A stretch of DNA of 64,000 bases from assembly GCA_963827655.1 (NCBI GenBank), contig CAWHCF010000004.1:1-64000 (forward strand), in the 5' to 3' direction. How positions within the stretch are numbered: position 1 is the first letter of the stretch; each line of letters starts with the position of its first letter. The position numbers and the translations under genes are program-made. Positions 1 to 64,000 of this stretch are shown here, piece by piece. The stretch comes from an uncultured Acidobacteriota bacterium. GTDB taxonomy: Bacteria; Acidobacteriota; UBA6911. The notes under the pieces are model-generated. The model made no database searches, had not been told where the DNA came from, and saw nothing but the letters and a program-made list of their open reading frames with translations.

Positions 1-409
1 TGGTTCCTTTCGTCAACAACACGCGCGTACTCGTCCTCGACTGATTTAGCCGATACATTCTTTTAGACCAATAACCAATAGGAAATTTGTTTCAGCGGGC
101 CGATTAGAAGATAGAGCGGGGTGGGTCGGATTTCAACCGAGAATTCGACGGGTGACATGGGGATGCAGGGAAACGAGGGGCGTTGGGTGCGGTTGCTGGA
201 TAGATTACATGAGCGCGCCGGAGGAAAGTTGGTGAAGCGCAACGAGCCGTGATCAGGTTTATGCTTGTGGGAATGGCATAGGCATCCACCTCTTTGCGGA
301 ATTCGGGACTGTTGACGTAACAGAAATCGAATTGTCGGTCCTGGTAGCGGGAGAGGATACGAAGAAGCTTGTCCGATTGATTTCTTAGCGCCGCCGGCGG
401 TGAACTTCA

Positions 410-2404
410 CTACCGACTCCTGGGTGGCGCGCCCCCGTTGAACCTCATCGAGGCGCCTGGTTCGAATAACGCGAAGACGTACAGGGTGCCCCCAGACCGG
501 TAGCTCTTCATCCACGGTGCCCCTGCCCCGGTATATCCTCCCACCGCCCCTCCCATGCCGGCGGGAATTGCGATGTACTGCTTGCCGTCTAACCGATAGG
601 TGATCGGCGCGGACCGGATACCGGATCCCGTTTGGTAGGACCAGAGAATCTGGCCATTTTCCGCGTCGTAGGCGGCGAAGTTGCCTTCGGCATCGCCGGT
701 GAAGATCAGCCCGCCGCCAGTGGCCAGCATGCCGCCACCCATGGGGGTGCGCGTTTTGACCTCCCAGACGACCTCGCCGGTATTCGGTTGGATGGCCATG
801 ACCTTGCCATAGGCTTCATTCGGCAGATAGCGAAAGCCGCTCGGCCCGGCGGGCAACTTCTGGCTCCGCGCTTTGACGCCGTAATTGTAGAACTTGGCGC
901 AGTTCTCGATTACCGGCAAGTACACCAGGCGTGTAATCGGGCTATAGGACATCGGCATCCATTCTTTGCCCCCCGCTGCCCCCGGACACACCGTGACGCC
1001 CTCGTACGTCGGGATGGCCGCAGGATCGATGATCGGCCTTCCGTTGGAGTCGAAACCCTTTGTCCACGTAACCCGCACGAACGGCTTGGCGTAAAGGAAC
1101 TTTCCGTTGGTCCGGTCCAGCGCGTAGAAATGACCGTTGCGGTCGGCATGAACCAATGCTTTCACGCGCCGCCCCTGCCACTCGATGTCGATGAGCACCA
1201 GCTCGTTGACGCCGTCCCAGTCCCAGACGTCATGCGGCGTATACTGATAGTGCCACTTGAGGCTGCCCGTGTCGGCGTCGAGCGCGACGACCGAATCCGA
1301 GTACAGGTTGTCCCCCTTGCGGGCATCGGTATCGTAATCGGGATAGGGATTGCCGGTGCCCCAGTAGATCAGATCCAGCTCCGGGTCGTACGATCCGCCC
1401 ATCCAGGTCGCCGCGCCCCCGGTCTCGTAGGATTTACCGCTCCAGGTCTCCGCCCCTTTCTCCCCCTCCCCGGGGATGGTATAGAAGCGCCAGAGCCGTT
1501 TTCCCGTCTCTGCGTGGTAGGCGTCGATGAAACCACGGCTAGGCGAATCTCCGCCGGCGATGCCGACGACGACCTTATCGCGGACAATAAGCGGAGGTTG
1601 CTTGGCGTTCTGGTTCTCCTCTACCTTGCCTATCTCGATGTCCCAGCGGACCCGTCCGGTCTGCGCATCAAGGGCCACGAGGTGGGCGTCCAGGGTAGTC
1701 ATGTACACTGTGCCGTTAGCGATCGACACGCCCCGATTCGCCGGCCCGCAGCAATAGTTCAGCTTCTGGGGAAGCCGCCGCTTATGACGCCACAACTCGG
1801 CGCCGGTCCGCGCGTCGATGGCGAACACGTGATTCCACGCTGCAGTCAGGTACATCACGCCGTCGACAAACAGAGGCGTCGCCTCCAGGCCATCCAGGAC
1901 CCCGGTCTGGAAGCTCCACACCGGCACCAGGTTCTTGACGTTGTCCTTGTTGACCTGGGCAAGCGAGCTGAAGCTATGGCTCGCGTAGTTGCCGCCCCAC
2001 ATGAGCCAGTTGTCCGGGTCCCGAACCGAATTCAGCAGGCGTTCCCCGCTCACGTTGAGCTTCGGTGCCTTTATGCTGGTAACCGGCTGCAGGGCCTGGT
2101 TTCCGAGCCACCGCAAGTGTTGCACGACCGCCTGCCGGGCGTCCTGATCGAGCCTGTCGGCGAACGCGGGCATGGCCGCGCCCCGGACACCCTCTCGTAT
2201 GATCCGGTCCAGCTCCGCGTCCGTTATGCTCGTCTGCCAGCCGGGATTCGCAAGATCCGGAGCGGATCCCCCGTCGCCGAGAGCCCCATGGCATACCGCG
2301 CAGTGCTCGGTGAACAACGTCTGGCCGCGTTCCTGCTGCGGCTGCGCCGCAGCCGCGGCCACGAACGCAAAGAAGGGGATGAGAGTTACCGTACGAAGAC
2401 CCAT
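410..2404 (-). CDS. PQQ-dependent dehydrogenase (methanol/ethanol family) with N-terminal cytochrome c domain
   Basis: Signal peptide MGLRTVTLIPFFAFVAAAAA; CAVCH heme motif; vicinal CCGPANRG; WMGGSYDPELDLIYWGTGNP; HDVWDWDGVNE; repeated PQQ propeller W-motifs. Start moved to ATG 2404. Confidence 0.9.
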   Translation of the reverse strand: MGLRTVTLIPFFAFVAAAAAQPQQERGQTLFTEHCAVCHGALGDGGSAPDLANPGWQTSITDAELDRIIREGVRGAAMPAFADRLDQDARQAVVQHLRWLGNQALQPVTSIKAPKLNVSGERLLNSVRDPDNWLMWGGNYASHSFSSLAQVNKDNVKNLVPVWSFQTGVLDGLEATPLFVDGVMYLTAAWNHVFAIDARTGAELWRHKRRLPQKLNYCCGPANRGVSIANGTVYMTTLDAHLVALDAQTGRVRWDIEIGKVEENQNAKQPPLIVRDKVVVGIAGGDSPSRGFIDAYHAETGKRLWRFYTIPGEGEKGAETWSGKSYETGGAATWMGGSYDPELDLIYWGTGNPYPDYDTDARKGDNLYSDSVVALDADTGSLKWHYQYTPHDVWDWDGVNELVLIDIEWQGRRVKALVHADRNGHFYALDRTNGKFLYAKPFVRVTWTKGFDSNGRPIIDPAAIPTYEGVTVCPGAAGGKEWMPMSYSPITRLVYLPVIENCAKFYNYGVKARSQKLPAGPSGFRYLPNEAYGKVMAIQPNTGEVVWEVKTRTPMGGGMLATGGGLIFTGDAEGNFAAYDAENGQILWSYQTGSGIRSAPITYRLDGKQYIAIPAGMGGAVGGYTGAGAPWMKSYRSGGTLYVFALFEPGASMRFNGGAPPRSR

Positions 2405-2950
2405 AGGCGCGCCGTGAATGTCACCGCCGAGATTGATCCTTGACGATACTGAAGAAGCCTTTCCGGGGCAAGAACTCTCGGCGAAAACGACGTGACCTCG
2501 CCCGTCTGTGACTGGTTTCAAAACGTCTTTTGACACGCTGGACTTTCGAGTGGCCGCCCTTCCGGGAAAGAACGCTGTCGTGGACAGTCAATCTCAGACC
2601 TCCATTTGTACCAGGACATATGAAACAGCTCGTGCTCGCAAATCAGAGCCTTTGGTCCCGGGACGTGTCGTATTGGTAAGTGATGGCCTGGATGAGTCCG
2701 ATGAAACTCTCCTTGGAGCCGGGTCTGAGCGACAGTGATCGGACAAGGCGAGCGCCAGAGCGGAGCCAGCGTTATTCGGGCTTTTACGGTCGTGACCCGG
2801 TTGGTGATGAGCTGGCGCCGGGAAGATCGCGGTTGAGCAATCGGCCTGGTAAGAGAGAGAAACCGACCTGTCCTGACCGCCTCACGTTGAGACATTGTTC
2901 CAGCGCGGCTTTTGATCACATGATCAACGGTCTAGCCGGTCCGGGATGCT

Positions 2951-3817
2951 CTAGTCTCCGACCTCCAGGACATAGATTTGCCATGCGATAGGAGGGGTGG
3001 TAACCATCGATTCTACTTTGTTTTGTACCACATCCAGGATCTCTCTCACCTCCTCATCAGGCACACCGGCAAATAAGCTACTTCCCTTCGCCATAACAGG
3101 TATGCGTAAGAAATCGATGTGATCCTTGGGGGTACAATGAACCGCTATGCGCTCTCTTCTAGTTAACTTCAGATTGTAATCGTCTAAAGACTCTAATACG
3201 AAATTCGTTTTCGGCACGAGATCAGATTGTGAATCGCGGGCGCTACGGTCGTACCATTCTGGGCTTGCGTAGCCTCTCAGAGCTTTCTCCTTTAATATCG
3301 TCCCGAACACCGTGTTTTCCTCATAAAGCGCGCGTATCTCGCTGAATCTGAACCGAGGGTGCAGTCCCATGAGGCATTTTCCTGAGCGTTTGAGACTTCG
3401 ATGAATCCTCGATAAAACTTGTGCCTTGTCGAACATCCAGAACGCCGCATTGCACAAGATCCGATCCACTTTCGTCTTTGCAACCTTGCTCAGGTTCTCA
3501 GCTTTCTCGCAATGGAATTCTACGTTTGCCGAGGTTATGCGTCTCTGGGCGCAGGCGAGCATTTGAGGTGAAAAGTCAATCGCTATGATTTTGATAGCTT
3601 TCCCATAGGGTTGCCTGAGAATAGCTTCAGTGACCGATCCAGTTCCACAAGCCAGATCGACCACAACCATGCCTGGTTCGATTCCAGCCAGCTGCAGCAT
3701 CTTTTCTGCTGTGTATCGGTAGAAAGTATTTCGAGAAGCAAAGGCGGCGTATGCCTCGGCGCTCAGGTCCCAGTCTTGCTGCTCGCTTAAATTACGACCG
3801 ATGGGTCGTTTACTCAT
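2951..3817 (-). CDS. Class I SAM-dependent methyltransferase (putative RiPP tailoring enzyme)
   Basis: Motif I VVDLACGTG, IAIDFSPQML, DRILCNAAFW; last gene of the MNIO operon, same AT-rich composition. Confidence 0.85.
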   Translation of the reverse strand: MSKRPIGRNLSEQQDWDLSAEAYAAFASRNTFYRYTAEKMLQLAGIEPGMVVVDLACGTGSVTEAILRQPYGKAIKIIAIDFSPQMLACAQRRITSANVEFHCEKAENLSKVAKTKVDRILCNAAFWMFDKAQVLSRIHRSLKRSGKCLMGLHPRFRFSEIRALYEENTVFGTILKEKALRGYASPEWYDRSARDSQSDLVPKTNFVLESLDDYNLKLTRRERIAVHCTPKDHIDFLRIPVMAKGSSLFAGVPDEEVREILDVVQNKVESMVTTPPIAWQIYVLEVGD

Positions 3818-3984
3818 CTTGATTTCCGTCCCTTAGGAAATGATCGTCCTACTGTGCCAGAGTAGGACGATCATTTACCATTATGTTCAAGGTCTCGAGA
3901 GCTGCCTCTGCAACGTGGATGAAGTCTTAGATGCCGATGCAGCTTGTACCCGAACTTTGCAAGATTGTTCTGGAACTGCTAGCT

Positions 3985-4149
3985 TCAGGCGCAGCCGCAG
4001 CCGCAGCCGCAAGCACAGGCAGAGCCGCAAGAACAAACTTTGCCACAAGAGCAAACGCAGCTGCATAATGGAACCGACAAGGATGCTTGGGCAGCTTTAG
4101 GCTCAAACGGCTCCAATTTGAACAAATCCGTTTGCTTGCTATCAGGCAT
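3985..4149 (-). CDS. Cys-rich RiPP precursor peptide, 54 aa (MPDSKQTDLFKLEPFEPKAAQASLSVPLCSCVCSCGKVCSCGSACACGCGCGCA)
   Basis: Strong SD GAAAGGAGGTGA just upstream of ATG 4149; Cys-free leader followed by an 11-Cys CxC-repeat core; lies between the MNIO partner and the methyltransferase. Confidence 0.85.
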   Translation of the reverse strand: MPDSKQTDLFKLEPFEPKAAQASLSVPLCSCVCSCGKVCSCGSACACGCGCGCA

Positions 4150-4289
4150 AAGTATCACCTCCTTTCTTTCCGGTAGGCCAGAACCACAAACAATCGCCTT
4201 TTCATGAGAACACAACGGATCACACTCAGAGGTCATTTCTGACTAACCACGCTCATAATAATCTGATCACTAATAATCAGTTGGTCTAG

Positions 4290-5183
4290 CTACGCCTGTT
4301 CCTCGTTTTCGCCGATAAAGTTTACTGCTCCCCGGACATACAGTTGCTCGAGCGTCGCCAGGCAGTCAGCCCTTGCCGCGGCTTCGGTGATCCCCAGTTG
4401 AGAAGCTATAGATGAGATAACACCATCGAGGGTATGCTTTCCATCGCAGAGCTCAATCAGGTGTTTTAAAGGCAGATTGATAATGCTGGTATGAACGCCT
4501 GGCGCATGCGGTATCTTGAAGAAGAGAACCCAGGTTGGTTTCACCTCTAATGGTGGAATAGCTTGTTGCTCTTCAACCAGGGGGATTAACTCAGCCATGT
4601 TGTAACTGAATGATTGCAGACGCGCATGCTTACCTAACAAAGGTGTGGAGCTTCTTTGACACTCGTTGGTAAATGTCGATTTCGTCCGGTCTGCCTTCGT
4701 GAACCCTATGGCGTACTGACTTACCTCCGGATCAGTCAGCATCGAGAACTTGAGCACCTCGAATTCCAGGACATCCGTAAAACAGGGCACGTCTATTTCT
4801 TTTGTGGCGATCAGCTGACGAAGGTATTCAGAGACTCTGTGAAATTCGCCACGCACCCAGTCGCCCCCAATCTCATCGGTGCCCCTGACATTTTCTAAAC
4901 CATACCGATTGAGGACGACATGGAACTTCTCAGCCGGAAGCTGTTTGGCCAGAACGAGAAATGAGAGGGGCAGCCACTTCTTTATGAGCGCCAGTCTCTT
5001 ACTCAGCAATGAGCTGGCATATTCGCGAACTGCTTGCAGATCGACCGATTTGATGTCTTCTGACTCCTTTGCTGTCAAAGCAGACAATTCGAGAGCCTTG
5101 TCTGGGTCGCTGGAGAAAGTGTGACGGAATTCATGATCGACGCATAGCTTGGCGATTACAGTTTGCATGGCAATCATTGACAT
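4290..5183 (-). CDS. MNIO partner protein (HvfC/BufC/TglI-like) with C-terminal PqqD/RRE-like winged helix
   Basis: Directly downstream of DUF692; AGGAGG SD before ATG 5183; N-terminal KLCVDHEFRHTFSSDPDKAL helix; FTDVLEFE; C-terminal LIELCDGKHTLDGVI...LEQLYVRGAV. Confidence 0.75.
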   Translation of the reverse strand: MSMIAMQTVIAKLCVDHEFRHTFSSDPDKALELSALTAKESEDIKSVDLQAVREYASSLLSKRLALIKKWLPLSFLVLAKQLPAEKFHVVLNRYGLENVRGTDEIGGDWVRGEFHRVSEYLRQLIATKEIDVPCFTDVLEFEVLKFSMLTDPEVSQYAIGFTKADRTKSTFTNECQRSSTPLLGKHARLQSFSYNMAELIPLVEEQQAIPPLEVKPTWVLFFKIPHAPGVHTSIINLPLKHLIELCDGKHTLDGVISSIASQLGITEAAARADCLATLEQLYVRGAVNFIGENEEQA

Positions 5184-5271
5184 GGACCATTCCTCCTGAA
5201 AACGACGACGATCGCTGGCCACAGCAAAGCAAAACTATTCCTCAGACGTACAGCAGGCGACGAACGGCCAT

Positions 5272-6108
5272 TTACCCGCGGCCGTGATACCGTCTGAATA
5301 TCTCTCGCGCCGTGGCCAGGTCGCCAATCAGCTCTTGAAAGGAGCTGGGGAAATTGTCGTCTCTTTCTAACAAAACCCCCTTGACTGGGGCATGGCTGAC
5401 GACAAACTCCAGCAGGCGGAAAACCTCTGGATGAACTGGATGGCTGTGAGAATCAATCCACTTCGTGTGATGCCGATGCCCGCCAGCGATGTGTAACTGC
5501 ACGACGCGATCCAGCGGGATTGACTTTAAAAAGTGATATGGGTCATATCCGTGGTTGATAGAATTAATGTATACATTGCAGAGATCGAGCAGCATCCCGA
5601 TGTCCGCTTGCTCCAGGACGCGAGTAATGAAGGCCGGCTCTGACAGTTCACTTCCGGGAAATTGAAAGTAGTAGGTGATGTTCTCCAGCAGGAAAGGCCT
5701 CGGGACTTTCTCTTGTATCCGCTTTATCTTGCGGACTACGATCTCTACGGTTTCCTCCGAAAACTGCAGCGGTGTTAGCTGTCCCAGGTTGTACCCCTCA
5801 ACCCTGGTGAAACATAGGTGGTCTGTAAACCACGGGGCGTCCAGTCTTTTAACCAGGGCAGAAAGGCTTTCCAGATACGCGGCCTCAATAGGTCTATCTG
5901 TTCCTATGGAAAGGTCTATACCATGAGGCACGATCGGAAAAGTCGTCGCGAGAGTCGACAGTTGATCTAACTTGTCGGGGGTTACGTTAATATAATGTTC
6001 GGCGATGACTTCGCACCAATCAATATGCTCCCGATTGAGCATGATCTCTTTGGCAATCTCCCGTCGCCAGCCAATGCCGACGCCGAGTGTTGGTATGTCT
6101 GAATACAT
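5272..6108 (-). CDS. DUF692 family multinuclear non-heme iron oxidative enzyme (MNIO; MbnB/TglH/ChrH-like)
   Basis: GVGIGWR, EVIAEHY, HGIDLSIG, WFTDHLCF, LLENI, LLDLCNVYINS, QLHIAGG, IDSHS and LLERD motifs; GGAGG SD. Confidence 0.95.
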   Translation of the reverse strand: MYSDIPTLGVGIGWRREIAKEIMLNREHIDWCEVIAEHYINVTPDKLDQLSTLATTFPIVPHGIDLSIGTDRPIEAAYLESLSALVKRLDAPWFTDHLCFTRVEGYNLGQLTPLQFSEETVEIVVRKIKRIQEKVPRPFLLENITYYFQFPGSELSEPAFITRVLEQADIGMLLDLCNVYINSINHGYDPYHFLKSIPLDRVVQLHIAGGHRHHTKWIDSHSHPVHPEVFRLLEFVVSHAPVKGVLLERDDNFPSSFQELIGDLATAREIFRRYHGRG

Positions 6109-6158
6109 AAGACCCCTCCGGGTGCGAGGCTAAGACATCGTAACTGTGGGAGTTACTT

Positions 6159-8246
6159 TCATACTGGGTCGCGCCTCGTCAGTGTAATGATGCGTTTCGA
6201 GGTAAGGTCCCGAACGAGTTCTGTGATCCGCTCTGTTAGTTCGCTTTCGCTTGGTTCTATGGCGTGGTGGTTGTGGTAAAAGTGCGCTAGCTTTCGGCTG
6301 ATCACCCGGACCGTGTGGGTTCCATCGCAAAGATCAAGGAAATACTTCGTCGCCTGGTTGATTGTGAACTCCAAGTTGATAAAATTCCGTTCTCGCTTGA
6401 ACAAGAGGAAGGTAGGGGTCTGTGGAAGGTCACGTGGTATGTCATGTTGCTGCAAGCGAGTAGCTAAGGTCTGTAAGTCGTAGTTAAATGTCTGGACATG
6501 AACCCCTTTGGATTTGAGAGGTCTAAGGTCCGATAGATCAGCGATAGTATTGTGCTTGCTGATACGCGGTGCCGCGGCAGCGACGGACGCTACGGATCCA
6601 GGCGCCCAGGCGGGCGGGCTAACAAGTTCGGCGTCGCGATCGAGTAGCATCAAGTTATGGGCTTTCTCATACCTGAACGCGTCAATGAAATACTCGTATC
6701 CGCTGCCAAGGTCGCCCAGCATGGGCTCCAGAAACTCGCAAAGCCCCAAAGCGTCTTTGAACTGGCCAGCTGCCGGGGCAGTGCGCTGTCGGCAGTATTC
6801 ATTTACTAGCTGATCCCATTGGCCGTTTAACAAAGCGCTGGTCCATGGCAAGCGCGCTTTCAGCTTCTCTTTTCTGACAGACTCTAGAGGAGCCCCGCCA
6901 TCGGTTGTAGTCGATAGTCGTGTCTGCCGCTTGTCGATCATCTTGATCCACTCCTTCTCGAGGGCATCAAGATATGTTGCGGTTGCCTTGTCGCGGGCGG
7001 CATGGGCATCTTCATCGCCGCTGTATAATTCATGCCCCTGGAGTCCGATGAGCTTTGCTTTGTCTGGGTCGCGAATTACGACGGTTAATTGTCTGGCCAG
7101 GTCCAGGTGTTGTTTAGGATCGTCCACGATAAGCACATTCTGCCCATCGATGAACCTGTCTTTAATTCTGTGCTGCTTATTTGAGATTTCTCTGGAAACG
7201 ATCAGGGGGGTGCCGCAAGCTAAAATCTCACTGGGAATTGTGGGGCTATGAAAACTGATTGGGAACTCTCGCTCGAGGAAACAGACGGCAGTGCACGCAC
7301 GAATGAACCCAGGAACTTTCCAGTGCGGCATAAAGGGAAAGATCCACGTTCTATCCTGTAAATCGAGTTCCTCAATAGCTCGTTTGAAGCTTGTGAGAGC
7401 TCTTCCCTGAGTCAAGGCTAGAAGGTTGAAATCTAATCCTCTTTGCTTTAATAGCCTTAAAGCGTTCAGGAGGTCGAAGGACCCTTTCACTTCACCTACC
7501 TTCCCATAAATACCAATCGAAGGTTTGGACAAATCGATGGGATTTGTGTTGATTAGAGCGGTTTGCACGTGCTTGCTTTGCAAGGTTGCTAACCTTTTTA
7601 GAAATCCATTAAGATCTAAGGGCTTTGCCTGAGGACTAAAAATGTCTGGAACCTGGGGGGTTCTACCTGGCCATATATTCTCTTCTTTTACGCCCATAGC
7701 CAGGAAGGGCTCGGTAAAGGCAGATCCCGTCCATACGGAATCAGCGGCTCTCAGTATCTCGCGATAGGCGGTTGTGAGATCACGCTGCTTCATTAAGCGA
7801 CCTAAATCGCTGCCCGCATGCTTTAGCATGTAGGGGACTCCAGTCCATTGCGAGGCCAGATAGGCGGCCATGCCGTAGGGTTGAAGGTAATAGGCAAAAA
7901 TCACTTCGCAACCGTGTCGCCGGATCACCTCGGTCGCTATGGAAGACAGCTTGGTCACAAAGGGATTGGATAAGGGAATGTGCGTCATGGCGTCGGTAAA
8001 CGGCTGTGTGTTACGGACCCTGACGAAGCCCCCGGAATCCGCGAACTGTGGCTCATACCAATCCTGGTCGTCCTCATCCATGTAAATTCGGTATTCCGGT
8101 TCAACCTCGACGGCATTAGTCACTATAAAAATCTGATGACCTCGTTGCGCCAACTCGCGTGCCAGCCAGTAAGAACGCATGCTCACTCCACCTTCGATAG
8201 GTGGATACTTAACAATGAAACACGCTCTGATCATAAGTCTCTCCAT
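6159..8246 (-). CDS. GT4-type (GT-B) glycosyltransferase fused to a C-terminal MNIO-partner/RRE-like domain
   Basis: N-terminal YPPIEGGVS...ELAQRGHQI, HAGSD, GKVGEVKG, EILACGTPLIVS; last ~240 aa resemble the partner gene 4290-5183; alternative start at ATG 8234 with a GGAG SD. Confidence 0.85.
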   Translation of the reverse strand: MERLMIRACFIVKYPPIEGGVSMRSYWLARELAQRGHQIFIVTNAVEVEPEYRIYMDEDDQDWYEPQFADSGGFVRVRNTQPFTDAMTHIPLSNPFVTKLSSIATEVIRRHGCEVIFAYYLQPYGMAAYLASQWTGVPYMLKHAGSDLGRLMKQRDLTTAYREILRAADSVWTGSAFTEPFLAMGVKEENIWPGRTPQVPDIFSPQAKPLDLNGFLKRLATLQSKHVQTALINTNPIDLSKPSIGIYGKVGEVKGSFDLLNALRLLKQRGLDFNLLALTQGRALTSFKRAIEELDLQDRTWIFPFMPHWKVPGFIRACTAVCFLEREFPISFHSPTIPSEILACGTPLIVSREISNKQHRIKDRFIDGQNVLIVDDPKQHLDLARQLTVVIRDPDKAKLIGLQGHELYSGDEDAHAARDKATATYLDALEKEWIKMIDKRQTRLSTTTDGGAPLESVRKEKLKARLPWTSALLNGQWDQLVNEYCRQRTAPAAGQFKDALGLCEFLEPMLGDLGSGYEYFIDAFRYEKAHNLMLLDRDAELVSPPAWAPGSVASVAAAAPRISKHNTIADLSDLRPLKSKGVHVQTFNYDLQTLATRLQQHDIPRDLPQTPTFLLFKRERNFINLEFTINQATKYFLDLCDGTHTVRVISRKLAHFYHNHHAIEPSESELTERITELVRDLTSKRIITLTRRDPV

Positions 8247-9465
8247 TCATCGTTGTGAGGCGGCAAGCCGGCCTGCGCAGCCTCACATTTTAATGCGATG
8301 ATCAGCAAGCTCATGTGCCAAGGTAGCTGACGGAGCCTGAATATTACTGCCGGTCAAAAAGCTTCCCAGGAGCGAGAATCAAGCTTCAGGCCAGGCGATT
8401 ACCACACCCGGCGGCCCGCTTATCTATTGAGTGTCTTCGAATTGGGTGAATTAAAGGGAAACGGGACAAAAGGAATGAAGAGCTGCAAGCATCATCCCCA
8501 GAACCACGAAAGAAACCGTGCGGTGTGATGAAACGACGCAGAGAGTGAGCAATCATAAGTTCCCCCACTTTGATTGGCAAATCCTCCATCCATCCGTTTC
8601 TGCTGGTGGGTGGCTGCGGTTTCTACGTATGTTTAGTTAAAGTCAGAGGAAAAACGTTTCACTCTCTGGAACATTTATTAATCTGGCAATGATTCTCAGG
8701 CGTCAGCGAAACAGGAATCAACCGGTGGCTACAGGGCGAGATGACGGCGTGGCGGTCCGCGGCGCCCCCCACGCAGTGCCAGTGGAAACCGCATCCGCTT
8801 CCGCCCCGATCTGATTCAGTTTTTGCGCAGGCTGTCGAATGGAAGCGACATGCAGGTGCAACGCTGGCGTAGACGCGCTCAAGTGACAGCAGCAGCGACC
8901 ACGTAGCTTTCCGAGCAGGAGGAGTGAGCTTGGCTCCGGCACTGACCGTCGCAGGTTCGTTCGAACTTGTATGGACGGTCGCCGCCGGCGAGACGGTCTG
9001 TCGCGGGCTTCCCGCACTAGGGATGATCGGCTTTTCGGGTGATCGTCGAATCGGTCTCGATGAGTTGTGTCGGCCAGGCAACGGCCACGGGTCCGTCACC
9101 GCAAAGAAGCCCAACCGGAATCCAAGAATCCATCAAGCGCGCCTGCCGGATAGCTTGGCTATCCAATAGGATAGGAGTAGGGTCTCGACACTAATCCGCC
9201 CAAGAGCAAAATCTATCGGCGAAACGGCGTTGACATAGGGGATAAATTGACCGTGCAAAGCTTCAGATGGCGGATCGAGTCACGCGCCCACCCGAATCAG
9301 ACTTATCTGGTTCTGAACGATCGCGCCTCTTATCGGCGCGTGAAATGAAGTGGGCAGCCAGGCGGCGCTTGCCGAAAGTGACGGCGAGCAACGCCCTGGA
9401 ATTCAGTTCGGTCGGCCTGCGGGCATCCATCGTTGATAGATCAATGAAACCATCGGCGGCGCGTC

Positions 9466-9999
9466 TTACTTCTTCCGGTTTTTCTCGATGTACGCGCGTG
9501 CGAATGCGACGAGGTGAGGCGCCTCTCGAAGACCGATTTTCTTCGCTTCCTCTTCGGCAGCTTCGAAGGTCCAGCCGTCACGAAGGACCCGTCGTATCAT
9601 CCAGAAGGCTCCCACGCGGATTGCCGCCGTGCAATGAATAAGCATCGGCCGGTTCGCAGGATCCTCGGTGATCTGCAGAAAGAGGTCGACCTGCTCGTCT
9701 TTCGGTTCACGATAGACAACGGGGATGTTGAAGTACTTCAACCCGAGTTCCTTTGCCTTCGCCTCTTCGTCCGCGGCCCGGTGTTCCGCAGGCGTGCGAA
9801 GATTGAGGATCGACTTCAACCCCTCCCCCTTCAGCTTCTCCAGGGCTTCCAGCTTCGGCTGCCCGCCGGTGCAGAATTGATCGTTGACCAGAGTGAAGTT
9901 TAAGATTGCCGGCTGCTCCTTTTGAACCTGAGCAAAGAGCGTAATGGATGGAGCCGCAAGAACTCCTGCGGCACACAGCACAGGAATGAGCCTTTTCAT
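9466..9999 (-). CDS. Secreted protein-tyrosine-phosphatase-like / DUF442 sulfur-transferase family protein
   Basis: Signal peptide; GGQP, ILNLR, LIHCTAAIRVG (CX5R loop); AGGAGG SD before ATG 9999. Confidence 0.8.
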   Translation of the reverse strand: MKRLIPVLCAAGVLAAPSITLFAQVQKEQPAILNFTLVNDQFCTGGQPKLEALEKLKGEGLKSILNLRTPAEHRAADEEAKAKELGLKYFNIPVVYREPKDEQVDLFLQITEDPANRPMLIHCTAAIRVGAFWMIRRVLRDGWTFEAAEEEAKKIGLREAPHLVAFARAYIEKNRKK

Positions 10000-10993
10000 C
10001 GCGTCCTCCTTAGGGCTCGCCGTTGCAAAAATAACTATCACATTCATGGCGCGAGAGCTCAGTGGTCAATCATGGACTGGTTAAACTTTCCCAGCACGAC
10101 TGGCAGGATCGCGCCCCTGCGCATGCAGCCCCAGGCCCGCTGGCTTTGTTGCTCGCACCTCACGAATAACGCACCGGGTACGCATCGTCGCTCGCGCCTC
10201 CCACCCTTCTTCTGTGAAACTACATCGCGCAGCCTCCGTTATACGGAGTCAAGAAATTCGTTCAGGGGGTTATGTCGACTCTGCCCTCTGCACAGCCGCC
10301 GGAAGTAAATCCGATCACGAACAATCATGAACACAATTGTAAGCTACAACGGTCGCACTCAACAGGGAGTTTTGTCCACCCTTCTGTCGCAAGAGGCGGG
10401 AATAGTCTCTCACCTCAGCAGAAAGGGTGGCGCGGGCGCACTTACTTTCTTTTTCACGATGGTACTGTTGAAGGTACGACGTTAACGAAGGCGATCTTGA
10501 TTGGATCTCGTGGTTTGGTCAGCTCGATGGTTTGCACCGGTGTTTCTTATGATCGGTGGTTACGGCGCGGCGACAGATTCAACCCGGCGGCTGTACATGT
10601 CGGTTTGGTATTTCTCTGGAACGTATTGTATTTTCACGCATAGCTGGGCGCTCGTTGTCCTGGAGCCAAGCATTACCGGTGAAGGTTTGTTGCGCGAAAC
10701 CGGTTATCGGCTGGACGCGGCCACAATTCGGGTTAATGTGTAGTGATTCTATCGCGCGTGACAGCAAACGAAATTCTGGAGCCGATCATTGCGTGGGACG
10801 GGGGTGGCTTTGAGGTAGTGCGAAAGCGAAGTTGGGGCGGTCGTGTCCGCACAGGCGTAGAACCGAAACCTTCACCCATCTCGCATGACGGTATAAGGGG
10901 CGGCGACTCGGTATCGACGTGGAAAAGCGCCGTCTCGGCAGGTTTTGCCCAATCTGATGCAGCGGCTCACGGGGCTACTAGAGGGGGAAAAAA

Positions 10994-12181
10994 ATGAAAA
11001 TCACCGATGTCACTGCCACCTGGCTGCGGTGTCCCATCCCGCAGATCAACCAGCACACGAGCGACTTCGGGCGTTTGCAGACTTTCGACATGACGCTCGT
11101 ACGCGTCGAGACCGACGAAGGCTTGACCGGCTGCGGCGAGGCCAAGGGGGGCGTCGGCAGCACGGCCATCTGTGGCCCCATCGTCTCCGTCGTAATGGAG
11201 GAGTTAAAGCCGCTGCTTCTGGGCGAGGACCCTCGCAACATTACCCGGCTGTGGGAGAAGATGTACAACGGCGTGCGCGCGCACTACGTATTCAAGCACG
11301 GGCGCAGCTTTCCCGAGCTGGGCCGGCGCGGCGCGCGGCTCTGCGGGATCAGCGGTGTCGATATGGCCTTGTGGGACTTGCTGGGCAAGAGCCTGAACGT
11401 GCCGCTCTACCAACTGCTCGGAGGCAAATGCCGTGAGAGCGTGGAGGCTTACGCTTCGGGGGGTTGGGCTGACGCCGCAGGCATCGGCGCGCAGTTGCGG
11501 CAGACGATCGCGCCGGGCAACTTCAAGGCGGTGAAGATGCGCGTCGGCGCCATGGATGAGACCGTCGAGAATTCGATCGACCGCGTGCGCGCCGCCCGCG
11601 AGGCGCTGGGCGACGAGATCAAGTTAATGGCTGACGCGCATGGTACCTGGAACGAGCGCGAGGCGAAACGCTTCTGCCGCGGCGTCGCCGACTGTCACCT
11701 GAGCTGGGTCGAAGAGCCGGTCAACGCCGACTCGGTTTGTGCCATGGGGGAGGTGCGCGCCGCGACCGACATCCCCATCGCCGCCGGCGAGAGCCTCTTC
11801 ACGCGCTTCGACTTCAAGCACCTGCTCGATGCGCGCGCCGTGGACATCCTGCAACCGGATCCGGCGATCGCCGGCGGCATCACCGAGGTCGTGCGTATTG
11901 CGGCACTGGCCTCGGCCCACCAACTCACCCTCGCGCCGCATCTATGGGGCTCAGCGCTGCTGTTTGCCACCGGGCTGCACCTCGCCGCCGCCCTGCCCAA
12001 CGTCGTCATCCTCGAATACTCGATGGGCTTTAACCCGATGCTGCGCGGCCTGAGTCCCGATGAATTTGTGATCCGCGATAGCCGGCTCGAAATCTGTGAC
12101 GAGCCCGGATTAGGTGTGACGATCAACGACGACTTCGTGCGCCAGTACGCCTACCAAACGAAGATCGAAGATAGGCTATAG
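10994..12181 (+). CDS. Mandelate racemase/muconate lactonizing enzyme family (enolase superfamily)
   Basis: SGVDMALWDLLGK, KMRVG, MADAH, WVEEP, AAGES, LQPD, APHLW. Confidence 0.92.
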   Translation: MKITDVTATWLRCPIPQINQHTSDFGRLQTFDMTLVRVETDEGLTGCGEAKGGVGSTAICGPIVSVVMEELKPLLLGEDPRNITRLWEKMYNGVRAHYVFKHGRSFPELGRRGARLCGISGVDMALWDLLGKSLNVPLYQLLGGKCRESVEAYASGGWADAAGIGAQLRQTIAPGNFKAVKMRVGAMDETVENSIDRVRAAREALGDEIKLMADAHGTWNEREAKRFCRGVADCHLSWVEEPVNADSVCAMGEVRAATDIPIAAGESLFTRFDFKHLLDARAVDILQPDPAIAGGITEVVRIAALASAHQLTLAPHLWGSALLFATGLHLAAALPNVVILEYSMGFNPMLRGLSPDEFVIRDSRLEICDEPGLGVTINDDFVRQYAYQTKIEDRL

Positions 12182-12511
12182 AGCACAACCCGCGAAACAA
12201 ACCAGCACCACCAGCGAGATGGAATGAGTTGGTGTCATCTCTCACATCACCGATTGGAGGCTTGCCGCCGGAATCACTGCCTGATCGGCGTCATTATCAA
12301 TTGAGAATCTTCGCTTTTTCGCCGTTAAAAAGCCTGCCCAGCAGTATCATGCGAGGTCCGTGTCCGTCTTCGTGTTCGAGAGGTCGGCACGAACGCAGAG
12401 CCAATGCCTGTATCCTGGTTTTAGCGCCCTGTGTGGACCTGGCGTATGAGGGGACTTCCACCGGCGTTGAAGATCATCAAAATCAAGGCGGCGCGCCGAT
12501 TTGCGTCGAGT

Positions 12512-12537
12512 GTTCAGAGCAAGCTACCGCACTCCAA
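12512..12537. repeat. 26-bp REP-like dispersed repeat, identical copy at 41286-41311
   Basis: GTTCAGAGCAAGCTACCGCACTCCAA occurs at both intergenic sites. Confidence 0.7.
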
Positions 12538-12578
12538 ATACGTCACCATGATGGCGTCGATCAGATTCAAGGGGAAAC

Positions 12579-13961
12579 GTGCGAAGCAGATCAAGAGCTA
12601 TTGCGGTTGTGATCCTTGTGGCGTGGTCTGGGAATTCCAGAGCCCTCGCTGTCGGTTCCGGTGAGAATACGGATTCCATAGCCCCGATCCTGCTTGCTCT
12701 GATCGCCATACTCGCGGTGGCCAAGCTCGGAGGCGAATTGTTTGAGCGCATCGGCCAGCCGGCCGTACTGGGTGAGCTGCTAGGCGGTGTAGCCCTGGGC
12801 AACCTGGCGTTGCTCAATCAGAGCTGGAATTTTTTCGCGCCTCTTCAACCTGCCGACGTGCAGGAGCCCTGGGCGATCGTTATTCGCAGCCTCGCTCATC
12901 TCGGGGTCATTATTCTGCTTTTCGAAGTCGGCTTGGAATCAACCGTGACCGACATGTTGAAAGTCGGCGCTTCTTCGTTTGTCGTTGCGGTCCTCGGCGT
13001 CATCGCGCCCTCCGTGCTCGGAATTGGAGTCAGCTGGGTGTTTATCAAGGAGTTACCGGAGCAGATTACGGCCCTGGCGGGACCAGGCTTCAGCCTCTGG
13101 TACGTGCACATTTTTGTCGGCGCCACTCTCAGCGCCACAAGTGTTGGAATCACGGCCCGGGTCCTCAAGGATCTGGGAAAGCTCCGGAACCAGGAATCCA
13201 AGATCATTTTGGGGGCCGCCGTCATCGACGACGTTCTGGGGCTGATTATTCTCGCCGTGGTATCAGCCACCGTGACGGCTTCGATATCGGGCCAGTCTCT
13301 GGCGCTGGGTTCGATATTACGTTTGATACTTACTGCAGTCGGTTTCCTCGGAGGAGCATTGGCGATCGGAGTGCTTTTCGTGCCTCGTGTCTTGAAGCAG
13401 CTCGCAAAGCTACGTACAACCGGAATCATGCTGATTTCATCCATTCTTTTCGCATTCGCTCTTTCTTACTTGTCGGCTCTCGCGGGACTGGCCCCGATCG
13501 TGGGCGCATTCGCCGCAGGATTGATCCTCGAAGAGGTTCACTTTCGCAGTTTCCGGGACCAAATCACCATCGAGCAGTTGATCCGCCCTGTCTCGACTCT
13601 CCTGGTGCCGATCTTTTTCGTGCAAATGGGTATTAGTGTCCGGCTGGAGACATTTCTCGATCCTTCAGTCATCGGCCTCGCCGCCGGCATCACCGTCGCC
13701 GCGATTGCAGGCAAACAGATCTGTGGTCTCGGAGTGCTTGAAAGGGGTCTCGATCGCCTAACGGTCGGTGTGGGCATGATTCCTCGCGGTGAAGTCGGCC
13801 TGATCTTTGCCGCGATGGGAAAAAGCTTGAACGTGATTGACGATGCCACGTTCTCGGCCCTCATCGTGATGGTAATGGGAACCACCCTGATTGCTCCAAT
13901 CTTGCTCAAGCAGACGCTCTTACGGTGGGAGCGGAAGTCGCGTCTCGCCTCGTCCCGATAG
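12579..13961 (+). CDS. Cation:proton antiporter (CPA2, NapA/KefB-like)
   Basis: GQPAVLGELLGG, ATSVGITARVL, AAVIDDVLGL, GMIPRGEVGLIFA; many TM helices. Confidence 0.92.
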   Translation: MRSRSRAIAVVILVAWSGNSRALAVGSGENTDSIAPILLALIAILAVAKLGGELFERIGQPAVLGELLGGVALGNLALLNQSWNFFAPLQPADVQEPWAIVIRSLAHLGVIILLFEVGLESTVTDMLKVGASSFVVAVLGVIAPSVLGIGVSWVFIKELPEQITALAGPGFSLWYVHIFVGATLSATSVGITARVLKDLGKLRNQESKIILGAAVIDDVLGLIILAVVSATVTASISGQSLALGSILRLILTAVGFLGGALAIGVLFVPRVLKQLAKLRTTGIMLISSILFAFALSYLSALAGLAPIVGAFAAGLILEEVHFRSFRDQITIEQLIRPVSTLLVPIFFVQMGISVRLETFLDPSVIGLAAGITVAAIAGKQICGLGVLERGLDRLTVGVGMIPRGEVGLIFAAMGKSLNVIDDATFSALIVMVMGTTLIAPILLKQTLLRWERKSRLASSR

Positions 13962-13971
13962 CGGCCCCCAA

Positions 13972-14015
13972 ACAAATACCGCTAAGACGCAGAGACACGA
14001 AGAAACAGCAAGAAT
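13972..14015 (+). repeat. ~44-bp intergenic repeat family (consensus ACAAATACCACNAAGACNCNAAGACACNAAGAAACACCAAGA), copy 1
   Basis: Related copies at ~16758-16800 (+), ~20686-20728 (-), ~37317-37360 (-) and ~37372-37408 (+); shorter relatives near 35864, 46412, 46527 and 57041. Confidence 0.7.
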
Positions 14016-14511
14016 CTTTGCCACTACTGCCTTTTCCTCAAAGAAATCCGGACTTGACGGGATCGACTGAGACGCGATCAGAAGATAGGCTGTAGGACAG
14101 TAGCCGTTACACCGCTACTGCGCTTCGCCTGGCGGCTACTGCGCCTCGTTTGGCGCGCCGGGCAATGTTTATCGCCCCGGGTTCTCGCAGGGTGCCCGTT
14201 TGGAGAAATTGGCTCGCTCGGAAACAGGCATTCGAGCGGGAAGGATCCTCCCAATGCGGCAAGACCGGGCGAGGCGCAGTAGCAGCAGGGCCTAGCAAAG
14301 ACGCATCAAGAACTTTCGGGAGACCTTACTACCCGGACGCTCAGGTTGAGCCTCGATACCAAAACCCCGGGCACCTCCGGAAGGGGATCGACGGCTCGGA
14401 CTGAGGTCAGCCTGCAGCACAGAGTGAGGAGGCTGGCGGCTGACCTCGTTTCCAGGGGACCGCGATTGGGAACACGCGGTCCCCGCCGATCCGGCTCACA
14501 ACCGGGGACAG

Positions 14512-14672
14512 CTCGAGGCCTTCAACTTTACCAACACGCCGCACCTGGCATCACCAAGCAACAATACCAACAACACCCTCACCCAGGTCGATGTCAACAA
14601 TCCGAACTCGGTCAGAATCCTGACGGCGGATGAGCCTCGGATCATCCAATTCGCCTTGAAGTACTTTTCTAG
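14512..14672 (+). pseudogene. C-terminal remnant of an Oar-type TonB-dependent receptor
   Basis: Translates LEAFNFTNTPHLASP...DEPRIIQFALKYF, the same terminal signature as the TBDR ending at 41005 (EFFNAWNHPQF...REIQFALKLIF); no upstream body. Confidence 0.7.
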
Positions 14673-14826
14673 GTTGGTGGCCGACGGATGACCTGACATT
14701 TCTTCCCAACCAGTTATAATGGGCGCGGGAGGGGCACCCGCCGCCAGAGCCAGCTTGACAAACTCTGCAGATCAAGACGTGGAGCCGTGTCAGGTTCCCA
14801 AGCCACGAGGCAAGCGGGGGCAAATC

Positions 14827-16746
14827 ATGCACACCCGTCGCCTGCCGTTCGGGCTACGAGCCTGTGGCCTGATCGTATTGGCGACGCAATGCATCGCTCT
14901 GTCTCAGGAGACATCCCCGGAACAGTCTTTGAAAAAGGCTCTGGCGCTGCAGACGGCCGGCGACATGGAAGGCGCCATCCGCGAGTATCAAGCCTTTCTG
15001 GCCCGCCATCCCGGCATCGGCGACGTCCGCGCCAATCTCGGTGTTGCCTATGCCTCCATCGGCAACTACGCGAAAGCCATCGACGAGCTCGAGCGCGCCC
15101 TGGCGTTGGGCAACGTCAGCAATTCTGCAGGCGTCCGGTTCAACCTCGGATCGGTTTACTTCAAGGCCGCTCAGTTCGCCAAGGCGGAAGCCGCGCTCAC
15201 GAGAGTCGTGAAGGAGCAGCCGAAAGACAGGGCGGCCGCGCTGATGCTGGCGTCTTGTTTCCTTCTGAGGGACGAGGTTCATAAGGTCATCGCGCTGCTC
15301 TCGCCCTTCGAGTCTGAACTTGGCAAAGATCCTCAGTTTGCTTATCTGCTCGGTACCGCACTGATCAAAGATCGTCAGATTGAAGCGGGTGAGCGCCATG
15401 CCGTAACTGTCATGAAACACGGAGACGCGGCCCTGGCGTGGGTCATGCGTGGAACCGGCCGTCTCGTGGCGGGGGACTATTTCCAGGCGGCGGAAGCATT
15501 CAAGAAAGCTCTCGAGCTCAATCCCAGACTCCCCTCGGTGAATGGCACCTACGGACGGGTACTACAGGAATTGGATCGGCCGGATGAGGCCGACAAGGCT
15601 TTCCGCCGGGAGATCGAGATCAATCCGGATGATTTCGAGGCCAATTTCTATCACGGCACCTATCTCCACAGCTTCGAGCAACGCTACGAGGAAGCGCTGT
15701 CATACCTGAACCGAGCCTTGCGCGCGAGGCCCGACCGCCACGACGTGCAGTTTCAGATTGCCGTCGTTCTCAGCCAGACGGAGCGTGTCGAGGAGGCTGT
15801 CAAAGTCCTCGAGAATGTTGTGGTGAAATCTCCCAATTCTCTGGAAGCTCATTCTACCCTCACTCGGCTATACGTCCGGCTGGGACGGCGTGAGGCAGCC
15901 GAGCGCCATCGTGCCATCGCCGAACGCTTGCGCAAGGATCAAGAGGGACAGAGATTCATCCAGCAGGGCCGCTTCTCCGAAGCCGTGGAAGTCTTCAACC
16001 AGCTGAAGCAGGCGGACAAGTCCGACCCGAGGCCATATTTTTTTGCCGGCATGGCCCTGTCTTTGATGAAAGACAGCAAAGCCGCTGCTGCGGAGCTGAG
16101 CCAGGCGGTACGCCTGGATCCCCGGAACCCAATGTATGTCATTCCGTACGCGGACGCTCTGGCGCGCTCCGGACAGGTTGCGCTCGCCTTGGAGGTCCTG
16201 GAGCCCGTGAAGCCCGAATCGCTAGTGGCGTTACCGCCGGAACTCCTCTTGACCCTCAGTGAAACGTACCACCGCGCTGGACGTCACGACGAGGCGCTGC
16301 ATGTCCTCGATGTGATGGCTCGAAAGGACCCTTATAGCGCGCGCATCAACGCACTTCGAGGCCAGATCTATCTGGTGAAGGAGGACTTCAAGCTGGCGCG
16401 GCAGTTCGCCGAGAAGAGCATCGAAAGACTGCCGAAAAACAACGGGCTCGCTTACTTCGTACGGGGAGGGGCCCAGTTCCGCCTCGGGGATAGAGCAGGC
16501 GCGCGGGAATCCTACCGCGAAGCCATCAACCAGGATCCCGACAATCCGTTGTACTTGTGGAAACTGGGAGCGCTGTATCTGGCAATGGGTGAGAGTGGGG
16601 AGGCCATCCGACACCTTGAGAGAGCCAAGAAAGGAGCGGACACGTTCCCGGAAATTTATGCGGACCTGGGCAAGGCTTACCAGAGCAACCAGGAGCCGGT
16701 CAAAGCAAAGGAGGCCTTTGACGCGTACGCCGCTGCCAAGAAATAG
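14827..16746 (+). CDS. Exported tetratricopeptide repeat protein
   Basis: Signal-like N-terminus; many TPRs (ANLGVAYASIGNYAKAIDELERALAL etc.). Confidence 0.88.
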   Translation: MHTRRLPFGLRACGLIVLATQCIALSQETSPEQSLKKALALQTAGDMEGAIREYQAFLARHPGIGDVRANLGVAYASIGNYAKAIDELERALALGNVSNSAGVRFNLGSVYFKAAQFAKAEAALTRVVKEQPKDRAAALMLASCFLLRDEVHKVIALLSPFESELGKDPQFAYLLGTALIKDRQIEAGERHAVTVMKHGDAALAWVMRGTGRLVAGDYFQAAEAFKKALELNPRLPSVNGTYGRVLQELDRPDEADKAFRREIEINPDDFEANFYHGTYLHSFEQRYEEALSYLNRALRARPDRHDVQFQIAVVLSQTERVEEAVKVLENVVVKSPNSLEAHSTLTRLYVRLGRREAAERHRAIAERLRKDQEGQRFIQQGRFSEAVEVFNQLKQADKSDPRPYFFAGMALSLMKDSKAAAAELSQAVRLDPRNPMYVIPYADALARSGQVALALEVLEPVKPESLVALPPELLLTLSETYHRAGRHDEALHVLDVMARKDPYSARINALRGQIYLVKEDFKLARQFAEKSIERLPKNNGLAYFVRGGAQFRLGDRAGARESYREAINQDPDNPLYLWKLGALYLAMGESGEAIRHLERAKKGADTFPEIYADLGKAYQSNQEPVKAKEAFDAYAAAKK

Positions 16747-16830
16747 GAAGTGCCCTTACAAATACCACAAAGACGCAAAGACACTAAGAAACACCAAGAG
16801 CATCCAACAATGCTTTCAGTGCTTTCCTCT

Positions 16831-18294
16831 TCACCGCGGGTCGTGCGTCAGGGGAGCCGCCCGCTCCAGGAAGCCCGCTGGTCGAGTTCGAGTGCCTTTC
16901 TGCCCCGTGCGGTCATCGCCCAGCTCCTCGCGGGCCTGTTCTGTGAGCGACATCAGACGACGGACCACATCCGGATGTTTCGCTGCCACATTCGTGGTTT
17001 CGCCGACGTCGGCTTCGAGATCATATAGTTCCGGGGTCTGGACGACGGGATCGGTGCTCTCGGGCGGCCGGTGGCCCAGGTGAAGCTTCCACTTTCCGGA
17101 GCGGACGGCCTCGAGATCGCCCATGAAGTAGTAAAAGAAGCGATCGTGAGGAGTCCTGGCGCCGGGCTGTCCTGACAGGATGGGCCACACGTCCCTACCA
17201 TCCAGGATCCGGTCCCCGGGAACATTGGCACCGCCTAAGCCTGCCAGCGTCGGCAGCAGGTCCATGGAAGTCACCATTTGATCGCTGACCGATCGTTGAG
17301 GGATTTTGCCAGGCCAGCGGGCGAGGCAGGGAACGCGCATGCCGCCTTCCCACGTGCTCCCTTTGAACCCTCTGAGCGGCGAATTTGACCCTCCCCAGCG
17401 GCGAGGAGCGCCGTTGTCCGATGTCAGGATAACCAGGGTGCGATCGTCGAGTTCCAGTCGCTTGAGCGTCTCGAGGATCTGGCCCGTGGACCAGTCCAGC
17501 TCTTCTATGGTATCGCCGTAGATTCCGTTGGCGCTCTTGCCCCGAAACTCCGCACCTGCGTGGGCCGGATCGTGGGGCATCGAGTGGGCCAGGTAGAGAA
17601 AAAACGGACGGGTCCGGTGCTCGGTCATGAACCGGATCGCCTCGGCGGTGTACCGGCCCGTCAACAGGTTCTGATCAGGTTCAGTTTCGATCACGGTTTC
17701 GTTCCGCATCAGCGGCAGCGGCGGATACCCCCAGTTTGGATAGTGCTTCCCCATGTCGTTCGAGTAGGGTATCCCGAAGTAGTAGTCGAATCCGTGTCGC
17801 AGCGGCAGGAACGGCGACTGGTCCCCCAAATGCCATTTGCCGACTACCCCAGTCGCATAGCCGCGTGCCTTGAGGATCTCGGCTAGCGTGACTTCGTCTG
17901 GATTCAGTCCGCTTTGGTCGCCCGGAAACAGGACGAACCTTCCCGCCGCGTTCTCGTGCATTCCGACGCGCCTGGGGTAGCAGGCTGTCATCAGCGCAGC
18001 GCGGGAGGGCGTGCACAAGCCGCTCGCCACGTAGAAGCTGGTCAACTTGATCCCCTCGGCGGCCATTCGATCCAGATTAGGAGTCCTGTGCGTTCGATTG
18101 CCGAACGGCGCCGTGTCGCCGTAGCCCAGATCATCGTGGAAGATGATTACGAAATTCGGCCGCTCCTGGGACGCGCCAGGCGGCAAAGAAGGCCGGCATC
18201 CGCACAGAACCATCAGCGGGACGGCGGCGAACCGGGCGACCGCTGCCATCATGTTGTTCGACACGCTCCGGGCTGGGCGATTTGAGGAATCCAT
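16831..18294 (-). CDS. Sulfatase (arylsulfatase A-like, Cys-type), possible lipoprotein
   Basis: DDLGYGD, CTPSRAALMT, GKWHLG, SDNG, GGMRVP; start uncertain (18294 or ~18252). Confidence 0.92.
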   Translation of the reverse strand: MDSSNRPARSVSNNMMAAVARFAAVPLMVLCGCRPSLPPGASQERPNFVIIFHDDLGYGDTAPFGNRTHRTPNLDRMAAEGIKLTSFYVASGLCTPSRAALMTACYPRRVGMHENAAGRFVLFPGDQSGLNPDEVTLAEILKARGYATGVVGKWHLGDQSPFLPLRHGFDYYFGIPYSNDMGKHYPNWGYPPLPLMRNETVIETEPDQNLLTGRYTAEAIRFMTEHRTRPFFLYLAHSMPHDPAHAGAEFRGKSANGIYGDTIEELDWSTGQILETLKRLELDDRTLVILTSDNGAPRRWGGSNSPLRGFKGSTWEGGMRVPCLARWPGKIPQRSVSDQMVTSMDLLPTLAGLGGANVPGDRILDGRDVWPILSGQPGARTPHDRFFYYFMGDLEAVRSGKWKLHLGHRPPESTDPVVQTPELYDLEADVGETTNVAAKHPDVVRRLMSLTEQAREELGDDRTGQKGTRTRPAGFLERAAPLTHDPR

Positions 18295-18823
18295 AAGAGT
18301 GCCTGAACCTGAATGCAATGAGCAAACCGCCGAATAATCAGAGAAGACCAAGCCCCCACACGAAGAAAGCGCAGCTCAGGTCCTCTGCTCATCATATGCT
18401 TCCTGACATTGTCGAAGCCGGCGCTCCCGCTAAGTCGCGCCGTTTCTAAGTGCGGTCCGCGACTATGTAACATCGGGCCCTGGCACTGAGGGTGATTCGC
18501 GGTGCTGATTGCTTGACAAAGCCGAGTTGCTAGATGATTAATTTAGTGAACCAACTCGACAATTGGTACACCGACGGAAAGAGTACGGTCAAGGAATAAG
18601 TGAACACGATTGACTCTCGATCGCGACCGCCGCGTACTGGTATTAGACTGAACCTCCCAAGGAGTATTTCCCCGATGCTCAGCCGGAGGAACGCAGACCC
18701 AAAGCCGCGATCGGGCCCATCGAGCCTTACCGGTGGCGGGAACGAGTGGGTAAGGGGCGAGGCCCTGCCAGATTGATAAACCCAATTGCGGCTTTCACCG
18801 ACTGAGCCAGGTGGATCCTCCAT

Positions 18824-20569
18824 ATGCGATGGTCCAACCAATTCCTTCGCAGCCCCGATTTTTACTTGCTGCGCGCGGTGGGTCTCGCTGCTCATGTCTT
18901 GTTGTTCGTTCTCAGCGATCCGTCCCATGCCCAAACCAAGAAACCCCGTGCCGCGGGTTCCCCGCCGGCCGGCGCGGATTCGAGGGATATACAGTACATC
19001 GACGTGGCACGCCGATCCGTCATCGGCTATCGATCGAACAACAACTTCACGGGCCGGAAGTACTTTCCTCAGCCGATGTGCGGTGCCGTGGCGATCCTTG
19101 ACTACGACAACGACGGCAAGCAGGACATCTTCATAACCAACGGCGCCAAGTTTCCGGAGCTGAAGAAGGTAGACAGCTCCTTCCATAACTGTCTCTTGCG
19201 CAATGCCGGCGCGGACAGATTTGACGATGTCACTAAGAAAGCGGGCCTCACGGGCGCTCACCTGGGCTACAGCTTTGGCGTAGCCGCCGGCGACTATGAC
19301 AACGACGGAGATACCGACCTCTTCGTCTGCAATGCGGGTCCCAATGCTCTTTTTCGCAATGACGGGAGCGGGGCTTTCAGCGATGTTACGGCCGGCTCCG
19401 GTCTTGACGCGAAGCCGAAGGACTTGTTGAGCGTCGCCGCGGCCTGGTTTGACTACGACAACGACTCGAAGCTCGACCTCGTGGTATCCCAATACACCTA
19501 CTGGAACCCGGTCACCGACAAGCCGTGGTTCTTGCCCGATGGAACGGAGTTCTACTGCAGTCCGGAGACCGTGGTAAGCGTTGCCAACTCGCTGTACCGG
19601 AATCTAGGCGACGGGAAGTTCGCCGACGTATCCGCGAAGGCGGGCTTCGCGTCCGTTCTGGGCAAGGGTATGGGCCTGGGCATCGCTGATTTCAACCGCG
19701 ACGGCGCCCTGGACGTTTTTGTCGTGAATGACACCGTGCAAAATCTCCTGTATCTCAATCGGAGAAACGGCGTGTTCGAAGAAGCGTCCCTGCCCTGGGG
19801 TGTCGCCTACAATGCCAACGCCGCGCGGGTCTCCGGGATGGGCTGTGACGTCAAAGACTTCAACAACGACGGTTGGACCGATATCTTCTACAACAACCTC
19901 AAAGGCCAGATTCACGCGCTCTTTCGGAACGAAGGCGGGACGTATTTTGATTACGTAAGTCCCCAGACCCAGGTGGCGAAATTGAGCAGAAACTTTTCGG
20001 GGTGGAGCAGCGGGTTCATCGATTTCGACAACGATGGTTGGAAGGACATTTATTCGGCCAACGGCGATGTGGACTACATCGGCGCGAACAGCGCTCAACA
20101 CGACACGATGCTCAGGAACTTGGACGGGAGAACGTTCGCCGACGTCTCTCAGCGGTTAGGGCGGGACTTCCTGCGGGTAGGCTACCAGCGGGGCTCCGCC
20201 TTCGGTGACCTGAACGACGATGGCTTCATCGATATCGTGGTCACGTCTCTGAACCAGAGGCCACGGATTCTATTGAACTCGGCGGGCAACTCAAACCACT
20301 GGGTGATGCTCGACTTGCGCGGGCGCGACAGCAATCGGGACGCGATCGGAGCCGCCGTCAAACTGACCACTGCCTCCGGCCGGACACTTTACAATCACGT
20401 CACGACCACTGTGGGCTTCATGTCGTCGCCCGACAAGCGCGTTCATTTCGGACTGGGACACGAACGAGCCGTCAAGTCTATCGAAATAGCGTGGCCTTCC
20501 GGCAGGATCCAGATTCTGGACGACGTGCGGACAGACCGGGTGCTGACCGTGATAGAGCCTCGGGAGTGA
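18824..20569 (+). CDS. CRTAC1 family protein (FG-GAP/VCBS repeats + ASPIC/UnbV)
   Basis: Repeated DYDNDG/DFNNDG motifs; NRDAIGA; RVHFGLG...IEIAWPSG. Confidence 0.92.
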   Translation: MRWSNQFLRSPDFYLLRAVGLAAHVLLFVLSDPSHAQTKKPRAAGSPPAGADSRDIQYIDVARRSVIGYRSNNNFTGRKYFPQPMCGAVAILDYDNDGKQDIFITNGAKFPELKKVDSSFHNCLLRNAGADRFDDVTKKAGLTGAHLGYSFGVAAGDYDNDGDTDLFVCNAGPNALFRNDGSGAFSDVTAGSGLDAKPKDLLSVAAAWFDYDNDSKLDLVVSQYTYWNPVTDKPWFLPDGTEFYCSPETVVSVANSLYRNLGDGKFADVSAKAGFASVLGKGMGLGIADFNRDGALDVFVVNDTVQNLLYLNRRNGVFEEASLPWGVAYNANAARVSGMGCDVKDFNNDGWTDIFYNNLKGQIHALFRNEGGTYFDYVSPQTQVAKLSRNFSGWSSGFIDFDNDGWKDIYSANGDVDYIGANSAQHDTMLRNLDGRTFADVSQRLGRDFLRVGYQRGSAFGDLNDDGFIDIVVTSLNQRPRILLNSAGNSNHWVMLDLRGRDSNRDAIGAAVKLTTASGRTLYNHVTTTVGFMSSPDKRVHFGLGHERAVKSIEIAWPSGRIQILDDVRTDRVLTVIEPRE

Positions 20570-20741
20570 TCATCTCTGGCTTTTCGCCGGCAGCCGCTTC
20601 ACAGGCGGATCGCGAGGACGCTCATGGTAACCGCAAGCGCGCAATGGCGCCGGGCGGCGGTCACTCGATGTGGATTCGCCCCGCGGTCTTGGTGTTTCTT
20701 GGTGTCTTCGTGTCCTGGTGGTATTTCCGCTCCCGACGATT

Positions 20742-22073
20742 TCAGCAAGTGACTTCCAGGAAGGGATATGCGGAAGTTGCGAGATTGATTCGTAATTTGT
20801 TAATCGAAGAAAATGACTCCATGATTCCCATCCCGATAATAGTCTCGTCTAATGGGGCGAATTCCTCGAGTTTACTATACAAACTTGCAGCCAATGGATC
20901 GCGAGGTCTCCCCGGGAAAGGAAGCCGTTTATCAGCTTTCTGATAAGTCCCGTCTTGCCTTCTAACAAACCGCTCGATTTCTGTCATGGTACGCTGGAAT
21001 CTTCTTGTGCGAAATTCATCACAGATTTGTCGTTCGGTTTTTCTTGGGCGCCCGGCATCTTGTCGCTGTAAATAGAACCACAGCATCGGTGAATCGACCA
21101 ACAACAGGTGATTAGTAATCTGCCATCTTTGTGTGTCGGGGAGTGAATCATAAATCTCTTGCAATGCTCGATCTTGAAAGATCAGGTTCCAATCGACAGC
21201 CCCTGCCGTCTTGCTGAATTGGTCGATAGCAAATGTCAAGATCTCTAGATTACAATCTTGCGCCAATCTTTCCAGGGAACCGACGGTATAGCTGTATTCC
21301 ACCGGCTGAAGAAGAGCATCGCAGAACGCGGCATCAGGTTCCGACTCAAGCGATTTCAGAAAAGAAGACATAATATGCGATCCTGAATCTGCGAAAGACT
21401 CAACAAACTTTCTGGCAACGGGTAGTTCTTTTGCGAGATCCGGTTTCGAAGCCGTACTTAATAGGGTACGAATAGCGACTTGGAATGCTGCTGTTGTAAT
21501 TCGATGAAACTGATTATAAACCATCAGTTCCAGGACGCCCAATGGCTTGAGTGCCCTGGACAAGCGACCGAGGGGCAATAACGGGTCAGCGTTATGGTGT
21601 ATAACCCCTGTGCATAAGACATAATCGAATTCGCCGACGTATTTCACGTCGTTAATACTTTCCCTCCTGAGTTCCAGGTTTCCGACCCCCAACGAGTCCG
21701 TGTTCTTTCTACAAACAGCCAGAGATTCTTCGGACAGGTCGGAGCCCAAAACTTTCGCTTCTGGAAATTTAAGCGCTGTTATCAAAGCCTGATTAGTCCC
21801 GCAACCGGCTACCCAAACAGCGCCATTTTCCGGGACAATCGGGCTACCCCAACTTCCAATATCTTGTCCCAGCATCTTAGACCAAAAGCCCTTTTGCACA
21901 ATTCGATCCAGGACTGTAACAGGCCACGGGTACTTGATTTTCCCGTAGAAATCAGAGTTCAGTTGATCAACGTAACGCGGGTCTACTGCTGCAGATAGAC
22001 TTTGTCCTGGACTACTTGTCTTCACGTTTAGGTCTTGTGGCCCTTTCCCTTCCATGATCTTTGTCTCCCTCAC
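20742..22073 (-). CDS. Class I SAM-dependent methyltransferase with C-terminal extension (AT-rich)
   Basis: VWVAGCGTNQ, GSDLSEESL, FDYVLCTGVIHH, LKPLGVLELMVY. Confidence 0.85.
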   Translation of the reverse strand: MRETKIMEGKGPQDLNVKTSSPGQSLSAAVDPRYVDQLNSDFYGKIKYPWPVTVLDRIVQKGFWSKMLGQDIGSWGSPIVPENGAVWVAGCGTNQALITALKFPEAKVLGSDLSEESLAVCRKNTDSLGVGNLELRRESINDVKYVGEFDYVLCTGVIHHNADPLLPLGRLSRALKPLGVLELMVYNQFHRITTAAFQVAIRTLLSTASKPDLAKELPVARKFVESFADSGSHIMSSFLKSLESEPDAAFCDALLQPVEYSYTVGSLERLAQDCNLEILTFAIDQFSKTAGAVDWNLIFQDRALQEIYDSLPDTQRWQITNHLLLVDSPMLWFYLQRQDAGRPRKTERQICDEFRTRRFQRTMTEIERFVRRQDGTYQKADKRLPFPGRPRDPLAASLYSKLEEFAPLDETIIGMGIMESFSSINKLRINLATSAYPFLEVTC

Positions 22074-22120
22074 TATGGTTAGACCGTTATGTCCGAGCTT
22101 ATGAGAATTTTGTTCACATT

Positions 22121-22611
22121 AGAAGCCAGAAGTCAGGAGCAAGAATGTGTTGGTAAAAGGCGTTCATGGAATCCTTCCAGTTGGTTGGCACTTACCTGAA
22201 AAGATAACATCACGAGATGGGGTGATCTCATGCAAGCACAGCGGCCAAGCGCAAAGACCTTCCGCGATCTACTGGTATGGCAGAAAGCTGATGAATTTGT
22301 GCTCGAAGTATATCGTTACACGGAATCGTTCCCGCAGCGCGAGATCTATGGCCTGGTGCAGCAAATGCGAAAGGCCGCCGTGTCCATACCGGCGAACGTT
22401 GCAGAAGGTTTCAAGCGGCGAGGCAAAGGCCGACAAAGCGCGAGTCATGAATATTGCCGAGGGTTCGCTTGAAGAGAGCCGCTACTACCTGGCTGGCACA
22501 CGACCTAGGTTACGGCGGACCTCAAGAAGGAAGGATGAATCTCCTGGAGGAAGTCAGCCGCCTGCTGAATGCATATGCAAAGGCGATTCTGGCTTCTGAC
22601 TCCTGGCTTCT
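22121..22611. repeat. Imperfect 26-bp heptamer-based inverted repeats flanking the four-helix-bundle gene
   Basis: 22121-22146 AGAAGCCAGAAGTCAGGAGCAAGAAT versus the reverse complement of 22586-22611, AGAAGCCAGGAGTCAGAAGCCAGAAT. Confidence 0.75.
22230..22600 (+). pseudogene. Four helix bundle protein (23S rRNA IVP/S23/Avd-like), frameshifted
   Basis: FRDLLVWQKA...FPQREIYGLVQQMRKAAVSIPANVAEG, continuing in other frames as NIAEGSLEESRYYL and AHDLGY...LEEVSRLLNAY; may be sequencing indels; end approximate. Confidence 0.85.
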
Positions 22612-22796
22612 ATCCCGCTGCTTTTGGCGGGATATCAAGGGCGCAGCCCTTGCCTGGTTAGACAAATTGGGGCGCGTCCACGAGGAGCGTCTGAACTTCC
22701 TGGCGAGGTAGATCGGAGAGCAGCGCGGCGCCGAGATCTTCCACCATGGATGTTGATTGCGACCCCGGCGGCAGAGAGAAAAGGCGGTCGTCGCGG

Positions 22797-24254
22797 TTAC
22801 TTTGCTGCAAGGTGTTCGCGCAGTAACCCGCTGAGGCGTTCGCGCACGGCCGTCACCTCAGGACCGCCGTAGAGGTTGACCCGTTCGTGCGGATCGGCGA
22901 CGAGGTCGTAGAGGGCGCCGTCTCCGGGCTCAGGCGTGAACGCGAGAGAGAGCTTCCACCGGCCATCGCGGATCATGGTGTACCGGTGGTCTGCCGACAT
23001 CCCGAACGAGGCGAGGTTGAACTCGGAAAACACGGGCTGCGCGGCCGGCTCTCGCCCCTCGCGCAAACTGGCGGCGAGGCTCGGCGCGATGCCTGCTTCC
23101 GCTACGAACGATATGCCTGCCAGCTCCAACAGAGTTGGAAGAAGGGTGCGGGTCTCGACCGGTGTTCGGATCACGACGCCTTTGGCGATTCCTTTGGGAT
23201 ACCAGAAAATAAACGGAACGTTCACAACCGGCTCGTAGAAGGTTTGCTTCTGGACGAGACTGTAGTCGCCGACATGAGTACCGTGGTCGCTGACGAAGGC
23301 GACGATGGTGTTTTCGAGCAATCCGCGCGAGCGCATCGCGCTCAGCATTTCACCAATCTGGTTGTCGAGGAACGCGACTTCGCCGTAGTAGTAGCGCCGA
23401 GCTTTCCGAACCTCGTCGGGCGATAATCGAGAACCCTCGCTGCTCGGGCGAACGCCGGCGGTGATCCAACCGGCTTCTCCAGGCGGCCGTCCCTCGGCGG
23501 CCGGCGGAAGCCGGATGGCGTCGGGATCGATCTTGCGATCATAAGGGGCCGGCGGAACCACGGGAGTGTGAGGTGCATTGAACGAGAGCCGCAGGAAGAA
23601 GGGGGTACCGCGGTCGAGCTTGTCGAGCCAGGCCAGAGATTCTCGCACGATGCGGGCCTGGGCCGTCTTCTCGACCGGTGCCGGGAAACGGCCGCCCAGA
23701 ATCCAGCCATAGGGGCTGGGCGGGTAACGAACGACATCAAATTGCGCGGAATCGTAGGGGTCCAGGTACTTGAAGTATCCGACGGCCTCGCTCAGGACGA
23801 TGCTAGCTTCGGTCTGGAAGGCCTTCTTCGTGCCGCCGTAATGCTGCTTGCCGAAGCTGGCGCTCCGATATCCCGCTCGGTGGAATGCTTCGCTCAGAAA
23901 CTCCGGCATGGAGTGCTGGGCGGGGCGGACGTTGTGCCAGATGCCGAGGGCGCTGGGGTACCGTCCCGTGAGGATCGCGCTCCGGGCCGGGACGCAGACC
24001 GGCGCAGGCGTGACAGCGCTGACGAAGCGGACCCCTTCCCGGGCGAGGCGATCAAGATTGGGTGTCGAAGCCCAGGGGCTGCCATAGCAGCCGAGCGAGT
24101 CCGTGCGATGTTCGTCGCTCATGAGCCAGAGGACATTCGGTGGTTTGGTCTGAGCGCCGGAACCCGGATCCTGGCGCGCGGAGATGCGGTCAGGACCGGA
24201 AGCTCCGGCAAGAAACCACCCGATCAGAAGCCATCCAAGGATACTGTTGCTCAT
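22797..24254 (-). CDS. Sulfatase (choline-sulfatase-like)
   Basis: SDEHR, TPNLDRLA, CVPARSAILTG, GKQH, SDHG, LYDLVADPHE; AAGGA SD before ATG 24254. Confidence 0.92.
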   Translation of the reverse strand: MSNSILGWLLIGWFLAGASGPDRISARQDPGSGAQTKPPNVLWLMSDEHRTDSLGCYGSPWASTPNLDRLAREGVRFVSAVTPAPVCVPARSAILTGRYPSALGIWHNVRPAQHSMPEFLSEAFHRAGYRSASFGKQHYGGTKKAFQTEASIVLSEAVGYFKYLDPYDSAQFDVVRYPPSPYGWILGGRFPAPVEKTAQARIVRESLAWLDKLDRGTPFFLRLSFNAPHTPVVPPAPYDRKIDPDAIRLPPAAEGRPPGEAGWITAGVRPSSEGSRLSPDEVRKARRYYYGEVAFLDNQIGEMLSAMRSRGLLENTIVAFVSDHGTHVGDYSLVQKQTFYEPVVNVPFIFWYPKGIAKGVVIRTPVETRTLLPTLLELAGISFVAEAGIAPSLAASLREGREPAAQPVFSEFNLASFGMSADHRYTMIRDGRWKLSLAFTPEPGDGALYDLVADPHERVNLYGGPEVTAVRERLSGLLREHLAAK

Positions 24255-24925
24255 GGGCAGTCCTTTCTTGAGAACCGCCATTGTACGCGAACGCCACCGG
24301 CTTTCCGCTGGAATTGCACTCGCCACAGACGTTCAGTGCGCGGGAAGAGAGCCAGGACCTTCTCGTGCAGTTGACGACACTTCTCTGCAGGTTCTAATCG
24401 ATGTTGCTCTGCACCCGCAGGTGGAGCCGATCGAGTTCAGAAAAACTGGACGCCCAGAAGGGCGGAGAGTCGATTTCGGACGTTTCGGCGGCTCAGTATT
24501 CAAACACCGCGGCGGCGGAGCTCCGCGCCAGGAACCTGGTCTGCCGGCATGCTATAAACAGCGCCTCCTCCCAGTTGCGAGGCTCCAGCAGTTCGTCCAC
24601 GCGCGCACGACCGTATGTCTGCGGCTCGAGCTGCCGGTCGGCGTCGAGCATTAGATCGAACAGGCGCTGCTTTGAGGCTTGTATGTGGTCGGGCAGGAAG
24701 AAAGAGAGGCAGGGGCCAAAGGAGTTATCAACCAACGCTCGAAGACCTTCTTTGCCGACGTACTCGGACTGAGTTCTTCGGAATGTACCACGGGATTCCA
24801 TGCAGGCGCAGCTTAATCCGATGCTTTTACTCAATGATATCCAGACAAGGGATGAGGCGGCGGAGGAAAAGTCCGTACGGCAACCGGAGCGAATTGGGCT
24901 GATTATTTAAAATCGAAACACCGAT

Positions 24926-24952
24926 TGTCGATTCTGGCCTGGTCCAAACGAC
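24926..24952 (+). promoter_or_regulatory. Candidate ECF42-type sigma promoter (TGTCGA-N17-CGAC)
   Basis: TGTCGA 24926-24931 and CGAC 24949-24952, upstream of a YciI-like stub and the VOC/DUF1428/VOC genes. Confidence 0.5.
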
Positions 24953-25155
24953 TATAGAGTGAAAGCATCAGAATCCCTGCTGGCGACAGGATGAAATACA
25001 TCTTCGCGAAATAGGCGTCGGGATAAAGAAGTAATCGTGGAGCGAGGAGATAAAACAATGAAAACTATCGAGTTGAGGACCGATGAAGTATCTCTGCCTG
25101 TGTTATGCGGCCGACCATGGAGTTGAGCTTAAGGGAATAGCGAATGAGAGGCTTT

Positions 25156-25650
25156 ATGCAAAAAATCACGCCATGCTTGTGGTTCGACAACAACGCGGAG
25201 GAGGCTGTGAAGTTTTATACCTCCATTTTCAAGAAATCCAAGACCGGGAGAATATCGCGCTATACAGAAGAGGGATTTGAAATCCACGGAAAACCGGCGG
25301 GAACCGTGCTGACGATAGAATTTGAACTCAACGGGCAGACGTTTACGGCGCTCAACGGCGGTCCGAGGTTCAAATTCAATGAGGCCATATCCTTCCAGGT
25401 CCAGTGCGAGTCTCAAAAAGAGGTCGACTACTATTGGGAGAAACTTTCCAAAGGCGGTGATGCGAAGGCGCAGGCATGCGGCTGGCTGAAAGACAAATAC
25501 GGCGTGTCCTGGCAGATTGTTCCCACGGTCCTGGCCGAAATGCTGCATGACAAGGACCCGGAGAAGTCGAATCGTGTCATGAGGGCATTGCTTCAAATGA
25601 AAAAGCTCGACATCAAAGCGTTAAAGCAGGCGTATCAGGAACGGTTATGA
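25156..25650 (+). CDS. VOC family protein (PhnB / 3-demethylubiquinone-9 3-methyltransferase-like)
   Basis: MQKITPCLWFD...ALNGGP.FKFNEAIS...CGWLKDKYGVSWQ. Confidence 0.93.
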   Translation: MQKITPCLWFDNNAEEAVKFYTSIFKKSKTGRISRYTEEGFEIHGKPAGTVLTIEFELNGQTFTALNGGPRFKFNEAISFQVQCESQKEVDYYWEKLSKGGDAKAQACGWLKDKYGVSWQIVPTVLAEMLHDKDPEKSNRVMRALLQMKKLDIKALKQAYQERL

Positions 25651-25734
25651 GAACAATCATTGCAGGCCTGCACGGAGATTGTCGCACCCGCGTGAAATAA
25701 TCGGGATCACAAACTCAAGCAAAGGAGAGTCCCA

Positions 25735-26088
25735 ATGAAATACGTCGATGGATATGTCTTACCCCTCCCGAAAAAAAACCTGAAGGCTTATCTCCGCATG
25801 GCGCGGATGGGGTACAAAATGTGGAAGAAATACGGCGCGCTCGATTACAAGGAGTGCGTCGGCGAGGACCTCCAAAACCAATGGGGCACTTCGTTCACGA
25901 AAACGATGAAACTCAAAGCCGGCGAGACAGTGGTGTTCTCGTACATCGTGTTCAAGTCGCGGTCGCATCGCGATCAAGTCAACGCCAAGGTCATGAAAGA
26001 GATGGAAAAGGGTGGCATGCCAAAGGAGATGCCCTTTGATGTCAAACGGATGGTCTACGGCGGGTTTAAGGCCGCGGTCGGGAGTTGA
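25735..26088 (+). CDS. DUF1428 (YbaA-like) protein
   Basis: YVDGYVLP...GALDYKEC...ETVVFSYI...MPFDVKRMVYGGF; AAGGAG SD. Confidence 0.92.
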   Translation: MKYVDGYVLPLPKKNLKAYLRMARMGYKMWKKYGALDYKECVGEDLQNQWGTSFTKTMKLKAGETVVFSYIVFKSRSHRDQVNAKVMKEMEKGGMPKEMPFDVKRMVYGGFKAAVGS

Positions 26089-26226
26089 AGAGAATCCTGC
26101 CCTTGACCATGGATCGGGCAAGAGAGATCAGGTTATTTCTTTTGCGCGTTGTTGGAGGCTCTGTCAAACATCGGAGAAGGCAGTCTTTCCGGTCTTACGT
26201 TCCAACCAAACCAAAAGGAGGCAGTC

Positions 26227-26715
26227 ATGAGTCCAGCAGCCAAGAGTAAAATCGATCCGTTGAACCAGGAAAATTACGGCGCCATTTCGGTCATGCTGGC
26301 GGTCGTGGACGTCGCAAAGGCCTACGAGTTTTACCAGAAGGCCTTTGGTTTTGAAGGGCGGGGTGTGATGCCAGGTCCCGACGGAAAGCCCATGCATGCA
26401 GAGTTGAAATTGCGAAACTCTGTTCTCATGCTGGGCCCGGAGTTCCCGACCTACCAGGCTTACAGCGCCAAAACCCTCGGCAACACTCCCGCCACCCTCT
26501 ATCTCTACGTCGAAGACGTAGACAAGTTGGCCACGCAGGCCGTCAATGCGGGTGCCAAGCTGGTCCAGCCAGCGAGCGACATGTTCTGGGGCGATCGCAC
26601 GGCCACGCTGGTCGATCCCGAAGGAAACAAGTGGATGCTGGCTACTCACAAATCAGAGCCCACTCCTGAACAAATGGAAGCCGAGATGAAAAAGCAGTCT
26701 GCGCAGATGAGTTGA
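26227..26715 (+). CDS. VOC/glyoxalase family protein
   Basis: AYEFYQKAFG, MHAELK, LYLYVEDVD, DMFWGDR...DPEGNKW. Confidence 0.9.
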   Translation: MSPAAKSKIDPLNQENYGAISVMLAVVDVAKAYEFYQKAFGFEGRGVMPGPDGKPMHAELKLRNSVLMLGPEFPTYQAYSAKTLGNTPATLYLYVEDVDKLATQAVNAGAKLVQPASDMFWGDRTATLVDPEGNKWMLATHKSEPTPEQMEAEMKKQSAQMS

Positions 26716-26727
26716 AGACCGTGAACA

Positions 26728-26752
26728 CCCCCTCCTGATCGCTGGGAGGGGG
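26728..26752. terminator. GC-rich hairpin between convergent genes
   Basis: CCCCCTCC-N9-GGAGGGGG; no clear U-tract. Confidence 0.4.
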
Positions 26753-26808
26753 CGCGCGGCGTGGTAAGATCCGACTCACGACCGAGCATCCTTCCTGTCG
26801 GCATCGGA

Positions 26809-28362
26809 TTAGCTTGGATCGGCGCAAACGAAGTTTGTCGCGTCGTCGATGCTGCCGGACCCTTTGTATTTCGCCACTCGCGGATACGGACACAGTGGCC
26901 GCGTTCTCACAACCTTGTCTCCGTCAATGCGGGCGGCCGGCAGGCTGTCCGGCGTCTTGCCTTGCTCCACCCAGGCGATGAGCGGCGCCAGCGGGTCGAA
27001 CGACGCGCAGCCCACACCGCCCGAGCAGTGAAACACGCCGGGGAGCATGTAGAGCCGGAAGAAGTCCCGTGCTGCCGGTCCCATCTGATGCAAGACCGCC
27101 TCGTAGTATTCGACACCCATGAAGGGAGTTAGCGCCGGATCGGCCCACCCGAACCACATGAGGAGCTTTCCTCCTCGCTGACGGAACGAAGTTAGATCGG
27201 TCTGGGTGGCATCGAGCACCTGGCCTATCCACTCAAGTCGTGGTGGATCGCGGTCGAAGTCGAAGTCTTTCAGTTGATAGTTCGGGTCTTTCTTCGGGTA
27301 AGCCGCGTACCGGAAGAAACCCTCGGCAAACTGAATGGAGATCGGCGTCGCGCCGTCCCGAACGATCCAACCATCCCAACCGCTGCGACTGTTGGGCCCA
27401 GCGACCTCAGCACCGAGCGGCCGGCCGGGAAACACGCGCTTTCCATTGACCTTGATGTCACTATAAATCGTTTCGAGGCTCCGGATCTCTCCCTCGGTGA
27501 AGCAGCCAGGTCCGTCTGCATTGCCGCATTTCGGCAGATGCAGCGAGGGCCTGAAGTCGCACCGCCGTGGATCATCGATCAGGCCATCCTCCAGTCCATC
27601 CTTGACATCGCACCGAGAGTAAATGCGATCCGCCAGCAGCTTGAGTTTGGCCATCGGAATGGGGGCCGCCTCCAAGGCGCGTGCCATAGCGACAGCCTGA
27701 AGCCGTATGCCCGTCATATTGAGCACCGGCGCACCGGCAATAATCCCGTCGAAATCACGAGGGAACCGTTGCGCCGACATCAGGGCTTGGCGGCCTCCGG
27801 TGGAGCAGCCATTGAAATAAGAACGCGCCGGTTCGCTTCCGTAGTACGCCGCTGACAGCCTCTTGGCCGTCTCAGCCGTCACATGCACCGCGCGGAAAGC
27901 GTAATCCAACAGCTTTTGCGAATTGACCGCGAACGTCCATCCCGGCTCCTGCCCGGCGTCGTGGCCGGTGTTGGTTTGCGCGACTGCGAACCCCAGTTTC
28001 AGAGCTGCGTCACGGTGCGCGATCCGAGCAGGAGCTTCCAGATTTTCGCCCGCCTGGCCGCCATTGCCGAACATGTACAGGCGCTTGTTCCAGGCTGTCG
28101 GCAAGCTCACTTCGAAGCGGATTTCCGGTTGGATCTGACCAATCGCCCGGCAAAACTCCGGCACCTCTCCCGAGGCAGGATGAAGCACCGCGGTGATCAC
28201 GGTGAACTCGTAACCCGTCAGAGCCCGCAGGCCGGAACAGGACGACTCCGGCCGTGCGGGAGCCTCACCTGCCGGTTGCTTCCAATCCCGAATGTGGGGC
28301 GCATTTTGCGCCTGTAGAGAGCAGGCTAGGAGGATCCAGGTAAAGAAAAAGCGAGCGATCAT
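26809..28362 (-). CDS. Tannase/feruloyl esterase family alpha/beta hydrolase
   Basis: GNGG, TNTGH, YFNGCSTGGRQ, DFDGIIAGAP, GWADP, PGVFHCSGG, RPLCPYP; signal peptide. Confidence 0.93.
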   Translation of the reverse strand: MIARFFFTWILLACSLQAQNAPHIRDWKQPAGEAPARPESSCSGLRALTGYEFTVITAVLHPASGEVPEFCRAIGQIQPEIRFEVSLPTAWNKRLYMFGNGGQAGENLEAPARIAHRDAALKLGFAVAQTNTGHDAGQEPGWTFAVNSQKLLDYAFRAVHVTAETAKRLSAAYYGSEPARSYFNGCSTGGRQALMSAQRFPRDFDGIIAGAPVLNMTGIRLQAVAMARALEAAPIPMAKLKLLADRIYSRCDVKDGLEDGLIDDPRRCDFRPSLHLPKCGNADGPGCFTEGEIRSLETIYSDIKVNGKRVFPGRPLGAEVAGPNSRSGWDGWIVRDGATPISIQFAEGFFRYAAYPKKDPNYQLKDFDFDRDPPRLEWIGQVLDATQTDLTSFRQRGGKLLMWFGWADPALTPFMGVEYYEAVLHQMGPAARDFFRLYMLPGVFHCSGGVGCASFDPLAPLIAWVEQGKTPDSLPAARIDGDKVVRTRPLCPYPRVAKYKGSGSIDDATNFVCADPS

Positions 28363-28658
28363 ACCGCTACTCCGATATAAGCAATGCACCGATTATATTC
28401 CAGCCACTCGGCGCAGCACAACGAACCCACTCAACGCGGCTGCCCCGAAAGCCAGTGCGCGATGTTCACCGCCGTGATTGCCAGATCCTTGCAACAATGC
28501 TCGATGGCTGGACGTCGATCGCCGAGGTTCATAGCAAGCGACCGAACGGAGATTCGGACTGGCCGACGACATCGGCGGGTTCAATATCGACGTCTGCCAT
28601 TACGGCCTGGAGAATGGCTGCGTTTGACACACCGGCGTGCCGTGTGCATAGTCGCTAC

Positions 28659-30479
28659 ATGCTCACGATTGGTGGCGCGATTCGGATTCGGCGCATCGCC
28701 ATCGCGATGACGATCGTCGCGGGCGCGCTCGCAAGGCCTGCGTACGTCACGCAGCGGCAACAGGAACCGGCGGATGTCGTCATTGTCGGCGCGGGCATCG
28801 CCGGCCTCAGCGCGGCGCTCGAAGCGGCGGGAGCGGGTGCGTCGGTGCTCGTCGTTGAAATGTCCACGGTTGGAGGGGGACACGCGATCCTGTCCAACGG
28901 CGCGGTCTGCATCATCGGCACGCCGCTGCAGGAGAGCAAGAAGATCCACGACTCGCCTGGTCTCGCGGAAAAGGACTTCCTCGCGCGAGGAGAAGACAAC
29001 GACACCCGCTGGGTCTCAGCCTACGTGCGCGACTCCCGGGAATGGCTCTACGACTGGCTGACCGGGCTGGGAGTCTCGTTCGACGGTCTGGTGCGTCCGG
29101 CCGGTAATTCCGTCCCGCGACTCCACCTGGCTCGAGGCAAGGGGCTGGGCCTGGTCGAGCCGATCTATCGGGCGTGCCTGAGTCACACGAACATCCGGTT
29201 CTTGTGGGCAACCGTCGCCGAGGACCTGATTGTTCGCGAGGGGCGGATCACCGGTGTCAAGGTGCGTGATCTCCGTCGTCGAACGCGCCGGGATCTGAAT
29301 GCGCGCCACGTGATCGTGGCGACCGGAGGGTTTCAGAGCAATCTGAAGACCGTCCTGGAGAACTGGCCATCAGACTTGCCGAGGCCCACTCGACTGCTCG
29401 CGGGCGCAGCCCATTCCGCCACGGGCTCAGGTCACGACCTCGTCCGCCGCGTCAACGGCGGCGTTTCTCGCCTGGACCACCAGTGGAACTACGTGCTCGG
29501 GCTGCCGGACCCACGCGATCCGCGCCGCACGCGCGGCCTCGCGGCCTTCAACTTCAACGCAATCTGGGTGAACACGGAAGGGAAGAGATTCACGCAGGAG
29601 TTCGGCGACGAAAAGCTCGGCTTGCGCGCCTTGCTGAACCAGCCGGGCGGGACCTATTGGAGCGTGTTCGACCAGAAGGGCAAGGATGGCTTTTCCATCA
29701 CATTGGCCGGTTGGGAGAATTCAGGCGAAGTCCGGCGCCTCGTGTACGAGACGCCCGGCGTGGTCGTGGCGGCGGATTCCCTCGACAACCTGGCGGCCGC
29801 GATCAGCGTGCCGGCATCGGACCTGAGGGCGACCGTGTCACGCTACAATGATCTGGCGGCGCAGGGAGTCGATCTGGACTTCAAGGCCTTCGGCGAGAAG
29901 ACGTTCCCCAAGCCGAAGCCGATCGATACGGCGCCCTTCTACGCCGCCCAGTTCTTTCCCATCACGCGCAAGAGCATGGGCGGTGTCGACGTGGATCTCG
30001 ATTGCCGCGTGCTGGACACATCGGGCAAGACGATTCCTGGTCTCTACGCTGTGGGCGAGGTCGCCGGCTTCGGCGGGATCAACGGAAAGGCCGCGCTCGA
30101 GGGCACGTTTCTGGGCCCGGGCATCTATATGGGTCGGGTTGCCGGGCGCAGCATCGCGCAGCAGCTCGGGCCGCGCCCGCGCCCTCAATCCCGCACACCC
30201 GTGGTCAGCAGTCCCGCGACGTTCGATGATGCGAAGTGTCTGAAATGCCATGACGTCGGCAAGGACGTCGCGCGGCAGCGCGCGGGTTACTGGCACTACG
30301 AACAGTCACACACGAAGGTCTTGGCGCGTGGGTACGCGTGCTCGTCGTGCCACGGGGATCTATTCCCCTATCGTGCAGCCGCCCACCGCCACGACAGGAG
30401 CGCGGTCGTGACCTACTGCCGCGCGTGCCACGGCGTCCAGCCGCGCGAGGGGCAACCGGCCCGGCCTGGTGCTGAATGA
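28659..30479 (+). CDS. FAD-dependent oxidoreductase (fumarate reductase/KsdD-like flavoprotein) with C-terminal triheme c domain
   Basis: VIVGAGIAG, VATGGF, TRKSMGG, GLYAVGE, ALEGTFLG; C-terminal CLKCH, CSSCH, CRACH; start uncertain. Confidence 0.85.
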   Translation: MLTIGGAIRIRRIAIAMTIVAGALARPAYVTQRQQEPADVVIVGAGIAGLSAALEAAGAGASVLVVEMSTVGGGHAILSNGAVCIIGTPLQESKKIHDSPGLAEKDFLARGEDNDTRWVSAYVRDSREWLYDWLTGLGVSFDGLVRPAGNSVPRLHLARGKGLGLVEPIYRACLSHTNIRFLWATVAEDLIVREGRITGVKVRDLRRRTRRDLNARHVIVATGGFQSNLKTVLENWPSDLPRPTRLLAGAAHSATGSGHDLVRRVNGGVSRLDHQWNYVLGLPDPRDPRRTRGLAAFNFNAIWVNTEGKRFTQEFGDEKLGLRALLNQPGGTYWSVFDQKGKDGFSITLAGWENSGEVRRLVYETPGVVVAADSLDNLAAAISVPASDLRATVSRYNDLAAQGVDLDFKAFGEKTFPKPKPIDTAPFYAAQFFPITRKSMGGVDVDLDCRVLDTSGKTIPGLYAVGEVAGFGGINGKAALEGTFLGPGIYMGRVAGRSIAQQLGPRPRPQSRTPVVSSPATFDDAKCLKCHDVGKDVARQRAGYWHYEQSHTKVLARGYACSSCHGDLFPYRAAAHRHDRSAVVTYCRACHGVQPREGQPARPGAE

Positions 30480-30584
30480 TCCGCGCGTGGACGATTTTTT
30501 TCACATCAAGCAAGGCGGCCCGGAACCATGCGGTGCCCAGAACCGCTGTTGACGACACTTCTCTTTATCCCTAGACTACAAACC

Positions 30585-30842
30585 ATGAAGAAAAACCAAC
30601 GTGAGTATAGTTACACCGTCATCTTCGAGCCAGCCGAGGAAGGAGGATACGTTGTCACTTGCCCAGCCCTGCCTGGACTGGTCACCGAAGGCGACACCCT
30701 CGAGGAAGCCAGGGAGATGGCAAAAGACGCCGTCCGCGGCTACCTGGAAAGCCTCCGAAAGGACGGACTACCCATCCCGAGTGACCGGCAACCAGAAGAA
30801 CCACACAAGGAAGAAATAAGGATTGCCCTTGAGGTGGCATGA
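30585..30842 (+). CDS. hicB: HicB family antitoxin
   Basis: YTVIFEPAEEGGYVVTCPALPGLVTEGDTLEEA. Confidence 0.92.
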   Translation: MKKNQREYSYTVIFEPAEEGGYVVTCPALPGLVTEGDTLEEAREMAKDAVRGYLESLRKDGLPIPSDRQPEEPHKEEIRIALEVA

Positions 30843-31069
30843 CACCTCGCCTGCCCGCTCTCAAGGCGAAGGATGTCCTTCGCGCGCTTCAGAAAGCGGG
30901 TTTCTTTGTTCAGCACGCCACAGGCTCCCATCGCTATCTTAAGCACCCTGACAAACCCCAATTGCGTGTTACTGTCCCCTACCACAACCGCGATCTCAAG
31001 CGCGGCACGCTCCACTCAATCATCAAGCAAAGCGGAATACCCCTCGATGAGTTTCTAAGCTTGCTGTAA
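30839..31069 (+). CDS. hicA: HicA family toxin
   Basis: LQKAGF...GSHRYLKH...VTVPYH...LKRGTLHSIIKQ; ATGA overlap with hicB. Confidence 0.92.
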   Translation: MTPRLPALKAKDVLRALQKAGFFVQHATGSHRYLKHPDKPQLRVTVPYHNRDLKRGTLHSIIKQSGIPLDEFLSLL

Positions 31070-31214
31070 AAGGAAAATCCAGAGTGGAGTGGCTTTGGGG
31101 TACACAAGCTTGCGGGCCTGTCCACCAGATCGCCAAACTACCGCGAAGGAAGCAGCCCGTTGTGTCCTCGATCGAGAAGGTGCAGCGCGGGTTCCAGGAC
31201 GAGATGACGGGGCG

Positions 31215-32702
31215 TCAGGCGATCCAGTCGGGGATTACGCGGCCAGCGACGCCGGTCAGGCGGGCGTCCAGACCCTGGAAGCGATAGGTGAGCTTGAGGT
31301 GGTCCAGGCCGAAGAGCTGGAGCATCGTCGCCTGGAAGTCGTTCACATGGACCGGGTCCTTCGTGATGGACCAGCCGATCTCGTCGGTCTCGCCATAGGT
31401 CATCCCGCCACGCAGTCCGCCGCCGGCCATCAGGATGGTGAAGGCGGACGGATGATGGTCGCGGCCTGTGACCTTGGCGTAACCCTGCCGGTTCTCGCCG
31501 AGCGGCGTACGGCCGAACTCGCCGGCCCAGATCACGAGCGTCGAATCGAGCAGGCCTCGCTGCTTCAGATCCTTGATCAGCGCCGCCACCGGCTGGTCGG
31601 CCATTCCGCAGTTGTGGGTCAGCTCGGCATCGAGGTTCGAGTGGTGGTCCCACGAGGCGTGGAACAGGCTGACGAAGCGGACGCCCCGCTCCACGAGCCG
31701 GCGCGCGAGCAGGCAATTGGTGGCGAAAGCGTTGTACTGACCCGGGCCTCCGCCGCGCTGGGGGCCGCTGAGAGCAGGATCGGGCCGGCCGACGCCGTAG
31801 GCTTCGAGCGTGGCCTTGCTTTCCCCCGAGAGGTCGACCAGCTCCGGCGCCGCAGCCTGCATGCGGAAAGCCAGCTCGTAACTGGCGAGCCGGCTGGCAA
31901 TCTCCGGGTCGCGCACCTCGCGGTAGCGCACGTCGTTCATTTCGCGCAGGGCATCCAGGCCTCGCCGCTGCAGCTCCGGCGGCAGTCCCGGCGGGTTCGT
32001 CAGGTTGAGCACCGGCTCCCCCTGGCTGCGGAAGAGCACGCCCGCGTGGACCGACGGCAGGAACCCGCTCTGCCAGAGTGAAGCGCCTCCGCTTGTGCCG
32101 CGGCCCGCCGACAGGACGACGTAGCCCGGAAGGTTCTTGGACTCGCTTCCCAGCCCGTACGTGAGCCAGGAACCGGCCGTCGGCAAGCCGAAGAACGGGC
32201 GGCCGCAGTGCAGCACGAGCTGCGCCGGGTGGTGGTTGAACTGATCGGTGTGCATCGACCGGACCATCAAGAGGTCATCGGCACACGTCGCCAGGTGAGG
32301 CACGAGGTCGCTGAACTCCATGCCGCATTGACCGTGCTTCGTAAAAGTCCGCTTGCTTCCGAGCAGGACGGCCGACTCCTTCTTGATGAAGGCGAACCGG
32401 ACGTTCTTGGTCAGCGATTCCGGCAGCGGCTGCCCGTCGAGGGCGTTGAGCTTGGGCTTGGGGTCGAACAGGTCGATCTGGCTCGGCCCTCCCTCGAGGA
32501 AGATGCAGATGCAAGCGCGCGCTTTCGCGGGAAAATGCGGCGGCTTGGGCGCGAGCGGATTGACGCCCGGGACATCTTCGGCGGCGACGAGTTGACCGAG
32601 CGCCGCCATCCCCAGACCGGACACGCCCGCGCCGAGGAAGTAGCGCCGGGTCATCTCACGGACGCGCTCGAATGCGCCCTCCTGTTCCTGCTTTTCCATC
32701 AT
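31215..32702 (-). CDS. DUF1501 domain protein (Tat signal)
   Basis: TRRYFL, GGPSQIDLFDPKP, WDHH, GEFGRTP, GRDHHP. Confidence 0.93.
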   Translation of the reverse strand: MMEKQEQEGAFERVREMTRRYFLGAGVSGLGMAALGQLVAAEDVPGVNPLAPKPPHFPAKARACICIFLEGGPSQIDLFDPKPKLNALDGQPLPESLTKNVRFAFIKKESAVLLGSKRTFTKHGQCGMEFSDLVPHLATCADDLLMVRSMHTDQFNHHPAQLVLHCGRPFFGLPTAGSWLTYGLGSESKNLPGYVVLSAGRGTSGGASLWQSGFLPSVHAGVLFRSQGEPVLNLTNPPGLPPELQRRGLDALREMNDVRYREVRDPEIASRLASYELAFRMQAAAPELVDLSGESKATLEAYGVGRPDPALSGPQRGGGPGQYNAFATNCLLARRLVERGVRFVSLFHASWDHHSNLDAELTHNCGMADQPVAALIKDLKQRGLLDSTLVIWAGEFGRTPLGENRQGYAKVTGRDHHPSAFTILMAGGGLRGGMTYGETDEIGWSITKDPVHVNDFQATMLQLFGLDHLKLTYRFQGLDARLTGVAGRVIPDWIA

Positions 32703-35700
32703 TCCCTCGTTATGAACTCGTCGAGATTCAGGACGACGCGCAACGCCGCAACCCAGGCGGCGGCCTCGTCCGGCGTGGTGTTGCCCGGCATGTGCCGGCC
32801 AACCAGCCGGGCCGCCTCATCCCGATGCATGGCGTAGTACTCACGCGCCGTCGCGAGTACACCCCGCAAAGAATTCAACTCCTGTTCCGTCGGCATGCGC
32901 GCGACGCAGATCCTCATCGCCTGGGCGAGACGACTGGTTTCGTCCCCTCCTCCCGCGAGTACCCGGCAGGCCAGGGCCTGGGCCGCCTCCATGTGGGATT
33001 CGTTGTTCAGCAGCATCAGGGCTTGAAGCGGCGTATTCGAGACGGTACGGGCGACGCAGGCGACGTTGGCGTCCGGCGAATCGAAGGTCATCAGGTTCGG
33101 ATGGGGAATCGTCCGTTTGAAGAACGTATACATGCCGCGCCGGTAGCGGTCCTCCCCCTCGCTGTTCTTCCAGGTGAAATTGTTCGCGTAGCTCAGCTTG
33201 GCGAGGTCCTCGGGCATCGGAGGAAAGACGCTGGGACCGCCGATCTTGGGCGACAGAAGACCGCTCACCGCGAGGTGGAGGTCGCGGACGATTTCGCTCT
33301 CGACCCGGAAGCGGCTCTGGCGCGCCAGCAGCCTGTTCTCCGGGTCGAGGTCGGCGAGCTCGGGCCGGTAGCGCGATGCCTGCCGGTATGTCGCCGAAGT
33401 TACGATGGACCGGATGAGAGCCTTGCGGCTCCACCGAAGCTCGCTCGCGGAACTGCGCCGCAAGCCAGTCGAGCAGCTCCGGGTGGCTCGGCCGCTCACC
33501 GCGCACGCCGAAGTCGTCGAGAGTCCGGACCAGGCCGTTGCCGAAGAGGAGCTTCCAGACGTGGTTCACCGCGACGCGGGCGGTGAGCGGATTCTCGGGC
33601 GCGACGAGCCAGTTGGCGAGCTCGAGCCGGTCTGCCGGGGACGAGCGCGTTCCAAAGACTGTAGGGAATCCCGCCTGGACCTCCTGCCGCGGCGAGAGGA
33701 AATCGCCCCGGTCCAGCACGTGCGTCTTTCGCGGCAGCAGAGGGGCTGCGATAGTCCGGACGTCCATCGTGCGGGCGTCATGCTCCTTGAGCAGCGCTGC
33801 CATCTCCTGCCGCAGCGAGCGGACCCGCTCGTCGCGGACGACTTCGGTTACGTAGTAGTCGAACAGAGTGCGGCGAGTCCGCGCGACCCGCTTTTCCGGA
33901 TACATCTCCAGGCCGTCGGCGACGTCCTTGCGCGGAATGTGGAGACCGCGCACATTCCCGGTCAAGGCGGCCACTCGAAACCGGCCAATGGTGCGCCCTT
34001 CGCCGAACTGCTGGTCGAGCACTATGCGCAGGCGCGCGTTGGCGACCCGCAGGGGCGCCCGGGTGCGGAACTGGATCCAATGCGGTTCCCCCGGCTTGCC
34101 CGCCGCTCTCCAGCCCGAAGCGGAGTCCTTCTCCGGAGAGGGCAGCTTCGGCTTCGAATCCGCGCTCGGCGGAGTCGGCCTGCGCCCGCTGGAGCTCAAT
34201 GGCCTCGTCGGTCCCGTCTTCGCGGACGATGGACGCCCGGAACCCGGTCAGGACGAAGGTCCCATCGGGGCCTCGTCCGGGTCCCTTGGCCGGAAGCGAT
34301 TCGTCGGGCAGCACCCATAGCTTGAAACCGGTGATCTCCGGCGAAGCGGCGCGGGCTGTGACCGTGTATCGATCGCGCTCCGGGCCCGAGCGCACCAGGA
34401 AATCCGAGCCGGTCTTCTCGGCCGTCTCACTCCCAGCTGTGGACGTGAGCTCGAGCACTTCCAGCGGCTCCTCGGCGAGAGGCGTGCTCGGGATGGCCAT
34501 GATGCGCCGGTGTTCTTCCGTTTCCCAGGCGCGGGCGCCGGGCGCGAGCTCGGCATTGCGGGCGGCCAGCGCCTTCAGGAGGGGTGTGAGTTTCCGCTCC
34601 AGCTCCGGCATCTCGGATCCGATCGGCAGCTCCCCTGAAACCTCGTCCGCTTCATTGAAGAATGCGAACAGCCGGTAGTAATCGGCCTGCGGAATCGGAT
34701 CGTATTTGTGATCGTGGCAGCGGGCGCAGCCGACCGTGAGCCCGAGCCAGACTGTGCCGAGCGTGGCCGTGCGGTCGAACACCGCGGCAACCCGGAATTC
34801 CTCCTGGTCGACGCCCCCTTCCTCGTTGGTCAGGGTCTGCCGGTTGAACGCCGTCGCGATCCTGGTCCGGCTGGTTGCGTCCGGAAGCAGGTCGCCGGCA
34901 AGCTGCTCGATCGTGAAACGATCGAATGGGAGGTCGCGGTTGACGGCATCGATTACCCAGTCCCGATAAACGTAGGCGTCGGGACGCGCGCGGTCGGCCT
35001 CGTAGCCGTTCGAATCGGCGTAGCGCGCCAGGTCGAGCCAGTGGCGCCCCCAGCGTTCGCCGAAGTGAGGCGAGGCGAGCAGCCGGTCGACCAGGCGCTC
35101 GTAGGCATCGGGCCTGGTATCGCTGACGAACGCGTCGACGTCGGCAACCGGCGGCGGAAGCCCGAGCAGATCGTAGTGCAGCCGCCTCATGAGCGTGTAG
35201 CGGTCCGCCTCGGGCGACGGGGCGATTCCCTTTTCCTCGAGTTTGGCCAGGATGAAGCGGTCGATGTCGCTGCGGGCCCAGCTCGCCGCGCGCGGAGCAG
35301 GCGGATCGAATTTCCGGATAGGCTCGAAGGCCCAGTGCCGCGTCCAGACCACGCCCTCGGCGATCCACCGGCGCAGCGTCTCGATCGCCGCCGGGTTGAG
35401 CTCGTCCTTTCCCATCGGCATCCGCACCGCCGGATCCGCAGCGCGGACGCGGCGAAGCAGCTCGCTCGCGTTCGGATCTCCCGGAACGATCGCAGGCTGG
35501 CCACGTTTCGTCGGCGCCAGCGCCGCGTCACGGTCGGTGAACTTCAAGCCTCCGGCTGCGAGCCCCGCTCCGTGACAGCCGAGGCAGTTCTCGGCCAGAA
35601 TCGGCCGGACGTCCCGTCCGAAGTCGATAGCATCGCCGGATGTAGCCGGCTGCTGATTTCCTGAAATCAGTGGCGCGGCGATCCACAGGAGTACGGCCAG

Positions 35701-35826
35701 CGCTACAGCTATGGGACCCGATCGGCTCACGGCTCTGCTCGCGAAAGAGATTCGTAGGAGCGTCGCACGGAGGCGACGCAGGAACGTCACAGAATACCAT
35801 CGCGGCTTCGGCGAAGCAAACTTCAC
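32699..35826 (-). CDS. Planctomycete cytochrome C + DUF1549/DUF1553 (PSD1) protein, split by two frameshifts
   Basis: [62 protein letters not shown] spread over ORFs 33778-35826, 32841-34199 and 32699-33499. Confidence 0.88.
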
Positions 35827-35956
35827 GTTTCTTGACGTCGTTCGTGGTTAGTCGGCAACAAAAACCACTAAGAACGAAGCTCGAAGAAACGCCAGGAATC
35901 ATGATATCGTCGAATGCGCTGCCGTGAAATCAACGCAAATATAAGGAGAGAGCACG

Positions 35957-36811
35957 ATGCGATTGTGGGTTTTGCTTGTAGGCGTGATGTCGGCCTCACT
36001 GGTATCCGGGTGCGGCTCGTCTGTCAACATGGAACAAGAGCGCAATAGTTTGCTGGCGGTCGATCGCGAATGGGCACAGACCACGAAGGATCCGGACAAG
36101 TTCATGTCCTATCTCGCTGCGGACGCAGCAATGTACGCCCCAGGGACGCCCGTTACGACGGGCGCGGCGGCAATCCGCAAGGCCTTTACCGAGATGAGCT
36201 CGGCGCCCGGGTTTTCGCTTTCCTGGAGTGCCACCAAGGCCGACGTCAGTTCCACTGGAGATCTTGGTTACACGGTCGGCACGTACCAATCGACTATGGG
36301 CGGCGCCACCGAAAAGGGGAAGTACGTCACGATCTGGAAAAAGCAGTCAGGCGGTAATTGGAAGGTTTCCGAAGACATTTTCAATGCGGACGCACCCTCC
36401 CAGGCTCCGGCCGTGGAGCACGTGATGATGGCCGCCGGCGCCCTCAAGTGGGGTGACGGCCCGCCGAGTCTGCCTCCGGGTGCTAAGGTGGCCGTCGTAT
36501 CGGGAGACCCCACAAAAGCACAGCCTTTCGCGATTCGCGCTCAGATGCCCGCCGGCTATCGGATCCAACCGCACTGGCATCCGACCACTGAAAACGTCAC
36601 GGTTCTATCCGGGACCGTGGCGCTGGGCATGGGAGAGAAGTTCGACCAGTCTGCCATGAAGGATCTCCCAGCCGGCGGGTACGCCGCGATGCCGGCGGAG
36701 ATGCGGCACTTCTTCATGGCAAAGACTGCAGCAACGATACAGGTCCACGGTATCGGGCCGTTCGCCATCAACTACGTGAACCCTGCCGACGATCCAAGGC
36801 AAGGAAAGTAA
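35957..36811 (+). CDS. Lipoprotein with DUF4440/SnoaL-like domain fused to a cupin domain
   Basis: Lipobox LVSGC; GDLGYTVG...GKYVTIWKKQ..GNWK; PHWHPTTENVTVLSG...MRHF cupin. Confidence 0.8.
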   Translation: MRLWVLLVGVMSASLVSGCGSSVNMEQERNSLLAVDREWAQTTKDPDKFMSYLAADAAMYAPGTPVTTGAAAIRKAFTEMSSAPGFSLSWSATKADVSSTGDLGYTVGTYQSTMGGATEKGKYVTIWKKQSGGNWKVSEDIFNADAPSQAPAVEHVMMAAGALKWGDGPPSLPPGAKVAVVSGDPTKAQPFAIRAQMPAGYRIQPHWHPTTENVTVLSGTVALGMGEKFDQSAMKDLPAGGYAAMPAEMRHFFMAKTAATIQVHGIGPFAINYVNPADDPRQGK

Positions 36812-36844
36812 CCCCATCGGTTTCCACAAGTCGACGGCCGGATA

Positions 36845-37306
36845 ATGACCCTTCTCTTTGCTTTTCTCATTGGATTCTTTGCCGGGCTGCGTTCGCTCAC
36901 GGCGCCCGCGGCGACGGCGTGGGCCGTGCGCCTGGGCTGGCTGAAGCTCGAGGGCCTGCTCGCTCTCATGGGCTCTCTCCCTGCGGTTGTGATGTTCACA
37001 CTGCTCGCAATCGTGGAGCTCGTGGCTGACAAGCTGCCAAAAACACCAAACCGGACGTCGCCCGTGGGCCTGATCACGCGCATAGTAAATGGCGCCATAA
37101 CGGGCGCGTGCGTTGCCGCTGGCGGAGGGCAGGGAATCCCTCCCGGCGCTTTGCTGGGCGCCGCCGGCGGTATTGTGGGGTGTTTCGGAGGCTATCAGGC
37201 GCGCACGCGGCTCGTGAAGGCGCTGGGCGTGCCCGACATCTACGTTGCCCTGCTCGAGGATCTGGTGGCGGTCGCCGGCTGCCTGTGGGTCGTTTCGAGA
37301 TTCTAA
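36845..37306 (+). CDS. DUF4126-like membrane protein
   Basis: AGLRSLTAPA, ELVADKLPKTPNR, ALLEDLVA. Confidence 0.8.
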   Translation: MTLLFAFLIGFFAGLRSLTAPAATAWAVRLGWLKLEGLLALMGSLPAVVMFTLLAIVELVADKLPKTPNRTSPVGLITRIVNGAITGACVAAGGGQGIPPGALLGAAGGIVGCFGGYQARTRLVKALGVPDIYVALLEDLVAVAGCLWVVSRF

Positions 37307-37316
37307 AGGGGCTCTA

Positions 37317-37408
37317 TTCTTGGTGTTTCTTCGTGTCTTTGAGTCTTAGTGGTATTTGTTAGACAGCTCTAACCACAAAGACACGAAGAAACGAAGAAAC
37401 ACTAAGAG
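37317..37408. repeat. Inverted pair of the ~44-bp intergenic repeat
   Basis: TCTTGGTGTTTCTTCGTGTCTTTGAGTCTTAGTGGT...ACCACAAAGACACGAAGAAACGAAGAAACACTAAGAG. Confidence 0.7.
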
Positions 37409-37848
37409 CACTTCTCTTGTGGCCGACCGCTGGTTTTGTTGCTCGCGGCTCATGTACCGGATATGCAGCGCTCGCGTCGCGGACCTTGGGGGGGCCGTCA
37501 GCGGAATGTGATCTTGTTTTCAGCCCGAACCTTGAGGTAGAAAGTTCTCGCTATCAGGAAAACCGAGGGTTCGAAGGCATCGTCACTCAAGCTTCGGTTT
37601 GGGCAGCGGATCGCCGACAGGTCTCCCATGTTCGTTTGCTTTTCTGACCGGCGTCTCACCACGTGGAATTTCACCACTCCAGCCCCAGGTTTACTGCAGC
37701 GGCACTTCGGGGAGACGGCCGGTTCAACCGATGGCCCGCAAGGCCTACCATTCGACACTCACCATCAAACCAGTTCAGCCGCTGGCCAACTCACGCCGAA
37801 TCGCGTCGCGGTCTGGTCGTGCGCACGGTCCAGGTTTCGGAGGAGGCA

Positions 37849-40800
37849 ATGAAGAGAAGCGTTTCCAACCTCGCGATCATCGTCGAGTTAGTGCTGGCGA
37901 TCTGTGTCATCGGATGGTCTGCACGCGCACAAACCACGCGCGGCACGATCACCGGTACGGTCACCGATGAGACGGGCGGCGTGCTTGCCGGGGCCCAGAT
38001 TACCGTACTAGAAATGGACAAGGGATTTACCTATGTGACCGTGACGAACGCCGAAGGCAATTACGTCGTGCCCAGCTTGTTTCCGGGACGATATCGGGTG
38101 GAGGCCGAAAACGCCGGCTTTCAAAAAACGGTCATAGAGCCCTTGCAACTGCACGTGGATCAGCGGCTGGCCGTGAACCTGACGCTGAAACTGGGCGAAG
38201 TCAGCCAGCAGATCGAAGTGACCTCGGAAGGCGAGCTGGTCCAGACCGGCAGTTCTTCGATCGGCCAGGTGGTAGGCACCAAGATGGTCGTGGATCTGCC
38301 CCTGAACGGCCGTAACTTTCTGCAGCTTGGATTGCTCTCCCCCGGCACCACCACCACTCCTCAGGGGAGCGACGCCGGCGGCCGAGGCAGTATTTCCATT
38401 TCGGGCAGCCGCACGGCGTCCAACCAGTTTTCGATCGACGGCATGTTCAACGGCGCTACCGCGTTCAATGATTTGAACGTCCAGCTTTCGGTGGATGCGA
38501 TTCAGGAATTCAAGATCCAGCGCAACACCTTCAGCGCCGAGTTTGGCCACGGGACAGGACAGGTCAACGTAGCTACCAAATCGGGATCGAACAGCGTTCA
38601 CGGGAGCGTCTATGAATTTCTGCGCAACGACGTGCTGGATGCGCGGCAATTCTTTGACGCCTCGATTCCACCTTTCCGGCAGAATCAGTTCGGCGTTTCG
38701 GTCGGAGGACCGGTTCAAAAGGACAAGACTTTCTTTTTCGCGAACTATGAGGGCTTCCGCTGGCGGCGACAGATTACGTTGATTGGCACCCTCCCTTCGG
38801 CCCAGCAGCTGTCGGGGAATTTCGCGGGAATGGCTCCGGTTCGGGATCCCTTGACGGGCGCGCCCTTCCCTGACAACCAGATTCCGCAGAACCGATTCTC
38901 TGCCTTGAGCCAGAGAATCCTGGCGTTTCTACCCAGGCCTGCCGTGGGTGGTGCGAACAACTACAGGACCAGTCCGGGATTCAGTCAAGACTGGGATCAA
39001 ATGACGTTTCGCATAGACCACCGCTTGTCGGTAAAGGATATTCTGTTCGGGCGATACACGTTTTATAAGAACCTCGATAGTTACTCACCCGGCCTTATTC
39101 CCTCAACCGGCATTACGAATGAGAACGCTCCCCACAATGCAATCATTCAATGGACCCGCAGTTTCTCTCCTTCTCTGCTCAATGACCTCCGGCTCGGATT
39201 TAACCGGGAGTTCTTTACGACGAACCAGGATGGAGCGAATGGAACCGATATTTTGCAGTTCCAGAACATTGTCGCGGATCCGGTCAACCACGGCTTACCC
39301 TTTATCGCCTTGCCCGGATACACGGGCTTTGGAACGTCACCCACCCTGCCTCAAATCCGAGGGTCGAACGTTTACCAATACAGCGACAACCTGACTTGGA
39401 TTCGCGGCCGTCACACCATGAAGTTCGGCGGAGGTTTTCGCAACGTCCAGCAACCTCATGTCCCGATCGTCTTTGGACGAGGCCAGTTCGTCTTTCAGGG
39501 GTTTGTTACGGGCAATCCGGTGGCGGACTTTCTGCTCGGGAACCCGTTCATAGCAATCGGAGCAGGGAAGCGTCCCATATCCTACATGTCTTTCCACTAT
39601 TACGACGGGTTTGTGCAGGATGACTGGAAAGTGGCGCCGCGCCTGACGCTGAATTCGGGGTTAGATACGAGCGGGTTGGGGTGGTTACTGACCGGTACCG
39701 GGGACGGCTGGGGGTGTTCGACGAGGCCACGGGCCAGGTGGTCACCGGAAGCGATGTCGACCAAAGGGGCCTGGTCAACCCCGACAACCTCGGCTTTCAA
39801 CCACGGTTTGGCTTTTCCTGGCAACCGTTCAGTGAACCGCACACGGTCATCCGGGGAGGCTACGGGATCTATAACGATGTGAAAGTAATCAATGAGCGAA
39901 ACTTCAGTCTGGGAACGGAGCTGGGATGGCAGCAGATCGTGGACGCCGGCACCTCTCTGTCGGTCTCCCCCCTTCCGTGAACTGGGACAGGTTGTTTCCG
40001 CCCGCGCCCGCCGGGTCCGGCCTGGGAATTCTTTCGGACGATCCCTTCTCACGCGATCCTTACGTCCAGATGTGGAGTCTGGGGTTACAGCGCGAGTTCC
40101 CTTTCGATGCCGTGCTGGAGGTGGGTTACGTTGGACAGGTCGGCCACAAACTAACCACGCGGCTCGATATCAACCAGGCGCGCCTGCCGGCGTTCCCGAA
40201 CGAGCCGCTGGCATCGAGACGCCCGTACCCGAATCAGGCGAGCGTTCTCATGTCGAAAGACCTCGCCAACTCGAACTACAACGCGTTGCAAATGAGGTTC
40301 GAGAAGCGCTATTCCCATAACCTGAGTTTCCTCTCCGCCTATACCTTCTCGAAATCTCTGGACAATGCATCGAACACCTGCGACATCAGCAGCTGCAACT
40401 CGGCGCAAGACAATCGCAACTTGCGCGCGGAGTATGGCCCGTCTTCCTTCGACCAGCGGCACCGATTCGTATTGAGTCCGATATACCTTCTGCCCTTCGG
40501 CAGCGGTCAAAAGTACCTCAACAGTCTGCCGCGAGGCCTCAATGCGCTGGCGAAAGGGTGGCAGTTCACGACCATCGTGACTTTCGCCAGCGGGACACCG
40601 TTCCCGGTGCAGGTAACCGGCGTCGATCGCACGCAGACCGGGACCTTTGGCGGTGGAAAACAATATGCCAATTGCATCGGGCAAGGCATGTTGCCGAGCA
40701 GTGAGCGAACCGTGGAGCGGGACTTCAACACCAGCGCCTTCGAGGTCGCGCCGATGGGAACGTACGGAAATTGCGGCCGGGATATCCTGGTTTCCCGGGG

Positions 40801-41005
40801 AACCAACAATTGGGACATCGCGTTCCTCAAGGATACGGCGCTCTCTGAGAGAACTACGCTGCAATTCCGGACCGAGTTTTTCAACGCCTGGAATCACCCT
40901 CAGTTCAACATCCCGGTCTTTGATCCCACGAGCCAGGCGTTCGGGAGGATCACTTCGGTCAAGCCGGCACGGGAGATCCAGTTCGCCCTCAAACTGATTT
41001 TCTAG
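37849..41005 (+). CDS. Oar-type TonB-dependent receptor with carboxypeptidase-regulatory-like N-terminal domain (two frameshifts)
   Basis: GTITGTVTDETG, LPLNGRNFLQL, TKSGSN, FRQNQFG, QDDWKV, terminal REIQFALKLIF; ORFs 37663-39882, 39681-39980 and 39926-41005; GGAGG SD. Confidence 0.9.
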
Positions 41006-41033
41006 AGAAGGCTGAGTGGTCGCGCAAGGCGAA

Positions 41034-41240
41034 CGCCCCCGGAGGGGCGACGGAAATTAGCCCCGGAGCAAGCGAAGCGCAGCCCGGGGTTGCGGGATTA
41101 AAGTCACGCGCCCTGGAGGGGCGCGGGAGCATTGAGGGGCAGCGTCCAGCGCCCCTCCGGGGCGCATCTCTTTGCTTGTCTGTGACCGGGGGCGGCGCTT
41201 CGCTTGCCCCCCGGCTAATGTCTTTCGCCCTTTCAGGGCG
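41034..41240. repeat. Long REP-like palindromic element (nested inverted repeats)
   Basis: 41034-41093 is an imperfect reverse complement of 41182-41240; internal CGCCCTGGAGGGGCG/CGCCCCTCCGGGGCG pair. Confidence 0.8.
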
Positions 41241-41374
41241 CGAGGTGGCGTAACCCTTTGTTCTGGCCAAAGCAAGATCCGTAAGGTTCAGAGCAAGCTA
41301 CCGCACTCCAAGAAGCGTTATCGCTTCCGATTGAGGGTAAAGGTCAAGGAAGAAGTCATGATACTCCGGACAAA

Positions 41375-42619
41375 ATGCAGATTGGTCTTAATGAGTGGTT
41401 TCTTGTGGGCTCTTCCAATGGCGAGCACAACGGAGAGCAGCGCGAAAAGTCGCTCTCCCAGCGCATCGCCGCGACCGATTGGGCCAAGATTCGGGGAGTC
41501 AACTACATTCCCTCATACGGCAGGAACATGCACGAGATGTGGCGCGACTACAACCATGAAGCTTTCGATGCAGAGCTCGCCATGGCCAGGAATGTGGGCT
41601 ACAACAGTGTTCGCCTCTGGCTCAATTATTTCGCTTTTGCCGAGCGTGGTCCCAAAATGGTTGACGCCGTCGAAGACGCCGTGAAACTCTGCCGGGAACA
41701 CGGTCTCAAAGTTCTGGTCACTCTTTTTGATGGTTGCGGCATTCGTCCCCGAGCGGATGCGCGGCTGATGACGGTCAAGGAAGCCTATGATCATTTTCTT
41801 GCCAGTCCGCGTCTATCGCAGCAGCAGAAACAGATAGTCAAATTCAATTACGAGCGATTCGCTCAGGGGGTAGGACGGAACATTCTCATCCGGGTCGGGG
41901 AAGACACTCCTCCGGACATTATCGTCTGGCAACACTGGCAGCCCAACCCAGGGTACGACAAATTGGGTGAGGAGTGGTGGCCCAAGCTTGACGTCTACGT
42001 GCGGGACATTGTCGGCCGGCTGGCTGCCAACGACACGATTCTAGGATGGGATTTGATGAACGAGCCCGAGCTTGCCTCGGAGCATCCCTTCACGAACGGA
42101 TTTAACGTTCCCGAGGTCCGGAATCGAGTGATGGGTTTCACTCGACATGTTCGCGATGTAATCAAGAAAGACTACCCCAACGAGATCGTAACCGTGGGCT
42201 TTGCCGCGTTGAAGTCCTGCATGGAACATGAATCACTCGCAGATGTGCTGACCTTCCACGTCTATGCGCCCGAAAGAATGGAGGCGGAAATCGAGCAGGC
42301 CCATTCCTTCGGCGCCAAGGTTGGCAAGCCAATCTTTATTACCGAGACCCTGGCCAACTTTTCGTTCATGCCTTACGACATCGAGAAACTCGCCACCGAT
42401 GAAGGCCAGCTCGAACATTACCGAAAAGTGTTACCCATCCTGATGAAATCCCCGATCGGCTGGATGGCCTGGGGGCTTGTGGTCGGGCGCATCTTCGATT
42501 CGTATACCGACATTTTCTACGCCAATGGCCATCCTCGACCGGCCGCCATTTACCTCGAGGGCATGCTCAAAGGCCGGACCGGTTCGGGAAGTGACGCAGA
42601 GAAACCGCAGAAAAAATGA
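41375..42619 (+). CDS. Clan GH-A glycoside hydrolase (GH5/cellulase-like)
   Basis: RGVNYIP, GYNSVRLWL, GWDLMNEP (acid/base), TFHVY, KPIFITE (nucleophile); start uncertain. Confidence 0.8.
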   Translation: MQIGLNEWFLVGSSNGEHNGEQREKSLSQRIAATDWAKIRGVNYIPSYGRNMHEMWRDYNHEAFDAELAMARNVGYNSVRLWLNYFAFAERGPKMVDAVEDAVKLCREHGLKVLVTLFDGCGIRPRADARLMTVKEAYDHFLASPRLSQQQKQIVKFNYERFAQGVGRNILIRVGEDTPPDIIVWQHWQPNPGYDKLGEEWWPKLDVYVRDIVGRLAANDTILGWDLMNEPELASEHPFTNGFNVPEVRNRVMGFTRHVRDVIKKDYPNEIVTVGFAALKSCMEHESLADVLTFHVYAPERMEAEIEQAHSFGAKVGKPIFITETLANFSFMPYDIEKLATDEGQLEHYRKVLPILMKSPIGWMAWGLVVGRIFDSYTDIFYANGHPRPAAIYLEGMLKGRTGSGSDAEKPQKK

Positions 42620-42800
42620 AGGTGCCTACACAAAGGGTTCGCGCAGAAATAGGTTCGCATTCTGCTGCAGGCCCGAAGGGGCGCGATCAGCGTGCTTAGC
42701 TAATGGAAACCGGTTCATGATTGACCACCAACTCTCGCGCCAGAATGTGAAGTTATTTCTGCGCGAGCCCTAAGCATTCAATGATGATCTGGATCGTGCC

Positions 42801-44510
42801 ATGAACAACTTGGATTCCCGGCGCTTGTTTCCTTCAGGTTCAACCGCGTCTGATCACGAAGCCGGCTGCCGGCCACGTCGAGACTTCTTACGCTCGTCCT
42901 CACTCGCGGCTTTGGGTGCCGTGGCTTCGTTGACTCTTGCCGACCGATCGTTACCGGCCGTCTTACCACAGCCGAAGACCGGAAAGATCTGGATTGATGT
43001 CGAAGACGTGATCGGCGAGATCAACAAGAACCTTTACGGCCATTTTCTCGAACACGTCGGGCGCTGCATTTATGATGGCACCTGGGTGGGAGAAAATTCC
43101 AGCATTCCAAACGACAAAGGCCTTCGCCGGGATGCCATCGAGACTCTCCGCCGGTTGCGCGCCCCGGTCGTGCGGTGGCCGGGCGGCTGTTTCGCGGACT
43201 CCTATCACTGGCGCGACGGGATTGGGCCGGGCGCGAAGCGGCCCAAGCGCTGGAATCTGTGGTGGGAAAAGTACGAGTCCAACGCCTTCGGCACCGACGA
43301 GTTCATCCGGTACTGCCGCCTCGTGGGCGCTGATCCGTATCTGAGTATCAACGTGGGAACGGGGAGTGTGCAAGAGGCGCTTGACTGGCTGGAGTACTGC
43401 AATTCCGATAAAGACACCGAGAACACTCGTTTGCGCGCGTCCAACGGGTCTCCCGAACCGTACGGTGTGCGCTATTGGGGTGTCGGCAACGAAAACTGGG
43501 GCTGCGGGGGCCTGTATGACGCGAAGGACTATGCCCGGGAGTATCTACGCTACGCCATGTATCTGAAGCGCTGGTTCTGGCCGTCCAAGGGTCTTTCGGC
43601 TGTTCCGATCGAATTGGTTGCTGTCGGTCACACGGGTCCGGATTGGAATCAGATCTTTTTGGAACAGGTGCGAAACTGGCTTCCCTTGGTGGATCACCTC
43701 TCGGTCCACCGATACTTCAGGCTTCAATCCAGCCAGTCGCTCACCAAGCCCCCCGGCGGCTTTCCCGAGTGGAGCGCGGTTCAGTTCACCGATGATCAAT
43801 ACTACCTGTTGGTCAGCCGGGTCCAGCAACTCGAGCAGGATATCCAGGAAGCTTTGAACCTGATCGATTACTATGTCGCAGGTCGCAAGAAGATCGGGCT
43901 GATCGTGGATGAATGGGGCACCTGGCACCCGGAAGCCACATTCGAGACCGGATTCTACCAGCAGAATGCGATGCGTGATGCGATCATAGCCGCCTCAGTA
44001 TTCAATCTCCTCAACAGCCGCTGCCGGGAGATTGTCATGGCGAATATCGCTCAAGCTTTCAATATCCTGCACGCCGTAGCGTTGACGCAGGACTCGCAAA
44101 TGATTCTTACTCCCACCTTCCATGTCCATGAGATGTATCTGCCTCACCAGGGAGCGAAGCTGGTGCGTTCAAGAATAGAGACGCCCAGCTATGAAGTTCA
44201 AGAAGAGGGGAGAAAGCGCAGGCGCGATGCGGTAAATGTCTCCGCATCGCTCAAAAACAATCGGCTTTTTCTGACCGCCGTGAACGAGGACCTTGCCCAA
44301 GGCCTCGAATTCGAGATAACGCTGCGCGGCGCCCGTCCTGGAAGCGCAACAGGGCGGCGGCTCTGGTCGCAAAGCGTCAGGGACCACAACACGTTTGCAA
44401 ATCCGGACCAGGTCAAGCCGGCGTCCTTTAAACCGATTCTCAAAGGCGGTGAATTCCGGATTGAGCTGCCGGCGCACTCCATCAACGCCATCGAAATCGA
44501 TCTGGTCTAG
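42801..44510 (+). CDS. Alpha-L-arabinofuranosidase (GH51), Tat-exported
   Basis: RRDFL Tat motif; YGHFLEH, RWPGGCFAD, FGTDEF, VGNENWGCG, VDEWGTW, MANIAQ. Confidence 0.93.
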   Translation: MNNLDSRRLFPSGSTASDHEAGCRPRRDFLRSSSLAALGAVASLTLADRSLPAVLPQPKTGKIWIDVEDVIGEINKNLYGHFLEHVGRCIYDGTWVGENSSIPNDKGLRRDAIETLRRLRAPVVRWPGGCFADSYHWRDGIGPGAKRPKRWNLWWEKYESNAFGTDEFIRYCRLVGADPYLSINVGTGSVQEALDWLEYCNSDKDTENTRLRASNGSPEPYGVRYWGVGNENWGCGGLYDAKDYAREYLRYAMYLKRWFWPSKGLSAVPIELVAVGHTGPDWNQIFLEQVRNWLPLVDHLSVHRYFRLQSSQSLTKPPGGFPEWSAVQFTDDQYYLLVSRVQQLEQDIQEALNLIDYYVAGRKKIGLIVDEWGTWHPEATFETGFYQQNAMRDAIIAASVFNLLNSRCREIVMANIAQAFNILHAVALTQDSQMILTPTFHVHEMYLPHQGAKLVRSRIETPSYEVQEEGRKRRRDAVNVSASLKNNRLFLTAVNEDLAQGLEFEITLRGARPGSATGRRLWSQSVRDHNTFANPDQVKPASFKPILKGGEFRIELPAHSINAIEIDLV

Positions 44511-44826
44511 ACACCGCGTGTGATTCTTCGGCCACCGGCATTGCTGGCAATCGTCTTTCGGAACGCTGATCATTGAGCGCGGGTCCGAAGGCTACCTTAG
44601 AGTCGCAGGCAGCACAGTCAGAGTCTTGAGCAAAGGAGCTTACCGGCACGATCAACCCGGTCTGAATTATCGCCAGCTAGACACGTCCGATTCGGGCGCT
44701 TGCTTCGAGAAAATGCCATGCCGCGCCTTCAGGCCGCTGGGAAGGTTTGCTGCGCACAAGGAGCGTTCGAAACTCCTTACCTGCCGAAGATGATTCAGCA
44801 AGTCACGAAGCCGCAGATTCGTAGAG

Positions 44827-46406
44827 ATGGCGAATATCTTCATACAACCCTGTGATGAGGGTGTGATCAGATCGCGGCCTGCCGGCGCTCCATGCGGGCG
44901 CTCTGCCGAGCCGTGGATTCTGACCGCGACGATTCTGGGGTCAAGCCTGGCTTTCATTGACGGAACGGTCGTTAATGTAGCTCTGCCGGCGCTACAAGAG
45001 AGCCTGAACGCGACGGCTCTGCAAGTGCTGTGGGTGGTTGAATCATACGCACTTTTCCTCGCCGCGCTGCTTCTGGTCGGAGGCTCGATGGGCGACCGCT
45101 TTGGCAGGCGGCGGAGTCTTCTGCATCGGCATCGCTCTCTTCGCATCGGCATCAATCTGGTGTGGATCGGCTGCGAGCATCGAGCAACTCATCATCGCGC
45201 GCGCATTGCAAGGCGTGGGCGGCGCGCTGCTTGTGCCCGGAAGCCTGGCGATCATCAGCGCCTCCTTTGATGAGGAGAGACGCGGGCGGGCCATCGGCAC
45301 GTGGTCAAGTTTAACGGCGATGACCGGAGCCATCGGCCCGGTCCTCGGCGGCTGGCTGATTGAAAATGTCTCGTGGCGCGCCGTTTTCTTCATCAATCTA
45401 CCGCTGGCAGTCGTGGTGCTCCTGATCTCTTTCTGGCGCGTGCCTGAGAGCCGGAAGGGCGAGAGAAGACAAAAGTCTGGACTGGTGGGGCGCAGGGCTG
45501 GTGACTCTGGGTTTGGGGGGGATTGTGTACGGCCTGATCGAGGCATCGCGACTGAGCTTCAGTCATCCTCTGGTAGTGGCTGCGCTCGTCGTCGGCGCGT
45601 TGTCGCTGGCGGCATTTCTCGCCGTTGAAGCCCGCTCGCGCAACCCGATGCTGCCCCTTTCGCTCTTTCGCTCGCGCCAGTTTAGCGGGGCCAATCTACT
45701 GACGCTCTTTCTTTACACAGCACTGAGCGGCGCCATGTTTTTTCTTCCGCTCAACTTGATTCAGGTACAGGGGTATCAAGCGACCGCTGCAGGGGCTGCC
45801 TTGCTTCCTTTCATTCTCATCATGTTCTTACTGTCACGATGGTCGGGGGGATTGGTAAAAAGCCATGGGGCGAAGTTACCGCTTGTCGTCGGCCCCGTGG
45901 TCGCCGCTCTGGGATACGTCTTGTTCATGATTCCGAGTACCCGCAGCAATTACTGGACCAGCTTTTTCCCGGCTGTGGTCGTCCTAGGACTGGGAATGGC
46001 AGTGAGTGTTGCGCCGCTTACCACCACAGTGATGAACGCCGTGGGAGAGAAGCGCGCTGGGATTGCCTCGGGCGTCAGTAACGCCGTTGCACGCACTGCC
46101 GGGTTGCTCGGGATTGCGGTTCTGGGCACGTTGATTTTATCGGCATTCAACCACGAGCTTGAGCGCCGCTTGGTCCAGTTTGATATCGCACCCGAAGCGC
46201 GGCGCGCGGTTGATGAGCAGCGAGTCCGGCTGGCCGGAGCGGAACTGCCGTCGAGCATCAACAACGAGACTCGGAAGGTGTTGAGACAAGCGATCAACGA
46301 ATCCTTTGTCTTCGGCTTTCGCCTGGTAATGGCGACGGCGGTGGGGCTCGCACTGGCAAGTGCCCTGGTCGCATTGGTCATGATCCAGGGCAAGGCGCGG
46401 CCGTAA
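44827..46406 (+). CDS. MFS transporter (DHA2/EmrB-like), two frameshifts
   Basis: AFIDGTVVNVALP, GDRFGRR, RALQGVGGALLVPGSLAII, GIASGVSNAVAR in three overlapping frames. Confidence 0.88.
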
Positions 46407-46625
46407 TCAATGTTCCTTAGCGTCTTCGCGTCTTCGTGTGCTGAAGCGCAAGACGCGGCTGCCGGGCCAACCCTCTCACCCGGACACAAATTATTGCGCT
46501 TGACTGACTGAAGACCATTTAAGATGCTTCGCGTTTCTTCGCGCTTCGTGGTTAGTTCGAGCCGAACGACAACCAACCTCTAAGACTCGAAGACTCGAAG
46601 AAACGCCGGTCGGGTTGAAACACGA

Positions 46626-48606
46626 ATGGAACCGTCTCCTGCCGAACTTGTCTTGAAGCTTCCGATTTCCGAGCCCTCCCAGCGCTCGAGTCCCTTGAAA
46701 CAATGGTTGTTTCGAGGTGAGCATCTGGACGAGAAGCGAGGCCATCCCAGCACGCACCCCTGGTACATGGTGCTCTGGCTCACCGGCGTCGACTATTTCT
46801 CGACTCTCGGCTATCAACCGGGAATCGCGCTTCTGGCAGCCGGATCTCTCTCTCCGCTGGCTACGGCCATTCTTGTGGCCGTCACTCTCTTCGGCGCACT
46901 CCCGATCTACTCCCAGGTTGCCTCGCGTTCCTATGCCGGCCAGGGTTCGATTGCGATGCTGGAGAACCTGCTCAAGGGCTGGACCGCCAAGATTTTCGTT
47001 CTCGTGCTGCTGGGCTTTGCCGCGACCGATTTCGTGATTACGATGACTCTTTCCGCTGCCGATGCCGCTCAGCATGCCATCGAGAATCCGCTGTTTCGCA
47101 CCTACCTGGGAGAAGCGCGGGTAAGCCTCACGCTCGGGTTTCTTGCGCTTCTCGCGGTGGTCTTTATGAAAGGATTCCGGGAAGCCATCGGTCTGGCGGG
47201 GACGGTTGCGGTCCCCTACCTGGTCCTGAATCTTGTCGTCCTGATTCGCGGCCTCTGGGAAATTCTTGAACATCCCGAACTGCTCAGCCGGTGGAAGCTG
47301 GACCTGGCCGGTCATGGAGACTGGCAATCCCTGTTTCTGGTCTCTCTGGTGGTCTTTCCGAAGCTCGCGCTGGGAATGAGCGGATTCGAGACCGGGGTCT
47401 CGGTCATGCCTCTAGTCGAAGGGGGCGCCGGAGACCGTTTCCGGGAGCGCCCGCTGCTTCGGATTCTTGCCACTCGCAAGCTCCTTGCCGCCGCCGCCCT
47501 GATCATGAGCGTCCTGTTGCTGCTGTCGAGCTTCGTGACCGCTCTTCTGGTGCCGCCTGAAGCGTACAGGCTGGGCGGTCCCGCCAGCGGGAGAGCAATC
47601 GCTTATCTTGCGCATGAACTGCTCGGCCACTCTTTCGGAACCGTCTACGATATCTCGACCATTCTCATTCTGTGGTTCGCCGGGGCATCAGCGATGGCGG
47701 GGTTGCTGAACCTGATACCCCGATATCTGCCGCGCTACGGCATGGCGCCTCGATGGGTCTCGCACGCGCGTCCTCTGGTCCTGCTCCTGTTCGCGATTGA
47801 CGCTGTGGTTACAGTTATCTTCGAAGCCAACGTCGAGGCTCAGGGAGGCGCCTATGCCACGGGCGTTCTTGTGCTGATGCTTTCGGCTGCTGTCGCCGTC
47901 GCCCTGGCATTCCGGGGCGAGGCTCGTGCCGAGCCCGCGCGCCAGAGCGCGCTGATGCGCTACAGTTTGTATTTTTGGGTCATCGCGGCGGTATTCTTGT
48001 TCACGCTCGTGGACAACGTCATCGAGCGCCCCGACGGTATCGTCATCGCCAGTGTATTCATCGTCGCGATTCTAATCTTCAGCGGACTCAGCCGGCTCTG
48101 GCGGGCGACGGAGCTGCGGGTGACGGAGGCGCAGTTCGTCGACGAGCGCTCGGCCCACCTCTGGCGCTCGATCCAGGGAAAGAAGGTACACCTCGTTCCG
48201 CTTAAGAACGCCACGCCGCAAGCGCGTGCGCGCAAGGCCGCCGAACTGCGCAGGCATTATGCGGCCAAGGGACCGCTGGCATTCGTGCACGTTAACCTGC
48301 GTGGATAACCGGAGCGAATTCCTCACGCCCCTTCGGGTGGAGGTATCATCGCATGACCAGGACTACCTGGTGATGGTATCGGGGGCCATTGCGACGGCCA
48401 ACAGCATTGCCTTCATCAGCGAAGCTATCGACCCGCTCAGCATCTTTCTCGGCTTGACGCGAGAGAATTTGATGGTGCAGTCGCTGCGTTACCTGCTGTG
48501 GGGCGAGGGAGAAACCGGACTCATGGTCTACACGATACTCCTGCGCTACTGGGAGTCGACGGCCGAGGAGGATGTTCGTCCCTTTATTTTCCTGATGAGC
48601 GAGTGA
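46626..48606 (+). CDS. APC-like amino acid transporter with C-terminal soluble domain (frameshift near 48300)
   Basis: LTGVDYFSTLGYQPGIA, GFAATDFVITMTLS, SGFETGV, QGGAYATGVL; continues in 48226-48606 (LLWGEGETG). Confidence 0.85.
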
Positions 48607-48909
48607 GGACGGTTCGCTTCACGCCGGGAACCCGTTAAGCGCCTCAACTTTTCTGATGAACATGGGGCTTGATAGTGGTCAATTGCGGCGGGCCGGCCAG
48701 GACGGCCTTTGCGCGCGCGTGATGGTGTCGAGGTCGCGTTCGCACTGCGTAGTTCGCTGGAGCAGGGCCGATGATTAATAGTCCCGAGCAAATAACCACA
48801 CCGTACCGCATGATCCAGCATCGTTTCGGTGGAATGGGAATTCAGGTTCGAATCGGGCGGCCGCGGTCGGCAAGGCGTGATATACTTCGCACTATATCTG
48901 GAGATTTAT

Positions 48910-49146
48910 ATGGGTAAGCCCTTGATGATCATGGAAGACGACGATCTGAGGATTGAAAGACTCAAGAAGAAGCTGGGAATTCGGAGCAAGGTGGATGTCC
49001 TGAGGGCCGGGATCGAACTTCTCGAGAAAGAAGCCGAGCGCAAGGAAAAGATCCAAAGGTGGAAACGTGCCGCGGCTCTCGTCTCCAGGACGAGCCGGGA
49101 AGTGAACCGGGCATTCCAACCATACACCAGGCTGAAACGGATTTGA
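48910..49146 (+). CDS. Putative antitoxin (RHH/CopG-like)
   Basis: Small basic/acidic protein whose stop overlaps the toxin start (TTGA). Confidence 0.7.
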   Translation: MGKPLMIMEDDDLRIERLKKKLGIRSKVDVLRAGIELLEKEAERKEKIQRWKRAAALVSRTSREVNRAFQPYTRLKRI

Positions 49147-49496
49147 TCTCGCCTCCCGAACGCTGGCACATTTACGTCGTTGACCTCGCACCGCGCGTCG
49201 GCACGAAGCCCGGAAAGCAGCGTCCTTGTCTGGCGATCCAGCCTGCGGAATTCGGCGAGGGCGGCCTCAACAGCACGGTTGTTCTACCAGTGACGTCGAA
49301 AACCGTGCAGGGCGATGCGTTTCCACTGAGGGTGCGCATTCCTAAGGGAATCGGCGGTCTCAATTATGACAGCGACATTCTCGTGGATCAGATTCTTGCG
49401 TGGGATAATTTACTCTTTCGCCGTGAGCTGGGGATCTTGCCCGACGCTCTGGTCGAAGAAGTAAAGGCGGCATTGAGAGATTTTCTGGATCTTTAG
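49143..49496 (+). CDS. PemK/MazF family toxin
   Basis: IYVVDLAPRVGTKPGKQRPCLAIQ...TVVLPVTS...ILVDQI; TTG start. Confidence 0.9.
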   Translation: MISPPERWHIYVVDLAPRVGTKPGKQRPCLAIQPAEFGEGGLNSTVVLPVTSKTVQGDAFPLRVRIPKGIGGLNYDSDILVDQILAWDNLLFRRELGILPDALVEEVKAALRDFLDL

Positions 49497-49554
49497 AAAT
49501 CAGTGTAGACGATCTAGGACTGCGCCTCTTTTCGGATAGAATGCGAGGCGGATC

Positions 49555-50905
49555 ATGCGCCCGAATCCCGCTTCCAGCCTCGCACTCTCGATTGCTCTCG
49601 GACTGCTCCCGTTTGTCGCGGCCACGATCGAGGATCCCCCTTCCTCGGCCGAGTTCGAGGGGATCTACCGGCAGGCAATCTCAATCCGCGAGCGGCGCCT
49701 GGGGCCGGATCATCCGAAGGTGGGCGAGAGTCTGACGAATCTGGCGCTGCTGCTCCGCAACCGAGGGGACCTTGTCGACCGCCGAGCCGCTTCTCCGACG
49801 CGCCCTGGCGATTCGCGAAAAAGCCTTCGGCCCCACCGATCCCAGGATTGCGGCGGATCTCGAGAACCTGGCTTCAATGCTCGAAGCGCGGCGCGATTAT
49901 GGAGGCGCCGAGAGCCTGTACCGCCGCGCGCTGGCAATTCGAGAGAAGGCCGGTGCGGCCAAGCCTCTCGACCTTGCTGCCACCGTCACCAGGCTGAGCG
50001 CGCTGCTCGAAAACAAAGGCGATCTCGACGGCGCTGTCGCGCTCAGCCGGCGCGCTCTCGCCCTGCGAGAAAAAATCCTGGGACCTGCGCACGCCGACGT
50101 CGGTATCCATCTCAACAATCTCGGTCTCCTCCTCGAGAGCAAGGGAGATGACGTGGCTGCCGAAAGGCTCTACCGACGGGCGCTTGGGGTGCTCGAAAAG
50201 GCGCTCGGACCCGATCATCCCGAGCTTGGGGCTGCGATGAACAACCTGGCCGGCGTCTTGAGGTCACGGGAAGACTACCAGGGCGCAGAAAGCCTGTATC
50301 GCCGCGCGCTGGCAATCTACGAAAGCACCGTCGGCACGGATCATCCGCTCGTGGCCACGACACTCAGCAACCTGGCCCAGGTTAGAGTCGCGCGCGGCGA
50401 TCAGAACGGAGCCGAAGCGCTTTCGCGGCGCGCGCTCTCCATCCGGGAAAAAGCCCTCGGTGGCGGCGACATCGAGGTCGCAGCCGTCCTGAGCCAGCTT
50501 GCCGGGATCATCTCCGCGAAGGGAGACTACGGTGCCGCAATTCCACTCTACCGACGCGCGCTAGAGATCCAGGAGAGGGGGCTCGAGCCGGACCATCCGG
50601 ACATCGCCGATACGCTCGGTGGTCTCGGAGTCGCATATAAGGCCCAGGGCGACTTGAGCGCTGCGGAAAGCGCCGTGCGGCGGGCTCTGGCGATCTTCGA
50701 GAAGGCGCTTGGACCGAATCATCCTGAAGTCGCAAAGCAGGCAATCAACCTCGCCTCTCTGCTGGCCGCGCGCGGCGACGACGCCGGCGCTATACAGCTG
50801 TACCGGCGCGCTCTACCGATCGCCGAAAAGGTATTCGGGTCTCAGCATGCGCTGGTGAGTCAAGCCCGGAAAAATCTGTCCGAGCTCGAGCGAAAAATAC
50901 GGTGA
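49555..50905 (+). CDS. Exported TPR protein (kinesin-light-chain-like 42-aa repeats), frameshift near 49770
   Basis: Repeated LGPDHP..A..LNNLA...AE.LYRRALAI.EK. Confidence 0.88.
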
Positions 50906-50953
50906 ATCTCAGCTCCACGAAGAATTTCTAAGCGTACTTGTGGTTAGCGCTGC

Positions 50954-52023
50954 TCACCGTATGGGTTTCAGCGAAGATCCCTCCCGGTAGACGCCGATCC
51001 AGTGATTGGTGAACTGCAGGTGTTTCCGGGGTTCTACGCCCGGCATGTGGCACCGGATGCAGTCGGTGAGCGCCGCAGCGGTCTTGACTGCCGGATGTGC
51101 GGCGCTCTTGTGGCAGGCGGCGCAGCGTTCGTTGTAATAGGAAGACTCTTTTTTCCGCAGCGCCCTGTGGGGCTCATGGCAACTGAGGCACGAGAGCGCA
51201 TCCCGGCTCTTCCGGAAGCACGCGCTCTGCTCGAGATAAAGCGGCTGGTGGCGTGTGTTCCAGGGATCGTTCCAGTTGGTGGCGGCCCCAGGCGGCGCGG
51301 GCTTGCGGTGACATGTTCCGCACAACTGATTGAGTTCCCCGCCGGGGAGCCGCCCGGGGTTCCGGATCGTCCGTCGCCCCCCTCAGCCTCGTTCCGACCG
51401 GCGGCCGCGGCGTGAAGGCGTCCCGGTCCGTGGCAAGCCTCGCAGCGTACGCCGAGCTCGCCCGGCCTGACTTCGAGCTTCTCGCCGAGCGTCAAGCGCC
51501 CGGTCGAATGACATCGAAAGCAGCGCAGGATGGCCGGGTCGGGATCGAAGGTCCGGTAGAGCAGGCCAAAAGCAGCCTTGAGACTCCCGGCTTTGAGGCT
51601 CTGGTGTCCCGGAGTCGCGTCCAGTGTCCTGGCCGCGGCATAGTACGTGAAGTAGTGCTCGACGTAAGAGTCTTCGTCCACCTGGCTCACAAATGTGACC
51701 GCATGGTTGCCCGAGCCAAAGGCCCACTCAATCGGCATTTCCGCGCCGTTCTTTCCGTCCGAGATCCTCACCTTGAACTGGTTCGCGTTCAGCTCAAACG
51801 TGAACTGAAAGTTGGACGCGCGCTTGAGCGGTCCGGGCGGAGCAAAAGACTTCGTCAATGGATGGCTGGTTGCGGGTCGAAGGGACGCGGCATGGCCGCT
51901 CGACGACTGCTCGCTGAGCTGGGCCGGATGGCACGCTCCACAGGCTTGCGCTCCAATGTAGTCGTTCTCTTGAACCGGGGCGAAGACAAGAGCGATCAGA
52001 AGCGCCTGGATGAGCATCTCCAC
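50954..52023 (-). CDS. Multiheme c-type cytochrome (c554-like, 7 CxxCH), frameshift near 51350
   Basis: CGACH, CFRCH, CEACHGPG in 51034-52023; CGTCH, CLSCH, CAACH, CIRCHMP in 50954-51325. Confidence 0.88.
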
Positions 52024-52024
52024 C

Positions 52025-52200
52025 AGGATTTAGGATCTAGGATTTAGGATTTAGGGTCTGGCCAGGATTCAGGCTGAATCTGGATCCTTGATCCTAAATC
52101 CTGGATTATAATCCAGGATTCAGGATGATTGCGTGATCTAGGATTAAGTAGAGCCTGCCAGACTGATCCACTAAATCCTAGATCCTAAATCCTAAATCCT
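52025..52200. repeat. Heptamer tandem/inverted repeat element (AGGATTT)n...(AAATCCT)n
   Basis: AGGATTT AGGATCT AGGATTT AGGATTT at 52025-52052; AAATCCT AGATCCT AAATCCT AAATCCT at 52173-52200. Confidence 0.9.
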
Positions 52201-52205
52201 AGAAT

Positions 52206-53933
52206 ATGAGAGCAGCTTCCACACTGGCGCTCGTACTCTTGTGGCTGTCGAGCGAGGTCGCAATCCGCAGGGTCTGTGAGGGACCCCCGGGCATGATCCT
52301 CGGGGGACCCTCTCCGGACGGACGTTTTCTGTCGTGCTTCGATCCCGAGACCGGCGATCTCTCGCTCCTAGATCTCGCCAGCGGGCAACGCCGCCGGCTG
52401 ACGCGCAAGACGTCGCCGCAGTCGGCCGAGTTCGCGTACTTCTCGGTTGTGTCGCCCGACAGTCGCCGGGTTGCCTACGCATGGTTCAACCAGGAGAAGT
52501 TCTACGAACTGCGCGTCGTCGAGGCTGACGGCTCGGATTCCCGCATCCTCTACCGCAACGAAGAGGCCGGCTTCGTTCAACCCTCAGCCTGGTCGCCCGA
52601 CGGGAAAGAAATACTGACTCTGTTCTTTCGCAAGGACAGCATCAGTCAGATCGCGCTGGTATCGACGGCGGATGGTTCCGTCCGGGTGCTTAAGTCGTTG
52701 AACTGGGTTTATCCGAAAAAGATGGATTTCTCGCCCGACGGGCGCTTCATCGTCTATGACAGCTTCGGCCGGAACGGCGCGCGCGAGCGCGACATCTTTG
52801 TGCTCTCGACCGATGGAAGCCGCGAAGTCGCGCTGGTGGAGCACCCGGCAGACGATCTGTTTCCCCTCTGGTCGCCCGACGGCAGAAGAATCCTTTTCGC
52901 CAGCGATCGCGCCGGCACGATGGACCTTTGGATGATTCCGGTCGTGGACGGAAAACCCCAGGGTTCTGCGGCCCTGGTTCGACGCAACCTGGGACGCATC
53001 CTGCCGATGGGGATGACGCGAAGCGGCGCTCTCTTCTACGGCCTGCGTACCGGGACAAGCGACGTCTACGTGGCTTCCTTCGATCCCGGGGCAGGACAGG
53101 TGCTGGGGCGGGCGGTGCTCGCCAGCCATCGCTCCCCGGGCGGGAACAGCGCGCCCGAATGGTCGCCGGATGGAAAACTCCTCGCGTACTTCTCCCGGCG
53201 CGGGACGGAAAACTTCGGGCAGGAGGCGCGGGTGGTTTCGATTCGCGCGCTCGAGACCGGCGAGGAGCGCGATCTCGCTCCCAAGCTTGCGCATCTCGAG
53301 AGCATCCGGTGGTCTCGGGACGGACGGTATTTTCTCGCCGCCGGAAGTGATCGGAGAAGCCGCGGCGGCCTGTACCGTGTCGATGTCCGGAGCGGAGATG
53401 TGGCGCCGATCGTTCAGGACGAGCTGGCCACTTTTCGCGGGCTAGAAGGAATCTGGTCGGCCGACGGGGAGGGCGTCTTCTATGTGGCGCGTTCGGAGAT
53501 CCGGTTGCGTAGCCTTCAGACCGCTCAAGAGAAGTCTCTCTACCTCGCGGCGGACTCTACGCGCATTCGGCACCTGGCGCTCGCGCCCGACGGGAGCAGA
53601 CTCGCGTTCGTTTCGAGCGAGGGCTCTCAAGCGGAAGTTCTTCGGGTCATGCCGGCGGATGGCGGAGGGGCGCGCGAGTTGTTCCGGCTCGCCGGCGGCG
53701 GCTCGACCGGCGCCGAGTGGACACCGGACGGCCGGCACCTGATACTGACTGCATCCGGCGAGGGTAACCCCGAGATCTGGCGCGTATCGTTGGAGGGGGG
53801 ACAGCCCCTGAAGATGGCGATTCCTGCAGACTGGCAGGGCAGCTTCCGCGTTCATCCGGACGGGCGTCGCATTGCCTTCGCCGCGGGGAAAACCCGATCG
53901 GAGGTCTGGGTGATGGAGAAGTTCCTACCCTGA
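52206..53933 (+). CDS. TolB-like beta-propeller protein (PD40 repeats)
   Basis: Repeated WSPDG/FSPDG motifs; signal-like N-terminus. Confidence 0.88.
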   Translation: MRAASTLALVLLWLSSEVAIRRVCEGPPGMILGGPSPDGRFLSCFDPETGDLSLLDLASGQRRRLTRKTSPQSAEFAYFSVVSPDSRRVAYAWFNQEKFYELRVVEADGSDSRILYRNEEAGFVQPSAWSPDGKEILTLFFRKDSISQIALVSTADGSVRVLKSLNWVYPKKMDFSPDGRFIVYDSFGRNGARERDIFVLSTDGSREVALVEHPADDLFPLWSPDGRRILFASDRAGTMDLWMIPVVDGKPQGSAALVRRNLGRILPMGMTRSGALFYGLRTGTSDVYVASFDPGAGQVLGRAVLASHRSPGGNSAPEWSPDGKLLAYFSRRGTENFGQEARVVSIRALETGEERDLAPKLAHLESIRWSRDGRYFLAAGSDRRSRGGLYRVDVRSGDVAPIVQDELATFRGLEGIWSADGEGVFYVARSEIRLRSLQTAQEKSLYLAADSTRIRHLALAPDGSRLAFVSSEGSQAEVLRVMPADGGGARELFRLAGGGSTGAEWTPDGRHLILTASGEGNPEIWRVSLEGGQPLKMAIPADWQGSFRVHPDGRRIAFAAGKTRSEVWVMEKFLP

Positions 53934-53938
53934 AATCG

Positions 53939-54898
53939 ATGCTGGAACTGCTGAGTTGTATCTTGCTCCTCGGTGGGCAGGGATTGCAGATCCCGCCTGG
54001 GCTCGACTCGTACATGCCGATCCCGGAAGAGAATCCGCTCACGCCGAAGAAGGCGGCGCTGGGCCGGGAGCTCTTTCGGGACCCGCTTCTTTCGCGCAAT
54101 CACCAGGTATCGTGCGCCACCTGTCACGACCCGGCGCGCGGCTTCAGCGACAACCGGCCCGTCGCCGTCGGCGTGTTCGGACGCCAGGGAAACCGAAGGG
54201 TTCCCCGCATCGTGAACCGCGGCTACGGCAAGGCCTTCTTCTGGGACGGCCGGATCGCAACCCTGGAGGAGCAGGTTCTCCAGCCGATACTCAGCGCAAA
54301 GGAGATGGATCTGACACTGGAAGAGGCCGTGTCGCGGCTGAACGGCGTTCCGCGCTATCGGCAGCTTTTTCGCGAAGTCTTCGAGCGCGACATCAGCGCT
54401 CCCGACCTGGCCCGCGCGCTGGCGAGCTATGTCCGGACCATCCTTGCCGGAGATTCAGCCTACGACCGCCACCTTCAGGGCAAAGCGGAAGCGCTTTCCG
54501 AGGAAGCGCGGAAGGGCCTGAGCATCTTTCGCGGCAAGGGGAACTGCACGCTCTGTCACCTCGGGCCGAACCTCACGGACGAGAGCTTCCACAATACCGG
54601 GATTGCATGGAGAGACGGCCGCTTCGATGACGACGGCCGCCACATCGTGACGCGCAACGACAGTGAGCGGGGGTCGTTCAAGACACCGACTCTGCGCGAG
54701 GTCGCGCGCACGCCCCCGTACATGCATGACGGCAGCCTGGCGACCCTGGAGGAAGTGATCGCACACTACGACCGCGGCGGGAACCGCAACCCGCAACTCG
54801 ATCCCGAGATGCGGCCGCTTGGCCTCACCAGGGAGGAGACGCGCGCGCTCGCCGCGTTCCTGCGCTCCCTCAGCGGCACCGTGCGCGAGGGCTACTGA
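53939..54898 (+). CDS. Diheme cytochrome c peroxidase family (MauG/MbnH-like)
   Basis: LGRELFRDPLLS, SCATCH, FWDGR, NCTLCH, FKTPTLR, PYMHDGS, VIAHYDRGG. Confidence 0.9.
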   Translation: MLELLSCILLLGGQGLQIPPGLDSYMPIPEENPLTPKKAALGRELFRDPLLSRNHQVSCATCHDPARGFSDNRPVAVGVFGRQGNRRVPRIVNRGYGKAFFWDGRIATLEEQVLQPILSAKEMDLTLEEAVSRLNGVPRYRQLFREVFERDISAPDLARALASYVRTILAGDSAYDRHLQGKAEALSEEARKGLSIFRGKGNCTLCHLGPNLTDESFHNTGIAWRDGRFDDDGRHIVTRNDSERGSFKTPTLREVARTPPYMHDGSLATLEEVIAHYDRGGNRNPQLDPEMRPLGLTREETRALAAFLRSLSGTVREGY

Positions 54899-55203
54899 CT
54901 GGAAAAAAGGAAAAAGTGCTGAGTAAAAAGTGCAGTACTTTCTACCTTCGACTCAGGACCTCCTACTTTCTACTTTCTACTGACTGTGGTTACCAACGGA
55001 AGGGAGAAAAAGTTCAGGTTTAGAAAGAAGCGCCGAAGGTGCGGCACACTCGGACCGTGCCGCAGCCCTTTGACTTTTGTGGCGCGGGTCATTTGACCCG
55101 TGCATTTCACGTCGGCCGATCTGCCGCTTATTGATTAGGATCGCGTTAAAGAGATCGCAAGAACGCGTACGAACTTACGATTGCCCCAACGCGCGGGTCT
55201 GAT

Positions 55204-56906
55204 GAGACTGTCGCAAAACTCGGGGCATACGCTTATATATGCCAGAGGGTCGGCGAAGTTTAGCCCGCCGGCGGCCGAGTAGGCGCCTGTTTGTAAAAAT
55301 CAGGGGATTTAGCCCTGTGGCGGCACTATAAGACCTCTATTTTGGCTCAAGATCCCGCCGTGCTTCGTTCTTCCCTCAGGCTATGTTGAGCTGCCCGGCT
55401 GCCCATCGGGGGTACATCTTGCTCAAATTCACGACTGCGCACAGCAACGCCCACTGGACTTTGACTTTTTCCAGGCCACGCACCGTCCAGCGCCGAAATC
55501 CCATCAGTTGCTTGATCCAGGCAAAGATTGGCTCGACCATGCCCATCCGTTTTTTTATAAGCTCACTCTTTTGTTTGTCCTTCTGTTTTTCCTTTTGACG
55601 CAAAATGACTTCGTAATAAGGACTGACATCGAGCTTTCGTCCTTGCTGGTCCTTGCTACACTGCCACCGCACGGGACATTCCTTGAAGCTCCGGCAGCGA
55701 TACCTGCGAACTGCATAGCGCTTGTCGGGGGACTTGCTCATTCCTTCAAAGGTAAGCACTTCCCAAGGGGACAGGTCCAACAATCTTTTCTCTCTCATAG
55801 ACAAACTTCGATGAGTGAAACTCCCCGCCTCGTTCTTCTTGCGTCTCCACTTCTTGAGGCTGACCAGTACCTCTGTCTGTCGTTCTTCCGCTTTGGCCAA
55901 CTGTTCCCCGGACAAGTAACCTGAATCGGCTACCGTTTCCTGTGCCACTGACCCTACCGTCTCAACCACGGCCTCGATCATCGGCATCAGTTGAAACTTG
56001 TCATTCTGATCCGTCGTAACATATGCCGCCACGATGATGTCGCCTTACTGTCCACTACCACCTGCGCGTTATATCCCAGTCTTATCCCTTCCTGGGTCTT
56101 CATTACTTCAGCTTCCCGCTCTCCAGGATGCATCTGATCTCGTTCTTCTTTCTCTAATTCGGCAAGCTTGGCTCGGATCGTTTGCTGTAACTTAACTTTC
56201 TCCTGCAATTCCTCAGGCAACCGATATTCCTCTGCTCCTGGCTCTTGCGCCCCCTCAACCTCTCGCATTACTCGAGTCAGAAGTTCCTCCAGCGTGCCAG
56301 CGTCTTCTCCAGCTTCTCTTTTCCACATCTCCCGCGTTGACGATTGCGAGGCCAGCTTCGTCCGTCCACCGCGTTGAGAACCATGTCCACCAACTCTGCC
56401 TTTATCGCTACTTGTATCGTCTTGCGAAATACCTGCTTCAGCGGCTTTCGGTTATCCCGCCAAAACCTCACAGCGAACTGTGATCCGGATAATGCATCCG
56501 GTTAGCCACATCAAACCTACATGCTGCCGGCATGCCTTCTCCAACCCGCGCGTACTTCTGATCCTCTCCAAAAAACCATACAGCCAAACCTTCAGCAGCA
56601 GATCCGCTGCATAATTCGGCCGTCCTTCTGCCGATTCTCGAACCCTAAATCCCAGCTCAGCTAGATCCAGCGAGTCCACAACTCCCGAATGAATCGAGCC
56701 GGGTGATCAGCGCAAGCAGATCTTCCAGAGATAGCGGGAACAAATAGCTTGTTTGTAGTCGGCGCGAATTTCGTGACTCATCACTCTCCATTAGCGTTTT
56801 GCAACTAATACGGATGTGTCGCTCTGTGTTACGTTATTGGCGGACATTTGAAAGGAAGCGATCAAATCGGTTCAGCCTCCTATCGGGCGAGTTTTGCAAC
56901 AGTCTC
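55204..56906 (-). mobile_element. IS1182-family insertion sequence
   Basis: TIRs GAGACTGTCGCAAAACTC (55204-55221) and GAGTTTTGCAACAGTCTC (56889-56906), 17/18 match; TGAT direct repeat on both sides. Confidence 0.9.
55376..56781 (-). pseudogene. IS1182-family DDE transposase, multiply frameshifted
   Basis: GRPNY...LLKVWLYG...STRGLE, GYNAQVVVD, VADSGY, VEPIFAWIKQLMGFRRW.VRG. Confidence 0.88.
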
Positions 56907-57069
56907 TGATGACCCGCGCCACAGACCCAATTTTTTCACAGCTTCTCACGGGCGGGCTATTTACTGCCGAGCCTTCGGCCCTGGGCGACAACACAGCTTC
57001 CGCTCCGCGCAATACATCACCGTAATTATGAACTAGCCAACTTAGTGTCTTCGAGTCTTCGTGGTTGCC

Positions 57070-60000
57070 TTACCAGCGGAAGCGGCCGCTGTACTGGAGT
57101 TGCCGGCCGAAGACGCCCGCCCGCTGGTTGACCACCCTGCCGAAGATCGAACTCGTGACATCCGTAGACGGATTGGCGCCTATGAAGCTGTTGGTCAGAT
57201 TGTAGGCCTCCATCCGGATCTCGAAGCTGAGTTTCTCCGCGATGCGATATTCCTTCGACAGAGTCATGTCGACGCTCCAGAACGATGGGCCGGTCACGCC
57301 CTCGTACTGCTTCGGGTTGTAGCGCCGGGTAAAAGGATCTTTGCGCGCGAACACCGCGGTGTTGAATCGCGCCTCGTTCGACGGGTCCTCGAGGCGAGGA
57401 TCGCCGGTCTGTTCGAGGGCGCCGAAGCGGAGGAAGTCGCCTCCCAGGTACTGGTAGATCCCGCTCAGCGACCAGCCGCCGAGAATGCCGTCTACCACAG
57501 CATTGGAGTTTGCCATGAAGTGCCGGCCGCGGCCGAACGGAAACTCCCAGATCCCGGCGAGTGTGAACTTCTGGCGTGGCGCGGCGCTGTCCTCCCAGCT
57601 CAACACCTGGTCGAAAGTATCGACGTCGTCGAAGAACTCCATGGCCTCGGCCGCGGTTGTAGTTGTATCCGAGGAGGAAGTTGTAGCCGCCGGCGAATTG
57701 CCGCTGGACCTGGAGCTGGAACGCCTGGTAGCGCGTCGAGACGCCCGGCATGCCGTTGTTGATCACCAGATCCCCGTACTGCGGGTAAGGCACCAGCAGG
57801 CTTCCGATCGTGACCCTCTGGGTGTTCCGCAGCTGGCCGGGGAACTTGTCGGGCGGGAGGATGTTGTAGAAGGGGTTATTGACCTGCGTGGTCAGTGTCG
57901 TCTTGTGCTGGTAGGTAAGCCGCGGGTCGAGCCGGTTGATGGGCAGATTCATGGTACGCGTCGTGGCCGAGGTTCAAGAAATAAGTGACGTCGACCACAA
58001 TCCTGTTCCACATCTCGCGTTGGAGCGAGAGGTTGATCCGGTCGTTCGTCTCGTTGCGCCAGTCCTGCACAAACCAGGTGGCGGGGCCGCCCAGCGAGGT
58101 GTATCGGCCCAGGGTCTTGCCGACCGCGGGAACCAGCGGGTTCTCGTTAGCCGGATAGGGGTCGCTGATTCTTGCCCGTGGAATGCCCTCGAGCGGTCCG
58201 AGTGGATTCGTGATTGCGTCGAAACCCGGGTAAGGCGTACTACCCAGGAAGTCGAAAGCCTGGATCGGCTGCACCAGGTAGCGGGCGTAGCCCGCTCGCA
58301 GCGCCGTACGTTCGTTGATCCGATAGGCGATCCCGACCCGCGGCATGAACAGGTTTTTCGGCCCCTCCCAGCCGCCGCGATTGGCCTCGTCGGTGAAGAT
58401 CCAGGCGCCGTTCAGGATTGGGCGGTGGCGCGCCCAGCGAGGTTACCTGGGTCGGGAACTGAGGCGGATTGGCCTGGAACTCCGGTATCGGATTGGTGAG
58501 GTCGAGGTAGCGCGACAGGCGGAGCTCCGGGTCCTTCATGGGAGTTTCGTACTCCCAGCGCAGCCCAAGGTTCAGAGTGATCCGCGGGCTCAGCTTGAAG
58601 TCGTCCTGGATATAGAACCCGTAGAACTCATCGCGCGGCCGATTGAGCGGGATGGTTCGGATGCGGGACTCGGCTGTCGACGATCCCGAGCAGGAACGAG
58701 GCCCACCCGTCGCCCCGGAGCCGGGTGTCGGGACTGATGAAGGTGTCGGCGGTGTGGGACTTCTCGAACCTGAACCCCATGGGCTGCGGCCGGGACGCCA
58801 GGAACCGCTGCTGGCGGAACTCGCCCCCGACTTTCACGTAGTGGCGGCCCACCTGCTTCGAGATCTTCGACTGCAGGTTCCACGTGGTCGGCTCCTGATA
58901 CCAGAAGCCTTCACGCCCGAACAAGCTGTTGGTCTCGCTCACGACTGTGAGCCCCGGGTAATAGAGCGCCGGCAGTTCCGTCTGGTAAGGCTCGTACCAC
59001 GGGTTGTTCGGCCACAGCTCCTGAAGCGTCTTGGGCTCGATGCGCGCATTCTCGGCCTCGAAGGAGTCAACGATCTTCGAGTACGAGCCGCGGAGGTTGA
59101 AAACCGTGGTCGGATTCATGGTCCATACGGCGTCTCCCGAAAGCTGGACCGTGTGGCGGTTGCTCCCGGCCAGCTGCTGCGCCGGCGACCCGGTGAAATT
59201 CGGGTCGCTCTGGACCGTGTGGAACCGGCTGCCTCGGCCGAAGATGCTCCACTTGTCGCTGAGCACCCAGTCGACGCGATCCGACAGGTTCCAATACTCG
59301 AACTTTTGCGGAAAGGTGTAGCGGTAATTGTTCGCCCCCGTGATATTGTCACCGGCTCCGTTCGGCTTCCAGATGTCCGCCAGGAAGCGGCGGGCGGTCG
59401 GGTCGATGCGGCTGGCTGGAATGATGTTGTTCGCGAACGGGACGCGCGTAGCCGTGTTCGTCGCGGGGTCGAGGCGCGTGGTCCACGGGTCGTAGATCAA
59501 ACGCAACCCGCCGTTCGAATTGAAGGTTTGGGAGAAATCCCCCTCGCGCTCCCGGTCGGTCGGAAGCGTCGCGGTCATGGTGCGCGGCTCACGGACATTC
59601 TGCGCTTCGTAGCTGAAGTAGTTGAAAACCTTCCCCCGGATGATCGGATTGCCCGACGTGACTCCCCAAACGTGATTCCGCACTTCGTTCGGCCGGCGGT
59701 TAGTGTGATCGGCGACGGCATTGAGCGCCGGGTTGCGTCCGAAATAGTAAGCCGTGCCGTGGTGCTCGTTGGTGCCGCTCTTCATCTGGACCGCGATGAT
59801 GCCGCCGGCGCTGTGTCCGAATTCGGAGTCGACGCTGTTTTGCTGGATGCTGACCTCCGACACCGCGTCCATCGTCGGAACGTAGGTTCCTTTCATTCCT
59901 ACCAGCTGGGGCACGCCGTCGACCAGGATGTCGTTCTTGGTCGATGTGTTGCCTCCGACGTCAAGCTGGCTCGCCGCCCAGTGGTGATACGGGCTCTGCT

Positions 60001-60527
60001 CGGTCGTGGAGCGAACGATCACGGCGGGGTTCAGAGTGGCGAGCAGGAACGGGTTGCGATGAACGATCGGCAGTTCGTTCGTCATTTTGGTGTCGAGCGT
60101 GAGCTCCATGGTGCTGGTGTTGAATTTCACGGCAACCGGCGACTCGCGCACGACCACGGTTTCGGAAACGTTGCGGACTTGCAGGGGCGCGTTGATCGTG
60201 ATATCGCCGCGGGTCTGGACCAGGACGTTTTCCTGCACGAAGGTCGAGAAGCCCGGCAACTCGATGGTGACGGTGTAGGTTCCCGGGCTCACGAAATCGA
60301 AGAGGTACCGCCCCGTTTCGTTTGCCAGCGCGATTCACTTCGACACCAGTATTGACGTTGCGCAAGGTGACGCTGGCGCCGACCAGCACGGCGCCGCTCG
60401 CGTCTGTGACGATGCCCTGCACCTTGGCCCGAAGCTCCTGAGCATTGGAAGGCGCGGCGAGAAGCACGCCAAGCGTCAGGAACATCAGGAAGCGAACAAG
60501 AAATCCCAGATTGGTTTTTGAATTCAT
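57070..60527 (-). CDS. Oar-type TonB-dependent receptor, several frameshifts
   Basis: VQGIVTDASGAV, ELPIVHRNPF, MKSGTNEHHG, MPRVGIAY, terminal RQLQYSGRFRW across ORFs 59961-60596, 58628-60292, 57876-58346, 57026-57952 and 57070-57642. Confidence 0.88.
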
Positions 60528-60972
60528 GGTCCACCCCAGTTCGGCCGACCCCGCGCCAGGGTTGCGGGTCAGTTGCGGAAAAGTTTGAACAAACAAAGGA
60601 ACACGTTTGCCGTTTTGAGGGTGATTCTAAATTCGACCAGCGTGGGGTGTCAAGCTTCGTGCGCGCAGTATTTTTTACCGCCAGGACACGAAGAGTCATT
60701 TCGCCATTCCTGCAGTTTTCATCACAATCTGAAAGCGCGGATCCGTTCGCAGGACGTCGGCCTGTGTCCAGAGCGGAACGGGTATCGTCAGCCAGCGCCT
60801 CTCGAAACCTCTCGATCGCCCAGGTTTGCGGATAACAACGTCCCAGCCGCATTCCTGATCGATCCGAGATTAGACAACCGGAGGTGCATCAGTTTACCGT
60901 GAGCTGGAGCGAGGGATCGGGTGGGGAGTGTCAAAAGCCGCCTGTTTTTTGCGCGGTGGGGTGCATGCCCCG

Positions 60973-61284
60973 TTAGGCTCTCTTTCGCAGTTTCGCGTTG
61001 CCTACGACATCAAGAACCGCTTCTGGATGCTTGGCAGCTACCCGGAGGAGAATCCGAGCAGCACCTTCCGGCTTCCGCCGTCCTTGTTCCCAATTGCGCA
61101 GTGTTGCCACGCTGATTCCCATTAGACTGGCGAACTTATCCTGAGAGAGCCCATACTGCTCTCGAATCCTCCGGACATCCGGTTCGGAGAACTCATAGAT
61201 ACGCGCCGGTTTCTTTTCTCCACGCAGGATCGCTCCACCTTGTCGCACACTTTCCAAAAGCTCGTCGAATAATTCTTTCTTCAT
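60973..61284 (-). CDS. HigA/NadS-like XRE-HTH antitoxin
   Basis: LFDELLESV...IREQYGLSQDKFA...TLRNWEQGRRKP. Confidence 0.9.
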   Translation of the reverse strand: MKKELFDELLESVRQGGAILRGEKKPARIYEFSEPDVRRIREQYGLSQDKFASLMGISVATLRNWEQGRRKPEGAARILLRVAAKHPEAVLDVVGNAKLRKRA

Positions 61285-61598
61285 AGATATTCCTCATCGA
61301 TGATGCTCTTCAGCGCCTTGAGCTGTTCAGGCGTCAAATCATCCTGGACGCTCTTTGGATACGTGTACAACATCAGAATCGCCTCTCTTGCAGCAAGCCA
61401 GTAATAGATCACTCGTAGCCCGCCACGTTTCCCTTTGCCACCAATCGACCAGCGAACTTTCCGCAGACCGCCACTTCCTGGAATTACCTTTCCGACCTTA
61501 GGATTCGCAACCAACTGGTTCTGGAGAAGGCGGTACTGCTCATCGGAAAGAGTTGCCTGGATCCGCCTGGTGAAGACGGCGGTTTCGACAATGACCAT
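61281..61598 (-). CDS. RelE/HigB-like toxin
   Basis: IVETAVF...IPGSGGLRKVRW...GKRGGLRVIYY...YPKS; ATGA overlap with the antitoxin. Confidence 0.9.
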   Translation of the reverse strand: MVIVETAVFTRRIQATLSDEQYRLLQNQLVANPKVGKVIPGSGGLRKVRWSIGGKGKRGGLRVIYYWLAAREAILMLYTYPKSVQDDLTPEQLKALKSIIDEEYL

Positions 61599-61779
61599 GA
61601 AGCAGGGTACGCCATTGGCGCATCCGTGACAAGCGGGGATTAGCGGAAGTTCGGTGACAGACACCAAGTTTTCCCGTCCGACTGGTTGTCGCTGGAGTTC
61701 GTACGTTTCGCGGGCTGCGGAGCAAACTGCCGCGAGACAAGGCGCAAGCTTGCTTCGGCGTTGGCGACAAATCGCCTCA

Positions 61780-64000
61780 CTAGCGGATCGTGATGGTGCC
61801 CAGATTCAAAGGCAGATCGCTTCGTCCCCCGGGCATTTCCGGAACCTCGATTTCGCGGATTACGGGTTCGGGAAGCTGGGGGATTCGAAGCGTCAACCGG
61901 TATCTTCCGCTCGGCACGTCATCGATACGGTAGGAACCCCAGGGGCTGAATGCGACGGCAAACGAGAGGAAAGACGAAGGGGAGGATACGGTCTCCAGCC
62001 TGTGATAGAAGCTGTTCCACTCGATAAGCTCTTTGCGGCCGACGAACACGATCTTCCCTGTGAGTTGGCGACCGCGCCCGCCAAGCTGGACAGCCGTGGT
62101 TCGACCCGCCGCGACCTTTACCGGAAGAACCTGAGTTCTACGCGCTTTGTCGGTGGTGTTCTGAGTGAGCGCCAGAGTTCCAGGCCCTTCGTCAAGTTTA
62201 TCGATCTTCTGAATGAAGGCGACATCGTAGTGGCCGGGAGGGATCCGGTCGACCCTGAAGTTCCCGTCGGCGTCCGTCCGGGTGAACCAGTCGACCGCAA
62301 GCCGGTACGCCGGCGAGTCGAGCTTCGAGTTGGTCAGACCGACGGTCTCGTTGCTCGCTGGCCGCGTTCCGACCCGGAGCCTTCCTTGCACACGCCCCCA
62401 GGGTTCGAGAACGATGGTGGAAGGCGCCCTCACCTCATCCACGGGAACGAGAGCGAAGCCAAGCTTGTGCGAGACCAGCAGCGAACGCGCGTCCGCTACG
62501 GGCTTCAGGAAAAATTGACCCATGGCGTTGGTCTCGAATCTCCGGCTCTCGTCAGGGCTGAAGTCGATCTCCCCCGAGTCGCGCAGGACCGCGGGGAAAC
62601 GGCCCCCCACCAGAACCACGTTGGCTCCCCACGCAGGACGGCCATCCGGCAGCACAACGACACCGCTGGGCCCGGCTCCGCGTACCAGGCCAATTTCGAG
62701 GCGGCCACCACCCTCGCGGGAGATTGAATGCGACGCATCGGGCAGGTAGCCATCGGCTTCGACCTTGATGCCGTAGGGAAAAAACGGCTCGCGCAGAACC
62801 AGGGTGAACACCCCGTTCTTCCCGGTCGGCGCCGGCTGATAGTGTTTGGGGCCAGCCTGGAACTGAGAGCTGGCCAGCAAGACGGAGAACTCCGGAATCG
62901 GAGCCTTGGTTACCGCATCAAAAACAATTCCGTTGATCTTGATTTCCTTGATCTTGCTAAGCTGGATCTCGTACTCCCGGTCTCCCGGCTCCAAGGTGAG
63001 GAACCCCTGAATCGAGGCATAGCCCGGATCGTCGACGCGCAGCTTGACGGGCCCTGCGGGCGCCGAGTTCCAGACAAAAGAACCGTCTTTCTCGGTTTCC
63101 CCAAACCAACGCGTTGGCCCGACAGCGGATACGACGGCGCCGGAAACCGGTCTCCCTTCCTGGTCCACAACCCGGCCTCGAAGTATCCTTCCTCGGACGA
63201 GGTGAACCGAGAACGGGTTTGCGCGCGCCATGACAATTATTCGCTCGGTGGCGCTCACAAAACCTTCCCGGCTGACGGTCAGGAGCGTCGTCCCGGATCG
63301 GCCGTTAGCGAATCGAAAATGTCCGTCCTTGCCGGTCACTGTTTTTGCGGCGGGTGCCGCGTGCCAGTGACCGTGGCTCACCTCAGCGCCTTCGACCGGG
63401 CGACCGTGCAGATCCAGCACGCGGCCGCTGATCGGAAGACCACGGTCCATAACCAGCGCGGGCCGACGCGCCTTGAGTTCTTCGATGGGCAGTACTTGTG
63501 CCCCACGTGGGTGGCGGGCCAAGGGAGACGAGCCCGTGACGTAGAATGCCTCGGCATATTCCGGATGAAGCAACTGGAGGACTATTGCGTCGGCCTTCCG
63601 GGACAATCCGGCCCAGATCCAACGTCCTTGAACATCGGTCTTCGCGACGCAGTTGCGGCGCGGTGTAATGCCGGGTGTGGCCCGGCGCAACTCCAGGAAG
63701 CCCACGACGTGGACCTCCACGTCACGGATAGCCTTTCCCTCCCGATTCAGAACGACGCCCCCGATGGTATCGGCCTGTTCAAGCTGGACAACAAGACGAT
63801 CGACAAATTCCGGCTTGGGAAGGTCGAAAGTTCTGGAGACGTACCCTTCAGCCCGGATGTCGAGTGTTGCCGGAAGACGGACCGCGGCGTTTCCTTGAGC
63901 ATCTGTCGTGTGCTGCGGACCTAGAGTTGCGCCGGGGATTCCGAGCCCCGTTTCCGTGTCGACGACTCGAACGGTGAATTCGCGTTGAGTCTGCTCGACC
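61780..64000 (-). CDS. Carboxypeptidase-regulatory-like repeat protein (5' end outside window)
   Basis: Repeated ISGRVLD..GRPV.GA.V / RGRVVDQEGRPVSGA / TDADGNFR; frame stays open to the window edge. Confidence 0.8.
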   Translation of the reverse strand, partial: VEQTQREFTVRVVDTETGLGIPGATLGPQHTTDAQGNAAVRLPATLDIRAEGYVSRTFDLPKPEFVDRLVVQLEQADTIGGVVLNREGKAIRDVEVHVVGFLELRRATPGITPRRNCVAKTDVQGRWIWAGLSRKADAIVLQLLHPEYAEAFYVTGSSPLARHPRGAQVLPIEELKARRPALVMDRGLPISGRVLDLHGRPVEGAEVSHGHWHAAPAAKTVTGKDGHFRFANGRSGTTLLTVSREGFVSATERIIVMARANPFSVHLVRGRILRGRVVDQEGRPVSGAVVSAVGPTRWFGETEKDGSFVWNSAPAGPVKLRVDDPGYASIQGFLTLEPGDREYEIQLSKIKEIKINGIVFDAVTKAPIPEFSVLLASSQFQAGPKHYQPAPTGKNGVFTLVLREPFFPYGIKVEADGYLPDASHSISREGGGRLEIGLVRGAGPSGVVVLPDGRPAWGANVVLVGGRFPAVLRDSGEIDFSPDESRRFETNAMGQFFLKPVADARSLLVSHKLGFALVPVDEVRAPSTIVLEPWGRVQGRLRVGTRPASNETVGLTNSKLDSPAYRLAVDWFTRTDADGNFRVDRIPPGHYDVAFIQKIDKLDEGPGTLALTQNTTDKARRTQVLPVKVAAGRTTAVQLGGRGRQLTGKIVFVGRKELIEWNSFYHRLETVSSPSSFLSFAVAFSPWGSYRIDDVPSGRYRLTLRIPQLPEPVIREIEVPEMPGGRSDLPLNLGTITIR

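What the first reader, a model, noticed from the sequence alone, without database searches (positions are those of the whole stretch)
2951..8246. Candidate novel RiPP cluster: GT4 glycosyltransferase + MNIO (DUF692) + partner + poly-Cys precursor + methyltransferase
Seen: five co-oriented, intact genes (GT, MNIO, partner, 54-aa Cys-rich peptide, MTase), with clear SD sites before MNIO, partner and peptide. Established: MNIO/DUF692 enzymes with a partner protein (MbnBC, TglHI, ChrHI, HvfBC, BufBC) mostly oxidise Cys residues of precursor peptides, giving oxazolone-thioamides, thiooxazoles or carbon excision. Characterised Cys/Ser-glycosylated RiPPs (glycocins) use GT2 enzymes such as SunS. Inference: this locus makes an MNIO-modified, glycosylated and methylated poly-Cys peptide, perhaps a metal chelator or antimicrobial. 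I do not recognise this enzyme combination from a characterised pathway.
Basis: partly seen in the sequence, partly recalled or inferred. Interest (0 to 1): 0.95.

Follow-up and report, generated by a model that had tools for sequence, protein, structure and literature searches.

The report
Cysteine-rich peptide cluster with sugar-adding enzyme
A soil bacterium carries a compact five-gene set that most likely turns a small cysteine-rich peptide into an oxidised, sugar-bearing and methylated natural product, and the same enzyme pairing recurs, apparently unstudied, in bacteria of at least seven phyla.

Summary
Five intact, co-oriented minus-strand genes lie at 2951-8246:
- a GT4 glycosyltransferase
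- an MNIO (PF05114)
- a partner protein
- a 54-aa precursor with 11 Cys in its last 26 residues
- a class I SAM methyltransferase

They sit in a low-GC island (about 0.50, against about 0.60-0.63 in the flanks).

New here:
- The glycosyltransferase carries a C-terminal copy of the MNIO-partner/RRE module (hhalign probability 99.9).
- That module is predicted to bind the precursor's conserved leader motif (ipSAE 0.75, best control 0.00).
- 35 of 43 related loci, from at least seven phyla, pair this glycosyltransferase with an MNIO.
- 18 of those 35 also carry Cys-rich precursors with the same leader motif.
- The partner protein folds like TglI.
- The MNIO is closest to BufB/HvfB but scores below both curated cut-offs.

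Seven literature searches found no paper linking an MNIO with a glycosyltransferase.

Most likely this is a new variant of MNIO-type RiPP. Cys residues would be oxidised, probably to thiooxazoles. The peptide would then be glycosylated by a leader-guided GT4 and methylated. The chemistry, the sugar acceptor and the biological role are inferred, not shown.

The parts
6159..8246 (-). GT4 glycosyltransferase (residues about 1-410) fused to a helical linker and a C-terminal MNIO-partner/RRE-like module (about 452-694). The probable true start is ATG 8234.
   Evidence: Pfam PF13579 and PF00534 score above their cut-offs, and NCBIfam HvfC-like matches residues 558-688. The AlphaFold model has pLDDT 85. 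Top Foldseek hits are BshA (3mbo, 6d9t) and MshA (3c48). The GT4 donor motifs align to 5i45. hhalign of the partner against the GT C-terminus gives probability 99.9, E 1e-32.
5272..6108 (-). MNIO (multinuclear non-haem iron oxidative enzyme), BufB/HvfB-like but below both equivalog cut-offs.
   Evidence: PF05114 scores 295 bits. BufB scores 237 (cut-off 310) and HvfB 222.6 (cut-off 360). PDB 3bww matches at E 9e-42 and TglH (8hci_D) at 2e-24. H62, H97, E142, D175, H206, D219, H221 and E248 are invariant in 31 sequences.
4290..5183 (-). MNIO partner protein (PME-type-2-like): an N-terminal NHLP/Os1348-like helical part, a helical domain and a C-terminal RRE. The ORF also opens at GTG 5222.
   Evidence: PqqD scores 21.5 bits (below the 23.4 cut-off), and NF038399 matches at E 1.9e-8. 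The model has pLDDT 87.7. The best fold match is TglI (8hi7_A), E 1.3e-5, TM 0.58/0.63 over 292 columns. The start is set by the SD site and 17 homologues.
3985..4149 (-). Precursor peptide of 54 aa: a 28-aa leader carrying the recognition motif at residues 9-18, and a 26-aa core with 11 Cys (CxC and CxxxC spacing). No signal peptide is apparent by inspection.
   Evidence: The leader motif is conserved in the 28-row alignment (the window plus 27 precursors from 18 loci), and also in L052 and L054. RNA-library contigs from 3 studies cover the ORF, which is weak evidence.
3838..3876 (-). Perfect 16-bp stem with a 7-nt loop, between the precursor stop codon and the methyltransferase start. Probably a transcript-stabilising or attenuating element.
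   Evidence: RNA fold of 3825-3990: -54.2 kcal/mol, z -3.15. The stem is invariant in L052 while the flanks differ. There is no U-tract, and the terminator scan did not call it.
2951..3817 (-). Class I SAM-dependent methyltransferase, an accessory tailoring enzyme.
   Evidence: Methyltransf_25, _11 and _31 match at E 1e-16 to 1e-17. The best NCBIfam hits are generic and below cut-off (BioC 65 bits against 185). Orthologues sit in the same position in L052 and L009.

Best explanation
This is a functional RiPP biosynthetic operon from a widespread, apparently uncharacterised family. The family is defined by a GT4 glycosyltransferase fused to an MNIO-partner/RRE module, an MNIO, usually a separate TglI-like partner, and a leader-bearing Cys-rich precursor.

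**Proposed course**
1. The 54-aa precursor is made in the cytoplasm. It has no signal peptide.
2. Its leader motif (residues 9-18) is bound as an added strand by the RRE of the partner. The partner presents the core to the iron enzyme.
3. The MNIO uses O2 to oxidise several of the 11 Cys. The most likely product is 5-thiooxazole, because BufB and HvfB are its nearest characterised relatives. Oxazolone-thioamide is the alternative.
4. The same leader motif is bound by the glycosyltransferase's own RRE. The GT4 domain then transfers a sugar from an NDP-sugar to the core. UDP-GlcNAc is a reasonable first guess, given the BshA/MshA-like fold. The acceptor is most likely a Cys-derived sulfur, because Cys is the only nucleophile conserved in all family cores.
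5. The methyltransferase adds one or more methyl groups, to a thiolate or a carboxylate.

The conserved hairpin after the precursor gene probably raises precursor mRNA relative to the downstream methyltransferase.

**Shown:** gene content, domain and fold assignments, conserved synteny, the conserved leader, and predicted leader-RRE binding.

**Inferred:** every chemical step, the order of the steps, the sugar, and the role of the product (a thiophilic-metal binder or an antimicrobial).
For: - **Domains and folds:**
- **Intact MNIO active site:** eight His/Asp/Glu positions are invariant in 31 sequences and sit in motifs shared with the DUF692 structure 3bww.
- **The GT C-terminus is a paralogue of the partner:** hhalign probability 99.9, E 1e-32.
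- **Predicted binding:** the complex of GT 410-695 with the precursor gave ipSAE 0.75, 0.75 and 0.72, against a best control of 0.00. That mark was reached by 58 of 80 solved complexes and 2 of 110 mismatched pairs. The runs agree in at least 60% of contacts, and partner pLDDT is at least 46. The confident contacts are exactly leader residues 9-18 against strand 625-630 and helices 632-636 and 669-681.
- **Synteny:** an MNIO lies within 7 kb of the GT in 35 of 43 genome loci, with variable gene order, in Acidobacteriota, Myxococcota, Actinomycetota, Chloroflexota, Planctomycetota, Gammaproteobacteria and Rhodothermales.
  - Four of the 8 loci without an MNIO encode short GT-only proteins (L043, L044, L046, L048).
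  - Two are GT fragments: L049 lies within a 123-kb contig and L050 on a 4.6-kb contig.
  - Two are cut by contig ends (L028, L039).
- **GT and MNIO travel together:** their pairwise distances correlate at r = 0.68, and 0 of 2000 permutations did as well (28 sequences).
- **Precursors:** 18 of 35 loci, plus L052 and L054, hold precursors with the leader motif F-x-[LFV]-[ED]-x-[LV]-[DE] and 4-14 Cys.
- **Cys is the universal nucleophile:** 2 of 30 cores have no Ser or Thr, while all have at least 4 Cys.
- **Close relatives:** GT identity of 75-91% with the same gene order, the leader conserved and the core diverged.
- **Sporadic acquisition:**
  - The island has low GC.
  - No full-length GT-fusion match was found in 40 relatives; 4 of them gave only weak matches to the GT domain (E 3.6e-5 to 4.3e-4).
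  - An MNIO was found in only 3 of 40 relatives; one of those genomes, G034, is unpublished.
Against: - There are no chemical or genetic data.
- The PqqD Pfam scores of both RREs are below the gathering cut-off (21.5 and 13.9, against 23.4).
- Leader-RRE complexes have been solved, so the complex score may partly reflect memory of known folds. My own small alignments were used.
- The MNIO is below the BufB and HvfB equivalog cut-offs, so their chemistry cannot simply be transferred.
- My filter found no precursor in 13 of 35 loci.
- The methyltransferase is present in only 7 of 35 loci.
- The cluster has no protease or exporter, and the genome holds no close orthologue of the ABC exporter of locus L009 (best 34-36% identity).
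- The 110 same-strand neighbour ORFs scanned showed no metal-uptake or copper genes among the 25 commonest families. This gives no support for a secreted metallophore.
- The RNA evidence consists only of contigs in RNA libraries.
Confidence: 0.72

Rival explanations
1. The operon is a RiPP cluster, but the MNIO carries out other Cys chemistry than thiooxazole formation. Candidates are oxazolone-thioamide as in methanobactin, beta-carbon excision as in TglH, or cross-linking/macrocyclisation as in ChrH. The sugar would then go on Ser or Thr, not on sulfur.
For: - The MNIO is below the BufB and HvfB cut-offs.
- The partner's best fold match is TglI, not a DUF2063 protein.
- The literature shows that highly similar MNIOs have been assigned different products, and that the HvfB product was reassigned (abstracts of bioRxiv 2026.06.05.730506, 2025.12.15.693703 and 2026.07.17.739211, seen in the listing).
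- 28 of 30 cores contain Ser or Thr.
Against: - Sequence similarity to BufB (237 bits) and HvfB (222.6) far exceeds that to ChrH (64.6) and MbnB (56.2).
- Against PDB chains, the DUF692 structure 3bww (146.7 bits) outscores TglH (89.6 bits).
- No PEARL-type ligase is in the cluster.
- Ser and Thr positions are not conserved, and 2 of 30 cores lack them.
Confidence: 0.25
2. The GT domain does not glycosylate the peptide. Its fused partner/RRE module would serve mainly as an extra or alternative MNIO partner or scaffold. The GT4 domain would act on another acceptor, such as a small molecule or the cell envelope, or would be catalytically idle.
For: - In 9 of 35 loci no separate partner was detected, so the GT's C-terminal module may be the MNIO's only partner there.
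- The nearest solved folds, BshA and MshA, glycosylate small molecules.
- No acceptor site can be named.
Against: - The GT4 donor-binding motifs (G-x-Y-G-K...K-G, and the two Glu of the E-x-n-E motif) are invariant in 15 sequences at about 40% identity. That argues for a working enzyme.
- Fusion of a transferase to a leader-binding module is the usual signature of a peptide-modifying enzyme (established RiPP logic).
- The predicted leader binding is on the GT's own RRE.
- The fusion is found with an MNIO and a precursor in nearly every complete locus.
Confidence: 0.12
3. The small Cys-rich ORF is not a precursor. It would be a chance ORF or a plain metallothionein-like peptide, and the enzymes would be an unrelated or decayed gene set.
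For: - The peptide has no Pfam or NCBIfam family.
- It has only 2 database hits.
Against: - It has a strong SD site.
- The leader is conserved and the core is variable in close relatives, and the same leader motif occurs across phyla.
- It always lies beside the enzymes.
- All enzyme ORFs are intact with their catalytic residues.
- Near-identical pieces occur in RNA libraries from 3 studies.
Confidence: 0.03

Closest known systems
Bufferins (BufA/BufB/BufC) and oxazolins (HvfA/HvfB/HvfC)
   Same: These are the nearest characterised MNIOs by sequence: NF050167 at 237 bits and NF003818 at 222.6 bits. They target Cys, use an MNIO plus a partner with an RRE, and give metal-binding products (PMC12452194 Table 1 and abstract; PMC11626156 abstract).
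   Different: - Scores are below both curated cut-offs (310 and 360).
- The precursor has no Sec signal peptide and no EGKCG motif.
- The partner has no DUF2063 Pfam match; it is of the 'PME-type 2' kind of PMC12452194 (sections 17-18 read).
- A GT4 fusion and a methyltransferase are present.
Pearlin system TglHI
   Same: The partner's best solved fold match is TglI (8hi7_A). The precursor lacks a signal peptide. TglH is the second-best PDB sequence match of the MNIO.
   Different: There is no PEARL/TglB-type ligase, and the substrate is not a single C-terminal Cys. The MNIO is much closer to BufB and HvfB.
Methanobactins (MbnA/MbnB/MbnC)
   Same: A short, signal-peptide-less precursor whose Cys lie next to small residues, modified by an MNIO plus partner to give a metal chelator (PMC12452194 Table 1).
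   Different: MbnB scores 56 bits against a cut-off of 325. No MbnC family match was found. No TonB receptor or other methanobactin genes appear in the window cluster or among the 25 commonest neighbour families.
Glycocins (SunS/ThuS/ThgS-type S- and O-glycosylated RiPPs)
   Same: These are ribosomal peptides glycosylated on Cys and/or Ser/Thr (abstract of PMC12457901, seen in the listing).
   Different: Here the enzyme is a GT4 with a BshA/MshA-like fold, fused to an RRE module and coupled to an MNIO. The RRE survey PMC12710340 (passages read) reports RRE fusions to PF00535 (GT2) glycosyltransferases, not to PF00534/PF13579.
BshA / MshA (GT4 retaining UDP-GlcNAc transferases of bacillithiol and mycothiol synthesis)
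   Same: These are the closest solved folds of the GT domain: Foldseek E 1e-17 to 8e-17, TM to target up to 0.74.
   Different: Sequence identity is 15-17%. They act on small molecules and have no peptide-binding module.
Nitrilobacillin (pes) cluster: MNIO + asparagine-synthetase-like enzyme
   Same: 17 of 110 neighbour ORFs in related GT-MNIO loci are Asn-synthase-like. That is the pairing described in PMC13060819 (abstract and passages read).
   Different: The window cluster has no such gene. The pes MNIO hydroxylates Asp and, by that paper, lacks the third-iron motif.

Membership tests
MNIO superfamily (PF05114, MbnB/TglH/ChrH) | Family profile match above the curated cut-off | tested here: met
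   295.2 bits against a cut-off of 25, covering profile positions 1-261 of 263.
MNIO superfamily (PF05114, MbnB/TglH/ChrH) | Conserved His/Asp/Glu iron ligands in the TIM barrel | tested here: met
   H62, H97, E142, D175, H206, D219, H221 and E248 are invariant in 31 sequences. They sit in motifs identical to those of 3bww and TglH. That these positions are the iron ligands is recalled, not computed here.
MNIO superfamily (PF05114, MbnB/TglH/ChrH) | Adjacent partner protein with a helical domain plus an RRE | tested here: met
   The next gene folds like TglI over its full length. A second copy of the module is fused to the GT.
Bufferin maturase BufB (NF050167 equivalog) | Score at or above the curated cut-off | tested here: not met
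   237.3 bits against 310. The best E-value among 31 family members is 1.2e-77.
Bufferin / oxazolin systems | Precursor with a Sec signal peptide, and a DUF2063 (PME-type 1) partner | tested here: not met
   The N-terminal 28 residues are hydrophilic with no hydrophobic stretch (inspection). The partner has no DUF2063 Pfam match.
HvfB family (NF003818) | Score at or above the cut-off | tested here: not met
   222.6 bits against 360.
Methanobactin (TIGR04159 MbnB) | MbnB equivalog score | tested here: not met
   56.2 bits against 325.
Glycosyltransferase family 4 (GT-B fold) | Both Rossmann-like halves match GT4 profiles above the cut-offs | tested here: met
   PF13579 at 49.6 bits (cut-off 29.7) over residues 19-189, and PF00534 at 46.1 bits (cut-off 26.4) over residues 232-398. 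The top 40 Foldseek hits are GT4 and GT-B enzymes.
Glycosyltransferase family 4 (GT-B fold) | Donor-binding motifs retained (the Gly/Lys loop and the two Glu) | tested here: met
   G245, Y247, G248, K249, G251, K254, G255, E325 and E340 are invariant in 15 sequences. They align to the corresponding motifs of 5i45. Their roles are recalled from GT4 literature.
RiPP recognition element (PqqD-like wHTH) | PqqD profile match above the cut-off | tested here: not met
   The partner scores 21.5 bits and the GT 13.9 bits, against 23.4.
RiPP recognition element (PqqD-like wHTH) | Three-strand sheet plus three helices that binds the leader as an extra strand | tested here: met
   The models show the strands and helices. 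Foldseek lists PqqD (5sxy) and TbiB1 (5v1v) at weak E-values. The predicted complex pairs leader residues 9-18 with strand 625-630. All of this is prediction, not measurement.
Glycocins | SunS-like GT2 glycosyltransferase | tested here: not met
   There is no GT2 (PF00535) match. The enzyme is GT4.
RiPP precursor | Conserved leader with a variable core, encoded beside the modifying enzymes | tested here: met
RiPP precursor | Post-translational modification observed | not testable with these tools
   This needs mass spectrometry.

The most novel reading that the evidence does not exclude
These clusters make a new RiPP class. A leader-guided, retaining GT4 enzyme S-glycosylates Cys-derived thiolates created by the MNIO, for example thiooxazole sulfurs. 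The window's peptide would become a poly-heterocyclic, alpha-S-glycosylated and methylated product. That would be the first GT4 RiPP glycosyltransferase and the first glycosylated MNIO product. In loci without a separate partner, the GT's fused partner module would dock directly on the MNIO to form one two-enzyme machine.
Probability: 0.25. Interest if true: 0.85.

Novelty: new variant of a known kind. Interest (0 to 1): 0.7.

Why it matters
MNIO enzymes are a fast-growing source of unusual peptide chemistry and of bacterial metal-handling molecules. Most of their gene clusters are still unassigned.

This locus is a compact, five-gene example of a family that spans at least seven phyla, with at least 120 full-length GT-fusion clusters listed. 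The family couples an MNIO to a glycosyltransferase that carries its own leader-binding module.

Confirmation would add:
- a new glycosyltransferase family to RiPP biosynthesis
- a portable leader motif for engineering
- possibly a new sulfur-linked sugar chemistry
- a testable route to a densely sulfur-rich, metal-binding or antimicrobial peptide from uncultured soil bacteria

The five genes are small enough for direct heterologous reconstitution.

Tried and rejected
**What led nowhere**
- The Rfam scan of 2500-9600 gave only one sub-threshold chance hit. No riboswitch was found.
- The promoter and terminator scan was not above its shuffles (5 against 5.3, and 10 against 6.8). The -35/-10-like site at 8552-8580 is only a consensus match.
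- The precursor found only itself and one 67%-identical peptide in the protein collection. Small ORFs are rarely called there, so this says nothing about rarity.
- A single-sequence search with GT residues 430-695 found only 57 representatives. The module is too divergent for that search, so this does not measure family size.
- A search of the own genome for the ABC exporter of L009 gave only generic ABC proteins (34-36% identity).
- The ESM Atlas look-up of the partner gave unnamed clusters, and DUF2063/NGO1945 clusters at lower scores. These are leads only.

**RNA runs**
- Only contigs were available.
- Stretches without cover and contig depths are no finding.

**Memberships considered and rejected**
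- Bufferin, oxazolin, methanobactin and glycocin (see the membership tests).

**Not run**
- Complex predictions of MNIO with the partner, or of MNIO with the GT C-terminus.

**Limits of the neighbour-gene tally**
- Of 211 neighbour ORFs, the 112 same-strand ORFs with valid coordinates were kept, and 110 of those were scanned.
- Two long ORFs were dropped to meet the residue limit.
- The other 99, which are minus-strand ORFs or ORFs running off a contig end, were not scanned.

**Limits of the precursor search**
- The filter required at least 5 Cys in the last 40 residues and an ORF of at most 160 aa. It can miss real precursors.

**Papers**
Fig. 5b and Fig. S3 of PMC12452194, which I could not see, may list GT or Asn-synthase genes for small MNIO clusters.
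- PMC12452194: abstract and sections 17 and 18 read, plus passages.
- PMC13174530, PMC12710340, PMC12257519 and PMC13060819: passages only.
- All other papers: search listings and abstracts only.
- 'Not in print' rests, within that library only. Many subscription-journal papers are not held there.

Full report
**What is in the sequence**

Five intact ORFs lie head to tail on the minus strand between 2951 and 8246.
- A 695-aa protein. Residues 19-189 and 232-398 match the two halves of family-4 glycosyltransferases above Pfam's cut-offs.
- A 278-aa MNIO (PF05114, E 5e-88).
- A roughly 300-aa protein with a sub-threshold PqqD match.
- A 54-aa ORF.
- A 288-aa class I SAM methyltransferase.

The 54-aa ORF has an AAAGGAGG site before its ATG. 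It encodes a hydrophilic 28-residue N-terminal part and a 26-residue C-terminal part with 11 Cys.

SD sites also precede the MNIO and an ATG at 5183. I take 5183 as the partner's true start, because 17 homologues begin at the aligned position. The glycosyltransferase probably starts at 8234.

GC content is 0.49-0.53 across 2500-8500. It is 0.60-0.63 to the left and 0.60-0.67 at 10.5-12 kb. The window begins at the start of contig C4 of an 8.18-Mb, 53-contig genome.

**The glycosyltransferase carries its own leader-binding module**

NCBIfam gave a weak HvfC-like match at residues 558-688. A profile-profile comparison shows that GT residues 452-694 are homologous to residues 57-292 of the stand-alone partner (probability 99.9, E 1e-32).

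The AlphaFold model (pLDDT 85, pTM 0.83) has three parts:
- a GT-B domain
- a helical region
- a C-terminal sheet-plus-helices domain

The GT domain's best solved matches are BshA and MshA, retaining GT4 enzymes that use UDP-GlcNAc. The GT4 donor motifs are invariant across 15 family members at about 40% identity and align to a solved GT4.

The stand-alone partner (model pLDDT 87.7) matches TglI, the partner of the MNIO TglH, over its whole length (E 1.3e-5, TM 0.58/0.63). Its first roughly 56 residues resemble NHLP/Os1348-type proteins (6lk7). It fits the 'PME-type 2' partners described for signal-peptide-less MNIO substrates (PMC12452194, sections 17-18 read).

**The MNIO**

It is closest to BufB (237 bits) and HvfB (222.6 bits) but falls below both curated cut-offs. 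It is far from ChrH and MbnB.

Among solved structures, the DUF692 protein 3bww (E 9e-42) and TglH (E 2e-24) are the best matches. Eight His/Asp/Glu positions are invariant in 31 aligned sequences. The enzyme therefore looks active.

**Conservation elsewhere**

The GT fusion has many full-length relatives:
- 460 of the 8000 scored candidates had E <= 1e-3.
- All 120 listed hits had E <= 2e-124.
- Most of those are 640-720 aa.
- Named sources include Corallococcus, Hyalangium, Stigmatella, Sorangium, Plesiocystis, Acidobacteriota and Anaerolineae.
- Some are annotated 'PqqD family peptide modification chaperone'.

In one-genome-per-species contigs, 43 loci were recovered.
- 35 have an MNIO within 7 kb, with the GT placed first or last.
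- Four of the 8 loci without an MNIO encode short GT-only proteins.
- Two are GT fragments, one of them (L049) within a long contig.
- Two are cut by contig ends.
- A separate or MNIO-fused partner was detected in 26 of the 35.
- In the other 9, the GT's fused module is the only partner-like sequence found with my query.

GT and MNIO pairwise distances correlate (r = 0.68; 0 of 2000 permutations). That fits inheritance as one unit, although related genomes are not independent samples.

In the host's own relatives the cluster was not found:
- The GT fusion gave no full-length match in 40 genomes; 4 of them gave only weak matches to the GT domain (E 3.6e-5 to 4.3e-4).
- An MNIO was found in 3 of 40; these counts include the unpublished genome G034.

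Together with the GC drop, this points to sporadic acquisition.

**The precursor family**

Small ORFs with Cys-rich C-termini lie beside the enzymes in 18 of the 35 loci. They share a leader motif, F-x-[LFV]-[ED]-x-[LV]-[DE], that aligns with LFKLEPFE of the window peptide. Four further loci (L033, L034, L035, L047) have other Cys-rich small ORFs. In 13 loci my filter found none.

Three metagenome contigs with 75-91% identical GTs have the window's gene order. Their precursors keep the leader, while the core sequence differs and keeps the CxC pattern.

Across 30 precursors:
- Cores hold 4-14 Cys, and 5-6 is typical.
- The window's lineage is expanded to 8-14 Cys.
- Two cores have no Ser or Thr.

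**Predicted leader binding**

A complex prediction of GT residues 410-695 with the precursor scored 0.75, 0.75 and 0.72, against a best control of 0.00. That mark was reached by 58 of 80 solved complexes and 2 of 110 mismatched pairs. The runs agree in at least 60% of contacts, and partner pLDDT is at least 46.

The confident contacts are leader residues 9-18 against strand 625-630 and helices 632-636 and 669-681. This is the canonical RRE mode, so part of the score may come from memory of solved RRE-leader complexes.

**Accessory genes and what is missing**

Among the 110 same-strand neighbour ORFs scanned (of 211 neighbours; two long ORFs dropped), the commonest families were:
- Asn-synthase-like amidotransferases: 17
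- ABC exporters: 10
- methyltransferases: 6
- extra GTs: 4

No metal-uptake family was in the top 25.

The closest named locus is L009, a Pyrinomonadaceae MAG. It has an ABC exporter between the partner and the precursor. The window, L052 and L054 do not, and the genome has no close orthologue of that exporter.

A perfect 16-bp hairpin (3838-3876) follows the precursor gene. It is invariant in L052 while its flanks vary.

**Expression hints**

Near-identical DNA occurs in soil and rhizosphere runs. Contigs from four RNA libraries, from three studies, all cover the precursor ORF and scattered parts of the enzyme genes. These are contigs, so they show presence in RNA libraries, not transcript structure or level.

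**Interpretation**

The best-supported model is a leader-guided, two-enzyme maturation.
- MNIO plus partner oxidises Cys, probably to thiooxazoles by analogy with the nearest relatives.
- The GT, tethered to the same leader through its own RRE, adds a sugar. Sulfur is the most likely acceptor, because only Cys is universal in the cores.
- The methyltransferase tailors the product.

The rivals are other MNIO chemistry with O-glycosylation, a GT that does not act on the peptide, and a spurious peptide. They are weighed in their own sections.

**Comparison and novelty**

It works like the bufferin/oxazolin and pearlin systems, but it fails their membership tests (cut-offs, signal peptide, DUF2063, PEARL ligase). 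It is not a glycocin, because the enzyme is GT4 and not GT2.

Seven full-text searches found no paper linking an MNIO with a glycosyltransferase. The MNIO landscape paper uses the Plesiocystis partner protein as an example of PME-type 2, but it does not mention glycosyltransferases in its text.

I rate this a new variant of a known kind. It is real, widespread and uncharacterised, and its chemistry remains to be shown.

Noticed in passing
G000:C20:336868-337680 (locus L002:1480-2349, minus strand): The same genome holds a second MNIO gene. The NCBIfam scan of A7, which included it, gave a best ApyH E-value of 3.4e-106, probably from this member. It is followed by a 170-aa ORF with an NHLP-like N-terminus, a 117-aa RRE-like ORF and a methyltransferase-like ORF. 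This looks like a separate MNIO cluster with a split partner.
   Followed up: partly
window 5012-5183 (partner residues about 1-56): The partner's N-terminus resembles NHLP/Os1348-type leader-like proteins (NF038399, E 1.9e-8; Foldseek 6lk7_C, TM to target 0.71). The copy fused to the GT lacks this part. Its role is unknown.
   Followed up: partly
L020:752-10153: A Thermoanaerobaculia MAG locus has two GT fusions, one MNIO, one partner and at least nine tandem precursor genes. The precursors have double-Gly-type leaders and CxxC x4 cores.
   Followed up: partly
L016:7867-11763: In Plesiocystis pacifica the ORF downstream of the GT combines an Asn-synthase-like amidotransferase (residues 406-924) with a C-terminal methyltransferase (1046-1173). 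The ORF call overlaps the GT, so its true start is probably later. The fusion hints that the amidotransferase and the methyltransferase act on the same group.
   Followed up: partly
L034:3320-3577; L035:6582-6812; L047:3185-3481: Odd candidate precursors. One has eight consecutive Cys (Bryobacteraceae MAG). Ktedonobacteria loci have T-C-K-type repeats and no separate partner gene.
   Followed up: no
L017:5543-7330; L030:4912-6978: Apparent MNIO-partner fusions (595 and 688 aa) in Corallococcus exercitus and a Kofleriaceae MAG.
   Followed up: no
window 410-2536 (minus strand): The flanking 708-aa ORF looks, by eye, like a PQQ-dependent dehydrogenase with an N-terminal cytochrome c motif (C-x-x-C-H). 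It lies in the high-GC flank outside the island. No family search was run on it.
   Followed up: no
window 8255-8290 and 8552-8580 (minus strand): A short GC-rich inverted repeat lies just upstream of the GT start. A -35/-10-like site (10 of 12 matches) lies about 300 nt upstream. These are consensus matches only, not above the shuffles.
   Followed up: no

Follow-up and report, generated by a model that had tools for sequence, protein, structure and literature searches.

The described systems closest to the locus reported here combine an MNIO enzyme, an iron oxidase of a kind that modifies Cys, with a partner protein. TglHI belongs to the 3-thiaglutamate (pearlin) pathway of Pseudomonas syringae; its enzyme TglH modifies one C-terminal Cys that has been attached to a scaffold peptide, rather than a core with many Cys. 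In the captophorin systems (bufferins, BufABC; oxazolin, HvfABC; fontiphorin, FonABC) the MNIO works together with a DUF2063-RRE partner (PME1), Cys is converted to 5-thiooxazole, and the products bind copper (PMC13097082; PMC12452194). MNIO-PME1 enzymes, those of the HvfB type included, install the 5-thiooxazoles with an Asp as the proposed catalytic base; the residue that follows this Asp (Phe or, in the Cys-Lys group, Asp) tunes selectivity, and FonB, the member tested, favours a small residue after the Cys (PMC13097082). MNIO genes have also been linked to TIGR04222 proteins with Cys-rich tails (PMC12452194). Fusions of an RRE with a glycosyltransferase have been noted bioinformatically; PMC12710340 mentions those with PF00535 enzymes only.

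Here we describe a gene for a 54-residue peptide in a stretch of 64,000 nucleotides from an uncultured Acidobacteriota bacterium (the whole stretch is called the window below). The peptide consists of a Cys-free leader and a core in which Cys alternates mostly with small residues, and the ORF is very probably the precursor gene of the five-gene cluster in which it lies. Our best explanation is that it encodes a RiPP precursor (leader 1-28, core 29-54) belonging to a rare mobile cluster and modified by the mechanism proposed below; we give this explanation as a whole a probability of about 0.6.

The five-gene cluster and its probable precursor gene

An island of low GC content at 2900..8500 (0.49-0.53 inside, 0.58-0.66 in the flanks) coincides with five genes that all lie on the minus strand in the order GT4 glycosyltransferase, MNIO, MNIO partner, precursor and SAM-dependent methyltransferase. 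The last gene (2951..3817, minus strand) codes for a class I SAM-dependent methyltransferase of 288 residues, whose matches (Methyltransf_25/11/31) were to generic class I enzymes only. No protease or exporter gene was found in the island.

The precursor gene (54 codons and a stop) occupies 3985..4149 on the minus strand. Its translation, in which MPDSKQTDLFKLEPFEPKAAQASLSVPL leads into a core of 26 residues, 11 of them Cys, agrees exactly with a preliminary description of this DNA that was made from the letters alone: residues 1-28 (4066-4149, minus strand) are Cys-free and all 11 Cys fall in residues 29-54 (3988-4065, minus strand). Every core Cys precedes G, A, S or V, and the core has no aromatic residue. 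The leader is polar and charged, and inspection of the translation by eye revealed neither a hydrophobic stretch nor a Sec signal. The density of Cys is exceptional. The window has 1244 stop-to-stop frames of 30 residues or more; only that of the precursor contains a stretch with 11 Cys in 26 residues, and the next-best count, found in nine frames, is 5. Since a hexanucleotide repeat of period 6 (4.3 copies) lies at 3986-4011, part of the Cys-Gly run could stem from slippage; the repeat covers 26 of the 165 nt of the ORF, at the core end, and the rest of the core is not repetitive.

The longest ORF in this frame extends from 3985 to 4236 (83 residues, ATG start), as the preliminary description had noted when it placed the start at the ATG at 4149 on the strength of a near-perfect Shine-Dalgarno site. 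The site, AAAGGAGGTGA, is located at 4155..4165 (minus strand), and its GGAGG ends 8 nt before the ATG (4149-4147). The homologous loci described below keep the short start with its Shine-Dalgarno site and do not keep the longer upstream start (4236), which upholds this choice. The ORF had either been missed by gene callers or been called with the longer start; the preliminary description had remarked in general that annotation often overlooks such small ORFs. It is present in a single copy in its own genome. Neither the 54-residue nor the 83-residue form matched a Pfam (E up to 0.01) or NCBIfam (E up to 0.1) family, metallothioneins included, and no Pfam or NCBIfam family was found for three relatives of the precursor (P0030, P0025 and the precursor of locus L005).

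The MNIO enzyme and its predicted chemistry

The MNIO/DUF692 enzyme (5272..6108, minus strand; 278 residues) matches PF05114 at 5e-88 over positions 1-261 of 263. Its best NCBIfam scores are those for BufB (237 bits) and HvfB (222 bits), followed by ApyH (144), ChrH (65) and MbnB (56). Because the cut-offs for BufB and HvfB are 310 and 360 bits, respectively, the enzyme is not an equivalog of either. Among PDB sequences it is most similar to the HvfB-type protein 3bww (9e-42), then to TglH (2e-24) and MbnB (8e-12). In an alignment of 14 diverse MNIOs, this one included, His62, His97, Glu142, Asp175, His206, Asp219, His221 and Glu248 are invariant and N178 is nearly so; from the numbering of MbnB we take these columns to be the metal ligands. 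The enzyme has the motif ERDDNFP where 3bww has ERDFNFP, and this segment may map onto the catalytic motif defined in FonB numbering.

Iterative formation of 5-thiooxazoles is favoured because the enzyme is nearest to BufB, HvfB and 3bww, its ligand columns and ERD motif are kept, and a small residue follows every Cys of the precursor core. By analogy with the captophorins, the MNIO might thus convert several of the precursor Cys to 5-thiooxazoles, a reading that we hold tentatively and at slightly under an even chance. The suggestion of the preliminary description that dense modification would give a poly-heterocycle or a multi-metal binder may be correct, as it fits the nearest characterised relatives of the enzyme (PMC13097082).

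Since the partner protein is TglI-like and the MNIO is not an equivalog of the captophorin enzymes, the main rival is that the peptide is indeed the precursor of the cluster and the MNIO performs some other reaction on its Cys. Candidates are methanobactin-like oxazolone/thioamide pairs, β-carbon excision as by TglH, macrocyclisation of the ChrH type with thioaminals and S-methylation, and a new reaction on adjacent CxC units. At least four distinct Cys reactions are known for MNIOs (PMC13174530), TglH, whose own partner is the nearest fold to the partner here, performs a different Cys reaction, and the methyltransferase of the cluster recalls the S-methyl group of chryseobasin (PMC10214503). 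Against these points, the ChrH and MbnB scores lie far below those of BufB and HvfB, and the match to TglH is weaker than that to 3bww. More distant relatives of the MNIO (34-43% identity) directly follow proteins with C-terminal Cys/Gly-rich tails of the GCGGGCGG type (GCGG-type), and some TIGR04222 clusters contain MNIOs that resemble the enzymes of the bufferins closely (PMC12452194). Two of these tail proteins (L040 and L046) were tested and gave weak TIGR04222 matches; the partners encoded in those TIGR04222-like loci align with the N-terminal part of the partner in the window. On balance we consider a different Cys chemistry possible, if doubtful.

Neither of the two precursor alignments described below shows a Ser or Thr that every core has kept, and Cys is the only nucleophile that all cores share. 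For this reason sulfur derived from Cys would be the most plausible target of the glycosyltransferase and the methyltransferase; that both enzymes act there is speculation.

Predicted recognition of the leader by the partner protein

The partner gene (4290..5183, minus strand) encodes 297 residues when read from the conserved start MSMIAMQ, which was set by the homologues; the longest ORF reaches 5222. The sequence yielded a PqqD match (PF05402, 3e-4) as the only Pfam match, none to DUF2063, and NCBIfam matches to ApyI (0.0053) and, at the N-terminus, to NHLP Os1348 (1.9e-8). A profile of the partner searched against PDB sequences gave only weak matches of the N-terminal part to NHLP/LigA/SonA (E 0.04-0.3). 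The AF2 model (pLDDT 88.9, pTM 0.83) consists of a DUF2063-like helical domain followed by a C-terminal winged helix of the RRE/PqqD type, built as strand-strand-helix-strand-strand-helix. In a Foldseek search with this model TglI (8hi7_A) ranked first (E 7.6e-6, TM 0.60/0.65) and NGO1945 (3dee) third (E 7.6e-4), with PqqD lower in the list. This fold corresponds to what is termed PME-type 2 (PMC12452194).

The preliminary description had proposed that FKLEPFEPKAA (residues 10-20) is the RRE-binding motif of the leader. A complex model computed from the alignments of the partner and the precursor scored 0.74, compared with 0.00 for the best of three controls. Solved complexes attain this mark in 116 of 157 cases and mismatched pairs in 2 of 215; these figures are only approximate here, since the model was built from our own alignments. 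The model may moreover pass partly by likeness, because leader-RRE complexes of other families have already been solved. The runs agreed in at least 63% of the contacts and the pLDDT of the partner chain was at least 46. In the confident part of the interface, residues 8-20 of the precursor lie on residues 231-239 of the partner (strand E230-235 of the AF2 model) and on the flanking helices. According to this model leader residues 8-20 would be bound by the RRE strand of the partner, and the proposed motif lies within the segment that the controlled model places there.

A glycosyltransferase fused to a paralogue of the partner

The first gene of the cluster (6159..8246, minus strand) codes for a glycosyltransferase of 695 residues that belongs to the GT4/GT1 families of Pfam (PF00534, PF13579). 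The GT-B catalytic part comprises about residues 1-410 of the protein. The rest of the protein, about residues 419-695 (6159-6992, minus strand), is, as judged by alignment and profile comparison, a paralogue of the MNIO partner with an RRE-like end. It aligns with the partner throughout, including a segment of the form ...IN..(L/T)K..(I/L)(E/D)LCDG..T..., and hhalign of the partner family against seven glycosyltransferase C-termini gave a probability of 97.9 with E 4e-13 over 185 columns. The partner profile matched 6177-6701, within this C-terminus, at 7.7e-14, and an HvfC-like NCBIfam match was found at residues 558-688. The preliminary description had suggested modelling the leader with the C-terminal domain of this enzyme, and three lines of comparison (alignment, hhalign and the HvfC-like match) locate a domain of the leader-recognition type there. 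The paralogous domain of about 280 residues suggests that the glycosyltransferase is itself guided by the leader, which we regard as fairly likely.

No PDB sequence matched the glycosyltransferase at E up to 0.001. Foldseek placed its AF2 model next to GlgM, BshA and MshA; since the model is of low confidence (pLDDT 63.8), these matches confirm a GT-B/GT4-like fold only. A word-index search identified five fusion proteins of the glycosyltransferase-partner type, which are annotated at their source as cell-wall glycosyltransferases.

Related clusters in Actinobacteria

The cluster is found in actinobacterial genomes as well as in Acidobacteriota-like ones. Neighbourhoods of MNIO relatives were collected from genome contigs (the best 80 of 218 relatives, from 269 pattern matches) and from metagenome contigs (the best 80 of 123 relatives, from 215 pattern matches). 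A second type of precursor, whose leader has (D/E)PF and FLLE/Q and whose core follows the pattern TCNCxGSC..GGLC..CC, precedes the MNIO, the partner and a glycosyltransferase fusion in four actinobacterial loci (L005, L008, L009 and L091), in L008 as two tandem copies. It is also present in L154, a locus too short to show the cluster. In four related actinobacterial loci (L004, L006, L007 and L090) no recognisable precursor was found. Four other loci (L003, L087, L089 and L092) are too short to judge its presence. The glycosyltransferases of these clusters are 33-37% identical to that of the window over about 660-690 residues. The actinobacterial clusters additionally carry a divergently transcribed S9 peptidase and a class I methyltransferase (the latter in L005, L006 and L008), and L008 also has an MFS transporter.

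When the two precursor types were aligned with MAFFT, P14, F15 and three Cys were invariant, and GGLC was found in common. A profile built from both types retrieved seven proteins from 1.84 billion representatives (E up to 0.001), all of these two types and among them a new member of 54 residues (P0030). The partner family comprised 22 proteins at E up to 1e-5. A sample of 401 genomes from the phylum yielded the partner once, in the window's own genome; the six of the same family yielded none. This distribution and the low-GC island suggest that the five-gene cluster is rare and horizontally mobile.

The distribution also bears on the idea that the peptide is an unmodified, stand-alone metal binder of the metallothionein type, next to an MNIO by accident. 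Runs of CxC without aromatic residues are typical of metallothioneins, and the island has no protease or exporter. On the other hand, the peptide is encoded together with an MNIO, its partner, a fused glycosyltransferase and a methyltransferase in two phyla, it carries a Cys-free leader of 28 residues with an invariant motif that a metallothionein would not need, the complex model docks this motif on the RRE of the partner, and no Pfam or NCBIfam family, those of metallothioneins included, was matched. This alternative is therefore very improbable.

Conservation and coding evidence

A word-index search with the precursor returned the precursor itself and a relative of 62 residues (P0002) at 67% identity. 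Homologous ORFs lie 3' of the partner gene in four metagenome loci (L084, L085, L086 and L088, among the best 80 of 123), and in the loci closest to the window, where the homologous ORF is present, the MNIO is 77-95% identical to that of the window. In L084, L085 and L088, as in the window, the ORF sits between the partner gene and the methyltransferase gene, the methyltransferases being 73-75% identical; in L086 it follows the partner gene and the contig stops before any methyltransferase. In a further locus, L083, which is 95% identical to the window, the first 23 residues of the precursor are present after the partner gene and are identical, and the contig then ends.

The homologues share the leader motif LFxLEPFE, the CxC pattern and the ribosome-binding site. 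In a five-sequence alignment the leader columns L9, F10, E13, P14, F15, E16 and K18 and eight Cys columns are invariant, and the residues between the leader motif and the core are variable. Frame, start, Shine-Dalgarno site, leader motif and Cys columns are thus kept at amino acid identities of 47-72%. The 17-nt block AAAGAAAGGAGGTGATA in front of the ATG is identical in all six loci compared; further upstream the sequence differs between two groups. The preliminary description had made its proposal depend on conservation of the leader or of the Cys pattern next to DUF692 genes, and both were present in the homologous loci.

The position of the nucleotide changes supports the reading frame. 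TGC and TGT are both used in three of the eight invariant Cys columns. The two differences between the window and L083 over 69 coding nt are both synonymous, and so are all three variants seen within the ORF in RNA contigs (4051 in C33, 4093 in A19 and 4099 in P17; third positions, the codons being our own assignment from the coordinates). As one site is common to L083 and the RNA contigs, near-identical sequences differ from the window at four distinct sites of the ORF (Q6, P17, A19 and C33), all of them synonymous third positions. The 178-nt 3' flank of the same RNA contigs has seven substitutions and one deletion relative to the window. Pairwise pN/pS values for homologues over 50 codons were 3.9, 0.46 and 0.43, each of them based on only 1-6 synonymous differences, and the coding argument rests on the position of the changes and on the near-identical variants rather than on these ratios. 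DNA conserved in relatives without a conserved frame was looked for and was not seen.

That the ORF is merely an accidental frame that a GC-rich hexanucleotide repeat has created between two genes, a reading for which the period-6 repeat, the failure of gene callers to find the ORF or its short start and the pN/pS values might be cited, is scarcely credible in view of the small share of the ORF that the repeat covers, the features kept in divergent homologues and across phyla, the synonymous nature of every variant in close relatives and the extreme Cys density. The ORF is a real gene that is conserved, keeps its position in homologous loci and is represented in RNA libraries.

The upstream region and coverage in RNA libraries

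Alignment of the window with L083 showed that the DNA immediately after the partner gene cannot be aligned, and that the last ~75 nt before the ATG of the precursor are nearly identical. This block (4150..4225, minus strand) may comprise the promoter of the precursor gene and its 5' UTR. A scan of 2400-8800 for sigma-70 promoters and terminators gave no excess over shuffled sequences (4 vs 4.8 and 10 vs 5.7, respectively), and no convincing sigma-70 promoter was detected near the precursor or within 4150..4225.

Parts of 3800-6200 were found in 20 public sequencing runs, six of which are soil metatranscriptomes with small shares of the region. RNA contigs of four soil metatranscriptome runs from three studies were aligned to 2900-8300. 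In each of the four runs one contig covered the entire ORF (3830-4172, 3807-4156, 3949-4160 and 3885-4158). The remaining ~5.2 kb of the aligned region was represented by only ten scattered RNA pieces of 32-243 nt, and the stretches without coverage carry no weight here. Such contigs cannot show strand, ends or level of a transcript, RNA libraries can contain DNA, and the runs had been picked by means of this very stretch; the coverage is for these reasons support for transcription of the ORF and not proof.

The upstream ends of all four contigs lie 7-23 nt before the ATG (at 4156, 4158, 4160 and 4172), with no loose end. These ends hint at best weakly at where a transcript might begin. The position of the ends fits the ~75-nt block that is conserved between the window and L083.

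Proposed pathway and its significance

We propose the following pathway. The precursor would be expressed from its own conserved upstream block with the help of the strong Shine-Dalgarno site. The leader motif DLFKLEPFEPKAA (residues 8-20) would join the RRE-like domain at the C-terminus of the partner as an additional strand. The partner would then offer the core to the MNIO in the manner of TglHI and MbnBC. Of the 11 Cys the MNIO would oxidise several, with 5-thiooxazoles as the most likely outcome. The GT4 enzyme could be recruited to the same leader by its paralogous recognition domain and add a sugar, and the methyltransferase could add methyl groups. The product would probably be a peptide rich in N,S-ligands that binds metal or is redox-active.

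At its most far-reaching, the cluster could represent a new class of peptides in which up to eleven alternating Cys are converted to a nearly contiguous array of 5-thiooxazoles that is then S-glycosylated, S-methylated or both by enzymes that read the leader through a duplicated MNIO-partner domain. We regard this full version as rather unlikely. If it were true, RiPP biosynthesis would gain its first leader-guided GT4 enzyme, and the captophorins their first cytoplasmic, leader-dependent and decorated relative. Duplication of the MNIO partner and its fusion to the enzyme, as deduced from the protein sequences, would recruit a glycosyltransferase in a manner not described before.

Few families of peptide-modifying enzymes are as large as the MNIOs or as little explored, and the characterised MNIOs that modify Cys make copper-binding groups on exported peptides. 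The Cys array described here is the densest among the MNIO-associated candidates that we examined. With 54 residues and a clear, short leader motif the precursor is a very small and tractable substrate, and the cluster could show how far MNIO iteration reaches on adjacent sites and whether the sulfur of a thiooxazole can be glycosylated or methylated. The gene further serves as an example of a small gene, conserved and apparently transcribed, that annotation has missed or started at the wrong codon.

Comparison with known systems

In the article texts that we searched we found no description of this family of precursors, nor of MNIO clusters that contain a glycosyltransferase-partner fusion. 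The text of PMC12452194 was found to mention neither glycosylation nor methyltransferases, and no such cluster was found in PMC12257519 or PMC13174530.

The captophorins resemble the present system in several respects. The MNIO scores best with the BufB and HvfB profiles and, among PDB sequences, with 3bww, whose ERD motif it has at the corresponding position; in the Cys-rich core each Cys is followed by a small residue, and the partner combines a helical domain with an RRE. However, the MNIO is below both equivalog cut-offs, and the partner resembles TglI (PME-type 2) and carries no DUF2063 signature. A cytoplasmic leader of the classical kind takes the place of a Sec signal in the precursor, whose (Cys-X)n core differs from the EGKCG, Cys-Lys and DUF2282 types. 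A GT4-partner fusion and a methyltransferase are added here, and DoxX is absent.

TglHI (PDB 8hi7, 8hci) shares with the cluster the signal-less, leader-type organisation of an MNIO system with a PME-type 2 partner, and TglI has the fold nearest to that of the partner (TM 0.60/0.65). The MNIO, in contrast, is less similar to TglH (2e-24) than to the HvfB-type 3bww (9e-42). The TIGR04222 membrane proteins with Cys/Gly/Ser-rich tails are likewise encoded beside genes for an MNIO and a PME-type 2 protein (PMC12452194). They have a multi-pass membrane domain, whereas the precursor is a soluble peptide of 54 residues with a short recognition leader, and the TIGR04222 domain was not matched by its 54-residue or 83-residue form in NCBIfam. 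In PMC12452194 we found no mention of a glycosyltransferase fusion or a methyltransferase in those clusters.

The preliminary description had likened the core to a metallothionein. The likeness holds for the dense CxC pattern, the small spacers and the absence of aromatic residues; it does not extend to any metallothionein family match, and half of the peptide is a conserved Cys-free leader of 28 residues that is encoded within a modification cluster. The glycocins, which are made by S-glycosyltransferases of the SunS/ThuS type, also have a glycosyltransferase encoded with a Cys-containing precursor, but the enzyme here belongs to GT4 (GT-B fold) and not to GT2. The PF00535-RRE fusions, finally, share with the present enzyme a peptide-recognition domain fused to a glycosyltransferase; they differ in that the recognition module here appears to be a whole DUF2063-like plus RRE paralogue of the MNIO partner.

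Origin and surroundings of the cluster

The five-gene cluster coincides with an island of low GC content (window 2900-8500; 0.49-0.53 vs 0.58-0.66 in the flanks). The gene of the TglI-like MNIO partner protein was found in none of the 400 other genomes sampled from the phylum. Together, the low GC content and the absence of the partner gene from these genomes suggested that the cluster was acquired horizontally. The island is bordered by a gene for a PQQ-dependent dehydrogenase that carries a cytochrome c domain at its N-terminus (window 410-2536) and by an overlapping 133-aa ORF without family (window 2518-2919), neither of which is kept beside the cluster in the close metagenome loci L085 and L088. 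In three metagenome contigs the glycosyltransferase (L087) or the MNIO (L088, L089) matched as two overlapping pieces in different frames. The genes are thus frameshifted in these contigs, through errors of assembly or because the copies are decaying.

Related loci and the N-terminus of the partner

The same genome has a second, different MNIO locus (L002, contig C20:335368-339180), with the gene order 289-aa MNIO, 170-aa helical protein, 117-aa RRE-like protein, methyltransferase; no precursor was seen in the 3.8 kb fetched. The Actinoplanes-type cluster contains two tandem, diverged precursor genes (L008:2279-2710). A full LanB-type lanthipeptide dehydratase (L005:575-3604) adjoins the Asanoa cluster beyond an S9 peptidase, and may be part of a neighbouring cluster.

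Distant MNIO relatives (34-46% identity) were located directly 3' of proteins with long Gly/Ser/Cys tails of the GCGGGCGG type (loci L010-L012, L036, L040-L042, L046, L047, L093, L138, L157 and L160). Two of these tailed proteins were tested against TIGR04222, and both matched it weakly.

A similar N-terminal beginning is shared by the partner and by a short protein following the second MNIO of the genome. The N-terminal helices of the partner (residues ~1-65, window 4980-5183) resemble NHLP-clan leader domains: the N-terminus matched the NCBIfam family Os1348 (1.9e-8), that of some homologues matched Pfam Frankia_peptide, and Foldseek aligned the helices with 6lk7_C (TMt 0.76).

What the first reader, a model, noticed from the sequence alone, without database searches (positions are those of the whole stretch)
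4290..6900. The glycosyltransferase carries its own paralogous copy of the MNIO-partner/RRE module
Seen by manual alignment. GT C-terminus: LKARLPW...YFIDAFRYEK...RPLKSKGVHVQTFNYDLQTL...PTFLLFK...INQATKYFLDLCDGTHTV. Partner: IKKWLPL...CFTDVLEFEV...TPLLGKHARLQSFSYNMAEL...PTWVLFF...INLPLKHLIELCDGKHTL. Established: MNIO partners and RREs bind leader peptides. Inference: the GT is a dedicated, leader-dependent peptide glycosyltransferase acting on the same precursor. This is the strongest internal evidence that the GT belongs to the pathway rather than to cell-envelope synthesis.
Basis: partly seen in the sequence, partly recalled or inferred. Interest (0 to 1): 0.8.

Follow-up and report, generated by a model that had tools for sequence, protein, structure and literature searches.

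The report
Sugar transferase with borrowed peptide-gripping domain
A sugar-transferring enzyme ends in a trimmed copy of the peptide-binding helper protein encoded two genes away, which likely lets it grip the same cysteine-rich peptide and add sugars to it, pointing to a widespread and apparently undescribed family of glycosylated bacterial peptides.

Summary
Observation confirmed, with one correction. The GT4 glycosyltransferase's tail (residues ~452-695) is homologous to the neighbouring TglI-like MNIO partner (profile-profile 99.8%, E 1e-28). It lacks the partner's first ~55 residues, likely the helices that in TglI dock the oxidase, but keeps the RRE. A model places the precursor leader in the RRE cleft (0.75 vs best control 0.01; prediction only). 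The fusion is a family: 117 of 120 listed homologues carry the tail, and 67 of 79 loci have an MNIO. Where the GT keeps the whole partner, no separate partner lies in the locus (0 of 8, mostly one lineage). Where it is trimmed, one does (56 of 58). The duplication is old (20% identity to the neighbour). Best reading: a leader-guided RiPP glycosyltransferase (~0.75). The acceptor is unproven; Cys-derived sulfur is my guess (~0.35). Nine paper searches found no description; only GT2-RRE fusions were noted bioinformatically. The scan noted similar GT-RRE/MNIO clusters earlier in other genomes (e1-3989573, e1-3884583). New variant of a known kind; interest 0.66.

The parts
6159..8246 (-). GT4 glycosyltransferase with C-terminal partner-derived tail (695 aa from 8246; probable start 8234)
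   Evidence: PF00534 and PF13579 over cut-off; pLDDT 90.5, pTM 0.90; GGAGAG before the ATG at 8234; close homologues begin there
6924..8246 (-). GT-B catalytic domain, residues ~1-441; G19-G20, K249, K254, E325, H333, E340 in 129-131 of 131 family members
   Evidence: (BshA 6n1x Z 32.3, rmsd 4.0, 369 aligned)
6624..6893 (-). Tail, helical subdomain (residues ~452-541), matching partner residues ~56-166; lacks the partner's first helices
6177..6545 (-). Tail, RRE/PqqD-like winged-helix domain (residues ~568-690); predicted leader cleft at beta3 (625-630), T633, L677, L681
   Evidence: tail profile vs PqqD 5sxy E 6.1e-7; PqqD in 22 of 48 tails at E<=0.1
5272..6108 (-). MNIO (DUF692, PF05114) oxidase, 278 aa
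   Evidence: E 5e-88; nearest BufB 237 bits, below cut-off 310
4290..5183 (-). Standalone TglI-like MNIO partner (PME type-2-like), 297 aa
   Evidence: Foldseek TglI 8hi7 E 4.9e-6; 8hci_C Z 16.1, rmsd 4.5, 256 aligned; AGGAGG before 5183
5016..5183 (-). Partner N-terminal helical subdomain (residues 1-~55, with conserved Q6); absent from the GT copy; likely docks the MNIO
   Evidence: function inferred from TglI deletions (PMC10880893)
3985..4149 (-). Precursor peptide, 54 aa, 11 Cys in the last 26 residues
   Evidence: AAGGAGGTG before the ATG; covered by contigs of 3 of 4 RNA-library runs, partly in the fourth (not shown transcribed)
4093..4128 (-). Leader residues 8-19 with F-x-L motif, predicted RRE ligand
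2951..3817 (-). Class I SAM methyltransferase, last gene of the cluster
   Evidence: close homologue in L001, L076, L080

Best explanation
The glycosyltransferase ends in a copy of the MNIO partner that lacks the first ~55 residues and keeps the RRE, and it likely uses this RRE to bind the precursor's leader and glycosylate the cysteine-rich core on its own, without docking on the oxidase. Shown: homology, truncation, PqqD-like domain, GT4 fold with invariant donor-site residues, operon linkage and family-wide co-occurrence. Predicted: leader residues 8-19 (F10, L12) add a strand to RRE beta3. Inferred: the MNIO plus standalone partner oxidise Cys residues, the GT transfers a housekeeping NDP-sugar with retention, and the methyltransferase adds a further change; order unknown. 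Inferred history: a GT fused to a whole partner. In one lineage (type A) the fusion is itself the MNIO's partner, so GT and oxidase would form one complex. In the majority (type B, this window) a second partner gene serves the MNIO and the fused copy lost its docking helices. Guess on acceptor: a Cys sulfur, free or MNIO-derived (~0.35).
For: Homology. Partner is TglI-like from residue 1 (model 1-290 on chain 3-269). TglI alpha1/alpha3 deletions abolish MNIO binding, and loss of the RRE domain abolishes precursor pull-down (PMC10880893). The N-subdomain HMM scores 20-51 bits in 8 of 9 type-A tails and <=4.3 in all 69 other tails. Partner signature Q6/K61/R62 is in 56/50/57 of 60 partners and 9/9/5 of 9 type-A tails; in 62 type-B tails R62 is in 9 and K61 is not among the three commonest residues. 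Standalone partner in 0 of 8 type-A and 56 of 58 type-B MNIO loci. In 5 of 5 type-A genomes the only full-length partner match lies inside the GT frame. Tail plus leader model: 0.75 vs best control 0.01; mark reached by 116 of 157 solved and 2 of 215 mismatched pairs; runs agree in >=58% of contacts; partner pLDDT 51-53; RRE-leader complexes are solved, so the pass may reflect likeness. An aromatic-x-aliphatic leader motif occurs in 47 of 63 picked precursors, against a shuffle mean of 11 and maximum of 21 (motif chosen after seeing the data). GT, RRE tail and Cys peptide occur together in L077, L022 and L026, and no MNIO was found in those genomes nor in L024's (4 of 5 searched; all MAGs). 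MNIO in 67 of 79 loci, 47 of 51 with >=5 kb on both sides. Tail-less distant relatives sit beside radical SAM, PqqD-like, AsnB-like and His-Xaa-Ser genes.
Against: No biochemical data. The tail keeps the helices probably equivalent to TglI alpha7-8, the larger TglH interface (~573 A2), so residual MNIO contact is not excluded. Nine of 10 type-A GTs form one clade, so the 0-of-8 count is about one event, not eight. Tail-less GTs exist (15 of 131), so the catalytic domain can exist without the RRE. The precursors of the MNIO-less loci L022, L026 and L077 lack the leader motif, and their genomes are MAGs of unstated completeness. Tails resemble their own locus's partner only slightly more than others (median rank 18.5 of 60). 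The fold is no closer to the S/Se-glycosyltransferases LmbT (Z 19.6) or SenB (Z 20.4) than to ordinary GT4s. 'All cores contain Cys' is circular because precursors were picked for Cys; 57 of 64 also have Ser nearby. The GT4 E-x7-E spacing is altered (E325...E340).
Confidence: 0.75

Rival explanations
1. The tail is mainly a docking module that ties the GT to the MNIO or to the MNIO-partner complex, so the peptide is handed over and leader binding by the tail is secondary.
For: The helical subdomain is kept here (35 bits), including R458 (=R62) and E527 (=E141). TglI's larger interface uses helices alpha7-8. In type-A loci the tail appears to be the only partner and so presumably binds the MNIO.
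Against: TglI lacking alpha1 or alpha3 no longer binds TglH, and these helices appear to be what is missing. The helical part has decayed below detection in many type-B tails while the RRE half persists. Tails persist in loci without a detected MNIO.
Confidence: 0.1
2. The tail is a structural relic of an old GT-partner fusion; the GT modifies the peptide, perhaps after leader removal, without needing the RRE.
For: Tails are divergent (24% mean column identity, vs 39% for whole proteins). Tail-less relatives exist. [quoted passage not shown]
Against: The RRE half is retained in 117 of 120 listed homologues and scores above 20 bits in most tails even where the helical half is lost. The leader model passes its controls.
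Confidence: 0.1
3. The GT does not glycosylate the peptide: it acts on a small molecule or cell-envelope acceptor, or uses the GT-B fold for other chemistry.
For: Closest solved folds are small-molecule or envelope enzymes (BshA, MshA, PimA). The E-x7-E motif is altered. No NDP-sugar genes were recognised among the recurrent neighbour groups printed.
Against: RRE fusion; MNIO in 67 of 79 loci; not found in 60 relatives; GC 0.49-0.53 over the cluster vs about 0.60 on its left flank; even tail-less relatives lie in peptide-modification clusters.
Confidence: 0.05

Closest known systems
TglI of TglHI (3-thiaglutamate pathway; PDB 8HCI/8HI7) and 'PME-type 2' MNIO partners (PMC12452194)
   Same: Helical N-terminal domain plus C-terminal RRE; the partner model overlays TglI end to end (Z 16.1, rmsd 4.5, 256 aligned), and the GT tail is homologous to the partner.
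   Different: TglI is a free subunit. Here a second, N-truncated copy is fused to a GT4, and in type-A relatives the whole partner is fused. The text of PMC12452194 has no occurrence of 'glycos'.
RRE-fused RiPP enzymes (NisB, TruD/LynD, radical SAM maturases) and the RRE-glycosyltransferase fusions noted in PMC12710340
   Same: An RRE fused to a catalytic domain to deliver the precursor; the predicted leader site is the alpha3/beta3 cleft described there.
   Different: [quoted passage not shown] This is GT4 (PF00534/PF13579), and its RRE comes with a partner-derived helical domain.
Characterised RiPP glycosyltransferases: glycocin S-GTs (GT2), AplG, IgtG (GT2), cacaoidin Cao24 (GT4, role proposed)
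   Same: Glycosylation of a ribosomal peptide; glycocin GTs act on Cys of the precursor; Cao24 is a GT4 in a RiPP cluster.
   Different: None is described with an RRE or an MNIO in the passages read. Different family or fold for the glycocin GTs and IgtG.
Bufferins/captophorins (BufABC, HvfABC): MNIO plus DUF2063-RRE partner making 5-thiooxazoles
   Same: Nearest MNIO models (BufB 237 bits, HvfB 223 bits); Cys-rich substrate; the GT tail weakly hits HvfC (E 5e-4).
   Different: Both MNIO scores are below cut-off (310, 360). The precursor has a short polar leader rather than a Sec signal (by eye). The partner has no DUF2063 hit. GT and methyltransferase are extra.
BshA/MshA (retaining GT4)
   Same: Best fold match of the catalytic domain (BshA Z 32.3; best N-domain sequence hits).
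   Different: About 15% identity; small-molecule acceptors; no tail.

Membership tests
RiPP recognition element (GT tail) | PqqD-like sequence/profile similarity | tested here: met
   Tail profile vs PqqD 5sxy E 6.1e-7; PF05402 in 22 of 48 tails at E<=0.1, best 5e-8; the window's own tail is below Pfam's cut-off
RiPP recognition element (GT tail) | Three strands followed by three helices | tested here: met
   DSSP of model: E582-587, E612-617, E625-629, H631-639, H646-660, H667-683, with one helix inserted after the first strand as in the partner. The tail was not superposed on solved structures by itself; whole-chain searches were filled by GT-B hits
RiPP recognition element (GT tail) | Binds the leader in the alpha3/beta3 cleft | not testable with these tools
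   Predicted only: score 0.75 vs best control 0.01, contacts at beta3 625-630, T633, L677, L681
TglI-like MNIO partner (GT tail of this window) | N-terminal helices alpha1-3 needed to bind the MNIO | tested here: not met
   No hit of the partner 1-52 HMM on this tail; match starts at profile position 37. Met in 8 of 9 type-A tails. Helix correspondence to TglI is inferred from the range of the overlay
TglI-like MNIO partner (GT tail of this window) | Remaining helical domain plus C-terminal RRE | tested here: met
TglI-like MNIO partner (standalone gene 5183-4290) | Whole TglI fold, encoded right after the MNIO | tested here: met
TglI-like MNIO partner (standalone gene 5183-4290) | Forms a complex with the MNIO | not tested
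PME-type 1 (DUF2063) partner / bufferin system | PF09836 signature; MNIO above BufB/HvfB cut-off | tested here: not met
   No PF09836 hit on the window's partner (weak hits in 11 of 46 family members); 237<310 and 223<360 bits
PME-type 1 (DUF2063) partner / bufferin system | Sec signal peptide on the precursor | tested here: inconclusive
   None by eye (polar N-terminus); no predictor was run
GT4 retaining glycosyltransferase | GT-B fold and PF00534/PF13579 above cut-off | tested here: met
GT4 retaining glycosyltransferase | Donor-site residues (GG loop, two basic residues, E-x7-E; motif names recalled) | tested here: inconclusive
   G19-G20, K249, K254, E340 nearly or fully invariant, but the first Glu (E325) lies 15 residues before E340, with an insertion and conserved H333
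GT4 retaining glycosyltransferase | Transfers a sugar from an NDP-sugar | not testable with these tools
   needs an assay
Glycocin S-glycosyltransferase | GT2 family | tested here: not met
   No PF00535 hit; GT-B fold (family per PMC11912497)

The most novel reading that the evidence does not exclude
This family defines a new RiPP class spread over about ten phyla, in which a leader-guided retaining GT4 puts sugars on cysteine sulfur, either free thiols or the thiols of MNIO-made 5-thiooxazoles. The GT recruited its specificity by capturing the oxidase's own partner subunit: in type-A clusters it is the oxidase's partner (a GT-MNIO two-enzyme complex), and in type-B clusters the captured copy was pared down to a leader clamp.
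Probability: 0.35. Interest if true: 0.85.

Novelty: new variant of a known kind. Interest (0 to 1): 0.66.

Why it matters
Glycosylated RiPPs are rare and their transferases little characterised (PMC11912497). RRE-bearing glycosyltransferases are known only as bioinformatic hits of another family (PMC12710340). A natural leader-guided GT would be a portable tool for site-directed peptide glycosylation. The fusion is also a marker for a broad set of uncharacterised MNIO clusters with very diverse Cys-rich cores, several in cultured strains. The two architectures give a natural deletion experiment that separates a partner's two jobs, oxidase docking and leader binding, and show how a tailoring enzyme gains substrate specificity by capturing a neighbour's subunit.

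Tried and rejected
Pairwise significance of the N-terminal anchors: none; only profiles show it. Recent local duplication: rejected. Assembly chimera: rejected, since 117 of 120 homologues share the architecture and an independent contig bridges the GT-tail junction (X18, 6850-7000). Selenocysteine read-through of the precursor's TGA: rejected, since three homologues end at the same Ala. Special kinship to LmbT or SenB as support for S-glycosylation: not found. Search for other long proteins carrying the partner module gave 2 hits and missed the known GT fusions, so it is uninformative. The representative-library search did not run. A genus-wide search for further MNIO-less GT clusters found only the query and one distant GT among 250 genomes scored, 1 genome not scored. 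Promoter and terminator scans were at chance level. The Fisher test (p 8e-9) is not used, because type-A loci are kin. Two GT-tail fragments (L011, L073) had slipped into the partner set; they were removed for and are absent from the alignments. L092's core was mis-parsed and dropped. PMC8776678, PMC7794033 and PMC13174530 (passages) do not describe this system. RNA-library contigs cover parts of the cluster but cannot show transcription or levels. The ESM Atlas gave unnamed or DUF2063/NGO1945-type clusters at 0.87-0.92, a lead only.
Full report
ANATOMY. Five genes lie head to tail on the minus strand: GT 8246-6159, MNIO 6108-5272, partner 5183-4290, a 54-residue precursor 4149-3985 with 11 Cys in its last 26 residues, and a SAM methyltransferase 3817-2951. 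Each has a purine-rich ribosome-binding site. Pfam gives GT4 domains over cut-off for GT residues 19-398, PF05114 for the MNIO (E 5e-88), and sub-threshold PqqD hits at the C-termini of both partner (E 2.7e-4) and GT (E 0.07). GC is 0.49-0.53 across the cluster against about 0.60 to its left. The GT is single-copy in its genome and was not found in 60 related genomes, which fits an acquired island rather than an envelope gene.

THE OBSERVATION. BLASTP aligns GT 576-654 with partner 180-259 (28%, E 5e-7), far beyond shuffles (z 11.9, 0 of 2000; the catalytic part z -0.4). AlphaFold models are confident (GT pLDDT 90.5, pTM 0.90; partner 93.0) and show the same 16 secondary-structure elements in order over the shared stretch, after a disordered linker at 447-451. 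The partner model matches TglI end to end (Foldseek E 4.9e-6; VIA Z 16.1, rmsd 4.5, 256 aligned, model 1-290 on chain 3-269). The tail profile hits PqqD structures (E 6.1e-7).

The tail lacks the partner's first ~55 residues. In TglI, helices alpha1-3 and alpha7-8 hold two loops of TglH; deleting alpha1 or alpha3 abolishes the interaction, while the RRE domain is not part of that interface and is needed for precursor pull-down (PMC10880893, passages). The fused copy has thus kept the peptide-binding end and lost what are likely the oxidase-docking helices; the helix mapping is inferred from the overlay range. A complex model of the tail with precursor residues 1-32 scored 0.75 against a best control of 0.01. 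That mark was reached by 116 of 157 solved complexes and 2 of 215 mismatches; runs agree in at least 58% of contacts; partner pLDDT is 51-53. Leader residues 8-19 contact beta3 (625-630), T633, L677 and L681, the alpha3/beta3 cleft named in PMC12710340 (section 7). RRE-leader complexes are solved, so the pass may show likeness rather than binding.

A FAMILY WITH TWO ARCHITECTURES. A protein search gave 174 hits among 8000 candidates scored, 120 listed; 117 of these 120 carry the tail. NCBI labels a few as 'PqqD family peptide modification chaperone'. Of 213 genome matches the best 80 were kept, giving 79 loci whose record titles span about ten phyla (phylum assignment from my knowledge). 67 of 79 hold an MNIO, and 47 of 51 with at least 5 kb on both sides. 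Type A: the GT carries the complete partner. The N-subdomain HMM scores 20-51 bits in 8 of 9 such tails and at most 4.3 in the 69 others. The signature Q6/K61/R62 is kept in 9/9/5 of 9 type-A tails, as in 56/50/57 of 60 free partners, while R62 is in 9 of 62 type-B tails. No separate partner lies in 8 of 8 type-A MNIO loci (5 with full flanks; L027, which holds two clusters, was left out). In 5 of 5 such genomes the only full-length partner match is inside the GT frame; weaker partial matches of 25-36 bits lie elsewhere, one in a 297-residue frame. Type B, this window: trimmed tail, separate partner in 56 of 58 MNIO loci; the other two show a weak or frame-broken partner. Four more type-A proteins appear among 63 metagenome loci. 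Nine of 10 type-A GT domains form one clade (support 0.99, with L119), so the anticorrelation rests on about one event. Type-A tails group among free partners and the window's tail among other tails, with many weak nodes. The window's tail is 19.8% identical to its neighbour and 35.1% to the L001 tail: an old paralogue. Whether type A is ancestral or derived is unresolved (midpoint root only).

THE SUBSTRATES. Cys-rich small ORFs flank most clusters. Of 64 picked by eye the median Cys count is 4. An aromatic-x-aliphatic motif lies 11-24 residues before the first Cys in 47 of 63, against a shuffle mean of 11 and maximum of 21 (motif chosen post hoc, kin not independent); it is the stretch that the model docks. 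GT, RRE tail and Cys peptide also occur where no MNIO was found in the genome (L077 beside a radical SAM enzyme; L022 and L026; L024's genome also lacks one; 4 of 5 MAGs searched, completeness not given). This favours a tail that serves the peptide, not the oxidase. Against it, the precursors of L022, L026 and L077 lack the leader motif. Fifteen of 131 GT domains have no tail; the distant ones sit beside radical SAM, PqqD-like, AsnB-like or His-Xaa-Ser genes, so the whole family appears tied to peptide modification.

CHEMISTRY. The catalytic domain is a GT-B fold nearest BshA (Z 32.3, rmsd 4.0, 369 aligned). G19-G20, K249, K254, E325, H333, E340, Y120 and A-G-S-D 144-147 are present in 129-131 of 131 members, suggesting one shared acceptor chemistry over very different cores. 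Two cores (L075, L077) offer no Ser, Thr or Tyr from two residues before the first Cys to the end, and 25 of 63 have no Ser/Thr between first and last Cys (L092 dropped). This points to sulfur, but Cys was my selection criterion, 57 of 64 have a Ser nearby, and the fold is not closer to LmbT or SenB than to other GT4s. I put S-glycosylation at about 0.35.

MECHANISM. Shown: homology, truncation, fold, conserved donor-site residues, linkage. Predicted: leader binding by the tail. Inferred: MNIO plus free partner oxidise cysteines; the GT binds the same leader through its own RRE and adds a sugar from a housekeeping donor; methylation follows or precedes. Confidence 0.75; docking-only 0.10; relic 0.10; non-peptide acceptor 0.05.

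WHAT IS KNOWN. Nine paper searches listed no paper that describes an MNIO cluster with a GT4-partner fusion; the library lacks most subscription journals. The MNIO survey PMC12452194 (abstract, passages, sections 17 and 18, supplement search) defines PME-type 2 partners and has no 'glycos' in its text. Its Fig. 5b prints Pfam names that are not held as text, and one supplementary table was cut, so a passing mention cannot be excluded. PMC12710340 (passages, sections 6 and 7, one supplement searched) reports RREs fused to GT2 (PF00535) as newly seen, without experiments in the parts read. PMC11912497 and PMC8068269 (passages) list the characterised RiPP GTs, mostly GT2, and one GT4 with a proposed role. 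The scan's own notes record similar GT-RRE/MNIO clusters in two other genomes and this cluster's precursor; these are unchecked AI notes, not support.

VERDICT. It works like an RRE-fused RiPP tailoring enzyme. The tail is not a member of the functional MNIO partners in this window (docking helices missing), though it appears to be in type-A relatives. New variant of a known kind; interest 0.66.

Noticed in passing
L029, L033, L034, L037, L038, L057, L064, L068, L027 (10675-12804, -), L110, L121, L134, L139: GT fused to a complete MNIO partner (type A). No separate partner lies in the 8 such genome loci counted, several of them short.
   Followed up: yes
L077:6415-9929: Radical SAM/SPASM gene, precursor ending in four Cys-Gly units, and GT with RRE tail beside a type I secretion pair; no MNIO found in that MAG.
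   Followed up: partly
L022:7830-12141, L026:7986-12212; also L107, L122, L124, L125, L133: GT (tailed in L022/L026, tail-less in the others) beside a ~170-230 aa protein without Pfam/NCBIfam hit that recurs in 12 loci; by recall it resembles glycine-rich-domain/TIGR04222-like proteins. No MNIO in these loci.
   Followed up: partly
L129, L135, L140, L141: Distant tail-less GTs of this family in radical SAM clusters, with a free PqqD-like gene and AsnB-like gene (L129), a long Ala-Thr-repeat small protein (L135) or His-Xaa-Ser genes (L140).
   Followed up: partly
L008:3855-5673 and 10114-11664: Two GT paralogues with about a dozen tandem double-glycine-type Cys-rich precursors around one MNIO and partner.
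   Followed up: no
L006, L021, L032, L113, L115 and others: Recurrent extra enzymes in relatives: AsnB-like amidotransferase, carbamoyltransferase (with RRE-like tail in L021, N-terminal in L032), a second GT4, and an M50/HExxH protease with RRE-like N-terminus.
   Followed up: partly
P0119: 742-aa protein joining an asparagine-synthetase-like domain to this GT, without the partner tail.
   Followed up: no
G000:C20:336046-337683: A second, distant MNIO (29% identity) with a weak partner match in two frames elsewhere in the window's genome.
   Followed up: no
window 5016-5183: The partner's N-terminal subdomain hits NHLP/Os1348 models (NF038399, 34.4 bits vs cut-off 40) and overlays SonA, LigA and Os1348 helical bundles at Z about 5 (weak).
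   Followed up: partly
window 8250-9400: About 1.1 kb upstream of the GT with no ORF that I could recognise as a gene; promoter scan at chance level. No protease or exporter gene lies next to the cluster in 1-20000 by my reading.
   Followed up: partly
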